A stretch of 64,000 bases of DNA, taken from the NCBI RefSeq assembly GCF_006345805.1, contig NC_043014.1:53196001-53260000 (forward strand), given 5' to 3'. This stretch comes from Octopus sinensis (Eukaryota). Made by a program: the position numbers and the translations under genes. A model generated the notes under the pieces. The model made no database searches. It was given only the letters and a program-made list of their open reading frames with translations, and was not told the DNA's origin. Shown here in pieces: positions 1 through 64,000 of the stretch. The first letter of the stretch is position 1, and each line of letters begins with the position of its first letter.

Positions 1-106
1 GTATTTGATAGACCTGTATCTGTCTATGTTATTTAAAAGCATGTCACTGACCTTTCTGAATTATTTCTCTGACTTCTCTCCTTCTCTCCTTCTCTCCTTC
101 TCTCCT

Positions 107-137
<31 letters not shown>

Positions 138-205
138 TACACACACACAATTACATAAACATATTCATACACATATATATGTATGTATATGTATATGTGT
201 ATATA

Positions 206-1437
206 CAGTGGGTGGACAAAATACTGGAAACACCTAACATCATAATTTTGAAATATCTATAAAACCGTCAAAAGCTTCTTTATTTTTTATATTTTTTGAT
301 TTATTATTAGCGTTGCTTAATAGGTTTTGCTAAAAATGCTGTTTCTTTTCAGATATCATCAGGAAAAGATAATTAAAATTCATTAAAATGACAGATCTAT
401 CGGACTTTCAAAGTCGTCAAATTGTTGGTGCTCGTATGGCAGGCGCTAGCATAACGAAAACAACCATACTGTCTCGAAAGTAATGGCAGCCTTTAAAAAA
501 GAGGGAAAAACATCCTCGTCGAAAAAAACTCCGGAAGAAAACCAACACTTTCAGATAGGGACCGTCAGACTCTTATGCGAATTGTTAGAAAGGATCACAA
601 AAGTACAGCCCCCAAAATAACTGCAGAGCTTAATGACCACCTCGAGAACCCAGTTTCCACAAAAGCTCTTTGCCAGGAGCTGCACAAAGCCAGATTTCAT
701 GGAAGGGCTGCAATCAGAAAACCACTACTTTCAAAAACAAACGTTGCAAAACGTTTAGAAAGGAGTAAAAACCTACAGAATTGGTCCCTAGAGCAGTAGA
801 AGAATGTTATTTTCTCCGACGGGTCATCATTTACTGGTTGAGTATACGTGTGGAGACAGCCAAAAGAGGCATTTGACCCAGACTGCCTTCTTCCAACTGT
901 TAAACATGTAGGAGGATCTGTGATGATCTGGCGGGGATATATCTTGGAAATCCGCCGGCCCAATGGTTTCCCTTGATGGCAGAGAATTAATAGTCAATAC
1001 TATTTAAGCATTTTATCTGATCAAATTCATCCTATGGTTGCGGAACTGTTTCCGGAGGGAAATGCAATCTTTCAGGATGAGAATGCACCAATTCACACAG
1101 CTAAAGTTGTTATTGAATGGCATGAGGAACATTCTAGTGAAGTTGAACATCTTATCTGGCCAGCACAGTCCCCAGATCTCAATATTACTGAACATTTAAG
1201 GTGCATTTTAGAAAAACAAGTAAGGAGTCCATATCGTCCACCATCATCACTACAAGAACTGGAGACTGTTTTAGCTGAAGAATGGACAAAACATTCCTTT
1301 GGAAACAATTCAAACTTTGTACGAGTCCATACCTCGTAGAATTCAAGCTGTAATTACTGCCAAAGGCAGTCCTACTCCATATTAAAATAAATTTGTTTGA
1401 AATTTTAAGGTGTTTCCGTTATTTTGTCTAACCCCTG
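206..1437 (+). mobile_element. Tc1-family DNA transposon, decayed transposase, TIRs and TA target duplication present
   Basis: Left TIR CAGTGGGTGGACAAAATACTGGAAACACCT (206-235) matches the reverse complement of the right end (..AGGTGTTTCCGTTATTTTGTCTAACCCCTG, ends 1437). TA at 204-205 and 1438-1439. Transposase pieces: ATG 388 MTDLSDFQSRQIVGARMAG, ORF 575-799 (HTH), ORF 1034-1339 FQDENAPIH / WPAQSPDLNITEH, C-terminal ESIPRRIQAVITAKGSPTPY* (stop 1383-1385). Frameshifted. Confidence 0.93.
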
Positions 1438-2219
1438 TATATACATATTGCACTCTCTGGTCGCATCGACAAACGCGAGTTGAGCAGGTCGCAGCTGCAA
1501 AGTGTTCTCCGTTCTATGTTCTATGTGTGGCCTCGCAGATGTTGCTGTTGTGGTCCCCATGGTTTTTGGGGCTAATCTAGAATCTACTCTCGGCTCTTGT
1601 CTCCCCCAGGGCATTGATTCTGGTTGCCTCAGAGAATATTAACGAAGTATATAGTTATAATAACCATTCAGACTTTCCTGTTTTTCCATGAGAATCTTGG
1701 CGCCAAACCCCACCCCGGGTACGAAGCGAGGTTATAACTTATAACTTAGCTGTCGATCGAACAGCAAACAACATGGACATGGTTACCGGGATACAAGATC
1801 ATTCTTGGATAATTCCTGCAACAATCTGTTTTTCCATCAGATGAAGCTGTTGTTTCCACATTCAAGTATTTTGTGTTTCTGGAGAAAGTCACGTGGTGAG
1901 TGGTTCACCATGATTTCAGGATTCAATGCAGACAATTCAGAGATCGATAGATAGACAGGCAGAACAGATCGATCGATCGATAGAGAGAGAGAGAGAGAAT
2001 TGGCTCCAGGAGTTTGAGTGGTACTTTATTTATCGACCCCGGAGGGAGTGAAGGTATAAGAACGGAGAGCACCCAGGTCCGGAATAAATTACTGTAAGAT
2101 AGTTTCTGCTTTAACAATCCTGAAAATGCAATTTGTAGTGAAACAACAAATATTTGTATATATTGCATATTTTGTTTATTTCAGACAAAAGATTGATAAT
2201 GATAATGATGATGATGGTG

Positions 2220-2273
<54 letters not shown>

Positions 2274-2529
2274 GTAATAATAATAATAATGGATATCAAA
2301 AAGAGAGATAATAGAGATTCTACAAAAGTAAATGTAAAAAATAACAATTATTACTAATGAATATTATTATAACGCAAATAATCGATGCTGTTACTATGAG
2401 ATATAAAAAGAGCAACACTTAAAATGCGGAAAAGTAGGAAATCAGTTGAGCAAGGTTTGTCGCCCTGGCTAATATTTTCCTGTCTCTGTACAAGTTTGGA
2501 GACTGATTTGAAAGCCGAAATCTACCTTT

Positions 2530-3122
2530 TTATGCGCTTCCAGATGAGACGCATGTTTTTGATGCCATGTCAAAAACTTTGTTGGGAGGACAGAACTGCA
2601 CCCATGGATTAGCGTTGTCATCGCAGTGGATGTATCGATGAGAATTATGCGGATAAGGATAATAAACTATTCCTTTGGCAATTTCCTTGGGACGGCATGG
2701 GTTTAGTAAAGAGCTTGGTGTCGTCTTTACGTTGGAGACACAGCGCGAAGCAGATGTCATCCATTCTGTTTTTGGTGGACAAGGTACGACCCAGGCACGG
2801 CCCCACACATCACACTCAACGAAGAAAAGCTTGTTGGCAGGATAAGGGAAGAACCAAAGGTTTTGCCTGATGTTGTCGTAAGTGCAAAGATTGGAATGTT
2901 TTGGCGACATGATTTTCTTCGGGTTGGTAACATGGTCGAAACCGCAGTTCTGCCTGATTGGATGGTAGTGAAGGCCAGGTGGACAGGTAATTACGTAAAC
3001 TCTTCCCTTTAAGTCACACTTGAGATATTTGGTGTTGTCATGGGGGTAAGGAAATACCAGTTCCTTGTTTCTTAGCTTGTCTGGGGTACAAGGGTTGCTG
3101 CTTCCAACTATGACGTCTGTCG
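2530..3122 (-). CDS. Last coding exon of the secreted lysozyme-like/VWA/chitin-binding-repeat protein: three 4-Cys repeats
   Basis: Acceptor ctaatttcag|CG (phase 1), open to TAA at 2530. Repeats NPCTPDK..FPYPHDNTKYLKCD..GRVYVITCP..C / NLCTYDN..FPYPANKLFFVECDVWGRAWVVPCP..C / NPCRPKE..YPYPHNSHRYIHCDDNANPWVQFCP..C resemble invertebrate chitin-binding (peritrophin-A/CBM14-like) modules. Confidence 0.88.
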
Positions 3123-3509
3123 CTGAAATTAGACAAATTTTAAAGCATGAGAAGTCATTTGTGGAATTATGGACGAGTTTCGCGACATTCCCTCACTTGT
3201 CCACGACCATCACCACAGAAGCTAAACCAGTAACGTCTGCCTAGAATCGCCCACTTTTGATTATCAGCTTTGTCTCTACCCATGACTCTCTCGTACATCA
3301 TTTCCTTTGTTCAAAAATATTCCTTTGTATCTCCCACTCGCCGTTTCCATCCCAAACATCCCGCCATTTCCTAAGCAAAATTAGACAAACGTTAATAACA
3401 GACGACTATCAACTGTTCAATGCGCCATAAATTCATTAAATGGGGACATATTTTTTGAAAAAGTCCGAAGCCCACAGAGAGATAGTGGCCGCCCACATAT
3501 TATCAGCCT

Positions 3510-3779
3510 TGCTTTAGTGAGAGTTGCTGAAGCATGGAACAAACTGCCGGCATCAGTTGTTAGTTGTCGGAGCACTGCATCCTTCAAAACTTCCATGCTT
3601 CCTGAGATTCGCCAACACTACACCTGATTTTCTCCCCTTCATACACACACAAGCATGTATCTGACTCATGCATTGTTCGCTTTCCAGACATTTCTACATT
3701 ACTGCATGTACTTTATATGCACTTTCTGACAAGTTGTGGTGCACCTGAGCACTGTATACAATAATTTCATTATTATTAT
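3510..3779 (+). mobile_element. 3' end of a CR1/L2-type LINE (5'-truncated)
   Basis: Reads RVAEAWNKLPASVVSCRSTASFKTSM, the RVVxxWNxLPxxVV C-terminal motif of CR1/L2 ORF2, followed by a 3' UTR and short (ATT)n tail. Confidence 0.7.
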
Positions 3780-4243
3780 AGACCTCAGTCAGATCCGTTT
3801 TAGAGACATTATGTTAAAACAAGCACTTGGGTAACTTGAAGACTGCAGCAGCCCTGCCTGTCGTTTCTGCTTTTCACGATCTACAATGTCGTATCACATT
3901 ATCTAACATAACCGTTTCTTTTATTTTCTTAAAGCCGATATACTTTGAGGCAGATTTGGCTATCATTTTGCTATAAGCTAGACGCTCCTCCGGAGGCTCG
4001 TCTTGGTTTAAAAAATTCATTACTTACGTGGACAGAGTTTATCTGACCATTTGCTCGTAATTATATCCACAACGGTACAGTTTCGAATCACGCCGTTTTC
4101 AATGCAGACGACTTCGGCAACTGCAAAGAAAAGAGTGATAAAATAATAATAATAATAATAAGAATAAGAATAACAATAACAACAATAATAACAATAACAA
4201 TAATAACAATAACAATAACAATAATAACAACAATAATAACAAC

Positions 4244-4296
<53 letters not shown>

Positions 4297-4299
4297 CAA

Positions 4300-4478
4300 C
4301 ATCGAAAAATACCTTAGGGATGAAAACCCTGGTTCGAAATTTCCCGAAGACACCTGATGAAAGCTGGAGGTATATCAGCCGAAATGTTGTGTTAACAACA
4401 AACAAGATGAGGACAAATATCCATCAAATATAAATAATGTAAATAATGTAAATAATTCCTCATCTCTTAAATATAGAA
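4300..4478 (+). repeat. Short dispersed repeat carrying a hammerhead ribozyme motif (probable Penelope-derived terminal repeat)
   Basis: Homologous to the inverted copy at 21026-21140. Follows an (AAT)n/(AAC)n tract. Contains the core CTGATGA...GAAA. Confidence 0.75.
4349..4393 (+). ncRNA. Minimal type-I hammerhead ribozyme motif
   Basis: Stem I GACAC(4349-53)/GTGTT(4389-93); core CTGATGA(4354-60); stem II (A)GCTG/CAGC(C); GAAA(4381-84); loopless stem III AT/GT; cleavage triplet GUU. Confidence 0.7.
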
Positions 4479-4558
4479 TTGTATTATCTTTTTTGTCTTT
4501 TGAAAAAAAAGTTGAGTCATTTGTATTCGTCAAAATAAAGCCTGGAAAATTCGTTTAC

Positions 4559-4802
4559 CTTTCGGTTCTCCTTTATGGAACTTCACATGGAAATTGCTTT
4601 CGTTGAAACAAAATTGTTGGGAGGTGTTCACTTTGCTCGCTTCGAACGTCAGGTAGAGGGGTCGACCGTTTTTGTCGGCCTTTACGAAAAGCACCATGGG
4701 CCGGCCATCAGCAGCAGTTCCTGTAATCTCGAACACTGATTCGCTTGGGTTCGAATCGTTATACGATCCGAAAATTCTGACCACTGAACAATTAGTTTCA
4801 AC
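4559..4802 (-). CDS. Internal exon (linker domain) of the lysozyme-like/VWA gene; acceptor at 4802 or 4783
   Basis: Open frame (VETNCS)VVRIFGSYNDSNPSESVFEITG...KGEPK, donor G|GTAAAC at 4559 (phase 1, matches the last exon). Two frame-compatible acceptors: AAG|4802 (phase 0, after exon 5124-4979) or CAG|4783 (phase 1, directly after exon 8843-8637). Confidence 0.75.
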
Positions 4803-4978
4803 CTTGTTTCAAAAAGGATTAAATATAGCAAAAGAAAAAAAAAGGTAACAAAAAGTAACAAAAAGCAAATAAAGAAAATAATTTGATCGAATGGTTTAAG
4901 AAGTTTACCCCGTTACCGTCTGCTTGTCTGATGCCAACAGATAAGAATTACAATGGGGCTCCTAGCGATGTTATTTAC

Positions 4979-5124
4979 CTTTGGAAGCGTAACTTTCGAA
5001 TGAATCGGGGACAAGCATAATAATAATAGAGACCAGGAATTGCCAACAGATTTGATTAAAAAAAAAACCCGCATGTATTTTTTACGGTCAAGAGTTGCCT
5101 CAACCCACATTTCTGTTATAATTC
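4979..5124 (-). CDS. Candidate additional internal exon of the lysozyme-like/VWA gene
   Basis: tctccttttcag|GA acceptor (phase 1) and AAG|GTAAAT donor (phase 0). Open frame GIITEMWVEATLDRKKYMRVFFLIK...SKVTLPK joins in frame to the 4802 acceptor. No recognisable motif, so uncertain. Confidence 0.35.
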
Positions 5125-6410
5125 CTGAAAAGGAGACAATTTCCACAGGGTTTTGCTCGCTGAAGTGGGTTGATTGCTATCGATGAGTCGAGTTGGTATT
5201 TTCTCAGGAATTCTCCCGAAATTCGGCTGATTGGTCGGTAAAACTGTTTCAGGTAGAAAAACAGCCTTGAAAACGAATCTTTCGAGAGTGGCACATAGTG
5301 GCCTTGAAGGTAGTATGCGGCTCGCGAGCCGCAGTTTGGCCACTGTTGTTATACACAATATTAGTCATTGAGATAAAAATTGTTTCTTCTTAATTATTTG
5401 TTCATTAAAAAATAATTAATTACGACAGGAACAGTCGTAATTAATACCATACCGGAGGTAATATACATCTTCCGCTTAAAACAGATTGTGTTAGAATACA
5501 TAATACTGCGCCATTTACTTCGGGAGAACCTCTCATATAGACTCGTGGTGCATATAGGCATTCTGGTTTATAGCATTGGCGGGTGATAACCGTCCTCTAC
5601 GCGCTGGAACTTCCAAATCTCGTCCAGCTGGAAATAGCAGCCGATTCCCACCCACACACCTGTCAGCGATATATAGAATCTCAATGTCTGGTGTCGGGAA
5701 CAGCCAGTGGACTTATTAAAAAAAAATTAACAGCCGGTGTACTGGCAACATTAAGTATGGTAACGCATATCTAACGATCCTTTTTTAATTATGATAACGT
5801 ATACTTGCCACAATTGTTGTTCCGTTGCCCTTCGGTGTCACTTTGATACCAATGTGTGTACCATTATCTGGAACCTTTCTCTTAATTTCCGTCTCTTTTA
5901 TAGTTGAGTTCGTGGAATTACTCGGAATATCAGGAATTTCAATTGTAGATTTAGCTGTAAAAGAACAAACGCGAAAGCATCAGTGCAGGGGACGGTGTTC
6001 GTAAACCGCATTATATTGGTACTCTGACATACATACATACATACATACATAAATACATACATACACACACATACACACATACATACATACATACATACAT
6101 ACATACATACATGCATGCATACATACACATATACTTATTTCGCTTAGGTACAGCGATAACACTAATTCGGTCTCGGACCTCAATATGCGAATGCTTCAGA
6201 CTAAAGCAGCAACGAGTACAGAGTGGAATATGAAATTAAATGACAAAAGAACAGGAAATCACATAATCAACTCATAAGTGCCAGCTTCCTTGGATTCAGG
6301 GACGTACATATGCCCAACCCTTGCGAACACAACGGATCGCTCGGTCCAGGGATCGAAACCACAGCCTTAACCACTAAGTGTAACACCCTTAACCACTAAG
6401 CTTTCCGCTA

Positions 6411-6416
6411 TATATC

Positions 6417-6451
<35 letters not shown>

Positions 6452-6518
6452 ATATATATATATATTACACATATATATATAATATATGTATATTATATAT
6501 ATTATATATATATATTAT

Positions 6519-6596
<78 letters not shown>

Positions 6597-7006
6597 TATA
6601 TTTAATGAAATGGATAAATGATTATCTTGTTACGGATTTATTCAAAATTTAACCGATACCTGTGTAGCAAAAATCACACCAGAAAAGACACGGTTGAGGT
6701 TACGACCGTGGGGTTTCGCCCCTGTGCTTTAGCGCGGATAATTGAAGTCAACACTCTGACGTCATCGCACATGAGAGACAGTTTTGTGTGCCATTTTACA
6801 TGGGCTCCTAGGAGCGTTTTGTTCGAAAAGCTTGCTGCGCATTTGTTTTGAGATTTTAAATTCCTGGATTTTCCTGAAGAGAAAGCTGCAGAATGGTCTC
6901 CTTATTCAATCCGAATTTGGGAATTGCAGCCTTTGAAACATGTGTAGAAAATAATAAAAGGAATTTGGTAGAATCTTCGTTCGACTCCATTTCTTCCCTT
7001 CACTAA

Positions 7007-7048
<42 letters not shown>

Positions 7049-7070
7049 GTGTATATATATATATGTGTAT

Positions 7071-7169
<99 letters not shown>

Positions 7170-7275
7170 GTATATAATGTGTATACATATATATATATAT
7201 ATTATATATATATATATATATGTATAGTGTATACATATATATATATAATATATATATATATATGTATGTATATGT

Positions 7276-7315
<40 letters not shown>

Positions 7316-7475
7316 GTGTATACATATATATATATATATATATGTTATGTATATGTGTATACATATATAAATATATATATATATATATGTATGTGTAATA
7401 CATATATATATATATATATATATATATGTGTATACATATTATATATATATATATATATATGTATATGTGTATACA

Positions 7476-7507
<32 letters not shown>

Positions 7508-7541
7508 CATATATTTTATATATATATATATGTATATGTGT

Positions 7542-7579
<38 letters not shown>

Positions 7580-7897
7580 ATACATAAATTTTTTCCCACT
7601 AGGCCGCTGGTGGCAAAAAATTCTACAAAATTTTTTGGCACCCTATAATGATTAAATTATATATATTATATATGTTATATGTGTATACATATATATAATA
7701 TATAGTATATGGTATACATATATATATATATATATATGTGTATACATATATTATATATATATATATAATGGTATACTAATATATATATATATATATATGT
7801 GTATACATATATATTATATATATATATATGTGTATACATATATATATATATATATATATGTGTATACCTATATATATATTAATATATATATATGTGT

Positions 7898-7928
<31 letters not shown>

Positions 7929-7935
7929 CTATATA

Positions 7936-7968
<33 letters not shown>

Positions 7969-7970
7969 AG
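6411..7970. repeat. Compound (TA)n satellite blocks (6411-6600 and 7005-7970) with recurrent TGTATACA cores
   Basis: Direct reading. All ORFs here (YIYI/IYIY) are repeat artefacts. Confidence 0.95.
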
Positions 7971-8370
7971 TAATGTTTGTAGCTACTTCAGCATGGCTGT
8001 CCGTTCGAACGGACAGCCATGTAAATGTGGCTACGAATATTACTTGTCAGTACAACTACTGCGTTGATCTCTTACAGAGATTGTAGAACTAGCATCTTTG
8101 CATATCTATATATATATATATATATATATATAAACAAACCCAAAAGGCTGTGAATTAGGGAGGAGAGCGACTCACATAGGTCCTTTTTGATAATAACTAT
8201 AGTTATATATGATTTACAATAGTACATGCTCCATTTAAAGCGACTAAACCTAAAGAATTGACGGAAAGATGTGTGTGTATATATATATATATATATATGT
8301 ACATATACACACATATATATGTATATATATGTGTGTATATATATGCATACATATATACATACATATATAC

Positions 8371-8410
<40 letters not shown>

Positions 8411-8636
8411 TATATATATATACGCACAGACATGCACACACACACACACAACACACACACACACACACACAAACACACATATATGCATACACACGCACAC
8501 AGACGCACACACATCCATTCACATATATGTACGCATATTTCAAGCCGAGTGTCAATGTCCAACAGTGAATTATGATTTAAACGAATCCCACAGTTAAAAA
8601 AAGAGGCGAAAACGATTGATATGCATCGATACGAAC

Positions 8637-8843
8637 CGCCGCAAGCATTCTTGATCAACTCGTGAAGGAAGTTGTCCATGTCGTCGAACGTAGCAAGGGA
8701 GAAAACTCGACTGCACGTTCCCGCCACCTGTAACAGTTCGGTTCGATCCACATTACTGCCGACTCCGACAGAAAAGATTTCAATTCCCTGTTGTTTGGCG
8801 ATATTGGCAGCTGCCACTGTCTGAGCCCGGTTATTTGATTGAC
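8637..8843 (-). CDS. Exon: C-terminal half of the VWA domain
   Basis: ttcttctgcacag|GT acceptor, G|GTTCGT donor, 207 nt, phase 1-1. (D)GQSNNRAQTVAAANIAKQQGIEIFSVGVGSNVDRTELLQVAG...F: VWA TDG motif continuation and I(F/Y)xVGVG strand. Confidence 0.93.
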
Positions 8844-8949
8844 CTGTGCAGAAGAACAAAGAAAAATAAAAGCAATGTTAACAGATGTAAATTTGGGAAG
8901 ATAGATTGAATTAAAAGTGATAAAAATAATAATTGTCGATGATTTAGAC

Positions 8950-9472
8950 CAGGGGTGGGGAAACTCCCGCTCGTGGCCAAAATTCCTCCCGCAAGCACAT
9001 TTCATTGCGCTCGCAGACTGATATACTCGTTTGTTCAAAATATAATAAATCTTTCAATTATCAAATCCATACAATACTCTTCTGCGTATTTGCGACGTAA
9101 GTCGCGTTTCGACTTCGAATTAAAACGGTCAGACTCGAACAGAAAATCGTCCGCTAATTGCCATTTGAATGGGAATTTTGTTTCCACTACAAAACACATA
9201 TTGCTAGGTTTGTACGACCCCCTTCAAACCCGACTACACTCTAGCGGAAAGCAGAATAGCTCATAAGTAATATAATCGTCCCAAATTCAGTGGCGGCGTT
9301 GATGACGATGTTAATTTAATATGTTAAACTTATGTTTATTAATGTATATCGAATTTATACACAGATGTATACAAGATTTACACGGGTATAAGAGTTAGAA
9401 CTTGTGATCCGCCTGCGGACCTTTGTCTTTGGAAATTTTTACCCGCCGCACTAACAAGTTGCCCCATCCCTG
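8950..9472. mobile_element. Non-autonomous hAT-type MITE (523 bp)
   Basis: TIRs CAGGGGTGGGGAAACT / AGTTGCCCCATCCCTG (14/16 match). Flanking 8-mers ATTTAGAC / ATTTAAGT are consistent with a decayed 8-bp TSD. No coding capacity. Confidence 0.75.
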
Positions 9473-10731
9473 ATTTAAGTAGAAGGCCAGCAATTTGAAG
9501 GGGAAGGGACTTAGTCGATGAAATCGATCCCTACTACGTCAGGAGTTTATTGTCATCAAAGTTGAACTCGACAGAATTTGAACTTAGAACATAAAGCGTG
9601 GAAAGAAGTGCCCCCCCCCCCAAGAAACGTTATCTATTTTGCCAAGGCACAAGGCTTGAAATTTTAGGGGAGGAAGATGGCCGATTAGATCGACCCCAGT
9701 GCGCAACTGGTAATTACTTCATCGATTCCGAAAGGATGAAAGGCAAAGTCGACTTCGGCGGAATTTGAACTCAGAACATAAAGACAGACAAAACACCGCA
9801 AAGCATTTGTTTCTTTGTAATGAGGGTTTGATAAAAATAAAAACATCGAGGACAGTTCAGGGCGATGCAGTTTGGGATTAAAAGTATGTAACAAAAAGTA
9901 GAATAATAGAAACAAAGAAACAAACAAACAAAAAAAGAAATAAAATAAAAATAACAATATGGACTAATTACCCCCTCCAAATGGGATTGCGCGAAAAGCC
10001 CTTCATGCAAACCTCACAAAACTACCGTCTTCCTGACCTCAAAGGCAATTATCCTCTCTCTCTCAGTTATCAGCCTTGAATTTTCTGTCAAGGTCCGCTC
10101 CCTCAAGCCATACCCACTACTCTCATCTACCATATAATTAATTAATTAAGGCAGAACCTCCCTCTCCGTCCTCACTTTCCTCTGGAATGAAGCTAGAAAA
10201 AGTTGATGAGGGTTAAGCCCAAAACGAAGGAGTCTGTCATCATCCCTTTCAGTCGCGTTCAAAACAGAACCACTTTCGCCAAAGCGAACAGATAAAGATG
10301 ACCCCCCCCTCCTCGTTGCCCATATTTTGTACTGCAACGATCGACTCGTTCAATTTTGAATTTCATCCTTTTTGGAGTCGGTAAAATGAAAACTAATCAA
10401 GTTATAGTATCGATTTAATCGATTATCCCCCTTCAGACCAAATGTGAGGCTTTGTGTGGTTGACAGAAGTTATTTCCTAGCATCGTAGGACAGCGCTAGC
10501 AACGGAGATGGTAAGAGGCACTCGTTGCATTTAGTCACCTCTAAAAATATGAATTGTATTCTCGGCGAAGCGAACTCATTTTTCCTTGGTTTTCAAGTCG
10601 ATGAAATAACAACTAGTGACGCCATAGGGATTTGATAAAGTTCTGGAAGAGATTATTTCAGGTTTTCTTAAAAATTTTAAAATTCTTTGGACGCCCTCAA
10701 AATACATTTCTCGCTGGTATAAATAAACTTT

Positions 10732-10790
10732 CTTAAATGGATAAAGAAATTCAAAAGTGGCAGAACGCCTGTCAAGTTTACTGGACAGCT
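10732..10790 (+). mobile_element. Small remnant of a mariner transposase HTH region
   Basis: Translates LKWIKKFKSGRT, similar to the mariner WxxxFxxGR motif. Context heavily decayed. Confidence 0.35.
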
Positions 10791-11583
10791 TTCGACATTT
10801 TCTATCCGAAAATGTTTGAAACCCATTATTTATAGTTTTATGTGCTTCGAGATCCACTGTTCCAAAAAAGAACAGACAGTGCGTGTGTCCTTTGTCAATA
10901 TTTATTGGTTTTAAGTACTTGGACATTTCTGAAACGAATTTTGCCAATAACAAGAAAATACTTTTGTTAAGCAACAAGAAAACTATTACGTAGTTGCTCC
11001 ATCTGCGAGAAGTAAAAATAGTCAAGTATCTCTAAAATTTTATTCACTTTTCTGTCGTGGTTGTGTGGTTAAGAGACTCGCTTTGCAAATATGAGTTTTC
11101 GGGTTCGGTTACATTACGCGGCACCTTGGTCAAGTGTCTTTGAACTATAACCCTTGGCCGACGAATTTAAGAGACGGAAACTCAGTAGAAGTCCGCTGTA
11201 TATATATGTGTGTGTGTGTGTGTGTGCATGTGTGTGTGTGTGCACGCGCGCGCGTAGATGTATGCGTGCGTGCGTGCGCGTATGTGCGTATATATATGTT
11301 TTACTATTGCTTACAATCGGTCTTGGTTTGTTTACGTCCCCGTAACTTAACTACTCGGCAAAAGGGTCCGATAGAATAAGTAAGAAATAATTAAAAATAG
11401 TATAAGTACTGCGGTTGATTTGTTCAGCTAAGACCCTTTCAAGGCGGTGCCCCAGCATGGCCGCAATCCAATGACTAAAACAAGGAAGTGATAAATGGAA
11501 ATTAAAAGTTAAGAATTAATAAAGACGGTAAAATTAATGTATTTTCTGTGGTGGGTGGTTAAGGGTTAGGGTTTCCTACTTAC

Positions 11584-11940
11584 CATCTGTTACAAGAACC
11601 AAAACCCTGGGGGCATCCTTCTTGGGTTTGGCACCATTACTCGGGTTGAAAACATTGTTGACGACAGTGTTGATTCCAGCGGCCGTATCTGTGCCTCCGC
11701 TATCGTAGCCCATGGTCCGGATCTTCTGAATCATTTGACTTTTGCTGGTGAAAGCATTCAAGTAAAAGAGCACTTTGGCTGTGCTACTAAAAGTGGTAAC
11801 AGACACCCGGAACTGGCCGGGAGATATTGGCAGCCGGTTGATGGACTTCTCCAGAAACTGCTTCACTTTGTTGTAGTTGGCTTGTCCAACACTTCCCGAT
11901 TCATCCAGAAGAAATACAAGATCCGTCGGCTTCTCACAGC
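11584..11940 (-). CDS. Exon: N-terminal part of the VWA domain with MIDAS motif
   Basis: cttatttcag|GC acceptor, G|GTAAGT donor, 357 nt, phase 1-1. CEKPTDLVFLLDESGSVG (DxSxS)...GGTDTAAGI (T)...PRVLVLVTDG (D). Confidence 0.95.
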
Positions 11941-12041
11941 CTGAAATAAGACGATTCCTATGTCAGACAATGAGAAAAAAGGGTGTGGCGGAGGGTGGGG
12001 TGGGGGATACGACACTGCGTTGGGATTCCATTCCATAATAA

Positions 12042-12081
<40 letters not shown>

Positions 12082-12582
12082 CTCCTCACTCAAAATTTCT
12101 CAATTCATCCCCTATTTCTCTTTCTAACCCATATACACACACACATACATACATTCACACATACACACATACATACACACATACATACATACATACACAC
12201 ATACACACACACACATACATACACACATACATACATACATACAAAAATACCCTGATGATGTTGCTGAAATTGTAATGAAGGAGCCTTGGATCAAGGTTAG
12301 AAACCAGCTCTTTCTCTATCGGCAAGAAATCTTGAAATAAAACTGAATAATGACATACATACAGAAATACACACATACAGACACACACACATAGATACAT
12401 ACATACATACATACAAGCAGATATACATACGTACATACACACATTCATGTATACATATATACATACATACACACACACATCCATTCATGCACATACACTT
12501 ACATACACACATGTACACACGCATACACACAGATACATACACACATACACGCGTATACAGATAGATATACAAACAAACTTAC

Positions 12583-12868
12583 TGACTGACACTCGATTCG
12601 CTGCTTCTTTGAACTTGTTGTTGTTATTGGTGACCCCTGGATGGAAGTAATGTTGCCAGATGCTTTCTTGGCTGGCCGCATCCCCGGCAATGGGTTTGCC
12701 GCGCAGTTGCAGGTACAGGTAAGTCGCTAAACCGGAATACAAAGGTTTCATCAGATCCGACCATTTGGTCTGTGACCAGTTGATGTTGAATGTTTGCTGA
12801 ATCTTTTGGCACGGTGCAGCCAACACGCCGCTGCAACGTCTTACGGCATTGTACTGCTTTTCGGTGAT
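12583..12868 (-). CDS. Exon 2: second half of the lysozyme/transglycosylase-like N-terminal domain
   Basis: (CTT)n polypyrimidine tract + ctag|ATC acceptor (phase 0), A|GTAAGT donor (phase 1). ITEKQYNAVRRC...IQQTFNINWSQTKWSDLMKPLYSGLATYLYL...QESIWQHYFHPG. Confidence 0.88.
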
Positions 12869-12919
12869 CTAGAGAAGAAGAAAGAAGAAAAGAAGAATAT
12901 GATGATAATTATGATAATA

Positions 12920-12935
12920 ATAATAATAATAATAA

Positions 12936-12966
<31 letters not shown>

Positions 12967-13057
12967 AAGAAGAAGAAGAAGAAGAAGAAAAAGAAGAAGA
13001 AGAAGAAGAAAAAGAAGAGAAAGAAGAAGAAGGAAAAGAAGAAGAAGAAGAAGAAGA

Positions 13058-13089
<32 letters not shown>

Positions 13090-13190
13090 GGAGGTGGAGG
13101 AGGAAGAAAGGAAGAGAAAGAAGAGAAAGGAGGAAAAGAAGAGAAAGAAAATAAAGAAAATAAAGAAGATAAAGAAGAAGCTGAAGAAGA
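12920..13190. repeat. (AAT)n-(AGA)n compound microsatellite abutting the exon-2 acceptor
   Basis: Direct reading. On the minus strand it supplies a long (CTT)n pyrimidine tract. Confidence 0.9.
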
Positions 13191-13532
13191 AACACGTGAA
13201 ATGCAAACTAAAACTAGAACATCAACGTAAGGTGAGAGAGCGATGGCAAGAAAAGCCCCGAAACCGGGCAAATATTGGGTTATGGGAAATAAAAAAGAAA
13301 AAGGGAAAGCAAAATGGCAGAGAGAGAAGCGTGTGTTTGTGTGTGTATGTGTGTGTGTGTGTGGTGAGGTAAGGGAGAAATTGTTTGAGTGGACAATCTA
13401 AGCGCCATCTTGTCTTCCGTTGGTCATTTGCGATTTGGACAAAGCACGGTTGTTGGTCTTGCCACCTTCTCAGCGTCTATAAAAGGGCCACGTCTTTTCT
13501 TATAGATGATAATAGTGATAGTGGAAAGTGTA

Positions 13533-13570
<38 letters not shown>

Positions 13571-13684
13571 GGACAGACAGACAGAGAGAGGAGGGAGTGA
13601 GAGAGAAAGGGAGAAATGAGGGAAAGATGATGAGGTTCGGCAATTAAACTACCAACAAATAAACTAACAAACAAACAAACCAAC

Positions 13685-13930
13685 CTGCCATATTCCTCCG
13701 AAGAAATTCGGTCGGAAAGTGCTGTGGTCGAAACCATCTTTCGATTCTACGTAGGCCATTCTTCTGACGAAAAGTCTGTCATTATCAAATATACAGGAAC
13801 CTCGAATTTTATCGACGACAGCTTCAACCACGCTGGGACCGTTCGCTTTTGGCACCAAAGTCCTGTCGACACTGTTCGCCTTCACAACATTCAACAATAA
13901 AGCACTGGCAATCCACCATATTGCTTGCAT
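13685..13930 (-). CDS. Exon 1: signal peptide plus first half of the lysozyme/transglycosylase-like domain
   Basis: ATG at 13930; MQAIWWIASALLLNVVKA is a hydrophobic signal peptide; ...FVRRMAYVESKDGFDHSTFRPNFFGGIWQ; CAG|GTTGGT donor; 246 nt, phase 0. Confidence 0.88.
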
Positions 13931-13976
13931 GATGGACGATTTGACGTGTACACTTTTATCCGGCACAATCAATGGA

Positions 13977-14074
13977 AACTGTCCACCGCTAGCTGATCCT
14001 TATTTTATAGTGATCACCGACCAATCACCGACCAATCGAAGCTGATTATTGACGACGGCGACGACGAAGATTGG
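13977..14074 (-). promoter_or_regulatory. Core promoter of the lysozyme-like/VWA gene: TATA box, initiator-like element, CCAAT boxes
   Basis: Minus-strand TATAAAAT at 14009-14002; CAGTT Inr-like about 29 nt downstream (A at 13980); tandem 11-mer ACCGACCAATC (14016-14037) and ATTGG at 14070-14074; ATG 50 nt after the predicted start. Confidence 0.6.
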
Positions 14075-14099
14075 AAAGGTCTTTTTTATCTGTTCCTAA

Positions 14100-14100
<1 letters not shown>

Positions 14101-14148
<48 letters not shown>

Positions 14149-14152
14149 TCCT

Positions 14153-14225
<73 letters not shown>
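14101..14225. repeat. (TTTC)n microsatellite
   Basis: Direct reading. Confidence 0.95.
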
Positions 14226-14227
<2 letters not shown>

Positions 14228-14502
14228 CCTCCCAATCTTGTTAAGTGTCTCACATTATCTCTTGAACTCATTTTTGAGAAGTGAGCGGGTTGGGTTGGTT
14301 TTTGGTGGTGGTCGTGGTGGATTATTGCCTTCAACATGTCAAAAATAAAGAATAAAAAAAGTAAATAAAATCTCAGATAAATGATAAATAAAACCCATAG
14401 TACCTCCACACAGTCACAGTCACAAAGATACACACACACACACACGTATATAAAGAGAAAGGGAGAGAGAGACGGGAGATAGAGAGGAAGAGAAAGAGAG
14501 GA

Positions 14503-14589
<87 letters not shown>

Positions 14590-14767
14590 CAATTATGTGG
14601 CAAAACCAATTGGATGTATAAAATGTAACAGTTTGGGTATGAAATACAAAATATGTCGCTATGGATACAGGCAAAACGAGAGAAAGCAAAAACGAATATC
14701 TGAGTATAGACATATACGGGGTCGGGGAGTGAGTGGGCGTTAAAAATTGGTCATAAACTCCATATCC

Positions 14768-14838
14768 CTTTTGATGAAAGGTTGTGTCTTAAGAGAGATT
14801 TGGCTGCTATTTGTAGTAGCTCAAGTTACGACAGAGAC

Positions 14839-14869
<31 letters not shown>

Positions 14870-15292
14870 TTGTTGCGGTGAAAGAAATACTTTTTCTCAG
14901 AATATTTCGCACAATCATTTTAAAGAAATCTGGACATCTTTCTTACTGCTAACGATTCGACTTCAAATTACAACTGTTAATTGTTGCAAGTCAAGTAGAC
15001 TGAGCTGTACATATACTGTTATCGTTTAGAGTGCAGCAGTTCAGTACAGAGTTTTGAACTCATTATCTGGTGGTTAGTAATCCATTGACTTAAATACGAA
15101 GCCATTAAGTCTTTAAACACTATTTTCCTGGGTTTAGTCTTTCGACTGTCACCATGATGGGGGCATCACCTGCAAAAATTTAATGGATCATATTGACCTC
15201 ATTACGTATTTCAGTCTGGTATTTATTCTATAGAACTCTGCTTGGGGAACTTTGTGACAAAGCGGGACACAATACTCGATTTGACAACAAAT

Positions 15293-15333
<41 letters not shown>

Positions 15334-15497
15334 CGCACACACACACATATATTAGGTGCAAGAATGTGGTTGAGAAGTTTGCTTCCCAACCACATGGTTG
15401 TTTAGTGTTTATGTGTCCATTCTGCCCATAAGACAGAAAGAAATAATACAATGTGGTTGTAGGTCATAACACGGGCAACGCCGGGGTGCATTGCTAG
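14768..15497 (+). mobile_element. Composite segment ending in a Helitron 3' terminus (copy A of an inverted duplication)
   Basis: 3' hairpin CACGGGCAACGCCGGGG (15470-15486), then CTAG (15494-97) followed by T. 14768-15400 is the reverse complement of 32981-34225 apart from microsatellite length and small indels. Confidence 0.7.
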
Positions 15498-15989
15498 TTC
15501 TTCTCTAAGAGTAACTGTTCTTTGTGGGAATTTTGCTCACGCGAAGGAAGAGATTCAAACTTGAGACACTCTTGGATACGAGAGGATAAACTAATCTCGG
15601 TAAAGCAGAAGGAGTCTCCTGCCCCCCGTCAGCATTGGTGTGACTGATGAGGGGGATGTCCAGTCTGAAGGTCAGAAGGTTAAAGTTAGGTGGACAGAGG
15701 GGAAGGTGGGACATGGAGAATGCTGGAGATTGTTGAGAAAGAAAAACTTGACCAAGTGTTTCGTCTGAGGTCAAAGGGTAAAAGGCGGGTGGGGAGAGAA
15801 GTTGGTGAGTTGGGGTGGGCCTGGGTGGAGAGTATATGAAGTGAAATGGTGGGACTGATGGTGGTGGCAGAAGCACCATTGTGGTTTTGGAAATGGTTGT
15901 TGAATCAAGTTGTTCTTCATTGTTTTTGTTGTTTAGCCCATGGTCCTCCCGGACTGAGCAGTTTTAACCTAGGACTACATTATTTAAGA

Positions 15990-16430
15990 TGGTAGAGTCT
16001 GATCTGAAGGAAATTTGACTGCAATAATTGAAGCCGCAACAGCGGAACTGGAGGACATTCCACAAGTTATAATTATTCTGGATGTGAAAAAAACTGATAG
16101 TCTCTGTCCAGGGCAGAACCCCAAGATGTTTCGAGTGGGGACTGAAGGGGCACACAAGGAATACGTGCCCCCCCACCCCGCCCTAGGCCCACCAACCTGA
16201 AGCTCAAGTATAGAAACAGGATGAACGAAAGGAAAGGCAAGAGAAACCTAACGAGGAAGCTGCAGGTGAAGAGGAAGAGAAGCAGGAAGAGGCGGAGAAG
16301 AAAGTGGAGGAGAAGGAGAATTGCGTGCCGGAAGAAGCTGGACCGTCCACATCTACCGAGGAAAGTGAGGAGAAATGGTGAGTTGGTGGGAGGAAGAAGA
16401 AAAGAAAGTCATCGTTCTCTTCCTCCAACG
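15990..16430 (+). mobile_element. L1/Tx1-clade LINE ORF1 (gag-like) fragment with decayed zinc knuckle
   Basis: After a poly-A frameshift reads LIVSVQGRTPRCFEWGLKGHTRNTCP (16112-16171; CCHC knuckle with the second Cys codon changed to TGG), then a charged tail ...EEKW*VGGRKKKRK. Confidence 0.65.
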
Positions 16431-16987
16431 AACACAAAAAGCTTAAATAAGAATGCACGAGATTCGAACGCAGACAAAAGACATTAAAAACGCAGACAGC
16501 AAAAAGAAAAAAGATTCCCCTCCCCGAAAAGAAAGCTGAAAATATAACACGAGTCGCAGCAGACAGCAGGGACAAAGAGAGAAAAATGAAGGCACGAGGG
16601 TAGGAACGCAGACGAAAATATTACAAACGCAGACAGCAAAAAAGCTACCCCGACCCCAAAAGAACGCAAAATATAGAAAACAAACAACAGACAGCAACGA
16701 CAAAGAGACAAAAATTAAATAACTGTTTAAAAATTCTTTCTAAAAATGTTCAATGACGTTATCTGGCGCGTTGGGTTCGAGTTGACGTCGTTCCATCTCT
16801 TCATTTATCGTTACCATTCTTTCATTTGATTTTATTTCCCCCTGCTTTTGTGTTTTTCCTGTCCTTGTGTGTCCCCTCTATGTTCGGCCCTGTGTGGCCA
16901 AATAATAAAATGCAGTCAGCGAGGCACGCCTTTGAGGTGCTGTTGGTTATTTATTGCTTGGCATCGTTTCGTTGCAGCGGCTTTGCT

Positions 16988-17250
16988 ATGGAAAATACCT
17001 GGCAAACTTGGATGTCCAGATCACTTTGTATCTATAATTAAATCATTTCATGATGAGATGGAGCTTGGATCAGTGTTGGTTGTGGCATGGCGGGACCCAT
17101 TCCCGTAGAGAATGGTGTCAAGCAGGGAGACATCCTTGCCCCAACTCTCTTCTCTTTGTACTTTACTGCTGCGTTTACTCTTCCTTTTGCTAAGGTTATC
17201 TCTCTGGGAATATATGTCAGGTATCGACCTTCCGGCCGTCTCTTTAATCC
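16988..17250 (+). mobile_element. RTE-clade LINE reverse transcriptase fragment
   Basis: KLGCPDHFVSIIKSFHDEM ... VENGVKQGDILAPTLFSLYF: the RT GVKQG..L.P.LF motif in RTE-like context. Confidence 0.8.
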
Positions 17251-17295
17251 GGTGTGCGAACGTATCTGCTTGCTCGCCGCTTTGAACATTATGCT

Positions 17296-17590
17296 TTCTG
17301 CTGCAGCGATGGTTTTAGGAGTGGTGAGTGATGAAAGTCATATCATGCTGCCTCACACCTTTCTACAGAGTCTTAGAATTAATACTGCTGGATACATTGA
17401 GATGCTGGAGATAGTTGTTAATCCTTAGAGGGATGAAGTACGCAGTGGAACGACTAAACATACTCCAGCGAGGCTCGGAACTTTCTCGCAAAGAATATGT
17501 CACCCAAGAATGAACGTCAAACAATCTTTATGATCAAATAACGCCAACGATTCCGGTCTCGCATTGAAGCAGTTATCGAAGCTGAAGGTG
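17296..17590 (+). mobile_element. Tc1/mariner-superfamily (maT/DD37D-like) transposase fragment
   Basis: MVLGVVSDESHIMLPHTFLQSLRINTAGYIEMLEIVVNP and C-terminal RSRIEAVIEAEGG. Confidence 0.65.
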
Positions 17591-17619
17591 GATCCCTAGA
17601 ATAATCTTACAAGAAAGCT

Positions 17620-19330
17620 TATCAACATCTGTACAACATTTGTATTTAAACACATTTGGCTTTTGCTAGATTGGAGAGCTATTTTATAAATTTGCAAATG
17701 TCCTTAGCTACCCTTTGCACTCTGTGTACATATATATATAACAACCTACACCCATCTCTCCAATTTACAAAGGAGATGAGTAGTACCAAATTACCATTCC
17801 TGGATATAATGGTAATTAAACAAGACACCACCATCACCACAGATATATACTATAAACACACAGACACACATCAATACCTAAATTTTAGTCGTGCCATCCA
17901 CCACATACAAAACGTAACATCCCATACTGCCTAGCCAGAAGAATTTGTACTATTGTAGAAGATGCAAATATCAGGAACAAACGCCTAATAGAACTAAGAG
18001 AATTTTTGCTCAAACAAAAATACCCATCTCTACTTATAGAAAATGGCATACAGCGGGCTATAAAAATACCTATACAACAACTTAGGACAACCCAAGGAAG
18101 AGGAAAACAAGAACAAGTCATACCATTCATAGTGACACACAACCCATGTCACCAGAATATCTTCAACATTGCCAAAGCAAACCTACCAATCATTGCCCAA
18201 AGTAATGAATTAAAAGACATAATCACGGATCGAGCTATGGTGCTTAGTAAAAGACAGCCTAAAAACTTGAAAACATTACTAACAAAGGCAAAATTTGACC
18301 TCAGCAACAAAGACCAAACACTCACGGTATCTAAATGCAATGATAGCCGATGTGGCACATGCCAATTCATACATACCGGTCAATATATAAACACAAAAAC
18401 CGGGAAAATATTCACAAACGCGAATATGAACTGCAAAAGCAGAAATTTAATTTACTGCATCAAATGCCCAAATTGTGAAGAAATATATGTAGGTCAGACG
18501 GGAAACGCACTATTAGAACGCTCACGTGTACACCGGCAACAGATTAGAGACCCAGAGGTCCGTCAGATACCTTTGAGTAACCACCTAGCAACATGTGGTC
18601 GGAAAATATATATAATATTTCCATTCTACAAATTACACAGCCCAAGTGAAATCGAGAGGAAAATCAGAGAAAAGAATTTTATTGATAAATTCGAACCCAA
18701 GCTAAATAAGCAATAATAATAATAATAATACTTAGAGGTATTACTTCCACTGCTACGACCATGACCACTAACAACAACAACAATACTAAAGGTGATCAAG
18801 ACGAAGATAGCAGGAAAATTATCTTATTTAGGGTTAAAAGTTCTATTGCCATAACCATCACCACTAGCAACAATAATTAAGGTGCTGACAATGATGATGA
18901 TGACAATTGAAATATAAAAATATAAAAATCTCTGACAAAGGATATTTACAACATTTCTAAAAATAACCCAACAATTGCTGCTTCGGCCAGGGTCAAGATA
19001 CAGGACTCTTGACATGTCCAACAAAGCGTGACGCCTAAACCAATCAGCTCAACCAACCAATCAGCTTAAGTAATTGAGTGATACTACACACTGATTGGTC
19101 AGAATACAGTTTGCAAAACCTAGCACTCTGGAGCCTACCCAGCTGTATTTATAGCACAGAATCAATCATCTTGCTACAGTCAAAAATTGTGAAGCATGAC
19201 TGTCAACACTACTACATGAACCCGAAGATTGCAGAATTCAATGCATGAAAGTACTAGTTCAATCAGAATGAATATTTAACATTCTACTATTTCATTTTAT
19301 TTTATTCAATTATAATATATTATCTTATAA
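17620..19330 (+). mobile_element. Penelope-like retroelement (5'-truncated): RT C-terminus, GIY-YIG endonuclease, 3' terminal repeat region
   Basis: HPSLQFTKE..KLPFLDIMV..TDIYYKHTDTHQYL (RT thumb; frameshift near 17890). ORF 18006-18716 has KC..RCGTC and NLIYCIKCPNCEEIYVGQT..ER..VHR (GIY-YIG). Hammerhead motif downstream. Boundaries approximate. Confidence 0.9.
19217..19261 (+). ncRNA. Type-I hammerhead ribozyme motif in the Penelope 3' region (one core substitution)
   Basis: Stem I TGAAC(19217-21)/GTTCA(19257-61); core CCGAAGA (U4 changed to C); stem II TGCA/TGCA with 8-nt loop; GAAA; palindromic stem III AGTACT; cleavage triplet CUA. Confidence 0.75.
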
Positions 19331-19437
19331 TATATCATTATAAGATTGTAAATAAAACGTGAAAATCAGACAAGGTTGGAATTCTTTTTATTAATTTATA
19401 TATATATATATGCATATATAATATATATATATATATA

Positions 19438-19477
<40 letters not shown>

Positions 19478-19535
19478 TATATATATATATGCTATATATA
19501 TATATATATATATTATATATTATATATATAATATA

Positions 19536-19566
<31 letters not shown>

Positions 19567-20366
19567 CGTACATACATACATACATACATACGTGCGTGTG
19601 AATGTGTGTGTGTATGACATCTGTGTTAGACATTCACATAAAATCGAGGTTCCAATTAACAACAACAACATTTAAGAAATTAAATGGAATGAAGTTTTTC
19701 CAATTTATTTTCTTCAATTCCTCCACAATCCCAAATGTTAAGAAAACCCTCCCCCCCCCACACCAATCAAATGACCCCATTACGCCTCCCCTCCCCTGCT
19801 ATCCGACACCCAACACCCACCCTTTTCTCACCCGAGATTTTCATTAGTTTATTCCGAGCTCGAATTAATTGTTTCGTTGTTTGTTTGTTTGTTAATTCGT
19901 CTTTCTTCAGGAATAAACATCAAACCACTCACAAGAATGGAATGTAATTTCGCACAAGTCGCAGCCCCGCCGCCGCCGCCGCATCTTCCCTCCCCAGAAC
20001 CTCCGATATAATTCTTCTTCTTCGTTTCCTTCTTCTGCCTCCCCCCCCCCGCCAAAATATGTGGACTTCTACAACAAGAACAATAACAGCAATTATTTCC
20101 TAACATAAGTGCAAGGTTTGTATCCTGAGGAGGAGAGGACTTCGGATTATATCGACCTCAGTCGTTCACTCTTTTTCATCGTCGTCAAAAGCTGACGTCA
20201 GTGGGATTCGAACTCAGAACATAAACACCCGAAATACTGCAAAGCATTTTTGCGACACTAACGAATAATAACAATAATCCTTTCTCTCTCGGGGGAGGGG
20301 GTCAGTCGATAACATCGGCTCCCCAGTACATAACTGGTACTTAATTTATCGACTCCGAAAAGATGA

Positions 20367-21010
20367 AAGGCAATGCACGTAACAAGGTATTAGCTATAAA
20401 TTCTTTGGCAGTTCCTGTTGTTATTTATTGTTTCGATGTGTTGAACTGTAAAATGAGCGAAATAAGTAATACTGACCGGAGAATCAGTAAGCTGCAGGCT
20501 TGCAATAAGATGAACCACCCAAAAAGCAGACGTAGATTGTCTTTATCTACCCAGAGCTCAAGGAGGTCGAGGCTTGATCCAATTTGAAATCTCCTACAAA
20601 ACCACCAGAATTGGACTGGCAAAATATCTTGAAACTTCTAACGATTGGATGCTAAAGCTCTTTGAAAACCATGAAAGACGTAAGAAGCTTCATTCTGTTA
20701 TGAAGGAGAGCAAAATATTTTAAAGTGTGCTCATGCATAATACCCAGGTTGAACAGCACGAATGAAGTGCAGCAAATGTAGTGGCAAAGAAGGTGAAATC
20801 AATAGCAAAGGCGTTTGAACAATTGGCTGATAGGTGGGAACCTCAGTATGGCTACGGAGCTCAGGGCTAAAGGCAGAGAGCGAAGGCTTTATCTTGGCTG
20901 CCCAAGATCAGATGTAATGAAAAATGGTGTAGATCCAAAGTGCTGATACTGCAACGATGGGATAGAAACGGTCAACCCCTTAATCTCTGGATGCAAGGTT
21001 TTAGAACCTG
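20367..21010 (+). mobile_element. R4/Dong-clade LINE, RT C-terminal fragment
   Basis: NKVLAINSLAVPVV.Y...EI...DR...KL...MNHPK, frameshifted RLxLPRxxGGRGL, and GLKAESEGFILAAQDQ. Confidence 0.8.
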
Positions 21011-21025
21011 TAGAATACAAATCAA

Positions 21026-21140
21026 GATATTTGTCCTCATCTTGTTTGTTGTTAACACAACGTTTCGGCTGATAAACCCTCCAGCATTTCAGGTCTCTTG
21101 GGGAAATTTTCGAATATGGGTTCTCAGGTATTTTTCGATG
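21026..21140 (-). repeat. Second (inverted) copy of the hammerhead-bearing short repeat
   Basis: Reverse complement ..CCAAGAGACCTGAAATGCTGGAGGGTTTATCAGCCGAAACGTTGTGTTAACAACAAACAAGATGAGGACAAATATC aligns to 4300-4421. GAAACGTT intact, CTGATGA damaged. Confidence 0.8.
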
Positions 21141-21190
21141 TTATCATCATCATCATCATCATCATCATCGTCATCGTCGTCGTCGTCGTC

Positions 21191-21248
<58 letters not shown>

Positions 21249-21927
21249 TCACTGACTGGAATCGAACTCGGAATCTTGGGGTTAGTAGCCCGCGCTGTCA
21301 ACCACTACGTCATATGCCCGTGGGCATATAATAATGACAGCCCTCATCCAACCCTGCTTGGACAGTCCTATGATCAAAGATGTGGCAGTTTCGATCCTTG
21401 ATGCCTCTTCTGGATCACATTACTCAACGTGTCTTGTCCCGCCTTCTTCAAGAAAAAGTAGAGTAGAGGCTGAGGGAGAATTAGATACTATTTCTAGCTT
21501 ACGTAGCCGTCCCGCAGTCGTTGTTATTGTTATTGTTGCTGCAATTGTTTAAACCCAGACTAACTCTGAGAATTTTGATCAAAGACATTCCAGCCATGGC
21601 AGGGAACTTAGGACCACATTATCCGAAATGGGCTTCAATTTTAAACACGTGACTTGAGGGATGTTTCGCTATTTTTAGCCAGTCGATGTTATTGTTGATG
21701 CTGTTCATGATGATTATGATGATGATGTTGCTAATGAATGTGATGGCAGCGGCGGCGGCGGTGGTGAAGGTGAGGGCTGAAGAAGAACTAAAGAGGAGGA
21801 GGAGGAGCAGGAGAAGGAGGAGGAGGAGGAAGGGGCGGAGACAGCAGGGGAGTCGCATTAAACGTTGCTGTCGTGGTTGCCGTTGGAGGCGGGGCCGGGG
21901 GTGATTTCGGAAGAAGAAGAAGAAGAA

Positions 21928-21974
<47 letters not shown>

Positions 21975-21981
21975 CGATGAC

Positions 21982-22025
<44 letters not shown>

Positions 22026-23160
22026 AGGTGAAATAATGAATTTTTAAAGAGATTAGGAATGTAAATTAAAGACGAGAATAGAAGTGTGTCAGGCAGAGAA
22101 GGTGATGTGCCTGGAATGGTGCGGCTGTGATTCTGTTATTTGAGAGGCAGCTGTCGCGGGAAGACGTCGATCCGAACCACGGAGTGGCGCTCTGGGATGG
22201 AACGAACCTCTACCACAGCAGTTTGAGGCTGGGATTGTGAGTAGTGTTGTTCTTGTTGTTGTTTTTATTGTTGTTACATAACGACTCGACCAAGGAGGGA
22301 AGGTTTCTGTGGCGAATTATTGAGGAAAGGTGAGTCGAAAAAAGAAAGAAAAATTATAACATTTCGTTTCGGTTTCAATCTGTTTCCATGTCTGTCGAAA
22401 TAATTTCTTTTTTTAGGTCTGTTTGTTTGTTTGTTTGTTTACCTCTGCTTTTCAATTCTCATCTATACATAAACATACTTATATCATATATATGTATGCA
22501 CATATTTGTGTGTGTATGTATTTATATATATACATATATACATATATACATATATATACATATATATACATACATATGCACACACACACACACACACAAA
22601 CGCATAGATACATACACATACATATATATCAGGAACAAAAACACAAGTACTCAATAGATTGTATAGAGCGAGTATATTTATGATAATATAACCGATAAAT
22701 ATTGCAAGTTTGCCGTGACTTCGTTTGATGCTGAGGAGAGCATTCATCGGGTGGATGTGCTTCGAATTGAAACACTCTCCCCAATGACTTCCATCTGAAT
22801 AGAATACTCGATCACACATGAAAATTAAAAGACATCAAAAAGTTATAATATTAACCCAATATAATATTATAATATAAAATAGTATGATATAAAATATTAA
22901 AATATAACATATCAAAATATAATATATTGTAGTATAATGTAATTATACATATAATTATCCATATACACGCATATAGTTATCTATACACACGCATATAGTT
23001 ATCCATACACATTCTGCCATCAATGAAACAAAAAAGAAAAGAGCATTTTAGATGATTTAATCCTCAATACACTTTGTTCAAAAAACAAAATAAATCGATC
23101 GTTCTTGTAATTCCGGAATTCCAACAACACTCAATGGTCTTGTTGTTATCTATGTGCATA

Positions 23161-23322
23161 GGCGCAGGAGTGGCCGAGTAGTAAGAAGCTTGCAGCCCAA
23201 CCACATTTTTCCGGGTTCAGTCCTACTGCATGGTACCTTGGACAAGTGTTTTCTACTCTAGCCTCTGCCCAACCAAAGCCTTGTGAGTGGATTTGGTAGA
23301 CGGAAACTGAAAGAACCCCGTC

Positions 23323-23325
<3 letters not shown>
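23161..23325 (+). mobile_element. tRNA-derived SINE (family with ACCTTGG(G/A)CAAGTG core)
   Basis: A-box-like TGGCCGAGTAG, B-box-like GGGTTCAGTCC, body ending GGTAGACGGAAACTGAAAGAA.CCCGTCG at a (TA)n tract. Related copies at about 11055-11190, 32883-33015, 37670-37800, 38907-39065, 57250-57400. Confidence 0.8.
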
Positions 23326-23373
<48 letters not shown>

Positions 23374-23649
23374 ATATTTAAGTCGTCCTTTAATCCTTTC
23401 GAAATTAAGTACCAGTTACGTACTGAGGACGATCGAATCGACTGGCTCCCTTCCCAATAATTTCGGGCCTTGTGCCTAGAGTAAAAAAGAATAAGTAAAC
23501 GTTTTTACAAGAGACATTGATCCTTCTTTAGCCGTTGTTACGAAAATGCCTGAGTGATTTTCTTTTCTTTTATAACTTAAAAGCAATCTAGCAATAAGGT
23601 TTCGGTCCCAAGTAGAGTCGATTAAATACAATTCTTAATAAAACTCTCA

Positions 23650-23794
23650 ATTTGTGACTGTCTTTAATGAAACGAGTCTCTGTTTTGGGCAATAAGATAT
23701 GTAGAACTTTGCCAACAGTCGGTAGAATTAATGTTTTACCAATTCTGTGAACTTTGCTGGATTTAGTAATCAATCGTAATTTTAAGAAACGCAA
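23650..23794 (-). mobile_element. hAT (Charlie/Buster-like) transposase remnant
   Basis: HRIGKTLILPTVGKVLHILL resembles the PHTIGExLILPA motif of Buster/FAM200-type transposases. Short and decayed. Confidence 0.5.
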
Positions 23795-24639
23795 AACTCA
23801 TCCTTTTCTGGCAAATCTAAACATATTTAACAACTTTTGCAAAATCGGTTTTGAAATTCTTTAAAATCAGATAAATGTCCGTTTGCCTCGTCAGAGCCAT
23901 TCTTCTTCCCGAGAGTTCTTCTAATCTTAAAGATTTCATAGATTCGTTGGAAAACACTTTTTGGGGCAGATCAGCTCCGTTGTGAAGGGTTTGTTTGCAG
24001 ATAACGGACCAGAGAAATCTCTTGAATAGCAAATGTATTATTCGGTTGTGTCAAGGTTGTCGTTATAGGAATCACGTGATCATAGCTCTATGCGTTTCTT
24101 CCTTCTTTTGTTTTTATCATTTATTAGTAATTAAATAAGATTCCGCTATCTCTGCGTTTTAACACAAGGAGCCATTTGCAAACAACAGACAATCTTCATT
24201 CTTTTTATCTTTCTCACGCCGCTACCCTCTTCCACCCCCTTTCCCTTCCAGCACTCCCCTTCTCTATTTCAATCCCCAGCCCAAGTAGGCAACAGATTCG
24301 CCCTCCTTGTGGCTGGCAAGGAGATCACTGAGTTAGATTAAACCTTATAATCAAATATGTTCAACTTTGTCGCTGTGAGCTGTTGCCCTTCCAACTGGGT
24401 CACCAGATTACAAAATAACCTGCCTGATCAGGGTTGATATTGTGTAAAAACCCACCAACCCTAGTGAAATCTTATCAATCTGTTTTATTTTGACTGGGTG
24501 AACCTTTTCGGATCGAAAACTCATTGCTGCGATTCATATTTACACCTTAAAGCACAAGAGTGCTTTAAAGACCTAGTCAAGAAGTTAGGTATTGATCCCT
24601 TTCCACACATAATTGATCTTTCTTCCATTTTAGTAGGGG

Positions 24640-25490
24640 TCCTTATGTATAAATTCCAGGCGGTCAGTCTGCCGCCAGCCCCTTCTGAGTGGCAGAGTAG
24701 GGGTCCGTGGCTTTTAATGTGCAGACACGCTCTTAGGCTACGCCACTTGCAACAATTTCTGGACGGTGGGCGTGTGTGGGCTCCGTTTGTGAGGCTCGTC
24801 TTTCTGCACCTCGTCTCCTTGTTGGAGCTGCAGGCCTGGATGAAGAAAAGACCGAGACTGGGCGCCTGGTACCTAGAATGTCGTCAGGTGCTCACAGTCC
24901 TCTACCAGTCGGGCAATGGGATCGGTGGATGTTCCGCTTTAGCAATTTATTCTCGGGGAGACTCTGGGCGTTGGCGAAAACGAAATGATCTGTTCCGGAG
25001 GACTTTCCAGTCGGGAACTATCATGGATGATTTCCAGCTGTCCTTGGTCTAGCAGTGCTGCCGGTGGGCGTTACCAGTTCGAGTTAAACTCTACAGGTAC
25101 GGATGTGCTGTCAGGCAGCCTCGTTCGAGGTGCGCGCAAAGTGACGAAACCGTTCTGCACGCACTCGTTCAGTGTCCTGGCATTGCTGCTGTCACGTCTG
25201 GGACGGTTCCATCTATCGGCCTCGCCACCCTCCTTTGATCGGGCAGGCAGGGAAATTTTCCTTTGCCTGGTGGCTGTGGCGAAAGCGGTTATATTGTGGA
25301 TGAGGCTGAAAGGCATGAGGACAGAAACATTTCTATTTGGTGGAGACCTCATCGACTCTTTTAAGTTGCACTTGAAATGGAAACTGAGGGTGGGAAGCGA
25401 ACTGCTGTAGTCGAGTGAGTTTTTGGAAAGGTGGGAGAAAGTTGCGAAAATGGCAAGAGTGGATGGTACCTTTCTAAGGGTAGATCTGTG
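24640..25490 (+). mobile_element. L1/Tx1-clade LINE ORF2 3' fragment (zf-RVT region)
   Basis: ALPVRVKLYRYGCAVRQPRSRCAQSDETVLHALVQCP (decayed CxxC...ETxxH....C). Several frameshifts. GC-richer than flanks. Confidence 0.75.
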
Positions 25491-26682
25491 AGTCGGAGAA
25501 AGGGAATTAAAGAGGGCACTTTCCCTTGGTGTTCAGGGAGATCTTGAATGATGGGGTTCCTCGACTATCCCTAGACGTTCTATCAGAGGGACTACATCCC
25601 TATCACCCCATTTTTTTTTACCTTTGTATACATTTCCCTTCCTTTTCATTGAATACTGCATTTTGTCCGTCTTTACGTTCTGAGTTCAAATTCCACCGAG
25701 GTAGATTTTGCCTTTCGTTCTTTCGGGGGTCGATGAAATAAGTACCAATTGAGCATTGGGAGTCGATGTAATCGACTAACTCCCCCCCCCACATCCCGTG
25801 TCACCTAAATTGCTGGCTTTGTGCCTAAAGCAGAAAGGATTTATTACTGTTGTTGTTTAATCCCCGCTCAGCCCTGGTCCAGCAGATCGATGATCAAGGA
25901 CCCTCTAGCAGTGAATATTTCGCCTACATCATCTGACGTGTCCTTCCTTTGTAACACGGTATGATGTGATTGAAAGGAGGTTTGGCTGCTACTCATAGCA
26001 ACACGAATCGATAGAGGAAGCACTATCTAAAAATTCTTTGAGGAATTTCTCTCCAAAGTAGTCTTGTCTTCGATTAAAATCCTATTACGACACCATATTT
26101 ACATCTCGTCTGCTTTATGGAAATATTTTAGGAATCTTTGGCATTTCACTGCTGCATTATTTCAACGATGTTTTTCACTGAAAACATGAGAGACGAAGTC
26201 GATCCGAGCAAGGTTTGAACACAGGACGTGGAGAACCGCAACTAGATGCCACAGCTACTTTGTCGATAATTCTACCAAATCGACGAGAGAGCCACTACGT
26301 GGTCACTCCACCGGCTAGAAACAGCGACTAAACCTCTTTCCAATTGCACCTAAGGAATGGCACATTGGATAAGGGGATTCAGGATGCACTGTGTCTAGAG
26401 AAAGGGCCGAGATAGTCATGGGTGGAATGCATTTGATCAATAGGTGTACCCAATCAGGGGGTGGGCAACCTAGGATCAAATAATGTCAGGTGGGAATAAT
26501 ATTTGTAAATTCTGTATTTTCTTCTTTTTCTCTAGAAAAGATGCTGCGCGGCTGAAAAGACTTTGAGACCAACTTGATTCAAATGAAACTGCAGAGAGCA
26601 GCAGATCCTTATAACTGCATGGAAGAGTAACCAGGAAATAAGAAAGTCCGGTCAAAACACGAGTTCTCCCTGCAAGGAAGCA

Positions 26683-29052
26683 ATGTTGCCATCTTATTTG
26701 CCAGATTTCGATTCACAAGAATCCCAACACCTGCCTCCATATTTGAACAGATGCAACATGTTAAATGGCCGTAAACTGTCTTTTCCAGAATCAATGGAAC
26801 AGCATGATGTTTCCAAACGATTCGCACCACAGCAATTTGAAATGAAACGTGAAAACGTTAACAGACGGACAAGAAATATGCCATATTTCCACGACGACGA
26901 CGTCGATCGAACTCTCCTTCTGACTTATGATGGCGGCAGGCTTATGCGGCCGCAGTCTTTTCATGAAATACCGGGCAGTTGCACGGAGAATAAAATGAAC
27001 AATCAGATAAATTTCTGCAGTAAAAGAAGAAGCCATGCGGAACCTTTAGAAAGCTCTCTAATGACAGAAGACAACAAGGATCTCGCCGACAATTCTCTTG
27101 CGTTAATCCGAGTCCCGAGACATGATGGAGAAATTTCTTTACGACAACAGACGCCATTGCACTCGGACATACTTCACTCTCAAAAAAATTATCCACAACA
27201 GTCGAACTTTCCGTTTGTTCCTCGCAAACCGTTTTTAAACCCATATTTAAACCCTCATTTACAAAGATATAACAATTTTCATAAATATACGCCAAATCGA
27301 CCTCCTTTTTCAACTGGGTTCCCGAATTTTATTAATAACCCTTTCAGACAAAATTGCCCACCTTTTCGAATGAACCCGTCTGGTTGTAACTGTTATGCGC
27401 AGCCGACACGATTCCCAACGCAAGAATATTGTCGATTCCCTGCACACCGAATGAAATTATCGAATCCAACACGAGATTATGAGTGGGATTTCATTAATGA
27501 TGCTGACGATGACCATTACCAATGGAACCAGAATGACGTGGACCCACGGACACATTTTGAATTCTCCAACTATCAAAGGAGGAAGCATCAGAATAATTTT
27601 GGTTTAGGTCAGCCCATTTATTGCCATGACGCAATCAGCCTCCAAGAGATCTCGGCGGATCCTTATAGATCTCACTTTAATAACGAAACAGATATCGATG
27701 AAATTGAAGAAGAATATTTTACTTACTTGCAGAAAACAATTCCCAATTTCAACGTTCTGCCCAAAAAATCCAATCTTAAAATAACATCCTTGATACCGGA
27801 GAAGGAAGAGAAGTCTTTGGCGAATTCCACTTTTGCGTCATCGAACCGAACAAGAAATAACTTTGGCGACCCCCAACAGACTGCTCGGTCTTTGATGCTC
27901 ATGCGTCTTCTCAAGGTTCTTGAAGAAAATATAGACATGTCGAATTACTCAATGGACTTCCAAGAAAATTACGTTGACAGCCATGGCAGGCTAGTCGATC
28001 CATTTCAGACGTATATAACGGATTTAGAACAGAATAAACTAAAATCTCAAAGAGACGAAGCATTTGTTCAAGAAACCTTTTCGTCTCGCCCACCTGTCGT
28101 GGTTTTACGCAATCGCCGGAGTGACGTCATAACCCTTGATGAAGGTGTCACTCTTCAAAGTTCAGCGAAGTATATGGAGAAACCGAAAAACGATTACGGA
28201 AAGAGCATCAAGCTAAATAACGCATCTCTGCATGATTATCTCAACAGGTCTTTGGACGTTCCTGTCAGGCATCAACAAGCACACCAGACACAACAACAAC
28301 AACGAGAAGAACAAGAAAAACATCCTATTCTTCAATCACATCCCGAAGTAATAGTTGAGACAATAAGAAGGGAAAGGAGTGTTCGAGAAGATTTTAGTCA
28401 GCCGCCATCTTTCCCTGTCCCCGGAGTACACGAGAGATTGTTTAAAACATCGGTTGAACAACCAATTGATATGGGAACTCCATGGGAAAAAGAAAGAGAA
28501 TTTCAAAGATATAACATGTTTAAACCCCAATTTGTTCCCGAAACTAGAATTTACTCTAATGCCGCTCAAATTCCGCTTAGTCACGACATCTTTGATGGCG
28601 AAACTGGCAAAAGAGATGTGATAAATATATCACAACAACGTTTGATCAGAAAGAATGGCGATCCAAATGAAATTCCATACGAAACTATGGCGGAGTATTT
28701 CCAATCGTCTGCCGCTGATATTAACCCACGTGTAAGTACGAAATACGTCTTTTTGAAAGACCCAAATTCAGAAGGAATCCAAGAAGATATTTTAAACAAA
28801 CTGAAATGTCAAAGCAAATTGCGATCATTCGATGAGAAACCTTTTGTAACAGAAGCCCCGGATGAAAGCGATCCAGAGAATGAAGTTCCAGATCGTGAAA
28901 GCGAGTTTCTTGGTCGCCAGTCGTTCATGGCACTGAAACAACGATTCGAAACAGAAAAACATGTCCAGTTCGTTGATGAAGATAACAATGGTTCTTTTAA
29001 GAATTACCCTTATTTCAAGAGCCGCGTCGATAGCAATGACTATTCCTACTAG
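26683..29052 (+). CDS. Uncharacterised 789-aa protein in one uninterrupted ORF, probably largely disordered
   Basis: 2370-nt stop-free frame in AT-rich DNA, not microsatellite-derived, no transposon motifs recognised. In-frame stop upstream at 26584; strong acceptor ttttcttctttttctctag at 26535; AATAAA hexamers downstream (about 29254, 29343). Confidence 0.85.
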   Translation: MLPSYLPDFDSQESQHLPPYLNRCNMLNGRKLSFPESMEQHDVSKRFAPQQFEMKRENVNRRTRNMPYFHDDDVDRTLLLTYDGGRLMRPQSFHEIPGSCTENKMNNQINFCSKRRSHAEPLESSLMTEDNKDLADNSLALIRVPRHDGEISLRQQTPLHSDILHSQKNYPQQSNFPFVPRKPFLNPYLNPHLQRYNNFHKYTPNRPPFSTGFPNFINNPFRQNCPPFRMNPSGCNCYAQPTRFPTQEYCRFPAHRMKLSNPTRDYEWDFINDADDDHYQWNQNDVDPRTHFEFSNYQRRKHQNNFGLGQPIYCHDAISLQEISADPYRSHFNNETDIDEIEEEYFTYLQKTIPNFNVLPKKSNLKITSLIPEKEEKSLANSTFASSNRTRNNFGDPQQTARSLMLMRLLKVLEENIDMSNYSMDFQENYVDSHGRLVDPFQTYITDLEQNKLKSQRDEAFVQETFSSRPPVVVLRNRRSDVITLDEGVTLQSSAKYMEKPKNDYGKSIKLNNASLHDYLNRSLDVPVRHQQAHQTQQQQREEQEKHPILQSHPEVIVETIRRERSVREDFSQPPSFPVPGVHERLFKTSVEQPIDMGTPWEKEREFQRYNMFKPQFVPETRIYSNAAQIPLSHDIFDGETGKRDVINISQQRLIRKNGDPNEIPYETMAEYFQSSAADINPRVSTKYVFLKDPNSEGIQEDILNKLKCQSKLRSFDEKPFVTEAPDESDPENEVPDRESEFLGRQSFMALKQRFETEKHVQFVDEDNNGSFKNYPYFKSRVDSNDYSY

Positions 29053-29580
29053 ATGACGCGTATCGAAGCAATAGCAAACCAAAAATATTGATTTTTGGCG
29101 ATAAAAAGACAGAAAAATAATATATTATAAATTCTATTTATACATTCAATTGAAGTTATCAGAGAACGACGGTATATAGTTTCGGCATATAATACCCTGA
29201 GTTCAAATCCAGCCGAAACCATCTTTTACGTTTCAACTTTCTAGAATCGATAAAATAAATTACAAATCAATTAATGGAGGTCGATATAATATACAAATTC
29301 GTGGCTTCGTATTTATGTTAGAAAATCAATATTTACACTGCAAATAAAATAAATAACCAGCTAAATTTGTTTGGAAAGAAATGTCGGGCGTAACGTTTCG
29401 TAATCGACTGCTTTTGATAGAAAATGCCAAGGATGTCGATGTAACGAACGAAGTGAGTTTGGTCATGAGAAACCTTTGGCTCTGATGGGCGAATTTAATT
29501 AATCGGTAATTGGATGAATAAGGTAAAAGTCATTAATCTTGCTTGTAGAAATAGAGAACATTGAAACATTGAAGATTACT

Positions 29581-29644
<64 letters not shown>

Positions 29645-29825
29645 AATGTCTGTTTTTAAGTTGTGTTACGAGAGAAACAATTTCACATTAATCTGATGAG
29701 TCACATCTGTACTTTTGTAGAACACAAATTTATTATTCCTTAACAAGAATATTATAGATAGTGACTTCGAAGTCACAGTCAATAACATTCTTCCTTAAGA
29801 ATACTATATATATATATATATATAT

Positions 29826-30124
29826 CACGTGATCACGTGACCGACCAGCCCATCAGATGTTGTTACACATCGCTGGTCACAATGCGTTTTGCATTGTTTT
29901 AGCCTTCGAATGACGCCACCCCGCTGGCTAAGCGAGCAGGCCAACAGAAGAGAAAGAGTGGTGAAAGAGTACAGCAGGGATCGCCACCCCCTGCCGGAGC
30001 ATCGTGGAGCTTTAGGGGGTTTTCGCTCAATAAACACTCACAACGCCCGGTCTGGAAATCGAAACCGCAATCATACAACCGCGAGTCCGCCGCTGCCCTA
30101 ACCACTGGGCCATTGCGCCTCCAC
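29826..30124 (-). mobile_element. tRNA-derived SINE, left arm of a head-to-head inverted pair
   Basis: Minus strand GGCGCAATGGCCCAGTGGTTAGGGCAGCGG..CGGTTTCGATTTCCAGACC (A box TGGCCCAGTGG, B box GGTTTCGATTTCC). Confidence 0.85.
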
Positions 30125-30135
30125 ACTATATATAT

Positions 30136-30402
30136 AGTGGTTAGGGCCGCGGACTCGCGGTTTCGATTCCTAGACCGGGCGTTGTGTGTGTTTATTGAGC
30201 GAAAACACCTAAAGCTCCACGAAGCTCCGGCAGGGGGTGGTGGCGGTCCCTGCTGTATTCTTTCGCCACAACTTTCTCTCACTCTTTCTTCTGTTGGCCT
30301 GCTCGCTTAGCCAGCAGGGTGGCGTCATTTGATGGCTAAAACAATGCGAAGTGCATTGTGACCAGCGATGTGTAACTACATCTGATAGCCTGGTCGGTCA
30401 TG
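30136..30402 (+). mobile_element. Same SINE family, right arm of the inverted pair (slightly 5'-truncated)
   Basis: AGTGGTTAGGGCCGCGGACTCGCGGTTTCGATTCCTAGACCGGGCGTTG...CTGGTCGGTCA is the reverse complement of the left arm with scattered mismatches. Confidence 0.85.
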
Positions 30403-30419
30403 GTGGTAGTGGTGGTGGT

Positions 30420-30453
<34 letters not shown>

Positions 30454-30756
30454 TACACAAGTGTAGAAGGTGCCATAAAGAAAATGTCCTTGTTCCTGCC
30501 TTGGTTCATTAAAACAGTTTTTGGATTTGTAGCCGTCTTTTATGTCTTTTATGTCTTTTATGTCTTTTGTGTCTTTATTGCTTCTGACTTTTGATGAAAC
30601 TATTTTGAAAGTCAATTAAAGAAAAACAAAACCAGCTCCAAATATTGATTCATTTTTGTTTTTACTGGATTTTATTTATGTTCTACACCACCAGTATATA
30701 TACCCGCAAATATATGTCTACAGGTGCACATGTATATATATGTATATATGTACATG

Positions 30757-30819
<63 letters not shown>

Positions 30820-30826
30820 ACAAATA

Positions 30827-32102
30827 TCAGGTCATCCTATAAGTTTTGTCCGAATTTTGAATAAAGAAAATAAGTGATCAAATGTTATATTTAATTGAAA
30901 TTTAATCATCGATGTACTTTCCCTGATTATCTATGACTTCCTTCCATCTATTTACAAGCTTTTTAATCCCATCAATATAAAACTATTTTGGTTTCAAAGC
31001 GAAGAACTCTGAAATGTCAGTTTCGACCTCCTTCTGGCTTGCGAAAGTTATGTCACCCAAATGATTCTGTAAACTACGAAACAAATGGTAGTCTGAAGGA
31101 GCACGGTTGGGAAAATAAGGTGGATGAGGAATTTCTTCCCAACCAAACTCTTCGATCTTCTGTCATGTGATCTTTGCAGTGTGTGGTTGCACATTGTCCT
31201 GATAAAACGTCACTCCTTTTCGATTCACTAAAGCGGGTCTTTTTTTCTTCAAAGCTTGCTTCAAACTCTCTAATTACTGACAGTAGACTTGAGCATTGAT
31301 TGTTGTATTAGGTGGTAACAATTCAAAGTGAATTACTCCTTTGCAGTCTCACCAGATAGAGAGTAGAACCTTTTTTCCATGAAGTTCGCTTCTCGATTTT
31401 GGTTGAGCTTTTTCTCTTTTACCAAGCCACTGTTTACGACGTTTAACATTTCGATAGAAGATCCATTTTTCGTCATCAGTCACAAGTCTATCCAAAAAGG
31501 GTGAAATGAGTTCACAAGACTGGAGAGAAGAGCAGATGTCAACTCGGGATTTGCACTTGTTTTCGGACAATTCACGAGGCACATATTTTCCAAGTTTAGG
31601 AACCTTTCCAAGTTGAAGATGAAGATAAACAATTGTATGGTTTGAATTAAGCTTTATTGCCAATTCTTCAACTAATAACGCAGGATTTTCTTCAAGTAAT
31701 GCCTCAAGGAGTTTATCATCAAACTCAACTGGAAGTCCTGTTCGATCTTCATCTTCATGGCTGAAATCTCCACTCCTGAATTTTGCAAACCATCTTCTGC
31801 AAGTTCTTTCATTCAAGTATTCTTTCCCATAAACTGAGTGTATGTTTCGAGTCGCTTCGGCTGCAGAGTTTCTTTTTTTGTACTCATAAAGCATTATGTG
31901 CCTCAAATGCTATTTGGATACTTCCATGTTAGAAAGGGTTTTAATCAAAGAAATTATTCTGTAAAATAATATTTAATTAGTTTAAATGTACACAAATGCA
32001 TAAAAATAATTTTTAATTCCACTAAGCATTCTAAAATACTATTAAATTTCATTCAATTTTAAAAAAAAGGTAAAATCGGACGGAACTTATGGGATGACCT
32101 GA
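30827..32102 (-). mobile_element. Mariner transposon (1276 bp) with TIRs; transposase pseudogene
   Basis: TIR TCAGGTCATCC(T/C)ATAAGTT..GTCCGA at both ends; TA at 30825-26 and 32103-04. ATG 31927 MEVSK*HLRHIML; ORF 31349-31906 with WFAKFRSGD, KYVPREL, VTDDEKW; C-terminal HPPYFPNRAPSDYHLF (YSPDL decayed). Confidence 0.95.
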
Positions 32103-32742
32103 TAAAAGCAATAACAACGAAAATAACAATATGATTATAACCCTGTACTGCTTGATGACTTTATCCCGGATTCAGGAAGTCCATTCATTGGATGAAGCTG
32201 ACCAATCAGAAACCTTACAATAATCTCCTCCAATAATTATCTCTTTAATAAAACAAAACAAAATACACCTTGTTGAACTGATACAAGAGGTTGTTGTTGT
32301 TGTTGTGGCTGTAGTGGTTGTTTAGCCTTAAGGGAGTCTGATTGGCCCCACACCTCCCATCAAAGACGATGGGCTCCAACCTTTTTGCAGCCCGGACCAA
32401 TTTCATGCGGACTTTTAAGCTAGCTCCTGCAGAGGGCTAATTGGGCCCGTGGCCCCAAACTAAAGAGTGCAACAATAATACAACATTTATTGTTCCCTTA
32501 CCATTTCAGATTTATATTACAGAAGATCACATTTGGAGAATTTTGAATCCATGTGACATTTGGAGATCAGTGTAAAGCGGCCGGGCAAACAACAGTCTTG
32601 GTTTATCATTTGGTTTGAGTATGAAGACACTATTGCCATTTCCAAACACTGAGACAACCAGCATAGAGCTGACCCTGGGGCTGACCCTGCCACAAAGGCC
32701 AACAGTTTTCAGTGATTGTCTTTGACTCATGTGAATTGACAA

Positions 32743-33226
32743 CCCCGGCGTTGCCCGGATGTTACAACCACATTGTATTATTTGTTCCTTTCTTATGGAC
32801 CGATTTGACACATGAGGAGTATGAAGTAAACAGCCCTTCTTTATAAACATCTTTTTCGGTCATTTTTTGATGAACAAAGCTGCAGTTTCCGTCTACCAAA
32901 TTCAGTGACAAGTCTGTGGTTGGCCTAGGGCTATAATAGAAAACACTTGCCCAAGGTACCATGCAGAGGGACTGAACGTGCAACCATGTGGTTGGGAAAC
33001 AAACTTCTCAACCACATTCTTGCACCTAATACATGTGTGTGAGTGCGTGGTGTGTGTGTGTGTGTGTGTGTGCGTGTGTGTGTGTGTGTGCGTGTGTGTG
33101 CGTGTGTGTGTGTGCGTGCGTGTGTGTGTGTGAGTGCGTGTGTGGTGTGTGTGTGTGTGCGTGTGTGTGCGTGTGTGTGTGTGCGTGCGTGTGTGTGTGT
33201 GAGTGCGTGTGTGTGTGGTGCGTGTG

Positions 33227-33289
<63 letters not shown>

Positions 33290-34716
33290 TGCGTGTGTGA
33301 GTGCGTGTGTGTGTGCGTGTGTGTGTGTGTGCGTGTGTGTGAGTGCGTGTGTGTGTGCGTGTGTGTGTGTGTGAGTGCGTGTGTGAGTGCGTGTGTGTGT
33401 GCGTGTGTGTGTGTGTGTGAGTGCGTGTGTGTGTGCGCGTGTGTGTGTGTGTGCGTGTGTGTGTGCGTGTGTGTGTGTGTGCGTGTGTGTGAGTGCGTGT
33501 GGTGTGTGCGTGTGTGTGTGTGTGTGTGTGTGCGTGTGTGTGTGCGTGTGTGTGTGAGTGCGTGTGTGAGTGCGTGTGTGTGTGCGTGTGTGTGTGTGTG
33601 TGCGTGTGTGTGAGTGCGTGTGTGTGTGCGTGTGTGTGTGTGTGCGTGTGTGTGTGTGCGTGTGTGTGCGTGCGTGCGTGCGTGTGTGTGTGTGTGTGTG
33701 CGTGTGTGTGTGTGTGCGTGTACATTTGTTGTCAAATCGAGTATTGTGTCCCGCTATGTCACAAAGTTCCCCAAGCAGAGTTCTATAGAATAAATACCAG
33801 ACTGAAATACGTAATGAGGTCAATATGATCCATTAATTTTTTGCAGGTGATACCCCCATCATGGTGACAGTCGAAAGACTAAACCCAGGAAAATAATGTT
33901 TAAAGACTTAATGGCTTCGTATTTAAGGCAATGGATTACTAACCACCAGATAATGAGTTCAAAACTCTGTACTGAACTGCTGCACTCTAAACGATAACAG
34001 TATAGGTACATCTCAGTCCGCTTGACTTGCAACAATTAACAGTTGTGATTTGAAGTTGAATGGTTGGCAGTAAGAAAGATGTCCAGATTTCTTTAAAATG
34101 ATTCTGCGAAATATTCTGAGAAAAAGTATTTCTTTCACCGCAACAACAAAACACACACACACACAGAGGTGTCTCTGTCGTAACTTGAGCTAAATCTCTC
34201 TTAAGACGCAACCTTTCATTAAAAGAAAGACACAAATTTACAGTATTTCGGGAAGAAAAAATGTATGCGATGGGACTGCTACGTCAGAAGTAACTCTGGA
34301 TCAGGGCTAAACAAAACACAGACAAATATTCTTCACATTAAAAGATTATCTACTAAATAATACTAATAAAGTTGACGGTATATCTTCGAAGTTTCATTCT
34401 CTGATAAAACTCCATGTATTTTAAACATTTTCTCATTATACTCTAATATATAAAAATTGTTCAGGCAAAGTCGAACCCCGTAGCTAAAAACCTCAAAATT
34501 GTGCGACCCGACCTTAGTTTCGAGGTTATTTTGTAGTTAAAAAGAGTTGTTGTGCAAAAAACATACTTTATTTGGTAGCCGAAAGATTATGGAATCTTTT
34601 GATACCTGATACGTCAAAATCGGTAACTCAGTTTTCGAATCCATAAGAAACATACGCACACACAGGCGCCCGTGCACACACACACTCATACACAAACTCT
34701 GTTTTATAAATTAAGA
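32743..34716 (-). mobile_element. Non-autonomous Helitron apparently enclosing composite cargo (copy B of the inverted duplication)
   Basis: 5' end A|TCTTAATTTATAAAACAGAGTTTGTG at 34716 with internal ACCGATTTTGA. 3' hairpin TCCGGGCAACGCCGGGG at 32759-32743, preceded by the same AATAATACAATGTGGTTGTA as copy A. Terminal CTAG missing. Confidence 0.6.
33033..33722. repeat. About 690-bp (GT)n compound microsatellite with GC/GA interruptions
   Basis: Direct reading. His/Thr and Cys/Val ORFs here are artefacts. Confidence 0.97.
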
Positions 34717-34870
34717 TGTATGTATTTAAGTATGTATGCATGTATGCATATATATTTGTGTGTGTGCTTGCGTGCATGTATGTATGTGCATATATATATA
34801 TATGTATTTATAAAATAAGGATATAATCAAAATATGGTTATATCAATGGCCTAGCGCATAACAGTGACCG

Positions 34871-34912
<42 letters not shown>

Positions 34913-36012
34913 TAATATAGCAAGTGTATTCCAGAGGTTTTGAGACTTTTTCAGGGGTGGGGGACATATTAATTTCCCAAAAGTCCCAAACTCTTACTTT
35001 CCTTCAAAGCAAGATCCCCTGGTTTCGACGCATTTCTTGCAGGGCTTCGTTCACTTTGTGAAGATCCCAGAGAAGTCTTCCAAAGTGAACGTGGCCATGA
35101 TCCCTGTCACAGCCTCCTCATGTTTTCCTTCAACTTGGTGGAACAGGGACCAAGGTCTGGGCTGTGGCCATGCTAGGGCACTATCTTGAAGAATTTTAGC
35201 CGAAGGGATCGACCCCAACCCTTGTTTTATTGTTTTAAAACCCTTGTTCTAAACCTATCGATCTCTTTTGCTGACCTGACCCTCACCAACACATATAAAT
35301 ACGTATATGATGCCAAAACACTTTGCTAATAGACTTAAAATATTTTTTCTTTTTATGCGGTCTGGTTGTTAGGGAAACCTAACCTAAGACATTCCATCCG
35401 TGACTCTCCCATTTTTCTTGAACAATAGGAAACCTAGGATTGCGTTATTTAACGGATTCTATTTATTTTAAAGAGGAAAAGGTGTGATTTGAGGGATATT
35501 CATTTGCTATTTCTAGCAGGTTCGGGTGCACACATAGTGGCTTCCTCGTTGGTTCGTGTAATCAAGGTAGAGTGGTATAATAGTGTTTGTGTGTGTATGT
35601 GTGCGTGTGTGTGTGTGTTGGTGTAGGTCTGGAGGTGAATGGGTGGACACTTAAAGTGTGAAGGGGATAGGGGTTATCTTTGCAGTGGGTGTAAGGGTGG
35701 GGAGGCGCGAGATATCAGCGGGTGGTTCTATGTGTGTGTGTGTGTGTAGTGTGAGGAGGGGTGGTGGTAAGATAACGGGGTGGTGGAGTCGGTGAGCGAG
35801 ATAGTTGGGGAGGGGTGAGAGGAGGAGGAGGAGGTGTGTGAGGCTGAAGATGTAAACAAACATAAAAGTCTCATGGGAAAAGTAAACAGACAAAAACAAA
35901 AAATATCTACTGTTGTTGTTGTTGCTGTTAAGCAGCATGTCAATTCTGATCGGGCAATTTGCTGGAAAATGCACCATGAACCTGTTCGTAGAGTTTATTT
36001 CAAATGCAGAAT

Positions 36013-36108
<96 letters not shown>

Positions 36109-36506
36109 TACTTCTTTTTCAGCGACCTGTACAGGGCGCTGAAAAGAAAAGGAGGAAGTATAATATTAAAAGAAAGGGCCTGAAAGTAGACAATTACCTA
36201 CAGAGCGGTGCAGTTCCTTCTTTCTCTCTGATCAGTTACAGGTATTGGACGCATTCTTGTCTGTCTCCTGTCAGAGCTTGTTCCTCCGCGTTCAAGAACT
36301 CCACTCGTCTAGGCTTAGCAACACTTCCCGTCTGTTTTCACTGTCTTGTTTTTGTTACCAATTTTGACTCTCCACACAATCCCAAATTTTATTTAATTTG
36401 CTTTGCGGAAGCAACTCTTATGTCAAAAACTTATCTTGCTGTGAAATGCTCGAAATACGAAGTAGAAAAACAGCCAACAACTGATGAAGTATCGTTTTTC
36501 GTGTTG

Positions 36507-36581
<75 letters not shown>

Positions 36582-36629
36582 ATGTGTTATATATATGCAT
36601 ATGTATATATACATATATATACATATACA

Positions 36630-36665
<36 letters not shown>

Positions 36666-36948
36666 TGTATGTATGTGTGTATGTGTGTATATATATATAT
36701 GTATATATATGCCTATACGTATGTGTGTGTGTGTGTGTTTACAGACGCACACACATATATTATGTACACGATACTTCCAACTGAGACGGTACAGCTATAT
36801 CTGATTCTTCAAGTGCTTCAGTTCTGTCGATGTACAGATTCTTACAAGATTGCTGACACTTAGCAATAGTTTCTACCATTGTGTTTATGTGTCATTTTTT
36901 TTTATCATTAATAAAACTGTCGGAATTTTTGACGACACGGGTATACTA

Positions 36949-36993
<45 letters not shown>

Positions 36994-39900
36994 TGTATAT
37001 GGATACACACACGCATACACATTCAGTTATGAGTTAGTGTTGTAAACATTATCGACCCATCTATGCATACATACACACACGGACTCATATTTATGTTGAT
37101 GTATGCGTGTGTTTATATGTGTGTGAGAATATGTGTATATGTATGTGTTTGATCATGTGTGTGTGTGTGAGTGTGCGAGTGCGAGTGTGTGTGTGTGTAT
37201 GTCGGTATGATAAATTCAATGACTTCTTTCTCTAACATGTTATCCTTGTTTCTTTTCCCCAACCAATCCTGTTCCTGCAGCTATCGAGTCCTCTTCCTGT
37301 CTCACACCTTCTTATCTCGTCAAGTTGTTGCAGATTAATCTATATCACACAATCTCTCACTCATTTGTTCCAATCTGCATTTACTTTGCTTTTTTTTCTC
37401 TCTGTGGGGAAGTCGGGGGTTGTACAAATGTCAGCGACCCTTGCATCTGTATTAAGGAACCTAGAAAAGAAACTGGATTACACAGAATCACCGTAATTTA
37501 CTAGATTTCACTTCGAGGAATCGCTACCTGACCCTTAATATAGAAATTTGGAATATATGTATATTTCTCGATGTTCTGTGGTCTGAGACAAACCTCCAGG
37601 GCAAAGCACTGTGACGCTGCATCTAGTATCTAAGGGAGATATGCCTGAACGTTTTCATTTTTTTTCACTGTGTGGTTAAGAAGTTCTCACCAGAACGACG
37701 TGATTTCGGGTTCAGTCCCGCTGCATGACACGTTGGACAAGAATCTTCCAGTTACGGCTCTGGACCGACCAATGATCGCGTCTTTTCTTTTTGCTGAGTC
37801 AGAAAGAAAAACCCGTCGAAGGGTTGATCTTGCGGTGACCCTTAGAGGATCAAGTTGTTCGGAGAAAGTTGAGATGTACAGTTATTTAAATTTCCCCATC
37901 AGAAGAGACGCTTATCCTCGGAAAAGGATGCTGACTTGGGTCGATACAGTTTGGCAGCACCAGTGCCGTGGCGGTTGTTGATGTCAGAAGCTCAAAAATG
38001 CCAGAATAAATACCACAAGGCACCGCGCTTGATCCTTCCAACGGTTCTTACCAGTCTACCGGCCCCCATTGGTGTTTGTTTATCGACATCGAGAAGACCA
38101 AGGGCAAAGTTGATCCGGGCGGGACTCGAACTCCGATCATTCACAGAATTCAGAGAGAGTGAGAAGGATAGAGAGAGAGGGGAAGAGAGAGAGAGGGGGA
38201 GAGAGAGAGAAAGTGAGAGGATGAGAGACCAAATAAGACACAAAATAAAATAGAAATTTATTTTATTTTCGCTGTTTTTTCTTTTATTGTAAGGTGGATT
38301 GTATTTTTATTGATCTATTTATTTATTTTACAAGAGAAAGGCTTTTTCGCCATTCTTCAATCAAATGAGATACAAAAGAAAAAAAATACTCAAAAATGAA
38401 TTTATTGTCCCCGTCACGAACCTGAGAAGGGGGGGAGAGGGAAGGAGAGTGTGTGGAGAGGGGACAGAGGGAGAGGGAGGGAGAGAGAGAGAAAACTGAC
38501 GCAACTACTGCAGTGGTGGTCTCGGTGGTAGTTCATGTGGAAGTAAAAGCAGCAGCAGCAGTAGTAGTAGTAGTAGTAGTGGTGGTTGGGATGGTGGTGG
38601 TGGTGGTAATTGTGATGGGAGTGGTGGCTGTGGTGGTTGTGGTGGCGGTAAGAGGAGCTGACATAGAAGGGTTCCCAAAACCGCATCAGTTTTTGAAGCC
38701 ATCACAGTGTTGTTGTTGTTGTTGCTGTTGTTGTTGTTTAAAACTGGTATCATATCTTCACCAAGCAGACCACTGTAAACAAAGGCCAGCCATGACCATC
38801 ACGCCATTCTAACATCATGCAGCAACACACAACGGATTCTCCATCGTCACACATACCTGTGTGTGCGTGTGTGTGTGTGCGCGCGCGTGTGTGTGTGCGC
38901 GCGTGTATGACGGGCTTCTTTCAGTTTCCATCTACCAAATCCACTCACACCGGTTTTGTCGGCCCGAGGCTATGGTAGAAGACACTTGCCCCAGGTGCCA
39001 CGCAGTGGGGGTGAACCCGAAACCGTATGGCTAGGAAGCCTAGCTTCTTACCACACAGCCACGCCCATCTGGCCTGCATATTCTGCCTGTTGTATGATCA
39101 AACTGAACTGATCCAGTCTCTCACACCTATCCTACAATGTCAATCCAAAAATTTGCAGTAGCATCAGTGACATATCGAAGCCGTTGCATGATCAGCTGAA
39201 AACTTTGTGAATAAATAAAACTTACATTTAATGGAGTGATATGATTGCTAAAGGGTTAAGATATCTCACAGCAGGATCAAACCTGTGATCTAGTGGTTAC
39301 AAAGTGAACTTTATAATGAATGATTTAGCCATGCATGTGTCCACAGAGCAACTGCATAGAGGACCCCTCACTGGTTGCTGGTTGATTTATTGACGGCAGA
39401 ACGAGTGGTTTGAGAGGGATATAGCTGCTATTTTTAGCAAATTCACTGGCTAAGTATAGATTCCTTCTAAATTTAAGGAGGAAGGGTGTGAGTATATGAG
39501 AGGTCGCTAGAAATAGCAGCCAAATCTTTATCAGATCAGACACACTAGCAGAACAATGGAAGGACATGTTGAATCAATGTAGTCTAGGATATGGCAAAAG
39601 GCAGAATGGGTACGGCTGGAACGCCGGATGCTGAGTTTAAACATCAACAGCAACAACAGCAATATAAAGGGAAAACGGTAAGAAGGTGCGTCACTCGATT
39701 CGCAGGAAATAGCAGCCAAATCTGCCCTTTAAATCACAGCTTTCTCGCAGTCCTTACCTAATGTAACCCTACAAACCCCTAAAACAGATGGGACGGTCAT
39801 TGCTGGATCGCCTTCCATCACATCTGTAAGTTGACTCGAGTCTCAACACCAACAAATAAGAAATACCCCACCCCTTAGGGATTAACCCGTAATTTATGGG

Positions 39901-40544
39901 GTCTAATGGACATTTTCCTATTTCATGCCTTCGTTCACAGAGCTTGAGAGAAAGCGCAAACGCTGGTGGTTCGATTCCTGGCCTGGAATGTGCATTACCT
40001 CCCTGGGGAAGCTACTTTACTTTTTGTTGCTCCAATTCACTTTTGCGTGATCTTGCAACGGACAGTGTTCGGTTTAGTGGGGCGGGAAAGGGGGGCAGAA
40101 AGAGTATGGCACCATCCCCGGCGCTTACATGACATAGGAACCCGGATAAAGTCCGGTTAAATGAGCCTGTTGACGCCTGACTGAGTAGAGGTCAGTGTCC
40201 AAGGTCTTTCCATCCTCTCCCAGGTTGGTGGGATTGATGCGGTTTGTATTAAAGTTGAATACTTGTCATCAGATCTGTAGGGGGGGGAGAGGAAAGGTTA
40301 CGAAAGAAGGTGAAGAGGTTATGTGGTCAGGGTGGGCCTGGATGGCAAGGGTATTCAGGTATCTAATTCAGAGGAACAGAGACTGTTGTACAAGGAACAA
40401 AATAAGTGGAGAGGAAGAGAGAAAGAGAGAGAGAGAGAGAAAGAGAGAGAGAGGGAGAGAGGGGAAAGAGAGAGCAAATCTGAGAGTTCGGGGCTGTTGC
40501 ATGTTGGTGAGTTATGGGGAGAAAAGAAGAGGAGAAATCGTTTT

Positions 40545-41212
40545 TATTTCTTTATTACCCACAAGGGCCTAAACACAGAGGGGACAAGCAAGGACAGACA
40601 AAGGGATTAAATCAATTACATCGACTCCAGTGCGTGACTGGTACTTAATTTATCGACCCCGAAAGGATGAAAGGCAATGGCGACCTCGGCGGAATTTGAA
40701 CTCAGAACGTAACGACAGACGGAATACCTATTTCTTTATTACCCACAAGGGGCTAAACATAGAGGGGACAAACAAGGACAGACATAGGTATTAAGTCGAT
40801 TACATTGACCCCAGTGCGTAACTGGTACTTAATTTATCGACCCCGAAAGGATGAAAGGCAAAGTCGACCTCGGCGGAATTTGAACTCACAACGTAACGAC
40901 AGACGAAATACCGCGAAGCATTTCGCCCAGCGTGCTAACGTTTCTGCCAGCTCGCCGCCCTTAACGGCAGACGAAATACCTATTTCTTTACTACCCACTA
41001 GGGGCTAGACACAGAGAGGACAAACAAGGACAGACAAACGGATTAAGTCGATTATTTCGACCCCAGTGCGTGACTGGTACTTAATTTATCGACCCCGAAA
41101 GGATGAAAGGCAAAGTCGACCTCGGCGGAATTTGAACTCAGAACATAACGGCAGACGGAATACCGTTAAGCATTTCGCCCGGCGTGCTAACGTTTCTGCC
41201 ATCTCGTCGCCA
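40545..41212 (-). mobile_element. Tandem trimer of a tRNA-derived Nin/Deu-domain SINE inside one 18-bp TSD
   Basis: Units 40545-40728 (5'-truncated), 40729-40960, 40981-41211. Head GGCGAGCTGGCAGAAACG / GAGTTCAAATTCC; core GTCGACTTTGCCTTTCATCCTTTCGGGGTCGATAAATTAAGTACCAG; TSD AAGAGGAGAAATCGTTTT at 40527-40544 and 41213-41230. Confidence 0.92.
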
Positions 41213-41230
41213 AAGAGGAGAAATCGTTTT

Positions 41231-41486
41231 GGTGTCAGAAGAAGCAGGAGGAGGGTGGTGGAGGGCGAGGGAGGGAATAGGGTGAAGGGGGGGAGTCTTG
41301 GTTTGGACGCGTCCACACCACTCGGACATCCCATTGCAAGGGAGATAATCAACAAGGGAACAGGACGAAGGCAAGCGGAGAGAGGAGGAGGGGGAAAAGC
41401 CCGGTGGAGTGTGTTGCTGTCAGTTCTGTGCTTGATGGCGTTTGCTTGGAGTCTCTTGAGTGGTTTTAACAGATGCCGGACAGCGT
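41231..41486 (-). CDS. Candidate further or terminal bestrophin exon
   Basis: Strong acceptor ttcttcttcttcttcccag|41486. Phase-1 entry gives a long frame (DAVRHLLKPLKRLQANAIKHRTDSNTLHRAFPPPP..); phase-2 entry gives a 22-codon tail ending in TGA. No homology support. Confidence 0.3.
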
Positions 41487-42157
41487 CTGGGAAGAAGAAG
41501 AAGAAACAAAACGATTTTTAATACAGAAGAAAATAAAATAAATAAGAAAACAGATTAACGAAACAAATTTAAAAGTCAAAATCTCAAAAGAAAAAAAAGA
41601 ATAGTTATAAGAGTAATTTGGAGGCAAAAGTTAATGAAGTAAATTCATATACCGTGGGAGAGGAGGGGGGCGGAGAGAGAAGAGGGTCAGAGAGAGGAGG
41701 AGGGGAGAGAGAGGTTGGGGGAAGTGAGGGGAGAGAAAGTGGGAGAGAGAGGGGAGGAGAGAAGGGGAAGAGAGAGGAGGAGGGGAGAGAGGGAGGTTGG
41801 GGGAAGAGAGAGGAGAGAAAGGGGGTGGGGAGCGTAGTAACGTTTGATAATTAAAGGAAATTTTTTTTTTTCTTTCCGACGAACGAACGAAGGGCTTCGC
41901 TGGAAATGTTGGTTTGTCATCCATCTACGAAATAAGGTTTCATGCACTGTGAACCATCCAGGAGATGTAGACTTATGCTGTAGGGTCACTGAACCTTCCC
42001 AATGTTTATATATATAGGAAATCAGAAATGGAAAACAAAACAATAAATTGAACAATTATAAATTCAATTCAATTTAAATATTCTATACAAAAAAATACAA
42101 ATCTATAAATTACAGCGTTATATATATATATATATTATATAGTATATATTATATATA

Positions 42158-42201
<44 letters not shown>

Positions 42202-44310
42202 CGCTCGGATGTATTCGGACATGATAAGACCTTCCGCTGCGGAAAGAGTTCTGATATAAAATTCTCCCTCGAGACATTTGTGAAAACACATTTTAGGCTG
42301 CGAATGTTTTCATTGAATCGTAAGACGAATGCATTTCTGCATCCTTTTTATTTCGTCAGCTTCCAAAAGTAAATTCACCCTTCACAGCCTGGTAAGAAAA
42401 AAATCATTCTTATTAAAGTAACGTACGGTTACATATGCTGATGTGCGTAAAACTTGGTTAAGCTAGAATTAAAGGAATATCGGCAGGAAACAGTTCTGGA
42501 TAAAACATTTTTAGGTTTGTACACACACAACACACACACACACATCAATTAAAGGTAATGTACCTCATTAAGGGATCATAAATCGATATTGTTACATATT
42601 GTTTATTTTCTTAATATTACCTTAATATTACCCTCAAGCCTGCTTCATAGAATATTAACCTCCTGTTTATTTAATGGAATGTGGTTTGTTGGAAACCTTT
42701 TAAGATCCTTCACTATCTAATGGGTTTTTTATTTTATTTTTAAATTTTGGTCTTTTACCTTAAAGGCTTGAAATAAATTTTCTTCGGAGATGAACGGATA
42801 TAATTTGTATTTTCTCTTTCCATATTATTCTGAATTTGCTATTTATACATTTACTGAATTAAACTTTATCGCATTTTAATTAAAAGCATAAATAATAATG
42901 AGTAAATATTGTTTGCCAAATAACATGGCAGTCCTGGTTTAGCAAGAATGTTGCTATAATTTAGCCCCAGTAGACAACATCTCCTGCTGGCTTTTTATCA
43001 CTAATCTTACTTCTTAAGAGCTAGACCATCAGAAAAGTTTTACACTGTTCCTTGATGTGGGTATATACTTATTAATAATTTACTCACTAATTTTGCTTCA
43101 ATTCGATTTTGAGCGGCGTATCAGTCTGACGGACGGATTAGTGGTGTCATCTAGCAAAATGGCGCCAGCCGAGCCTACACACACTCAGTCTCGAGCCACA
43201 TCAATGGACGGATCTCGAATAAAGTTGCATAGATCGCTAACCAGTCGAAGTGTGTGTGTGCGCGCAAACTTAAAGTCACTTCAAATATGTAAAGACAACT
43301 GCAGTTTTCGTGGAAGAAAATTTCCGCTTATGACATAATGGTGTTAAAACAGTGTAGTCAGCTCAGAGCCGCCTCTGTGGGATTCTTGGACACATTTCAG
43401 ACTTAGATTTCTTCAGCAGCAGATACTAAAAAGAGCAACTCTGAGTTGACTACAAACCTTTCTTTTTTTATAGTAAATCAGTCAATATTATTCAATAAAG
43501 ACGAATATTTGCCGCCAGACAGGAAAAAATTCGTGAGTAGGAGCTGTATGTATGTATGTATGTATGTATGTATGTATGGATGGATGGATGGATGGATGGA
43601 TGGATGGATGGATGCATGCATGCATGCATGCATGTATATACATATATATTTGTATGTTTGTCTATGTGTTTATATACTCATGTACATGTATATACATGTA
43701 TATATAATGATCCTATATGATAAACAGTAATAACAATAGTTTCTAATTTGGGTTGAAGTTCATCAATTTTGAGGGGAGGGGCGAAGTCGATTAACTCGAC
43801 TCTGCGACTAATAATACTAATGAGTTTATTTTGTAGATTGTTTTAGTGGGACCACAACTCGCCGGAAAAGGGTTACCGAGGGGGAGAGAAGCGGCACCGT
43901 GTGTTTAGCAAGGAAAGATAAGAACGAAAGGTGGAAATACGGGAGACAGACGGGAGACAGAAAAACAGGGAAAAAGATAGGAAAATGGACAGAGAAAAGG
44001 GAGAAGCAGCAATGGCGGAGGGAAGTTTCGAAAAGCAGGGAAATAATTTACACACACACACACACACATATACGTGTATGAATATATATATATATACGTG
44101 TATATGTATTGATTCATACATATATACATACATACATACAATATAATATATAATATATATATATATATTGTGTGCGTGTGTGTGTGTGGTGGTGTGTGTG
44201 TGCGTGTGTGTGTGTGTAGGTGTGGTGTGTGTGTTACATATGTATGTGTATGTAGGTATGTATGGGGTTTATGTATGTATGTAGGTATGTATGTATTATG
44301 TATATGCATC

Positions 44311-44342
<32 letters not shown>

Positions 44343-44559
44343 ATGTATGTATTATATATATATATATAAATATATGGAGAGGAGAGTATTTGTATGAGAT
44401 TCATTGGTTCAGGAATAATTCCCCGCTTTTTTTTCTATGAAGGTTTACAACCATCATTAGAAGGGAAATAACTTGCAAGAACTGTTAGGTACCACTGATT
44501 ATTTCCCTTTAGCACTTATATTTGAATCTAACCTGTCCAGATGCAGCAAGAACATCCCA

Positions 44560-44626
<67 letters not shown>

Positions 44627-44627
44627 C

Positions 44628-44670
<43 letters not shown>

Positions 44671-44671
44671 C

Positions 44672-44718
<47 letters not shown>

Positions 44719-44719
44719 C

Positions 44720-44754
<35 letters not shown>

Positions 44755-44755
44755 C

Positions 44756-44818
<63 letters not shown>
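44560..44818. repeat. (TCTA)n tetranucleotide STR with occasional CCTA units
   Basis: Direct reading. Confidence 0.97.
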
Positions 44819-44992
44819 GCTTGCTAGCTAGCTAGATAGGTAGATAGGTAGATTACTGGCTAGCTAGTTGCCTGTCTGTCTGTCTTTCTATTTTTAAATA
44901 GGTGTGTGCGTGCGCGCGCGTGGTTGATTATATTTTGGATGCGTCTGTAAAATGGCGTCTGATGTAAGCAGGAAGGAACATCAAAAGTGTGG

Positions 44993-45234
44993 ATGCGAGA
45001 GCGATGCCAGGGCAACGCCAGAACGATGCGAGAGCGATGCTGGAGAAATGCCAGGGCAATGCAAGAGAAATGCCTGGGCAATGACAGGGCAATGCCTGAG
45101 CAATGACAGGGCAATGCCAGAGCGATGTCAAAGCGATGCCAGGGCAATGTCAGAGCAATGGCAGGGCAATGCCAGAGCGATGTCAAAGCGATGTCAGGGC
45201 AATCTCAGAGTAATGCCAGAGCGATGTCAGAGCG
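44993..45234. repeat. 11-bp minisatellite, 22 degenerate units, consensus ATGCCAGRGCR
   Basis: Units in exact 11-bp register: ATGCGAGAGCG, ATGCCAGGGCA, ACGCCAGAACG ... ATGTCAGAGCG. Confidence 0.92.
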
Positions 45235-45286
45235 ATAGAATGCGGCGAAGCGTTTGTTGAAGCCGAAGCTGACTGATCTCACATAC

Positions 45287-46376
45287 TTACGTCTTATTCA
45301 CAATGGCGGAGTTCGGTGTCGGAGGCGGTTGTGAATGGACCAGCGATGATGATGATGATGATGGCGGCGGCTGCGGCGGTGGTGGTGGTGGTGGCCGCGC
45401 TGCAGCGGTCGTTAACATTGAAGGGCGAGGCACATTGAGGGTCGGCGCTCCGCTGGGTGCTTTGTTGATCGCCGGCGGCGGCGGGGCTGGCTGCGACCGA
45501 CTGGCCTGAGCTCGTTTGTCCTTTTGGACGACTTCTGGCTGAAAGTGAACCGTCGGTTGATATTGCTTAAGACGTCGCGGCGAGATCGGTTCGCCGCCAC
45601 TTCGGGCTTTTTCAGTGGCGAGTCTGAGGTCGGGTTGTTTTATAAGGGTGGGCGGAAGTGGAAGTGGAGGGGGCGGGGGAGACGGTTTTGCCTTGCTTTG
45701 CATTTGAACTCGCGACGTTGCTGACTTCGCTGCTGCTCTTTCGGGTAGGTTTTTATCCACCCGTTGTTGTTCGATCTGACACGGACAAGAGCAAGGACAA
45801 GCACCCACGGCAGCAGCAGTAGCAGCAGTAGTAGTTGAAGTAGCAGTAGTAGTAGTTGAAGTAGTAGTGGTGGTAGTCACCGTCGTTGTTGCCATGGTAG
45901 CCGAAGCTGTTGTTGTAGTAGCAGTAGCAGTAGTCGTGGAAGGGGTGCAGTGACCCCGTCTCGTGGCTGCCTTAAACGCTCCCTCGTTGTCATCGCCGTC
46001 ATCGTCGCCTTCATCACCGTCATCGCCACCACATTCGTTGTAATACTGGTCCCTGATACGGTCCCTGCCGTTGCCTTCCCCCTCTCCGTACTCTTCCATC
46101 TCTTCGCTGTCCGACGGACTGTCCACACTGTAATGGTGGCACCTGCGGGCGCGGCGTCGAAATAAGCGGCGCTGCTGCTGACGAAGACGCGCCGTTTCCT
46201 CCACGCTCGGACGTTGAGCGTTGAGGTCCGAGTCCGACAGCCAACCGGTCATCCTCCGGTTGCTTTTCCTGACCGCTGGCCTCTGCACTAGAATTGGCGG
46301 TAAGGCCACATATTGTTGACCGCTCTTCGGCCGCGCTTTTCGCGTCGCTACGCCTCCACGTCGCTGCGCCTTGGTT
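45287..46376 (-). CDS. BEST: Large low-complexity C-terminal exon assigned to bestrophin (acidic, poly-T/A, Pro-rich)
   Basis: ccgtttcacag|A acceptor; the phase-2 frame is open for 1089 nt to TAA at 45287 (TKAQRRGG..VALPPILVQRP..SAIVNKT*); GC/CpG-rich. The stop overlaps a perfect AC|GTAAGT donor, so the exon may be internal. Assignment to bestrophin rests on strand and phase only. Confidence 0.65.
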
Positions 46377-46401
46377 CTGTGAAACGGATGTTAAGTTAAA
46401 T

Positions 46402-46458
<57 letters not shown>

Positions 46459-46594
46459 GAAGAAAATTTGAAGAAAGAAGGAAAAAAATAATGATAACAT
46501 TAATTATAATAACAATAACAATGACGGACTTGGTTAGCATTTGAACTGGATCATATACAGTGGATTTGGATTTCTATTTGACCCTAAGCCTGTT

Positions 46595-46820
46595 TTCAGA
46601 CCAACAAACCTGATTGTGTTGCAAAAAATGATGCCGACAAAACATCTTTACTCATAGAAATGTCAATCGCAGCAGACGGCAGCATTTCGGTAAAAGCATT
46701 CGGTAAGTGAAATAAACATAAGGAGCTTGAATTAGGGGTCTTTGAAATATGGTATATAAGAACAACAACTCTACCTGGGATCATCGAAACTTAGGGAACA
46801 ATTGCAAATGGTGATCTTAA
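46595..46820 (+). mobile_element. R4/Dong-clade LINE restriction-like endonuclease fragment
   Basis: NKPDCV...KTSLLIEMSIAAD (PD-(D/E)xK-like), then K..K.KELEL..IW and LGTI remnants. Confidence 0.6.
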
Positions 46821-47131
46821 ACATTATGACCCAAAACCAGGAAACTCAAAAGAACCAGAACTACGAAGAATTGCTCTCGTGAGTACCGGCCAGAGACTGA
46901 GAAAAACATTGTCAACCTGAAAATACTGGATTCTCTTAAAACTTTCAAAACTGAAATGCTGCGAATTTAACAGAATCTTGCTTCTCAGATTCTGGTCTCC
47001 CCCCCCCCTCACAATATATCATTGCTAATCATAAATAACACCCGTAGGAAAACGACCAACGTGCTGTTACTTGAGGTCTCTGGGTGAGACTTAGAAGAGC
47101 GTGTACACAACGAAGCAACACCACCACCACC

Positions 47132-47163
<32 letters not shown>

Positions 47164-47189
47164 AAACAAAAACAATAATAATGATAATG

Positions 47190-47247
<58 letters not shown>

Positions 47248-47491
47248 TTTTCAAATTTCGCCACATGAGCAGCAGTTTTCTTTGGGCGGGGGCGATGAGT
47301 CGATTGCATCGACCCAGAGTTCAACTGGTACTTATTTTATCGACTCACAAAAGGATGGAAGGCAAAGTCGACCCCAGAAGCATTTGAACTCAGAAGAGGG
47401 CGACGGGCGAAATACCGCCAAGCATTTCTTTCAGCTCAGGATTCTGCCAGATCACCACCCTAATAATAATAATAATAATAATAGTCGCGCA

Positions 47492-47589
47492 ATGACATCA
47501 CCATGTCGCGCAAATATGGTTGTGATGCATGTGCCTAGTGTACCCTTATCAGACGGGTAATCATGATGGGTATACTGGGCTTCGTATAT
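47492..47589 (+). repeat. Dispersed repeat fragment, left arm of an intronic inverted pair
   Basis: ATGACATCACCATGTCGCGC...GGGCTTCGTATAT is the reverse complement of 48501-48598 with few mismatches. Confidence 0.85.
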
Positions 47590-48500
47590 ATAACTAATGT
47601 CCGACTTTCAAAATAGTAGCAGAAACGAAGGTACTTAGGATACATTCGTCAACTTTAGCAGACGGACATAAGTCAAATAGAATGGAAAGAAACAGAGGCA
47701 AAGAATGGCCTTCATATGGTCAGTAATTTCCTGAATTGTGAAGAAAAAAAGTTTCTCTTGCTTGGATACATAAATTTAGGCTGGTTACAGAAAATCGGAC
47801 CGTGTAGGGCAAACGATGCATCAACAGTTGCGATACAGGGAAGGCTATGGCCAGTAGAGTAAAACTGATATTTCAGATTCATTCCTACGAATGTCTCCTG
47901 AGTAGAGCATTTCCTATGAATAATATATCACATAATATATGAGGGCGCCCCACGAAGCGGCGACGACATTTATTTGGAAACAAAATAACTTGGTAAGGCT
48001 CTTCTATGTACGATTGCGCTTCAGATTTCAACTGCTGCAAAAGATTTTAAAAAAAAGACATCTCTCCGGTTCTCATATGAACATCGAGTGTCTTGGAATA
48101 TGTCTTGGTGAAAATACTCAGGAATTTTAACAAACAACTCGACTACTCGACCGCACATAGTTTACTTAACTTTATCCGCTAAAAACAAAAACAAAAGTGT
48201 TTTAATTGTTGACAATAACAATAAAAAATGGCCGTTGTGCATAAGCAAGCTGAAAAGCTAAGAAGTTATATAAATTACGTCCAAGGTAGACATAGGCATG
48301 CTTCAGAATATAACAATACTATGAGCTGTAAATATTCCAAGATATTCTCACGCAACATTTGTTTAAACTTATTTGTTTCACCCCGAAACATTCGTCTATG
48401 AATGTTTTTTATGTTTTACATTGAACCAACTTTTTTTAATGTTGAATACTTCAAGACGGCGTTCACCAAGATGTACTTGGCCCTTGTTTCCTGGGGTAAA

Positions 48501-48598
48501 ATATACGAAGCCCAGTATACTCATCCTGACTACTCGTCTGATAAGGGTACACCAGGCACATGCATCTCAACCATATGTGCGCGACATGGTGATGTCAT
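48501..48598 (-). repeat. Dispersed repeat fragment, right arm of an intronic inverted pair
   Basis: Part of a longer repeat copy extending to about 48690; aligns to 47492-47589. Confidence 0.85.
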
Positions 48599-48770
48599 AT
48601 CAAGATAAAGGGCGCATGACCTTGCAGGTGGGGCCCAGCTAGAATTTTCTTCAGGTCGAGTAGCCCGTCCTGCTCAAAAGGCCCCTGAATATAGGACTTT
48701 ATAAGCTGAACAACAAAGTTGGAAGAGAGCACTTGGTCTCTCTTGACAGTAACGCCGATTCTCTCTCTCT

Positions 48771-48836
<66 letters not shown>

Positions 48837-49114
48837 CACTCTCTTTCGCTTTCCCAACGCTATCATTTATGATTTTTATATTCTAGCCGTTAAAAATGGT
48901 GTATTGTATTACACACACAAATGCTCGTACACATGCCTATACTCTAACATGTTTATAGGTTTATGTATATTTATGTATGTGTGCGTATACATACATGCAT
49001 ACATACATGCATACATACATACATACATGCATACATACATACATACATACATACATACATACATCATACATACATACATACATAGACACACATACATACT
49101 AGACACACATACAT

Positions 49115-49204
<90 letters not shown>

Positions 49205-49405
49205 CATATATACACATACATATATATACATATACACACGCTATTACAAGGGCTACGACAATTTTAAATAACGCCAAGAAGAATCAAACTGCCACCACTG
49301 CCACCACTACTACCACTACCACCACCACCACCACCACCGCCACCACTGCCAAGAACAACAACAACAGCAACAACAACAACAACAAGAGAAAGAGAATCTA
49401 CTCAC

Positions 49406-49558
49406 AATGCTGACAAAGAATCTTCGTCAAATACTTCCGGTTCTGCAAGAACTGCTTGTTGTTGCTTTTGTAATTGCAGTTGTTGTTGTTGTTGTTGTTG
49501 TAGTTGTTTTTGTTGCTTTTGCTGCTTTTGCAGATGGTAAAGTTGTTGTTGTTGTTGC

Positions 49559-49589
<31 letters not shown>

Positions 49590-49798
49590 GCTGTTGTTGA
49601 TGTTGTTGTTGTTGCGGTAGCACCTGAGTCAGGCTGGTGACGGTGTTCTGTTCCTCGATGGACGAAAGTAAGGGCGGACGAGAAACTATTTTTGTGTAGG
49701 GTTTGTCCATTGAAGCGAAGACTTTTTCTAGTTTTTGCGAGTTCCGTCGGTTCGACGTCGTTCCTTCGCATTCTATATCGACCGGTGCTATCATAAAT
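49406..49798 (-). CDS. BEST: Poly-Gln-containing C-terminal exon assigned to bestrophin
   Basis: tttgctttgcttcag|A acceptor and TT|GTGAGT donor; 393 nt, phase 2-2. [37 protein letters not shown] is the only frame open from acceptor to donor and joins the 46376 exon in frame. Confidence 0.7.
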
Positions 49799-50713
49799 CT
49801 GAAGCAAAGCAAAAAAAAAAAAAAACAAAAAAAATGATGGAATGGAATGGAAAAGGCAAAAAGATGGAAGGAAAAAATGGGAAAAAACTCCTCTTGGAAT
49901 GATTTCATGTTTGAAGACGTTTGAAGCAGACAAGCAATTCGAATATTCTCATTCGTCTCTTTTAGACACCATGAGACACATTTGACTATTTTCATTTTAT
50001 GCTGTGTCAGTTGCATGCACCAGATTATCAAAATGTCATGGGACTTGGAGCACTTGTCGTCCAGTCATGTCGTAAAACCTTATGATTAAATATTAGAAAT
50101 ATAACACGAGATTATAAAAAAAGTGCTGAGGGAAGAGAAAAGGCAAGCGTTGTGCAACCATCACAAGTTGCAAATGTCCGCTTTTGAAAACCTTAAAGAA
50201 TGAATCTGGCAAAATAAAAGTTGTTCTGCTATTTGTCAACCGAGTTTAATATTTCGAAATTAAATCTGACAAACAATAAAATTATGGGGAAGATATTTAG
50301 TGTTTTGGGCAGAAATCGACTGCTGTTGCCCCAAGCAAATTCTCTGACAAAAGCGTTAGATTAAATAGTTGAAGGGAGACGTGAGGGAATGGCTTAACCA
50401 TTATCACTGTTCGGAAATGGTTTGAAAAGGACAGGAAACGCTCTAATCTAGATTTAGGTAAGATGAACAGAAAAAATCAAGTGCTTATTTGCGGACTGCA
50501 TCGAAATTTTTCGGACAACAGAAGGCAGTAAATAGTTATTAATGCAAACGTATGTTGGCTATTTGGAAACAGTTACTTCTTAAAGCATATATCTCGAAAG
50601 AGGAAAGACAGGTACCTAGGTGCAAAGGTACCTATGCATAATGGTACTTAGGTATGGAGTAACTTGGAAGTATAAAAGTATCTAGGTATAATGCAGCAGA
50701 ACTCAATTGTCTG

Positions 50714-50900
50714 GAACAAACGTCACTGGAGTCATGAAACTTAAAGACCTTGCTTGTTTATCATTATCATCCGCCAAGAACAAGGAATGGTGTCTGTAAA
50801 ATCTAGCCTGTCTGTTATATGAGAGTCTAATAGAAAATCTTGGATTACACAAGAATTTCTTACTGAATGGGCAATTCGAACATTTCTGTCCGTCTGCTGT
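50714..50900 (+). mobile_element. pogo/Tigger transposase (DDE_1) remnant
   Basis: NVTGVMKLK / LLVYHY.P.R / SNRKSWITQEFLTEW across frameshifts matches the N.SG..KLKPLLVY..NPR..SN.KAW.T...F.EW pattern. Confidence 0.65.
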
Positions 50901-51855
50901 CAAAAGTTACTCTTTGGCTGAATTTGGAATCGAAGGAACTTCTGCTTTGGGTCGCCCATCAAAACTCGATCCATTCTAAATGTTCGTCACTATATCAGTA
51001 GTTTTTAACTCATTAAGCACAATTTTTACTACTCTAACATATGGATTAAGGAGTTGTGACTGTTTTTAAGGAATATTATCTGAGAATAAGGTCTTTCGAT
51101 TACAGCAATGATGATAAATATCGGTCGGTCGAAGAATTAAAGAAAATTGACAACAAACAATAAACTATGTTAAAAATGCCTTGTTAAAGTTAAGCATACA
51201 TGCGTTGTTGAGGTTTGGAGAAATGTATAGAAGTGTAGTCGAGTAAGAGCAAAGATTAGGGAGTGAAAGAGTGACAGTTAGTAAAAAGTTTGTAGAAATG
51301 GCAGATAAATTGTTGGATTTGAAGAAGATGATGTCCGTAATTATTCAGTGTTTATTACTGGTAGAGGTAACCTCACTCAGAAACATCTTCAGAACCGCAA
51401 GAGTAAACAGGTTCAGACAGTAAACAGGTTCACCAATCTCATCTTAAAAACATAGTGAAAAAAATTATGCTTTCGAGCGCCTTTCAGAAAATGGTCCAAA
51501 TTTTGAATATTTTGGAAGACTGAATTTTTAGAAGTGAGAAGAATTATAAATTTGTAAAAAAAAAAGAGAAAAAAGAGTAGGTAAAGCAGTTTTCTGCATC
51601 AAATATGAATAATTTTAATTGACTTACAAATAATTTAGTAGAAAGGCTTCTCTTTCCGTCCACTTGCATTCATTGAAGACCATATTGGCGTTCAAAGGTG
51701 TTTTATGGTGTAATTAAATGAGCTTCGGAGTATAAAAACTATGTTCTACGAATAATAAAGTTTCTGATTGCGAATTGCAAGAGTGGAACATATACTCAAT
51801 AACCAAGGTATTGGTTTACACATACACACATGCACGCACACACGCACACACACAC

Positions 51856-51912
<57 letters not shown>

Positions 51913-52193
51913 CAAGAAAAAAGCAACTTGCTTTTTTCTTGGTTATAATCACCCCACATAATTTAATGGTTAATACCATAAAGAATTCTGGTGCATCTAA
52001 GTTAAGTACAATATTCATTTGAATTCACTTGAATCTTAATTGTTTTGCTGAAATTATATATATATATATATATATATATACAGATCGTCTTTTTAAGGTG
52101 TATCTAGGACTTCATTACTGAATGCCCCTTGCCTTTTCATTAAGTTAGTTGTGTATGATTTGAAGGAAAGTCGGCTACTATTTCTTTCCAGAG

Positions 52194-52226
<33 letters not shown>

Positions 52227-52229
<3 letters not shown>

Positions 52230-52392
52230 GGCCTGCCCCAGGTTTGCTGGCGCCCTGGGCAAGCTGAACTTCGGCGCCCTTATAAGTATAATTTTTTAAA
52301 AACTTTCACGAGAAGAAAAACTGAAAATGTAGAATGAAAAGCAGATGGCGCCTCGGGCGACTTCCCGAACTTCCGGTACCTTGAGCCGGACA
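52227..52392. mobile_element. Decayed GC-rich MITE-like element in a (TA)n tract
   Basis: Starts CAGGGCCTGCCC, repeated GGCGCC(C) motifs, ends CTTGAGCCGGAC. Termini only partly complementary. Confidence 0.4.
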
Positions 52393-53036
52393 CATACATT
52401 CAAATCCAGTCGGAGGCCGACTTTTTATCTCTGAGGTTGATAAAACAACATTTGCCCCTCCTCTCAAACTGCCGACCTTCGGTCTAAATGAAAATTTATT
52501 ATTGATATTGTTGTTGTCATTGTTGCAGTTATTCCCCGCCATCTCAGCCTTAATAAAGTAAATTAATGATTATAGGCGTTCCAGCCGTGACCAACACATT
52601 TACAAAACGTATCTAAGGAAAAAGTTATTCAACCCAGTGAGCCCTTTCCTTGTTTTAAACGACCAAAACTGATTTGACGTAAATTTGGCTTCCATTTCTA
52701 GCAAATCCAGTCACTCCGTTGATTCGTTCTGTAAACCAAGTCGTAAGGTGCCGCTTTTCGTCTCACTTTATCTCCGTCGCGTTCGGAATAGCAATAATGG
52801 TTTACGACTTCATTTTTTTCCCCGCAATAAATTTCACATTTCGCACGAATTCTTGCCTTTGTTGGGGTGTGTGGGGTGGGGGTGGGGTGGGGAGTGGAGA
52901 CGAAGTGAAATGTCGGCCATCTTTGATGAAGGAACTAAAACACTAAAACACGAAAATATTTCATTGACACGTCTCGGCTCGTTTGAAGATTGCTTTGATC
53001 TTATCGAGAATGTTTGAGCTAACGTGTTAGGAAAAA

Positions 53037-53133
<97 letters not shown>

Positions 53134-53226
53134 GGAAAGAGAAGAGAGAAGGAGAAAGAAAAGTGTATGTGTAAGCAGGAATCAGGGTGGATGCAAGGTG
53201 TTTGTGAGAAGCGGAATGAATCGATA

Positions 53227-53274
<48 letters not shown>

Positions 53275-53796
53275 GAGAGATAGAGAAGGGAGAGAGAGAA
53301 GGAATAGAGATGGTGTAAGCTTATGCAAAATGGAGGAATGAAAATGCTTTTGAATGTGTGTGTGTGCATGCTTCATGTAAATATATATATATATATATAT
53401 CATCATTATTTAGCGTCATATATATATATATATAAAGAGAGAGTGGGGAGAAAGAATGGGAGTGAGAGGGAGAGATGAAAGAGATGGGAGAGACAGAAAG
53501 CAGAAAGAGGAAATAATTTTGTAGTGAAGCGAATCCGCCGCCGCCGACGACGACCGTCGACAGCAGCCATCTTGTACAGAGTTTGTGAGACAACGAGGTA
53601 AAGCCGTTGTAAACCTGTGTGTGCTAGAAATAGCTGCCAAATCTACAAGAAACCACATTCTATCAGTTTAGAACCAAAAGGACACGTGTTACATAATGTC
53701 GTTCTGAATAAACACTGACTTGAAACAACAAGAGTAACTGGGTGATGAGGGGCGGAACGTGTTTCATCTTTGGTTTGCTTTTGTTGAGATGAACAA

Positions 53797-53927
53797 ACAC
53801 CACCACCACCACCACACCACCACCACCACCACCACCACCACCACCACCACCACCACCACCACCACCACCACCACCACCACCACCACCACCACCACCACCA
53901 CAACAACAACAACAACACAACAACAAC

Positions 53928-54012
<85 letters not shown>
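53797..54012. repeat. (CAC)n-(CAA)n compound trinucleotide microsatellite
   Basis: Direct reading. Poly-W, poly-G and poly-T ORFs are artefacts. Confidence 0.95.
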
Positions 54013-54458
54013 CGGCGGCAGTGATGATTAAACGGTTAAAGCGACAAATTAACTGGATCGGTAGAGCGTCCTATAAGACACCTTGTAGCATTTGTTCTGA
54101 TAATAACTACAGGTTTAACAACTGAAACGCTAGCAATTGGCATCCGAGTTCGAATCCGGGTGAGATTTGCTCAGGGTCCCCGTGAAGAGCAGCGAATTAG
54201 TGGAGTCATTCGAACATCGGATGGAACGGTTCAGTTCTTTGAGTTCTGAGGACGTCTGCTGCGGTAGCGGTGCCACGCAGCGCCGACATTTGTCTTTCTC
54301 TTGGGGAACTTTGGTGGTGTGGAGATGCAGAGGCTTGCATGCATAGACAACTGTTTCTCTTCCATACACCCGCAACAACAACAACGACAACAACAACAAC
54401 AACAACAAAGTCAACCATAACAATAACGTCAACAACATTTACAACGCCAGATACAACC

Positions 54459-54687
54459 TATTTCTTTTCTACCCACAAGGGGCTAAACACAGAGGGGACA
54501 AACAAGGACAGACAAACGGATTAAGTCGATTATATCGAACCTAGTGCGTAACTGGTACTTATTTAATCGACCCCGAAAGGATGAAAGGCAAAGTCGACCT
54601 CAGCGGAATTTGAACTCAGGACGTAACGGCAGACGAAATACGGCTAAGTATTTCGCCCGGCATGCTAACGTTTCTGCCAGCTCGCCG
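54459..54687 (-). mobile_element. Full-length Nin/Deu-domain SINE
   Basis: Same family as the trimer; A/B boxes present; near-perfect 18-bp duplication ACAACGCCAGAT(A/G)CAACC at 54441-54458 and 54713-54730. Confidence 0.92.
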
Positions 54688-56260
54688 ACAAAAACTAAGT
54701 CGATCTCGGAGAACAACGCCAGATGCAACCATGACGTCAGTCGCGACGTAACGTACAAATATGACGTCAGCAACAGTGACTGGCGTCGACTACGAACGAC
54801 GCCCACGCGTAGAACATTAACAATGTTAGCAAGATGATCAACATCGACAACAACCCAAAGCTCCATTGTAGCCGCGAGTTCCGAAAACCTGATTTCAAAT
54901 TTTGACACGAGGCCAGCAATTTCGGGGCAGGAGGTCTTCAGCGCTCAGCTGGTACTTGTGTTATTGACCCAGAAAAGATGAAAAATGAAGTCGACCCCAG
55001 CAGAAAAACCGACAAATATCTACAATGCTAATTCGGTGGCGAGCTGGCAGAATCAGTAGATCATCGCACGATATTCTTTGTGACTCTCGTTCTGTTTATT
55101 TACGTCCAGAGTTCAAATCCCGTCGAGGTGCAATTTGCTTTTCTATCTTTTCGTGGTCAATGAAATGCAAATAATAGTTATATCTTGGAGCCGATGGGAT
55201 TAACTTGCCCCTCCCCTCAAAATTGCGGGACTTGAAGTTAATGCTAATATAAATGGAAAAAAGACAGTAATAATGAGAAGCAAAACCTTGGTGGGAGGAC
55301 GTTGACGACAAGAGCAACAACTGAGGGCTATGGTTCGAACCTTGGCACTGGCTTACCGCTGTGGTCAAAACCAGCGTAATTTTTCTCCTAAGAGCTCAGG
55401 CTACTTGGCTTAAAAGTAAGTCACCACCGTCTCTACTGATATAAACATCCTAAACGTATTTTATAAGGACTTCAAGCTTATTCCGCAAACACAGCGTCTT
55501 ACCCCATTGCAGTACTGGGTTCTGCTGTACCCGTAGGGAAACCCTTGTTTTTCGACCGGACTACTCGTTTGGCTGTTAACCCCAAACTCTTCCCCTGCAA
55601 TAAATAAATGACTTCCTCTTTGATCACCGAAAGAGATGGATGTTGAGACTCGTAACTAAGAATTTGCTGGAGAAAATTGTCTCAGTTCCACAATACACAT
55701 GAAGACAATAAGGTTTGAGGGAGATTTGGCTGTTTTTTCTTGCAAGTCTGAGTGACAGCGTTGAACAGGGGCGCACTCAGTGACTTGTTGAGGTTCAGAT
55801 ACATTGGGCCTAAAAAAAGAAAGAGGTCTAGATACGCTGTGTCTGAAAATGAGAAAGCTCGGTCACGGATGGCAGCCATTGATCATTGGTCAACGCCATT
55901 AACATCAATCTGGGACAACAACAACAACAACAACAACAACAACAGCAACAGTAGCAGTAGCAGTAGCAGTAGCAGTAGCAGTACTATCAAATTCATACAC
56001 CAGGGAAAGCACCATTAGTTAAATCGCATCTTTTCGTAAAAGGCCATTCCTTACGCATCTTATCGTTTGTCTTTCTCCTTTCCAAACCGATCAACAAACA
56101 TCGGTTCTCAGAACCCATTTCCCACTTTTGCACTACTTCTCCACCATCATCACAAAAGCATTTTATCACCCGTTGGGTGCATATATATATGTTATATATA
56201 TATATATATGTGTATGTGTTATATAAGATTATATATATATATATATATTATATATATATA

Positions 56261-56319
<59 letters not shown>

Positions 56320-56813
56320 ATATAATAGTATGTGTAGTTATATAATAGTATCCCTGAAGGATGCAAAGTTAAATCGACTTCGGTGGGAATTGAACTCAAA
56401 ATATAAAAAAATGTTATACAACTATTTGAGGGATTTTTTCTTTCTGTTGCTCTGCGGATTCTTCCACGCAGGGCCCTTGCATATATAAGGTAAATAGACA
56501 CTTATTTCGACGATGGACTTTAAAGAACATACGTTAGGGCAGGGGTTTATTGGGGTCGCTTTAATTAACCCCAATACATCACTGGTACATTATCTTTACT
56601 TAGAAGGATGAAAGACCAAATTCACCTCGGTGAGATTCGAACACAAAATTTACAGATACGGTTCTTTTCTTTCACAATCCAGTTTTACCTTTTATAATTT
56701 CGGGGTCGATAACAAAGTATTTGTCAAGTACGGGGGTTGATGTAATTGACTTAATCCCCTCCCACAAGCTGCCCTTGTGGCAAAAATTTGAAATCATCAT
56801 CATCATCATCAAA

Positions 56814-56896
<83 letters not shown>

Positions 56897-57915
56897 AAGT
56901 AGTAGTAGTATCCATACTTTATCATTATTATTTTGACTTATGTAATTAGAAAAGTGTTGGTACGGTTTTTAGGCGCAGTAGAATATCGTAGCAATACATA
57001 ACAGGAGCGAAGTGGAGACGGTTTCAAATCTAATCTGGGATTATGATACTTATTTCTTATGAGCCTTCAACTGACTACTTCCTCCGTCGCTTTCGACGAT
57101 GATTATTTCAGTTTTTCGACCAACTGAATTACCTCGTAAAATGAGTGAGGATCTCATAAACACATTTGTACCCTTAATGGAATATTCTGGTAGACCCAAC
57201 CCGAAAGAGTGAGTGATGAGGCTGGATTTTTTGAATTGCGTATATAGTTGGCGGGCTTCTTCGCAGTTTCCGTCTACTAAAGTTCAAACACAACGCTTCG
57301 GTAGTCCTGCAGCTACGTAGAAGACATTAGGTCGGGGTGGGATCGAAACTGTGACCTCTTGATTGTTAACCAGACTTCTTGACTATTTGGCCATGCTTGG
57401 GTTCTTTCCTTTTATCTAATATCAGATTTCTCAGACTGGCTTCCATGGAACCCCGGTTTTTTGTGGAACTGCAGGGTTTTATGGGAAATTCCTAAGGGTT
57501 TCCTCGAGATAAATATCTTTTAAGAAAATTTAACAATTATTTAATAAACATTAACAAAATGGTGTTCATAATTTTCAAAATAACAATTATTATATAATTA
57601 ATATATAATTCCTTATATTATTAATATATAAATAAGTTTTTTAAAACAATTGTTGCTTTGTTATATACTTAATTAAAACGAAAGTGACGTGGGTTGGCCA
57701 TAATTTACAGGGAAGAATCCCTTTTTTTCATTTATATATATCTTTGGAAATGGTAGAAAGATTCGAAGAGAAATAAGTTAGCAGGACTTGCTGCTGTTTT
57801 AGATGGACATGAATCTGACGGATGCTGCATTTAGTTATGCTGTGAATAGGAGGCTTCATGCAGGTGCAGAAAGAAAAGGAAAAGAAAAAGAACTAATTGA
57901 TATATGGCAGAAAAT

Positions 57916-58324
57916 CTATCTACCTCGTTTGCTTTGAATCCACCCCACTGCCGTTAGGCTGGGTCGAAATAGATGAGGGTATTTCAGACATTTTGTTTGT
58001 ATCTCTCCGTCGCAGAAGGTTGATGGAAAACTAAACTTTCGCTGTATTTTCGCCTTTTTGCAGTCGCTGCGTCCTTCGATGTCCGTCTGAGTTGGTTGGC
58101 GTTGCTCTATCGGCTCTTCGGACGATCGGGTGGTCAGGTCCGAATCTGACGACCAGTTGGTGATGATGTTTGTGGGTGCGTCTGGATCGGGAGACTGGAG
58201 ATTCGGGCATGGCACCCCCATACCGGGTATGTTCAGAAGGGGTGCACCACCATTGGGGACGCTCATCGCTCTGTCTTCTCTTTTTGGCAGCGGAATCAGA
58301 CAATCTTGTTGCAAGTGAAGTTTA
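57916..58324 (-). CDS. BEST: Bestrophin C-terminal exon (alternative or terminal)
   Basis: ttccgtctcctgcag|T acceptor, phase 2, in frame after GSTYNIA: KLHLQQDCLIPLPKRED...WIQSKRGR*. Ends either at TAG 57916 or at donor G|GTAGAT 57924 (phase 1). Confidence 0.72.
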
Positions 58325-58570
58325 CTGCAGGAGACGGAAAGCTGGACATTTAGAATGGTAAATGGTAACGGTTCTAATGAGCAGAGAACGAGGCATCTAT
58401 GTATGTATGTGTATATATGTATTTATATGTGTGAATGTATGTGTGTGTGTATTTGTACTTCCAAGTATATACATATTCTATTTTTCTTTTGTCATTTTAT
58501 TATGTATGCATGAAACATCAGAATTGCGCCGGGTGGGCCATAAGTGGCTCTACCATTACAAACACACACA

Positions 58571-58609
<39 letters not shown>

Positions 58610-58760
58610 ACACACACACACACACACCGATGTCTGACAAAGACAATGAAACTCAACACGTGAGCAATGCTGCTCCTTCAACTGCGGAATGTGCCAACGC
58701 GGCACACCAACCCCTTCAGCAGCGTCACATCCATCGACATGTGACAAAATGTGACCCTAC

Positions 58761-58980
58761 CGACGAGCTGGCAGAAACGTTAGCACGCCGGACGAAATGC
58801 CTAGCGGTGTTTCGCCTGCCTTTACGCTCTGAGTTCAAATTCCGCCGAGGTCGACTTTGCCTTTCATCCTTTCGGGGTCAATTAAATAAGATCACTGAGG
58901 TCGATGTAATCGACTCAATCCCTTTGTCTGTCCTTGTTTGTCCCCTCTGTGTTTAGCCCCCTGTGGGCAATAAAGAAATA
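58761..58980 (+). mobile_element. Full-length Nin/Deu-domain SINE
   Basis: CGACGAGCTGGCAGAAACGTTAGCACGCC...GAGTTCAAATTCCGCCGAGGTCGACTTTGCCTTTCATCC...TAAAGAAATA. Confidence 0.92.
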
Positions 58981-59109
58981 AAATGTGAAACAGCTATCGA
59001 CATGACCTGACTTCTATTATAGGAGCCATTCACTTCTCTTTTGACGAACGCAACGTGCAAGAAAGATGCGGAAACGGGATTAACCTTGGCTGAACAGGGA
59101 AGGGGACGC

Positions 59110-59157
<48 letters not shown>

Positions 59158-59448
59158 TTGAAATTGAAAGAATTTGGAGCATGCGAGCAGTAAAGGTTGT
59201 GCCTATAACAATTGGTGCATTGGGAACAATAAGAAAGGATATAAGCGAATGGCCGAAGGGAATTGAAATAAAATGCCCGGTGGAACTTCTAAGGAGAGAA
59301 AGTTTGACTCTTGGGGAGAGCAGGGATTATCAGGAGAGTTCTAAGCACTTGAAAGACAGCTGAAACATTGTGGGTACCTAAGGCTAAAGGTAATTCGCTA
59401 TCCACAGAAATCCTGCCAGGAATAAGACTAAACCTGAGCCAAACCAAA

Positions 59449-59450
<2 letters not shown>
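59158..59450 (+). mobile_element. R4/Dong-clade LINE extreme 3' end
   Basis: EIERIWSMRAVKVVPITIGALGTI motif; begins directly after (TAA)n, ends in (GAT)n. Confidence 0.75.
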
Positions 59451-59479
<29 letters not shown>

Positions 59480-60391
59480 GATGATGATGATAATCGTTTC
59501 TAGTAAAGGCGCAAGGCCTGAAAGTTGGTGGGAGGGGTGTCCAGTCGATTACATCGACCCCAGTATTCAACTGGTACTTAATTTATCGACCGTTGTCCAC
59601 TTACGTCATTGAATGTCGTCTGGAAAAGAGGCTGAGTAAAGACCCAGCTACAGTACTGGATATCGAGCTACGGCGAGTGGGGACCTCAGCCAGATCATGG
59701 ACAATTCTTTGTTCTTCAATACTTGGTCGACTGCAAATAAATAAAAAAAACCCACAAAATATTAAAACAATCAACATTAAACAAATGAAACCTGATCAAC
59801 AAATTCAGTTTCAGTAAAATGGACCGAGTAATGTATGTTGTTAGGTGGATGAGGGTTTCGCATTCCGGGGGAAATTTCACTCTCGCCCCAATTGTAGGTC
59901 AAACAACGGAAGATGGTCCAGTGGTTAAGATACAGTAGGGGACATGTGTCACAGAGGCCCACCGGAAACCATTTTGCACATACGATCAAAGATATTCCAG
60001 CTGTGAAACTTCCGTCGTTTTCCCAAATATAATTTATCATAATTTATCATAATTTATTATAATTAATATTATAATTAAAAATGTATTTTCTTAAATGCAA
60101 GAGTAAATACGGTAGGATGTGATTTAAGGAAGATTTGGTTGCTTCTTCTAGCAGGTCGAGTGACCACACAGACATTGTTTCATTGGTTGGAGTGTCTTCA
60201 TAATGGATACGAAGCAGCATCAAAGTCGCGATTCGAACCAACGAATCCTGATATCTATTCAACACACCTGCTGAGCCAGGTATATATGAATTATAAACTC
60301 AGTAAGCCACAGTCGTCAAATTCCACTCCATTCCCAAGACACATAACTGCAACCTTCGTTCAAAGTAAAGACACAATTTCTTCAGACTTAC

Positions 60392-60543
60392 GCTATGTTA
60401 TATGTGGAACCCAAGAAATTCGGTCTCTTCGAAGCGTACGATGCCTCTGTATAGGGAAGCTCCTCGATGTTCTCATTCCAATACATGTCCCTAATAAGTG
60501 GCGGATGCTTCCCGTAGCATTGGTCAATAAGGGTCATAGAAAC
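60392..60543 (-). CDS. BEST: Bestrophin exon (152 nt)
   Basis: ttttccag|GTT..GC|GTAAGT; VSMTLIDQCYGKHPPLIRDMYWNENIEELPYTEASYASKRPNFLGSTYNIA (D.YW, PYT.AS, F.GST motifs). Missed by the ORF track. Confidence 0.95.
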
Positions 60544-61376
60544 CTGGAAAATTAAGCATCAACTCATAACAATTACTTTTAAAAGGGAAAGCAGTACCCT
60601 GGCTCGTTGCAGGGTCCTCGAGACAGTTGAAAGGGTGGGGGATGAGGAAAAGAGGTGACTTGCTTACAACAGAGGAGACTCCCAAGGTGCCAGGTAGGGA
60701 TCTTATTCTTTCAAACGGCTTAAGTCTAGAAATGCCATTCGAAAATCTAAAATTGCACAAATCTCTTTGTTTTTCAGACATCAACTCTCTCTCTCTCTCT
60801 CTCTCCCGCCTCCTCTCTCTCTCTCTCTCTCTCCCTCCTCTCTCTCTCTCTCCCTCCTCCTCTCTCTCTCCCTCCTCCTCTCACTTTCCCTCCTCCTTTC
60901 TCTCTCCCCCTCCTCCTCTCTCTTTCCCTCCTCCTTTCTCTCTCTCCCTCCTCCTTTCTCTCTCTCCCATTTTCCTCTCTCTCCCTCCTCCTCTCTCTTT
61001 CCCTCCTCCTTTCTACTTCCAGCAGATCTAGCTACCACGTAGGAGCCCCTTCTTTGGCTTACTAAAAGACAGATGGAGTCCCTAGGTGAACAGTTCTGTC
61101 AGAAAGCTCATGGTTGTTGTTGCTGTTGTTGTTGTTGTTTAGTACTAGGTCAGCCCTGATCAAGCAATCCGATGTTCAGAGGTTTGTCAACAACAATTAC
61201 AGCAACATAAGCAGCAGCAGCACTGTTCCTTTTAGGGTCAATAACTTTAAAACACACACACACACACACACACCACACACACACACACACACGCACACAC
61301 GCGCACACACACTGGCTGAGTGTCCATATAAAAGAAATCGGAAAAGAGAATAGGTTTCGTGGAGGTGACTTCTTAC

Positions 61377-61457
61377 CGCCGTGTGTCTGTCCAGTAACCA
61401 GTTGATGTCGTAGTCATCGTCGTCTTCTCCAAACGGATTGATCAGTTGCTCGGCCAC
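61377..61457 (-). CDS. BEST: Bestrophin exon (81 nt), acidic Ca2+-clasp cluster
   Basis: [27 protein letters not shown]; ttgaag| acceptor, |GTAAGA donor, phase 0-0. Confidence 0.97.
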
Positions 61458-62743
61458 CTTCAACAGAAAAGCGAAAGGTGAAGCCAATCCGACAATGAGA
61501 GCAGATTTCTTATTCCAATGCACACACGCACACACACACACACAAACATAAAAACATACATATATATGTATGTGTGTGTGTGTGTGTGCGTGTTCATGTA
61601 TAATTAGAGAACAGCTTTTCTTTCAAATGTGTGATATTTAAAATTACAAATAGTTTTGAGTTGTTGAATGGATTTTCCATATTGCCTTCTTTATCCTTTT
61701 TATGTTTAGTTCAGGATAATACCCTTCCTAAATCCATTAATCCTTTAATATTCCAATCCTGTCCCGGCCTCATCATCACAATGAAATCAAGAGAATAACG
61801 ACTTATTGTTCACTCGCGTCGCAGTCGATCGCAAAGGAACAAAGCAATTCCACGAAAACCGATGGAAATCGTTTTTAAAATCACGCAACATTTAAAATCT
61901 TGGCAAATTTCATTCTTTATTTCAAATGCGAACCATTTTTGTATTGAGTTTTGTTGGTATTTTGCTTTAGTGAATCTTCCATAATTATTCTTTCTATTTT
62001 TGTGGAATTCTACATAAAACTGCCATACTGTCAACAAATAGCTTTTCTAATTTCCAGCCGAAGACTGTCTTAACCGTTTTGTTCCATATTTCTGTTGAAA
62101 GATACTGGCTTTGTGCCAATACATTTTAAAACAAGAAATTGTCATTGTTCAGTTAGTATTTCGAACATAGATGTCGATGAAATTTTGATGAGATCAATTT
62201 AAAACGGGAAGTTTATATCACAAAACTAGGATCGGTCAAAGGCAAGCTGGAATGAAAAGAATGAAAATGAGTTGCGATGAGTTCTTGTTTTACTTCGAGG
62301 TTTATTTCTTTCTGTCGTTGATTCTGACCGCAACAGAAAACACGCCTCATTTTACTCAACCGTTGGCATGGCGCTAATGAAGGTAAACGGATTACAATAC
62401 CTCAGAGATGCAGCCATTCAGGGGCCATTGAAAGGTGGGTAATTAGCGAATTTAGTCAGAATGGACTCCTTCAAAGCAGTTTATAGCCGGCAAATAACAT
62501 CAATATAGAGGATAAAACTAAAATGGACAGAGGCAACTACGTGAGATGGTGGATCGAACCCACACACAAACGATTGCCAAAGAAAGAAAAATAATAATAA
62601 TAAAAAGACACACACACAAGATAAGCTCCTTAGCCACTCGGCTACGTCTGCAGCGAATTGGATGAAATTAAGGCCACAATTCTACTGACTCGGTCATGGT
62701 TCGAACCTAACGCCACTGCATCGTGAAAGAAGAAAAGACCTAC

Positions 62744-62896
62744 CTTTAACCAACCCATATAGAAGAAGAATTGTAATAAAGTGAACACTGGTACATAGAG
62801 GTCGTACCCGTAGCCTTCGTAACCCTTCTCCGGGTCCAGGTATTGACGGGCGACAAGACAAGAGGCGAAAAATGTATACACGGCCAATGTGACCAC
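62744..62896 (-). CDS. BEST: Bestrophin exon (153 nt), transmembrane segments; upstream exons lie beyond the window
   Basis: [51 protein letters not shown]; ttgtag| acceptor, AAG|GTAGGT donor. Confidence 0.97.
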
Positions 62897-63035
62897 CTAC
62901 AATGAAAGAAAATATATAAAATAAATGGGTTGGATTTAAGAAGGAAAAAAAATAAGAAACAAAGAAAACAAGGAAAAGAACGAAAAGAATCTAATCATTG
63001 AACCATGACCGTTCACGTAACAACACAATATAACA

Positions 63036-63545
63036 TCTATATATATAAAACTGTAGTTGTGTGAGTGTCTGTCCCCTTCGATTTAGATTCCTAACTACTC
63101 CCACATTTTGCGGTGCAGTTTAACCAAATTCGGGTATCTTATAGTCGTGATTCATATCGAGCCCGCCTGGGTATTAGCGCGCGTCTACGATGAGTCTACG
63201 ATTTAAAAAAAAATTTAACATCATTTTTTATTCCATTTTAATGCATAATTTTTCGTGTGTCGATGGCGGCGGAGTTGGCGTCCATGGTCACACCTGCACC
63301 TGTTTGCTTCTCCCCCTTCCCTCCCTCGTGAAGCTGTGGGGAAGGGGGTGTAAGGAAATCAACGTCGTAAAGTGTTGTCAAGGAGACCAGCGTTCTTTTA
63401 GAACAACGACTTCATGGCTTGAAGACACCAAAACAGAAATGGCTAAGAAAGCCCGAATTGGCATCTATAAGGGAAGTAACTCTCTAAAAATGCTTATATA
63501 GTTATTTCCCTTACAAACCCGAGCAACGCCGGGCGATACTGCTAG
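63036..63545 (+). mobile_element. Complete non-autonomous Helitron (510 bp)
   Basis: A|TCTATATATATAAAACTG 5' end; 3' hairpin CCCGAGCAACGCCGGG (63518-33) then CTAG|T; inserted between A and T with no TSD. Confidence 0.9.
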
Positions 63546-63681
63546 TTTTACATAAAAAAAAATATATGGATTTTAAGCGTTTCTCCCTTATCTTTCCTTG
63601 ATTCCAAATTTAGTTTTCTCATCCTGCTTCGGGACAGCTGAGAAAGCTGTTATACGTGTTACGTATCTTATAATGCAATGC

Positions 63682-63777
<96 letters not shown>

Positions 63778-64000
63778 GAATTTTTTGCGTAATGAGATAA
63801 AAAAAAGCCAAGGCTGTATAGATATTAGAGCATTTATAGATAGAAGGTCTTACAGCTGTTTCTAGAATATTAATTAATAATAATATCCCTTCATCGGAGA
63901 CAGTGTGAGAGGAAAAATTAAGTCATAGTTAGTTTCGATGTGATACAAAATAAAGAGTGAGGTGGAGGAAAGAAAATGGATGCAAGATATGTATGGGTAT

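What the first reader, a model, noticed from the sequence alone, without database searches (positions are those of the whole stretch)
2530..13930. Secreted protein joining a lytic-transglycosylase/lysozyme-like domain, a VWA domain and three chitin-binding-like repeats
Seen: frame-consistent exons give signal peptide, a roughly 160-aa domain, VWA, linker and three Cys repeats (637 aa, or 692 aa with the optional exon). The N-terminal domain has RRMAYVESKDG, GGIWQI and QESIWQHYF in the order of the lysozyme-like/SLT motifs (catalytic Glu in AxxES, GxxQ, aromatic motif III). Established: VWA plus chitin-binding modules is the architecture of molluscan matrix organisers (Pif/BMSP type), and lysozyme-fold enzymes cleave beta-1,4-GlcNAc polymers. 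Inference: a matrix-anchored glycan-remodelling or antibacterial protein for chitinous structures (beak, radula, sucker cuticle, gut lining, egg coat). Automated pipelines would likely mislabel it collagen-VI-like from the VWA alone. Best candidate for an undescribed system in this window.
Basis: partly seen in the sequence, partly recalled or inferred. Interest (0 to 1): 0.78.

Follow-up and report, generated by a model that had tools for sequence, protein, structure and literature searches.

The report
Unannotated lysozyme-like domain on octopus matrix protein
An octopus gene encodes a secreted protein whose first domain belongs to a large, so far unannotated family related to bacterial wall-cutting enzymes and to probable phage lysis enzymes, joined to adhesion and chitin-binding modules, so it may be an overlooked type of animal lysozyme-like enzyme.

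Summary
The gene is real. It lies on the minus strand and has 8 coding exons (2533-13930) giving 722 aa: signal peptide, a 160-aa N-terminal domain, a VWA domain with an intact metal site, a conserved Cys-containing middle region, and three CBM14-type repeats.

The N-domain matches nothing in Pfam, NCBIfam or PDB sequences. It nevertheless belongs to a large family: 1,847 clusters at E<=1e-3, found in sponges, annelids, molluscs, mites and echinoderms. Of 60 long members, 46 carry VWA and 16 carry CBM14.

The family is homologous to phage family phrog_3108, of unknown function (hhalign 99%, E 2e-18). In PSA28 and PMBT28 that gene sits beside the holin and spanin genes.

The joint family aligns in register with E. 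coli SLT lytic transglycosylases (P 2e-5; shuffled controls far lower). Glu62 falls on the catalytic Glu and is invariant in 110/110 homologues.

AlphaFold models (pLDDT 88-92) retrieve mainly GH23 enzymes, but only weakly (TM about 0.5).

Catalysis and substrate (peptidoglycan or chitin) remain untested.

The parts
13685..13930 (-). Coding exon 1 (aa 1-82). It carries the start ATG at 13930-13928, the signal peptide (aa 1-18) and the first half of the N-terminal SLT/GH23-like domain. That half includes the E62-S63 motif (Glu codon 13747-13745) and GGIWQ.
   Evidence: The GT donor follows CAG. The junction GGIWQ|ITE is reproduced in the Argonauta model and in transcript contigs.
12583..12868 (-). 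Coding exon 2 (aa 83-177). It is the second half of the N-terminal domain, with KPLYSGLATYLYL, QESIWQHYF and the Cys94/Cys102 pair.
   Evidence: It has an AG acceptor and a GTAAGT donor. hhalign places these segments on SLT motifs III and IV.
11584..11940 (-). Coding exon 3 (aa 178-296). It is the first part of the VWA domain and contains the MIDAS motif DESGS (11905-11891).
   Evidence: Pfam VWA, E 4.7e-44; coordinates.
8637..8843 (-). Coding exon 4 (aa 297-365), the second part of the VWA domain.
   Evidence: tblastn 100% identity.
5809..5954 (-). Coding exon 5 (aa 366-414), the Ser/Thr/Asn-rich start of the middle region. It ends at a GC donor (GTG|gcaagt).
4559..4802 (-). Coding exon 6 (aa 415-495), the conserved middle region (VETNCSVVRIFGSYNDSNP...). 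It has no Pfam family.
4028..4120 (-). Coding exon 7 (aa 496-526), a Cys-rich segment (CIENGVIRNCTVVD...C) conserved in molluscan orthologues.
2533..3122 (-). Coding exon 8 (aa 527-722 plus the TAA stop). It holds three CBM14 (peritrophin-A) type repeats at about 3111-2944, 2904-2737 and 2718-2548.
   Evidence: Pfam CBM_14 for single repeats: E 5e-9, 0.089 and 2.2e-7; coordinates.

Best explanation
The gene encodes a secreted modular extracellular protein. Its N-terminal 160 residues form a divergent lysozyme-superfamily domain of the SLT/GH23 type. Glu62, at the C-terminal end of a helix, is the likely general acid. The GGIWQ loop and a set of conserved aromatic residues would line a glycan-binding cleft.

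The domain belongs to an unannotated family shared by many invertebrate animals and by a small phage/prophage family, phrog_3108. In some phages that gene occupies the endolysin position.

In the octopus protein this head is joined to three further parts: a VWA domain with an intact metal-ion-dependent adhesion site, a conserved Cys-containing middle region, and three CBM14 chitin-binding repeats.

The most likely working model is a glycan-cleaving enzyme held in a chitin-containing matrix by the CBM14 repeats and by VWA-mediated protein contacts. There it would cut beta-1,4-linked GlcNAc/MurNAc polymers. Peptidoglycan of bacteria touching the matrix is the first candidate substrate, and chitin itself is the second.

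Shown: the gene structure, the domain order, homology to the phage family, sequence similarity to SLT domains, and invariance of the Glu. Inferred: catalysis, substrate, chitin anchoring and tissue.
For: Gene model and orthologues.

Splicing of the N-domain to VWA: P0177 is a single 705-aa ORF on 2.3-2.8 kb Logan contigs. In two long eukaryote-like contigs the N-domain ORFs are followed by VWA ORFs. Of 60 long family members, 46 have VWA and 16 have CBM_14.

Family size and taxa: 1,847 representatives at E<=1e-3. Named members come from Owenia, mites, Acanthaster, Amphiura, Haliotis, Littorina, Tegillarca, Mya, Potamilus, Ephydatia and Halichondria.

Conservation: E62 in 175/187 metazoan domains, S/T63 in 184/187, G79 in 185/187, W81 in 183/187, Q149 in 186/187. 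E62 is present in 110/110 homologues of the joint alignment. The octopus sequence keeps 32 of the 38 positions that are at least 75% conserved.

Phage link: phrog_3108 hits 12 of 14 members, best E 3.3e-17. tblastn finds 24 phage records. hhalign of the metazoan family against the phage/bacterial family gives probability 99.0%, E 2.3e-18 over 137 columns.

Lysis context: in PSA28 and PMBT28 the gene is directly followed by a holin (phrog_785, E 1e-25) and an Rz-like spanin (phrog_89). PMBT28 has no other annotated endolysin. phiKO2 gp54 lies between membrane proteins gp53 and gp55. Two phage records label the homologue 'endolysin'.

SLT link: hhalign against five E. coli SLT domains gives a score of 30.2 (P 3e-4) for alignment A3 and 36.9 (P 2e-5, probability 77%) for A5. 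E62 aligns with the Glu of the Slt70 'QES' motif, GGIWQ with GLMQ (MltD itself reads GIWQI), KPLYSGLAxxLYL with DPxxNIxxGxxYL, and YWxxYN with AAYNxG. Controls: reversed template 8.5; 100 column shuffles give mean 11.9, SD 2.3, maximum 18.0.

Structure: pLDDT 87.7 and 92.5, all-alpha, with the Glu at the end of helix 34-45. Foldseek hits are listed.
Against: No Pfam (including SLT PF01464), NCBIfam or PDB sequence match, even at E<=10.

Foldseek matches to solved lysozyme-fold structures are weak: TM at most 0.51, E at least 0.39. The model shows no beta-hairpin after the Glu.

The octopus and other cephalopod sequences depart from residues that are nearly invariant in the wider family. These are R132Y, A150E, Y152I, K154Q and N158H, plus Thr where most metazoan members have Asp in GGIWQVD. 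This could mean altered or lost activity.

In Zobellviridae-like phage contigs the homologue is not next to membrane proteins, so the endolysin role is not shown for the whole phage family.

No expression data, enzymatic data or chitin-binding data exist for this protein.
Confidence: 0.7

Rival explanations
1. The N-terminal domain has the lysozyme-like ancestry but is now a non-catalytic glycan-binding (lectin-like) or protein-interaction module. On this view the protein is a purely structural Pif/BMSP-like organiser of a chitin matrix.
For: Cephalopod sequences have replaced several residues that are 95% or more conserved in the phage-dominated alignment (R132Y, A150E, Y152I, K154Q, N158H). 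They have also replaced the Asp that follows GGIWQV in 120 of 187 metazoan domains. VWA plus CBM14 is the architecture of matrix organisers. Structural similarity to active enzymes is only moderate.
Against: The putative catalytic Glu is invariant in 110/110 homologues, and the adjacent Ser/Thr, GGIW and Q149/W153 are retained in octopus. The octopus sequence matches 32 of the 38 positions that are at least 75% conserved among metazoan members. Pseudo-enzymes usually lose the catalytic residue first.
Confidence: 0.2
2. The resemblance to SLT/lysozyme is coincidental. The N-domain would be an unrelated helical domain of unknown function that happens to carry an 'ES' and a 'G-x-x-Q' string.
For: There is no significant hit in Pfam, NCBIfam, PDB sequences or Foldseek-PDB. 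hhalign probabilities are only 23-77%.
Against: Four motifs align in the same order and register. The real score is 30-37, against a maximum of 18 in 100 shuffles and 8.5 for the reversed template. The Foldseek lists are dominated by lysozyme-superfamily enzymes, mainly GH23, in two libraries and with two models. Phage homologues sit in lysis cassettes. The single invariant residue is exactly the one that aligns with the catalytic Glu.
Confidence: 0.07
3. Gene-model artefact. Exons 1-2 would be a separate small secreted-protein gene, and the VWA-CBM14 protein would start downstream, as in the O. bimaculoides RefSeq model, which has a different first exon.
For: The RefSeq model LOC106878459 (666 aa) begins with an unrelated 26-residue N-terminus and joins at exon 2. 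Many family members are stand-alone proteins of about 200 aa.
Against: That RefSeq model still contains exon 2, the second half of the domain, so it is a truncated domain rather than a separate gene. The Argonauta model and two independent transcript-like contigs read straight through GGIWQ|ITE and on into VWA and CBM14. The Haliotis asinina orthologue (721 aa) is collinear from signal peptide to last repeat. Splice phases fit.
Confidence: 0.03

Closest known systems
Family 1 lytic transglycosylases / SLT domain (Pfam PF01464, CAZy GH23), e.g. E. coli Slt70, MltC, MltD, EmtA, MltF
   Same: The motifs occur in the same order: helix-terminal Glu-Ser, G-(L/I)-(M/W)-Q (MltD reads GIWQI exactly), then a D/K-P...Y-L helix and an aromatic-Y-N segment. 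hhalign gives P 2e-5 to 3e-4 with clean controls. Slt70 and MltF appear among the Foldseek hits.
   Different: The domain does not reach any Pfam threshold, and TM is only about 0.45. It is eukaryotic, secreted, intron-containing and fused to VWA and CBM14. Whether the reaction would be lytic transglycosylation or hydrolysis is unknown.
Phage/prophage family phrog_3108 (e.g. Klebsiella phage phiKO2 Gp54, Pseudomonas phage PSA28 QVJ13210, Salmonella phage PMBT28 AUZ95556), listed as 'unknown function'
   Same: True homologues: hhalign probability 99%, E 2.3e-18 over 137 columns. They share E-(S/T)-x-x-G, G-x-x-Q and the IP...A-x-YWKKYxNT..GKGT tail, and have the same size of about 160 aa.
   Different: The phage proteins are cytoplasmic single-domain proteins, in some phages encoded next to holin and spanin genes. 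They have no signal peptide, VWA or CBM14. The octopus sequence itself does not hit the PHROG model at E<=1, and pairwise identity is 8-19%.
GH23 chitinase of Ralstonia sp. A-471 (PDB 3w6b-3w6f) and phage phiKZ gp144 lytic transglycosylase (3bkh)
   Same: These are the best solved-structure matches to both models: TM 0.45-0.51, Foldseek probability up to 0.75 and 0.84. The chitinase shows that this fold can act on chitin, which fits the CBM14 repeats.
   Different: E-values are 0.39 or worse and identity is 11-18%. Correspondence of the catalytic residues could not be checked on coordinates.
Animal goose-type (g-type, GH23) lysozymes
   Same: Same superfamily and the same E-S ... G-x-x-Q-V-D pattern. 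The family consensus GGIWQVDE resembles the GLMQVD I recall from goose lysozyme; that comparison rests on memory and was not tested here. A bacterial origin has been proposed for the animal GH23 lysozymes (PMC12855814).
   Different: Foldseek TM to g-type lysozymes is only 0.16-0.24. A published survey found no g-type lysozyme in Octopus bimaculoides, O. vulgaris, O. sinensis or Amphioctopus (PMC11576321). This is therefore a separate lineage.
Molluscan Pif/BMSP family (VWA plus chitin-binding shell-matrix proteins)
   Same: A secreted protein with a VWA domain followed by CBM14-type chitin-binding repeats. O. bimaculoides is reported to have a single-VWA member of the BMSP subfamily (PMC11291548).
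   Different: As that paper describes them, bivalve BMSPs have their VWA domains at the N-terminus. Here a lysozyme-like domain precedes the VWA. I noted no acidic mineral-binding part when reading the 722-aa sequence. The paper does not mention lysozyme or transglycosylase. Whether this gene is the BMSP-subfamily member was not tested.

Membership tests
SLT / GH23 lytic-transglycosylase-lysozyme superfamily | Catalytic Glu at the C-terminal end of a helix, followed by Ser (E-S motif) | tested here: met
   E62-S63 lie at the end of model helix 34-45 (domain numbering). hhalign aligns them with the E-S of Slt70, EmtA, MltC, MltD and MltF. The Glu is invariant in 110/110 homologues.
SLT / GH23 lytic-transglycosylase-lysozyme superfamily | Second motif G-L-M-Q about 20 residues after the Glu | tested here: met
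   GGIWQ at aa 78-82 aligns with GLMQ, and E. coli MltD reads GIWQI. G79 and Q82 are each present in 109/110 homologues.
SLT / GH23 lytic-transglycosylase-lysozyme superfamily | Motifs III and IV (D-P-x-x-N-I-x-x-G-x-x-Y-L and A-Y-N-x-G) | tested here: inconclusive
   hhalign puts KPLYSGLATYLYL and IWQHYFHPG on these motifs. The residues differ, however, and the A5 alignment covers only motifs I-II.
SLT / GH23 lytic-transglycosylase-lysozyme superfamily | Match to the curated family model (Pfam PF01464 or related) above threshold | tested here: not met
   There is no Pfam hit for the domain or for three phage homologues even at E<=10. None of 60 long members hit an SLT model.
SLT / GH23 lytic-transglycosylase-lysozyme superfamily | Lysozyme-like three-dimensional fold | tested here: inconclusive
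   The Foldseek lists are dominated by lysozyme-superfamily structures, mainly GH23. Even so, the best PDB TM is 0.51 and E is at least 0.39. In BFVD, named endolysin/SLT hits have TM 0.34-0.52. The model coordinates could not be superposed by hand.
SLT / GH23 lytic-transglycosylase-lysozyme superfamily | Cleavage of the MurNAc-GlcNAc (or GlcNAc-GlcNAc) beta-1,4 bond | not testable with these tools
   This needs an enzyme assay.
phrog_3108-like family (phage/prophage plus metazoan N-domain) | Significant profile similarity over the whole domain | tested here: met
   hhalign probability 99.0%, E 2.3e-18 over 137 columns. Twelve of 14 metazoan members hit phrog_3108, best E 3.3e-17. The octopus sequence alone does not hit at E<=1.
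phrog_3108-like family (phage/prophage plus metazoan N-domain) | Endolysin role of the phage members | tested here: inconclusive
   The homologue is adjacent to holin and spanin genes in PSA28 and PMBT28 and is flanked by membrane proteins in phiKO2. There is no such context in three Zobellviridae-like contigs. No experiment was found.
Animal g-type lysozyme | Close structural and sequence similarity to goose/fish g-type lysozymes | tested here: not met
   Foldseek TM is 0.16-0.24 to 153l, 3mgw, 3gxk, 3wyh and 4g9s. The published survey finds no g-type lysozyme in octopuses.
Pif/BMSP matrix proteins | VWA domain plus peritrophin-A/CBM14 chitin-binding domain(s) in a secreted protein | tested here: met
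   Pfam VWA E 4.7e-44 and CBM_14 E 1.1e-15. The signal-peptide-like N-terminus is MQAIWWIASALLLNVVKA.
Pif/BMSP matrix proteins | Placement of the VWA domain inside the Pif/BMSP clade; presence in a biomineral matrix | not tested
   No phylogeny of the VWA domain was made and no proteomic data were consulted.
Collagen VI-like (label that pipelines give to relatives) | Collagenous Gly-X-Y triple-helix region | tested here: not met
   There is no run of four or more G-x-x repeats in the 722-aa protein. Relatives are nevertheless named 'collagen alpha-6(VI)-like', 'collagen alpha-5(VI)-like', 'cartilage matrix protein-like' and 'integrin alpha-1-like'.

The most novel reading that the evidence does not exclude
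The N-domain family would be a previously unrecognised class of animal lysozyme-like enzymes. It would be distinct from the c-, g- and i-type lysozymes and from the phage-type lysozymes already known in animals (those classes are named from general knowledge). It shares ancestry with a phage endolysin family. It would have been retained from sponges to echinoderms and molluscs, usually tethered by VWA, and often CBM14, domains to extracellular or chitinous matrices as an immobilised bacteriolytic (or chitin-remodelling) barrier enzyme. In cephalopods, reported to lack g-type lysozymes, it would fill part of that role.
Probability: 0.35. Interest if true: 0.8.

Novelty: new variant of a known kind. 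Interest (0 to 1): 0.68.

Why it matters
If the domain is active, animals have a further widespread family of wall- or chitin-cutting enzymes that surveys of animal lysozymes have missed. No Pfam or NCBIfam model matches the domain, and gene models often drop or mislabel it. The O. bimaculoides RefSeq orthologue, for example, lacks the exon with the catalytic Glu.

It would give a function to a phage family listed as 'unknown' and would explain why phages such as PMBT28 have no annotated endolysin.

It would add a possible case to the discussion of animal lysozyme origins and of gene exchange with bacteria and phages.

It would change how VWA plus chitin-binding 'matrix' proteins of invertebrates are read, from pure scaffolds to possible scaffold-bound enzymes.

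A curated domain model built from the alignments made here could re-annotate well over a thousand protein clusters.

Tried and rejected
- Sequence searches of the N-domain, its family profiles and three phage homologues against Pfam, NCBIfam and PDB sequences gave nothing meaningful. The only hits were a designed protein, MccF and the like, at E>0.003.
- hhalign in global mode gave a spurious end-to-start alignment and was discarded.
- My first gene model used a GT donor and a downstream acceptor for intron 5 (717 aa). It was replaced after comparison with orthologues.
Exons 5-7 are all present in the orthologues.
- I considered whether the family is the Enc34-type 'unusual endolysin' lysozyme fold (PMC8943055). 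Neither the PDB sequence searches nor the Foldseek lists returned a structure labelled as phage Enc34 endolysin, so there is no support for this.
- Membership of the g-type lysozymes is rejected (low TM).
- Collagen VI identity is rejected (no Gly-X-Y).
- Recent phage insertion or contamination is rejected. The domain is split by an intron and is conserved across phyla.
- Gene neighbourhoods in three further phage contigs were uninformative.
- The window holds no second copy of the domain, the VWA or the repeats, and no tRNA genes.
- Literature searches for phrog_3108, for phiKO2 or PMBT28 endolysins, and for lysozyme-like plus VWA proteins found no description of the family. This is absence of evidence in the held library only.

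Full report
**1. The observation**

The region 2533-13930 holds one gene on the minus strand. Stop-free stretches in the three minus-strand frames, joined at canonical splice sites with consistent phases, gave a first model of 717 aa.

Alignment with the best database relatives showed one wrong junction. The orthologues read ...GNGTTIVVETNCSVV..., which requires exon 5 to end at 5809 with a GC donor (GTG|gcaagt) and exon 6 to start at 4802.

The corrected model has 8 coding exons and 722 aa: 13930-13685, 12868-12583, 11940-11584, 8843-8637, 5954-5809, 4802-4559, 4120-4028 and 3122-2533. Its matches are:
- Octopus bimaculoides LOC106878459: 90% identity over aa 83-722, with one gap.
- Argonauta hians: 69%.
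- A 705-aa protein from transcript-like contigs: 51%.
- A 721-aa Haliotis asinina protein: 37%, over aa 18-719.

Pfam gives VWA (aa 184-355, E 4.7e-44) and CBM_14. Scanned singly, the three C-terminal repeats score E 5e-9, 0.089 and 2.2e-7 and share one four-Cys pattern.

The VWA domain keeps its DxSxS metal-site motif as DESGS. The Thr and Asp I take to complete that site lie in columns invariant across the five aligned orthologues.

It has no Pfam family.

**2. The N-terminal domain is a member of a large unannotated family**

Residues 19-178 hit no Pfam family at E<=10 and no PDB sequence.

A word-indexed search found 13 relatives. AYVES(K/R)DG and GGIWQ are invariant in them. An exhaustive profile search then found 1,847 cluster representatives at E<=1e-3, of which 364 are at E<=1e-30. 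Many are multidomain, and some carry two or three copies of the domain.

Named members come from these groups:
- an annelid (Owenia);
- mites (Medioppia, Halotydeus);
- echinoderms (Acanthaster, Amphiura);
- gastropods (Haliotis, Littorina);
- bivalves (Tegillarca, Mya, Potamilus);
- sponges (Ephydatia, Halichondria).

Their public names are 'uncharacterized', 'VWFA domain-containing', 'chitin-binding type-2 domain-containing', 'collagen alpha-6(VI)-like', 'cartilage matrix protein-like' or 'integrin alpha-1-like'.

Of 60 long members, 46 have VWA and 16 have CBM_14. None hits an SLT or lysozyme model.

Across 187 domain copies the best-conserved positions are as follows:

| Position | Conservation |
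|---|---|
| G31 | 182/187 |
| R57 | 174/187 |
| A59 | 180/187 |
| E62 | 175/187 (6 Gln) |
| S/T63 | 184/187 |
| G66 | 184/187 |
| G78, G79, I80, W81 | 173-185/187 |
| P124 | 185/187 |
| S127 | 175/187 |
| Q149 | 186/187 |
| W153 | 181/187 |

The octopus protein matches 32 of the 38 positions that are at least 75% conserved.

**3. Are exons 1-2 part of the same protein?**

Yes, on present evidence.
- P0177 is a single 705-aa ORF on two independent Logan contigs of 2.3 and 2.8 kb. These can only be cDNA-like, given that the octopus gene spans 11 kb. P0177 runs from the N-domain through VWA to the repeats.
- The Argonauta model reads through the exon 1/2 junction (GGIWQ|ITE).
- The Haliotis orthologue is collinear from signal peptide to last repeat.
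- On two long eukaryote-like metagenome contigs the N-domain ORF is followed by a VWA ORF.

The O. bimaculoides RefSeq model replaces exon 1 with an unrelated 26-residue start. It therefore lacks the signal peptide and the Glu-Ser motif. This looks like an annotation error, and it helps explain why the domain has gone unnoticed.

**4. Relatives in phages**

PHROGs family phrog_3108 ('unknown function') matches 12 of the 14 first relatives, best E 3.3e-17.

tblastn with the family consensus finds 24 phage records. They include Klebsiella phage phiKO2 (Gp54), Pseudomonas phage PSA28, Salmonella phage PMBT28, several Vibrio/Shewanella phages, two oyster-associated phages where the gene is labelled 'endolysin', and a 636-kb uncultured phage whose copy is 46% identical to the animal consensus.

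A profile search added about 90 further proteins of 150-170 aa. They come from phage-sized contigs and from bacterial genomes (Aeromonas, Endozoicomonas, Bermanella, Cycloclasticus). All are 'hypothetical' and none has a Pfam domain.

hhalign of the metazoan alignment against the phage/bacterial alignment gives probability 99.0%, E 2.3e-18 over 137 columns. In the joint alignment of 111 sequences the only invariant column is the Glu.

Gene context in the phages:
- In PSA28 and PMBT28 the gene is directly followed by a three-TM holin (phrog_785, E 1.1e-25) and an Rz-like spanin (phrog_89, E 1.7e-8).
- PMBT28 has no other annotated endolysin among its 68 genes.
- In phiKO2, gp54 lies between the membrane proteins gp53 and gp55, downstream of a putative late promoter.
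- In three Zobellviridae-like contigs the neighbours are soluble and uninformative.

The phage family is therefore probably an endolysin family in at least some phages. This is inferred from context and has not been shown.

**5. Relation to known lysozyme-fold enzymes**

*Sequence.* I took the SLT domains of E. coli K-12 Slt70, EmtA, MltC, MltD and MltF from the genome record. I then compared profiles with hhalign.
- Metazoan family: score 27.2, P 9e-4.
- A3 (metazoan plus 6 phage sequences): score 30.2, P 3e-4.
- A5 (phage-rich): score 36.9, P 2e-5, probability 77%.

The alignments are in register:
- RRMAYVES aligns with AIARQES.
- GGIWQI aligns with SGLMQI (MltD itself has GIWQI).
- DLMKPLYSGLATYLYL aligns with LLDPETNINIGTSYL.
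- IWQHYFHPG aligns with FSSAAYNAG.

Controls with the same query scored far lower. The reversed template scored 8.5, and 100 column-shuffled templates gave mean 11.9, SD 2.3 and maximum 18.0.

*Structure.* AlphaFold2 with 14 sequences gave pLDDT 87.7. With 111 sequences it gave pLDDT 92.5 and pTM 0.89. The model is all-alpha with eight helices, and the Glu sits at the C-terminal end of helix 34-45 (domain numbering).

Foldseek against the PDB gives no hit at E<=1e-3, but the list is almost entirely lysozyme-superfamily enzymes, mostly GH23:

| Structure | TM | Foldseek probability |
|---|---|---|
| Ralstonia A-471 GH23 chitinase | 0.39-0.51 | up to 0.75 |
| phiKZ gp144 lytic transglycosylase | 0.51 | 0.84 |
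| Slt70 | 0.45 | 0.54 |

MltF, goose-type lysozymes, hen lysozyme and GH73 glucosaminidases also appear in that list.

Against BFVD the top hit is an uncharacterised 1,021-aa Caudovirales protein (TM 0.79, E 5.8e-4). It is followed by a putative endolysin (TM 0.52) and many SLT, LT_GEWL or tail-lysozyme proteins.

Taken together, the domain is best described as a divergent branch of the SLT/GH23 lysozyme-like superfamily. It fails the curated Pfam model, so I do not file it as a member of PF01464 itself.

**6. How it probably works**

*Shown:*
- a signal peptide-like N-terminus;
- an SLT-like domain with the Glu-Ser and G-x-x-Q motifs intact;
- a VWA domain whose DESGS metal-site motif is intact;
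- three CBM14-type repeats.

*Inferred:*
- Glu62 acts as the general acid on a beta-1,4 GlcNAc/MurNAc glycan held in a cleft lined by the conserved aromatics (W81, W113, Y126, W153).
- The CBM14 repeats fix the protein to chitin.
- The VWA domain ties it to other matrix proteins.

My estimates are as follows. That the domain is a lysozyme-superfamily homologue: about 0.85. That it is catalytically active in octopus: about 0.6. As substrate, peptidoglycan is somewhat more likely than chitin, because the phage relatives must act on murein. The best solved-structure match is, however, a GH23 chitinase.

Two cautions apply.
- Cephalopods have Thr where most animal members have Asp in GGIWQVD.
- They also differ from the wider family at R132Y, A150E, Y152I, K154Q and N158H.

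A binding-only role therefore cannot be excluded.

**7. Comparison with what is known, and novelty**

The held literature on molluscan VWA/chitin-binding proteins does not mention lysozyme or transglycosylase.

A 2024 survey of g-type lysozymes reports none in four octopus species. A 2026 paper proposes a bacterial origin for animal GH23 lysozymes.

Searches for phrog_3108, for phiKO2 or PMBT28 endolysins, and for lysozyme-like plus VWA proteins found no description of this family.

I rate it a new variant of a known kind: an unannotated family inside a well-known superfamily, with a new architecture and an unusual animal-plus-phage distribution.

**8. Verdict**

Enzymatic activity, substrate and tissue are open.

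Nothing in this work needed a step to be referred.

Noticed in passing
O. bimaculoides orthologue P0175 (LOC106878459) compared with window 13685-13930: The public RefSeq model of the orthologue starts with an unrelated 26-residue N-terminus and joins at exon 2. It therefore lacks the signal peptide and the exon that carries the Glu-Ser and GGIWQ motifs. The Argonauta hians model is also N-terminally truncated and starts at MAFVESKDG.
   Followed up: partly
L010 5803-6456 (LR756504.1, uncultured phage, 636 kb; record 441858-442247): A very large uncultured phage genome holds a copy of the domain that is 46% identical to the animal consensus, much closer than the other phage copies. The record has three matching places. 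The copy lies near ribonucleotide reductase and type II topoisomerase genes. It could mark the direction or the route of transfer between phages and animals.
   Followed up: partly
window 5809/5808 (intron 5 donor): Intron 5 appears to use a GC-AG splice pair (GTG|gcaagtat ... aacaag|GTT). A GT-only exon finder picks a wrong junction here and loses the conserved VETNC segment.
   Followed up: yes
window 4559-5954 and 4028-4120 (aa 366-526): The region between VWA and the chitin-binding repeats is conserved from octopus to Haliotis, with invariant Cys, Asn and Pro positions. It matches no Pfam family; the best hit is DUF7805 at E 0.02. It may be another undescribed domain.
   Followed up: partly
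window 18006-18716 (+): An ORF of 236 aa with a GIY-YIG nuclease domain (Pfam E 4.4e-6). It is probably a remnant of a Penelope-like or other mobile element; that reading rests on my own knowledge.
   Followed up: partly
window 31349-31906 (-): A mariner/Mos1-type transposase fragment (HTH_48 E 4e-21 plus a partial DDE domain).
   Followed up: partly
window 26683-29052 (+): A single uninterrupted ORF of 789 aa with no Pfam match. It is unusually long for an intron-rich genome and was not examined further.
   Followed up: no
window 6000-8520, 12100-12560, 12880-13140: The introns of the gene are packed with long microsatellites, (TA)n, (CA)n/(CATA)n and (GAA)n. GC falls to 22% in 6001-8000.
   Followed up: no
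BFVD A0A6J5QT34 (uncultured Caudovirales phage, 1,021 aa): This is the best structural match of the domain (TM 0.79, 23% identity). It is one part of a very large phage protein, so in some phages the domain may be part of a virion-associated lysin rather than a free endolysin.
   Followed up: no
L007 2453-2821 and L009 2222-2590: In Vibrio phage 1.049.O and Shewanella phage 1/44 the homologue follows the baseplate gene and a 70-aa ORF. The gene after it is tagged PF07087 in the 1.049.O record. This context differs from the holin-spanin cassette of PSA28 and PMBT28.
   Followed up: no
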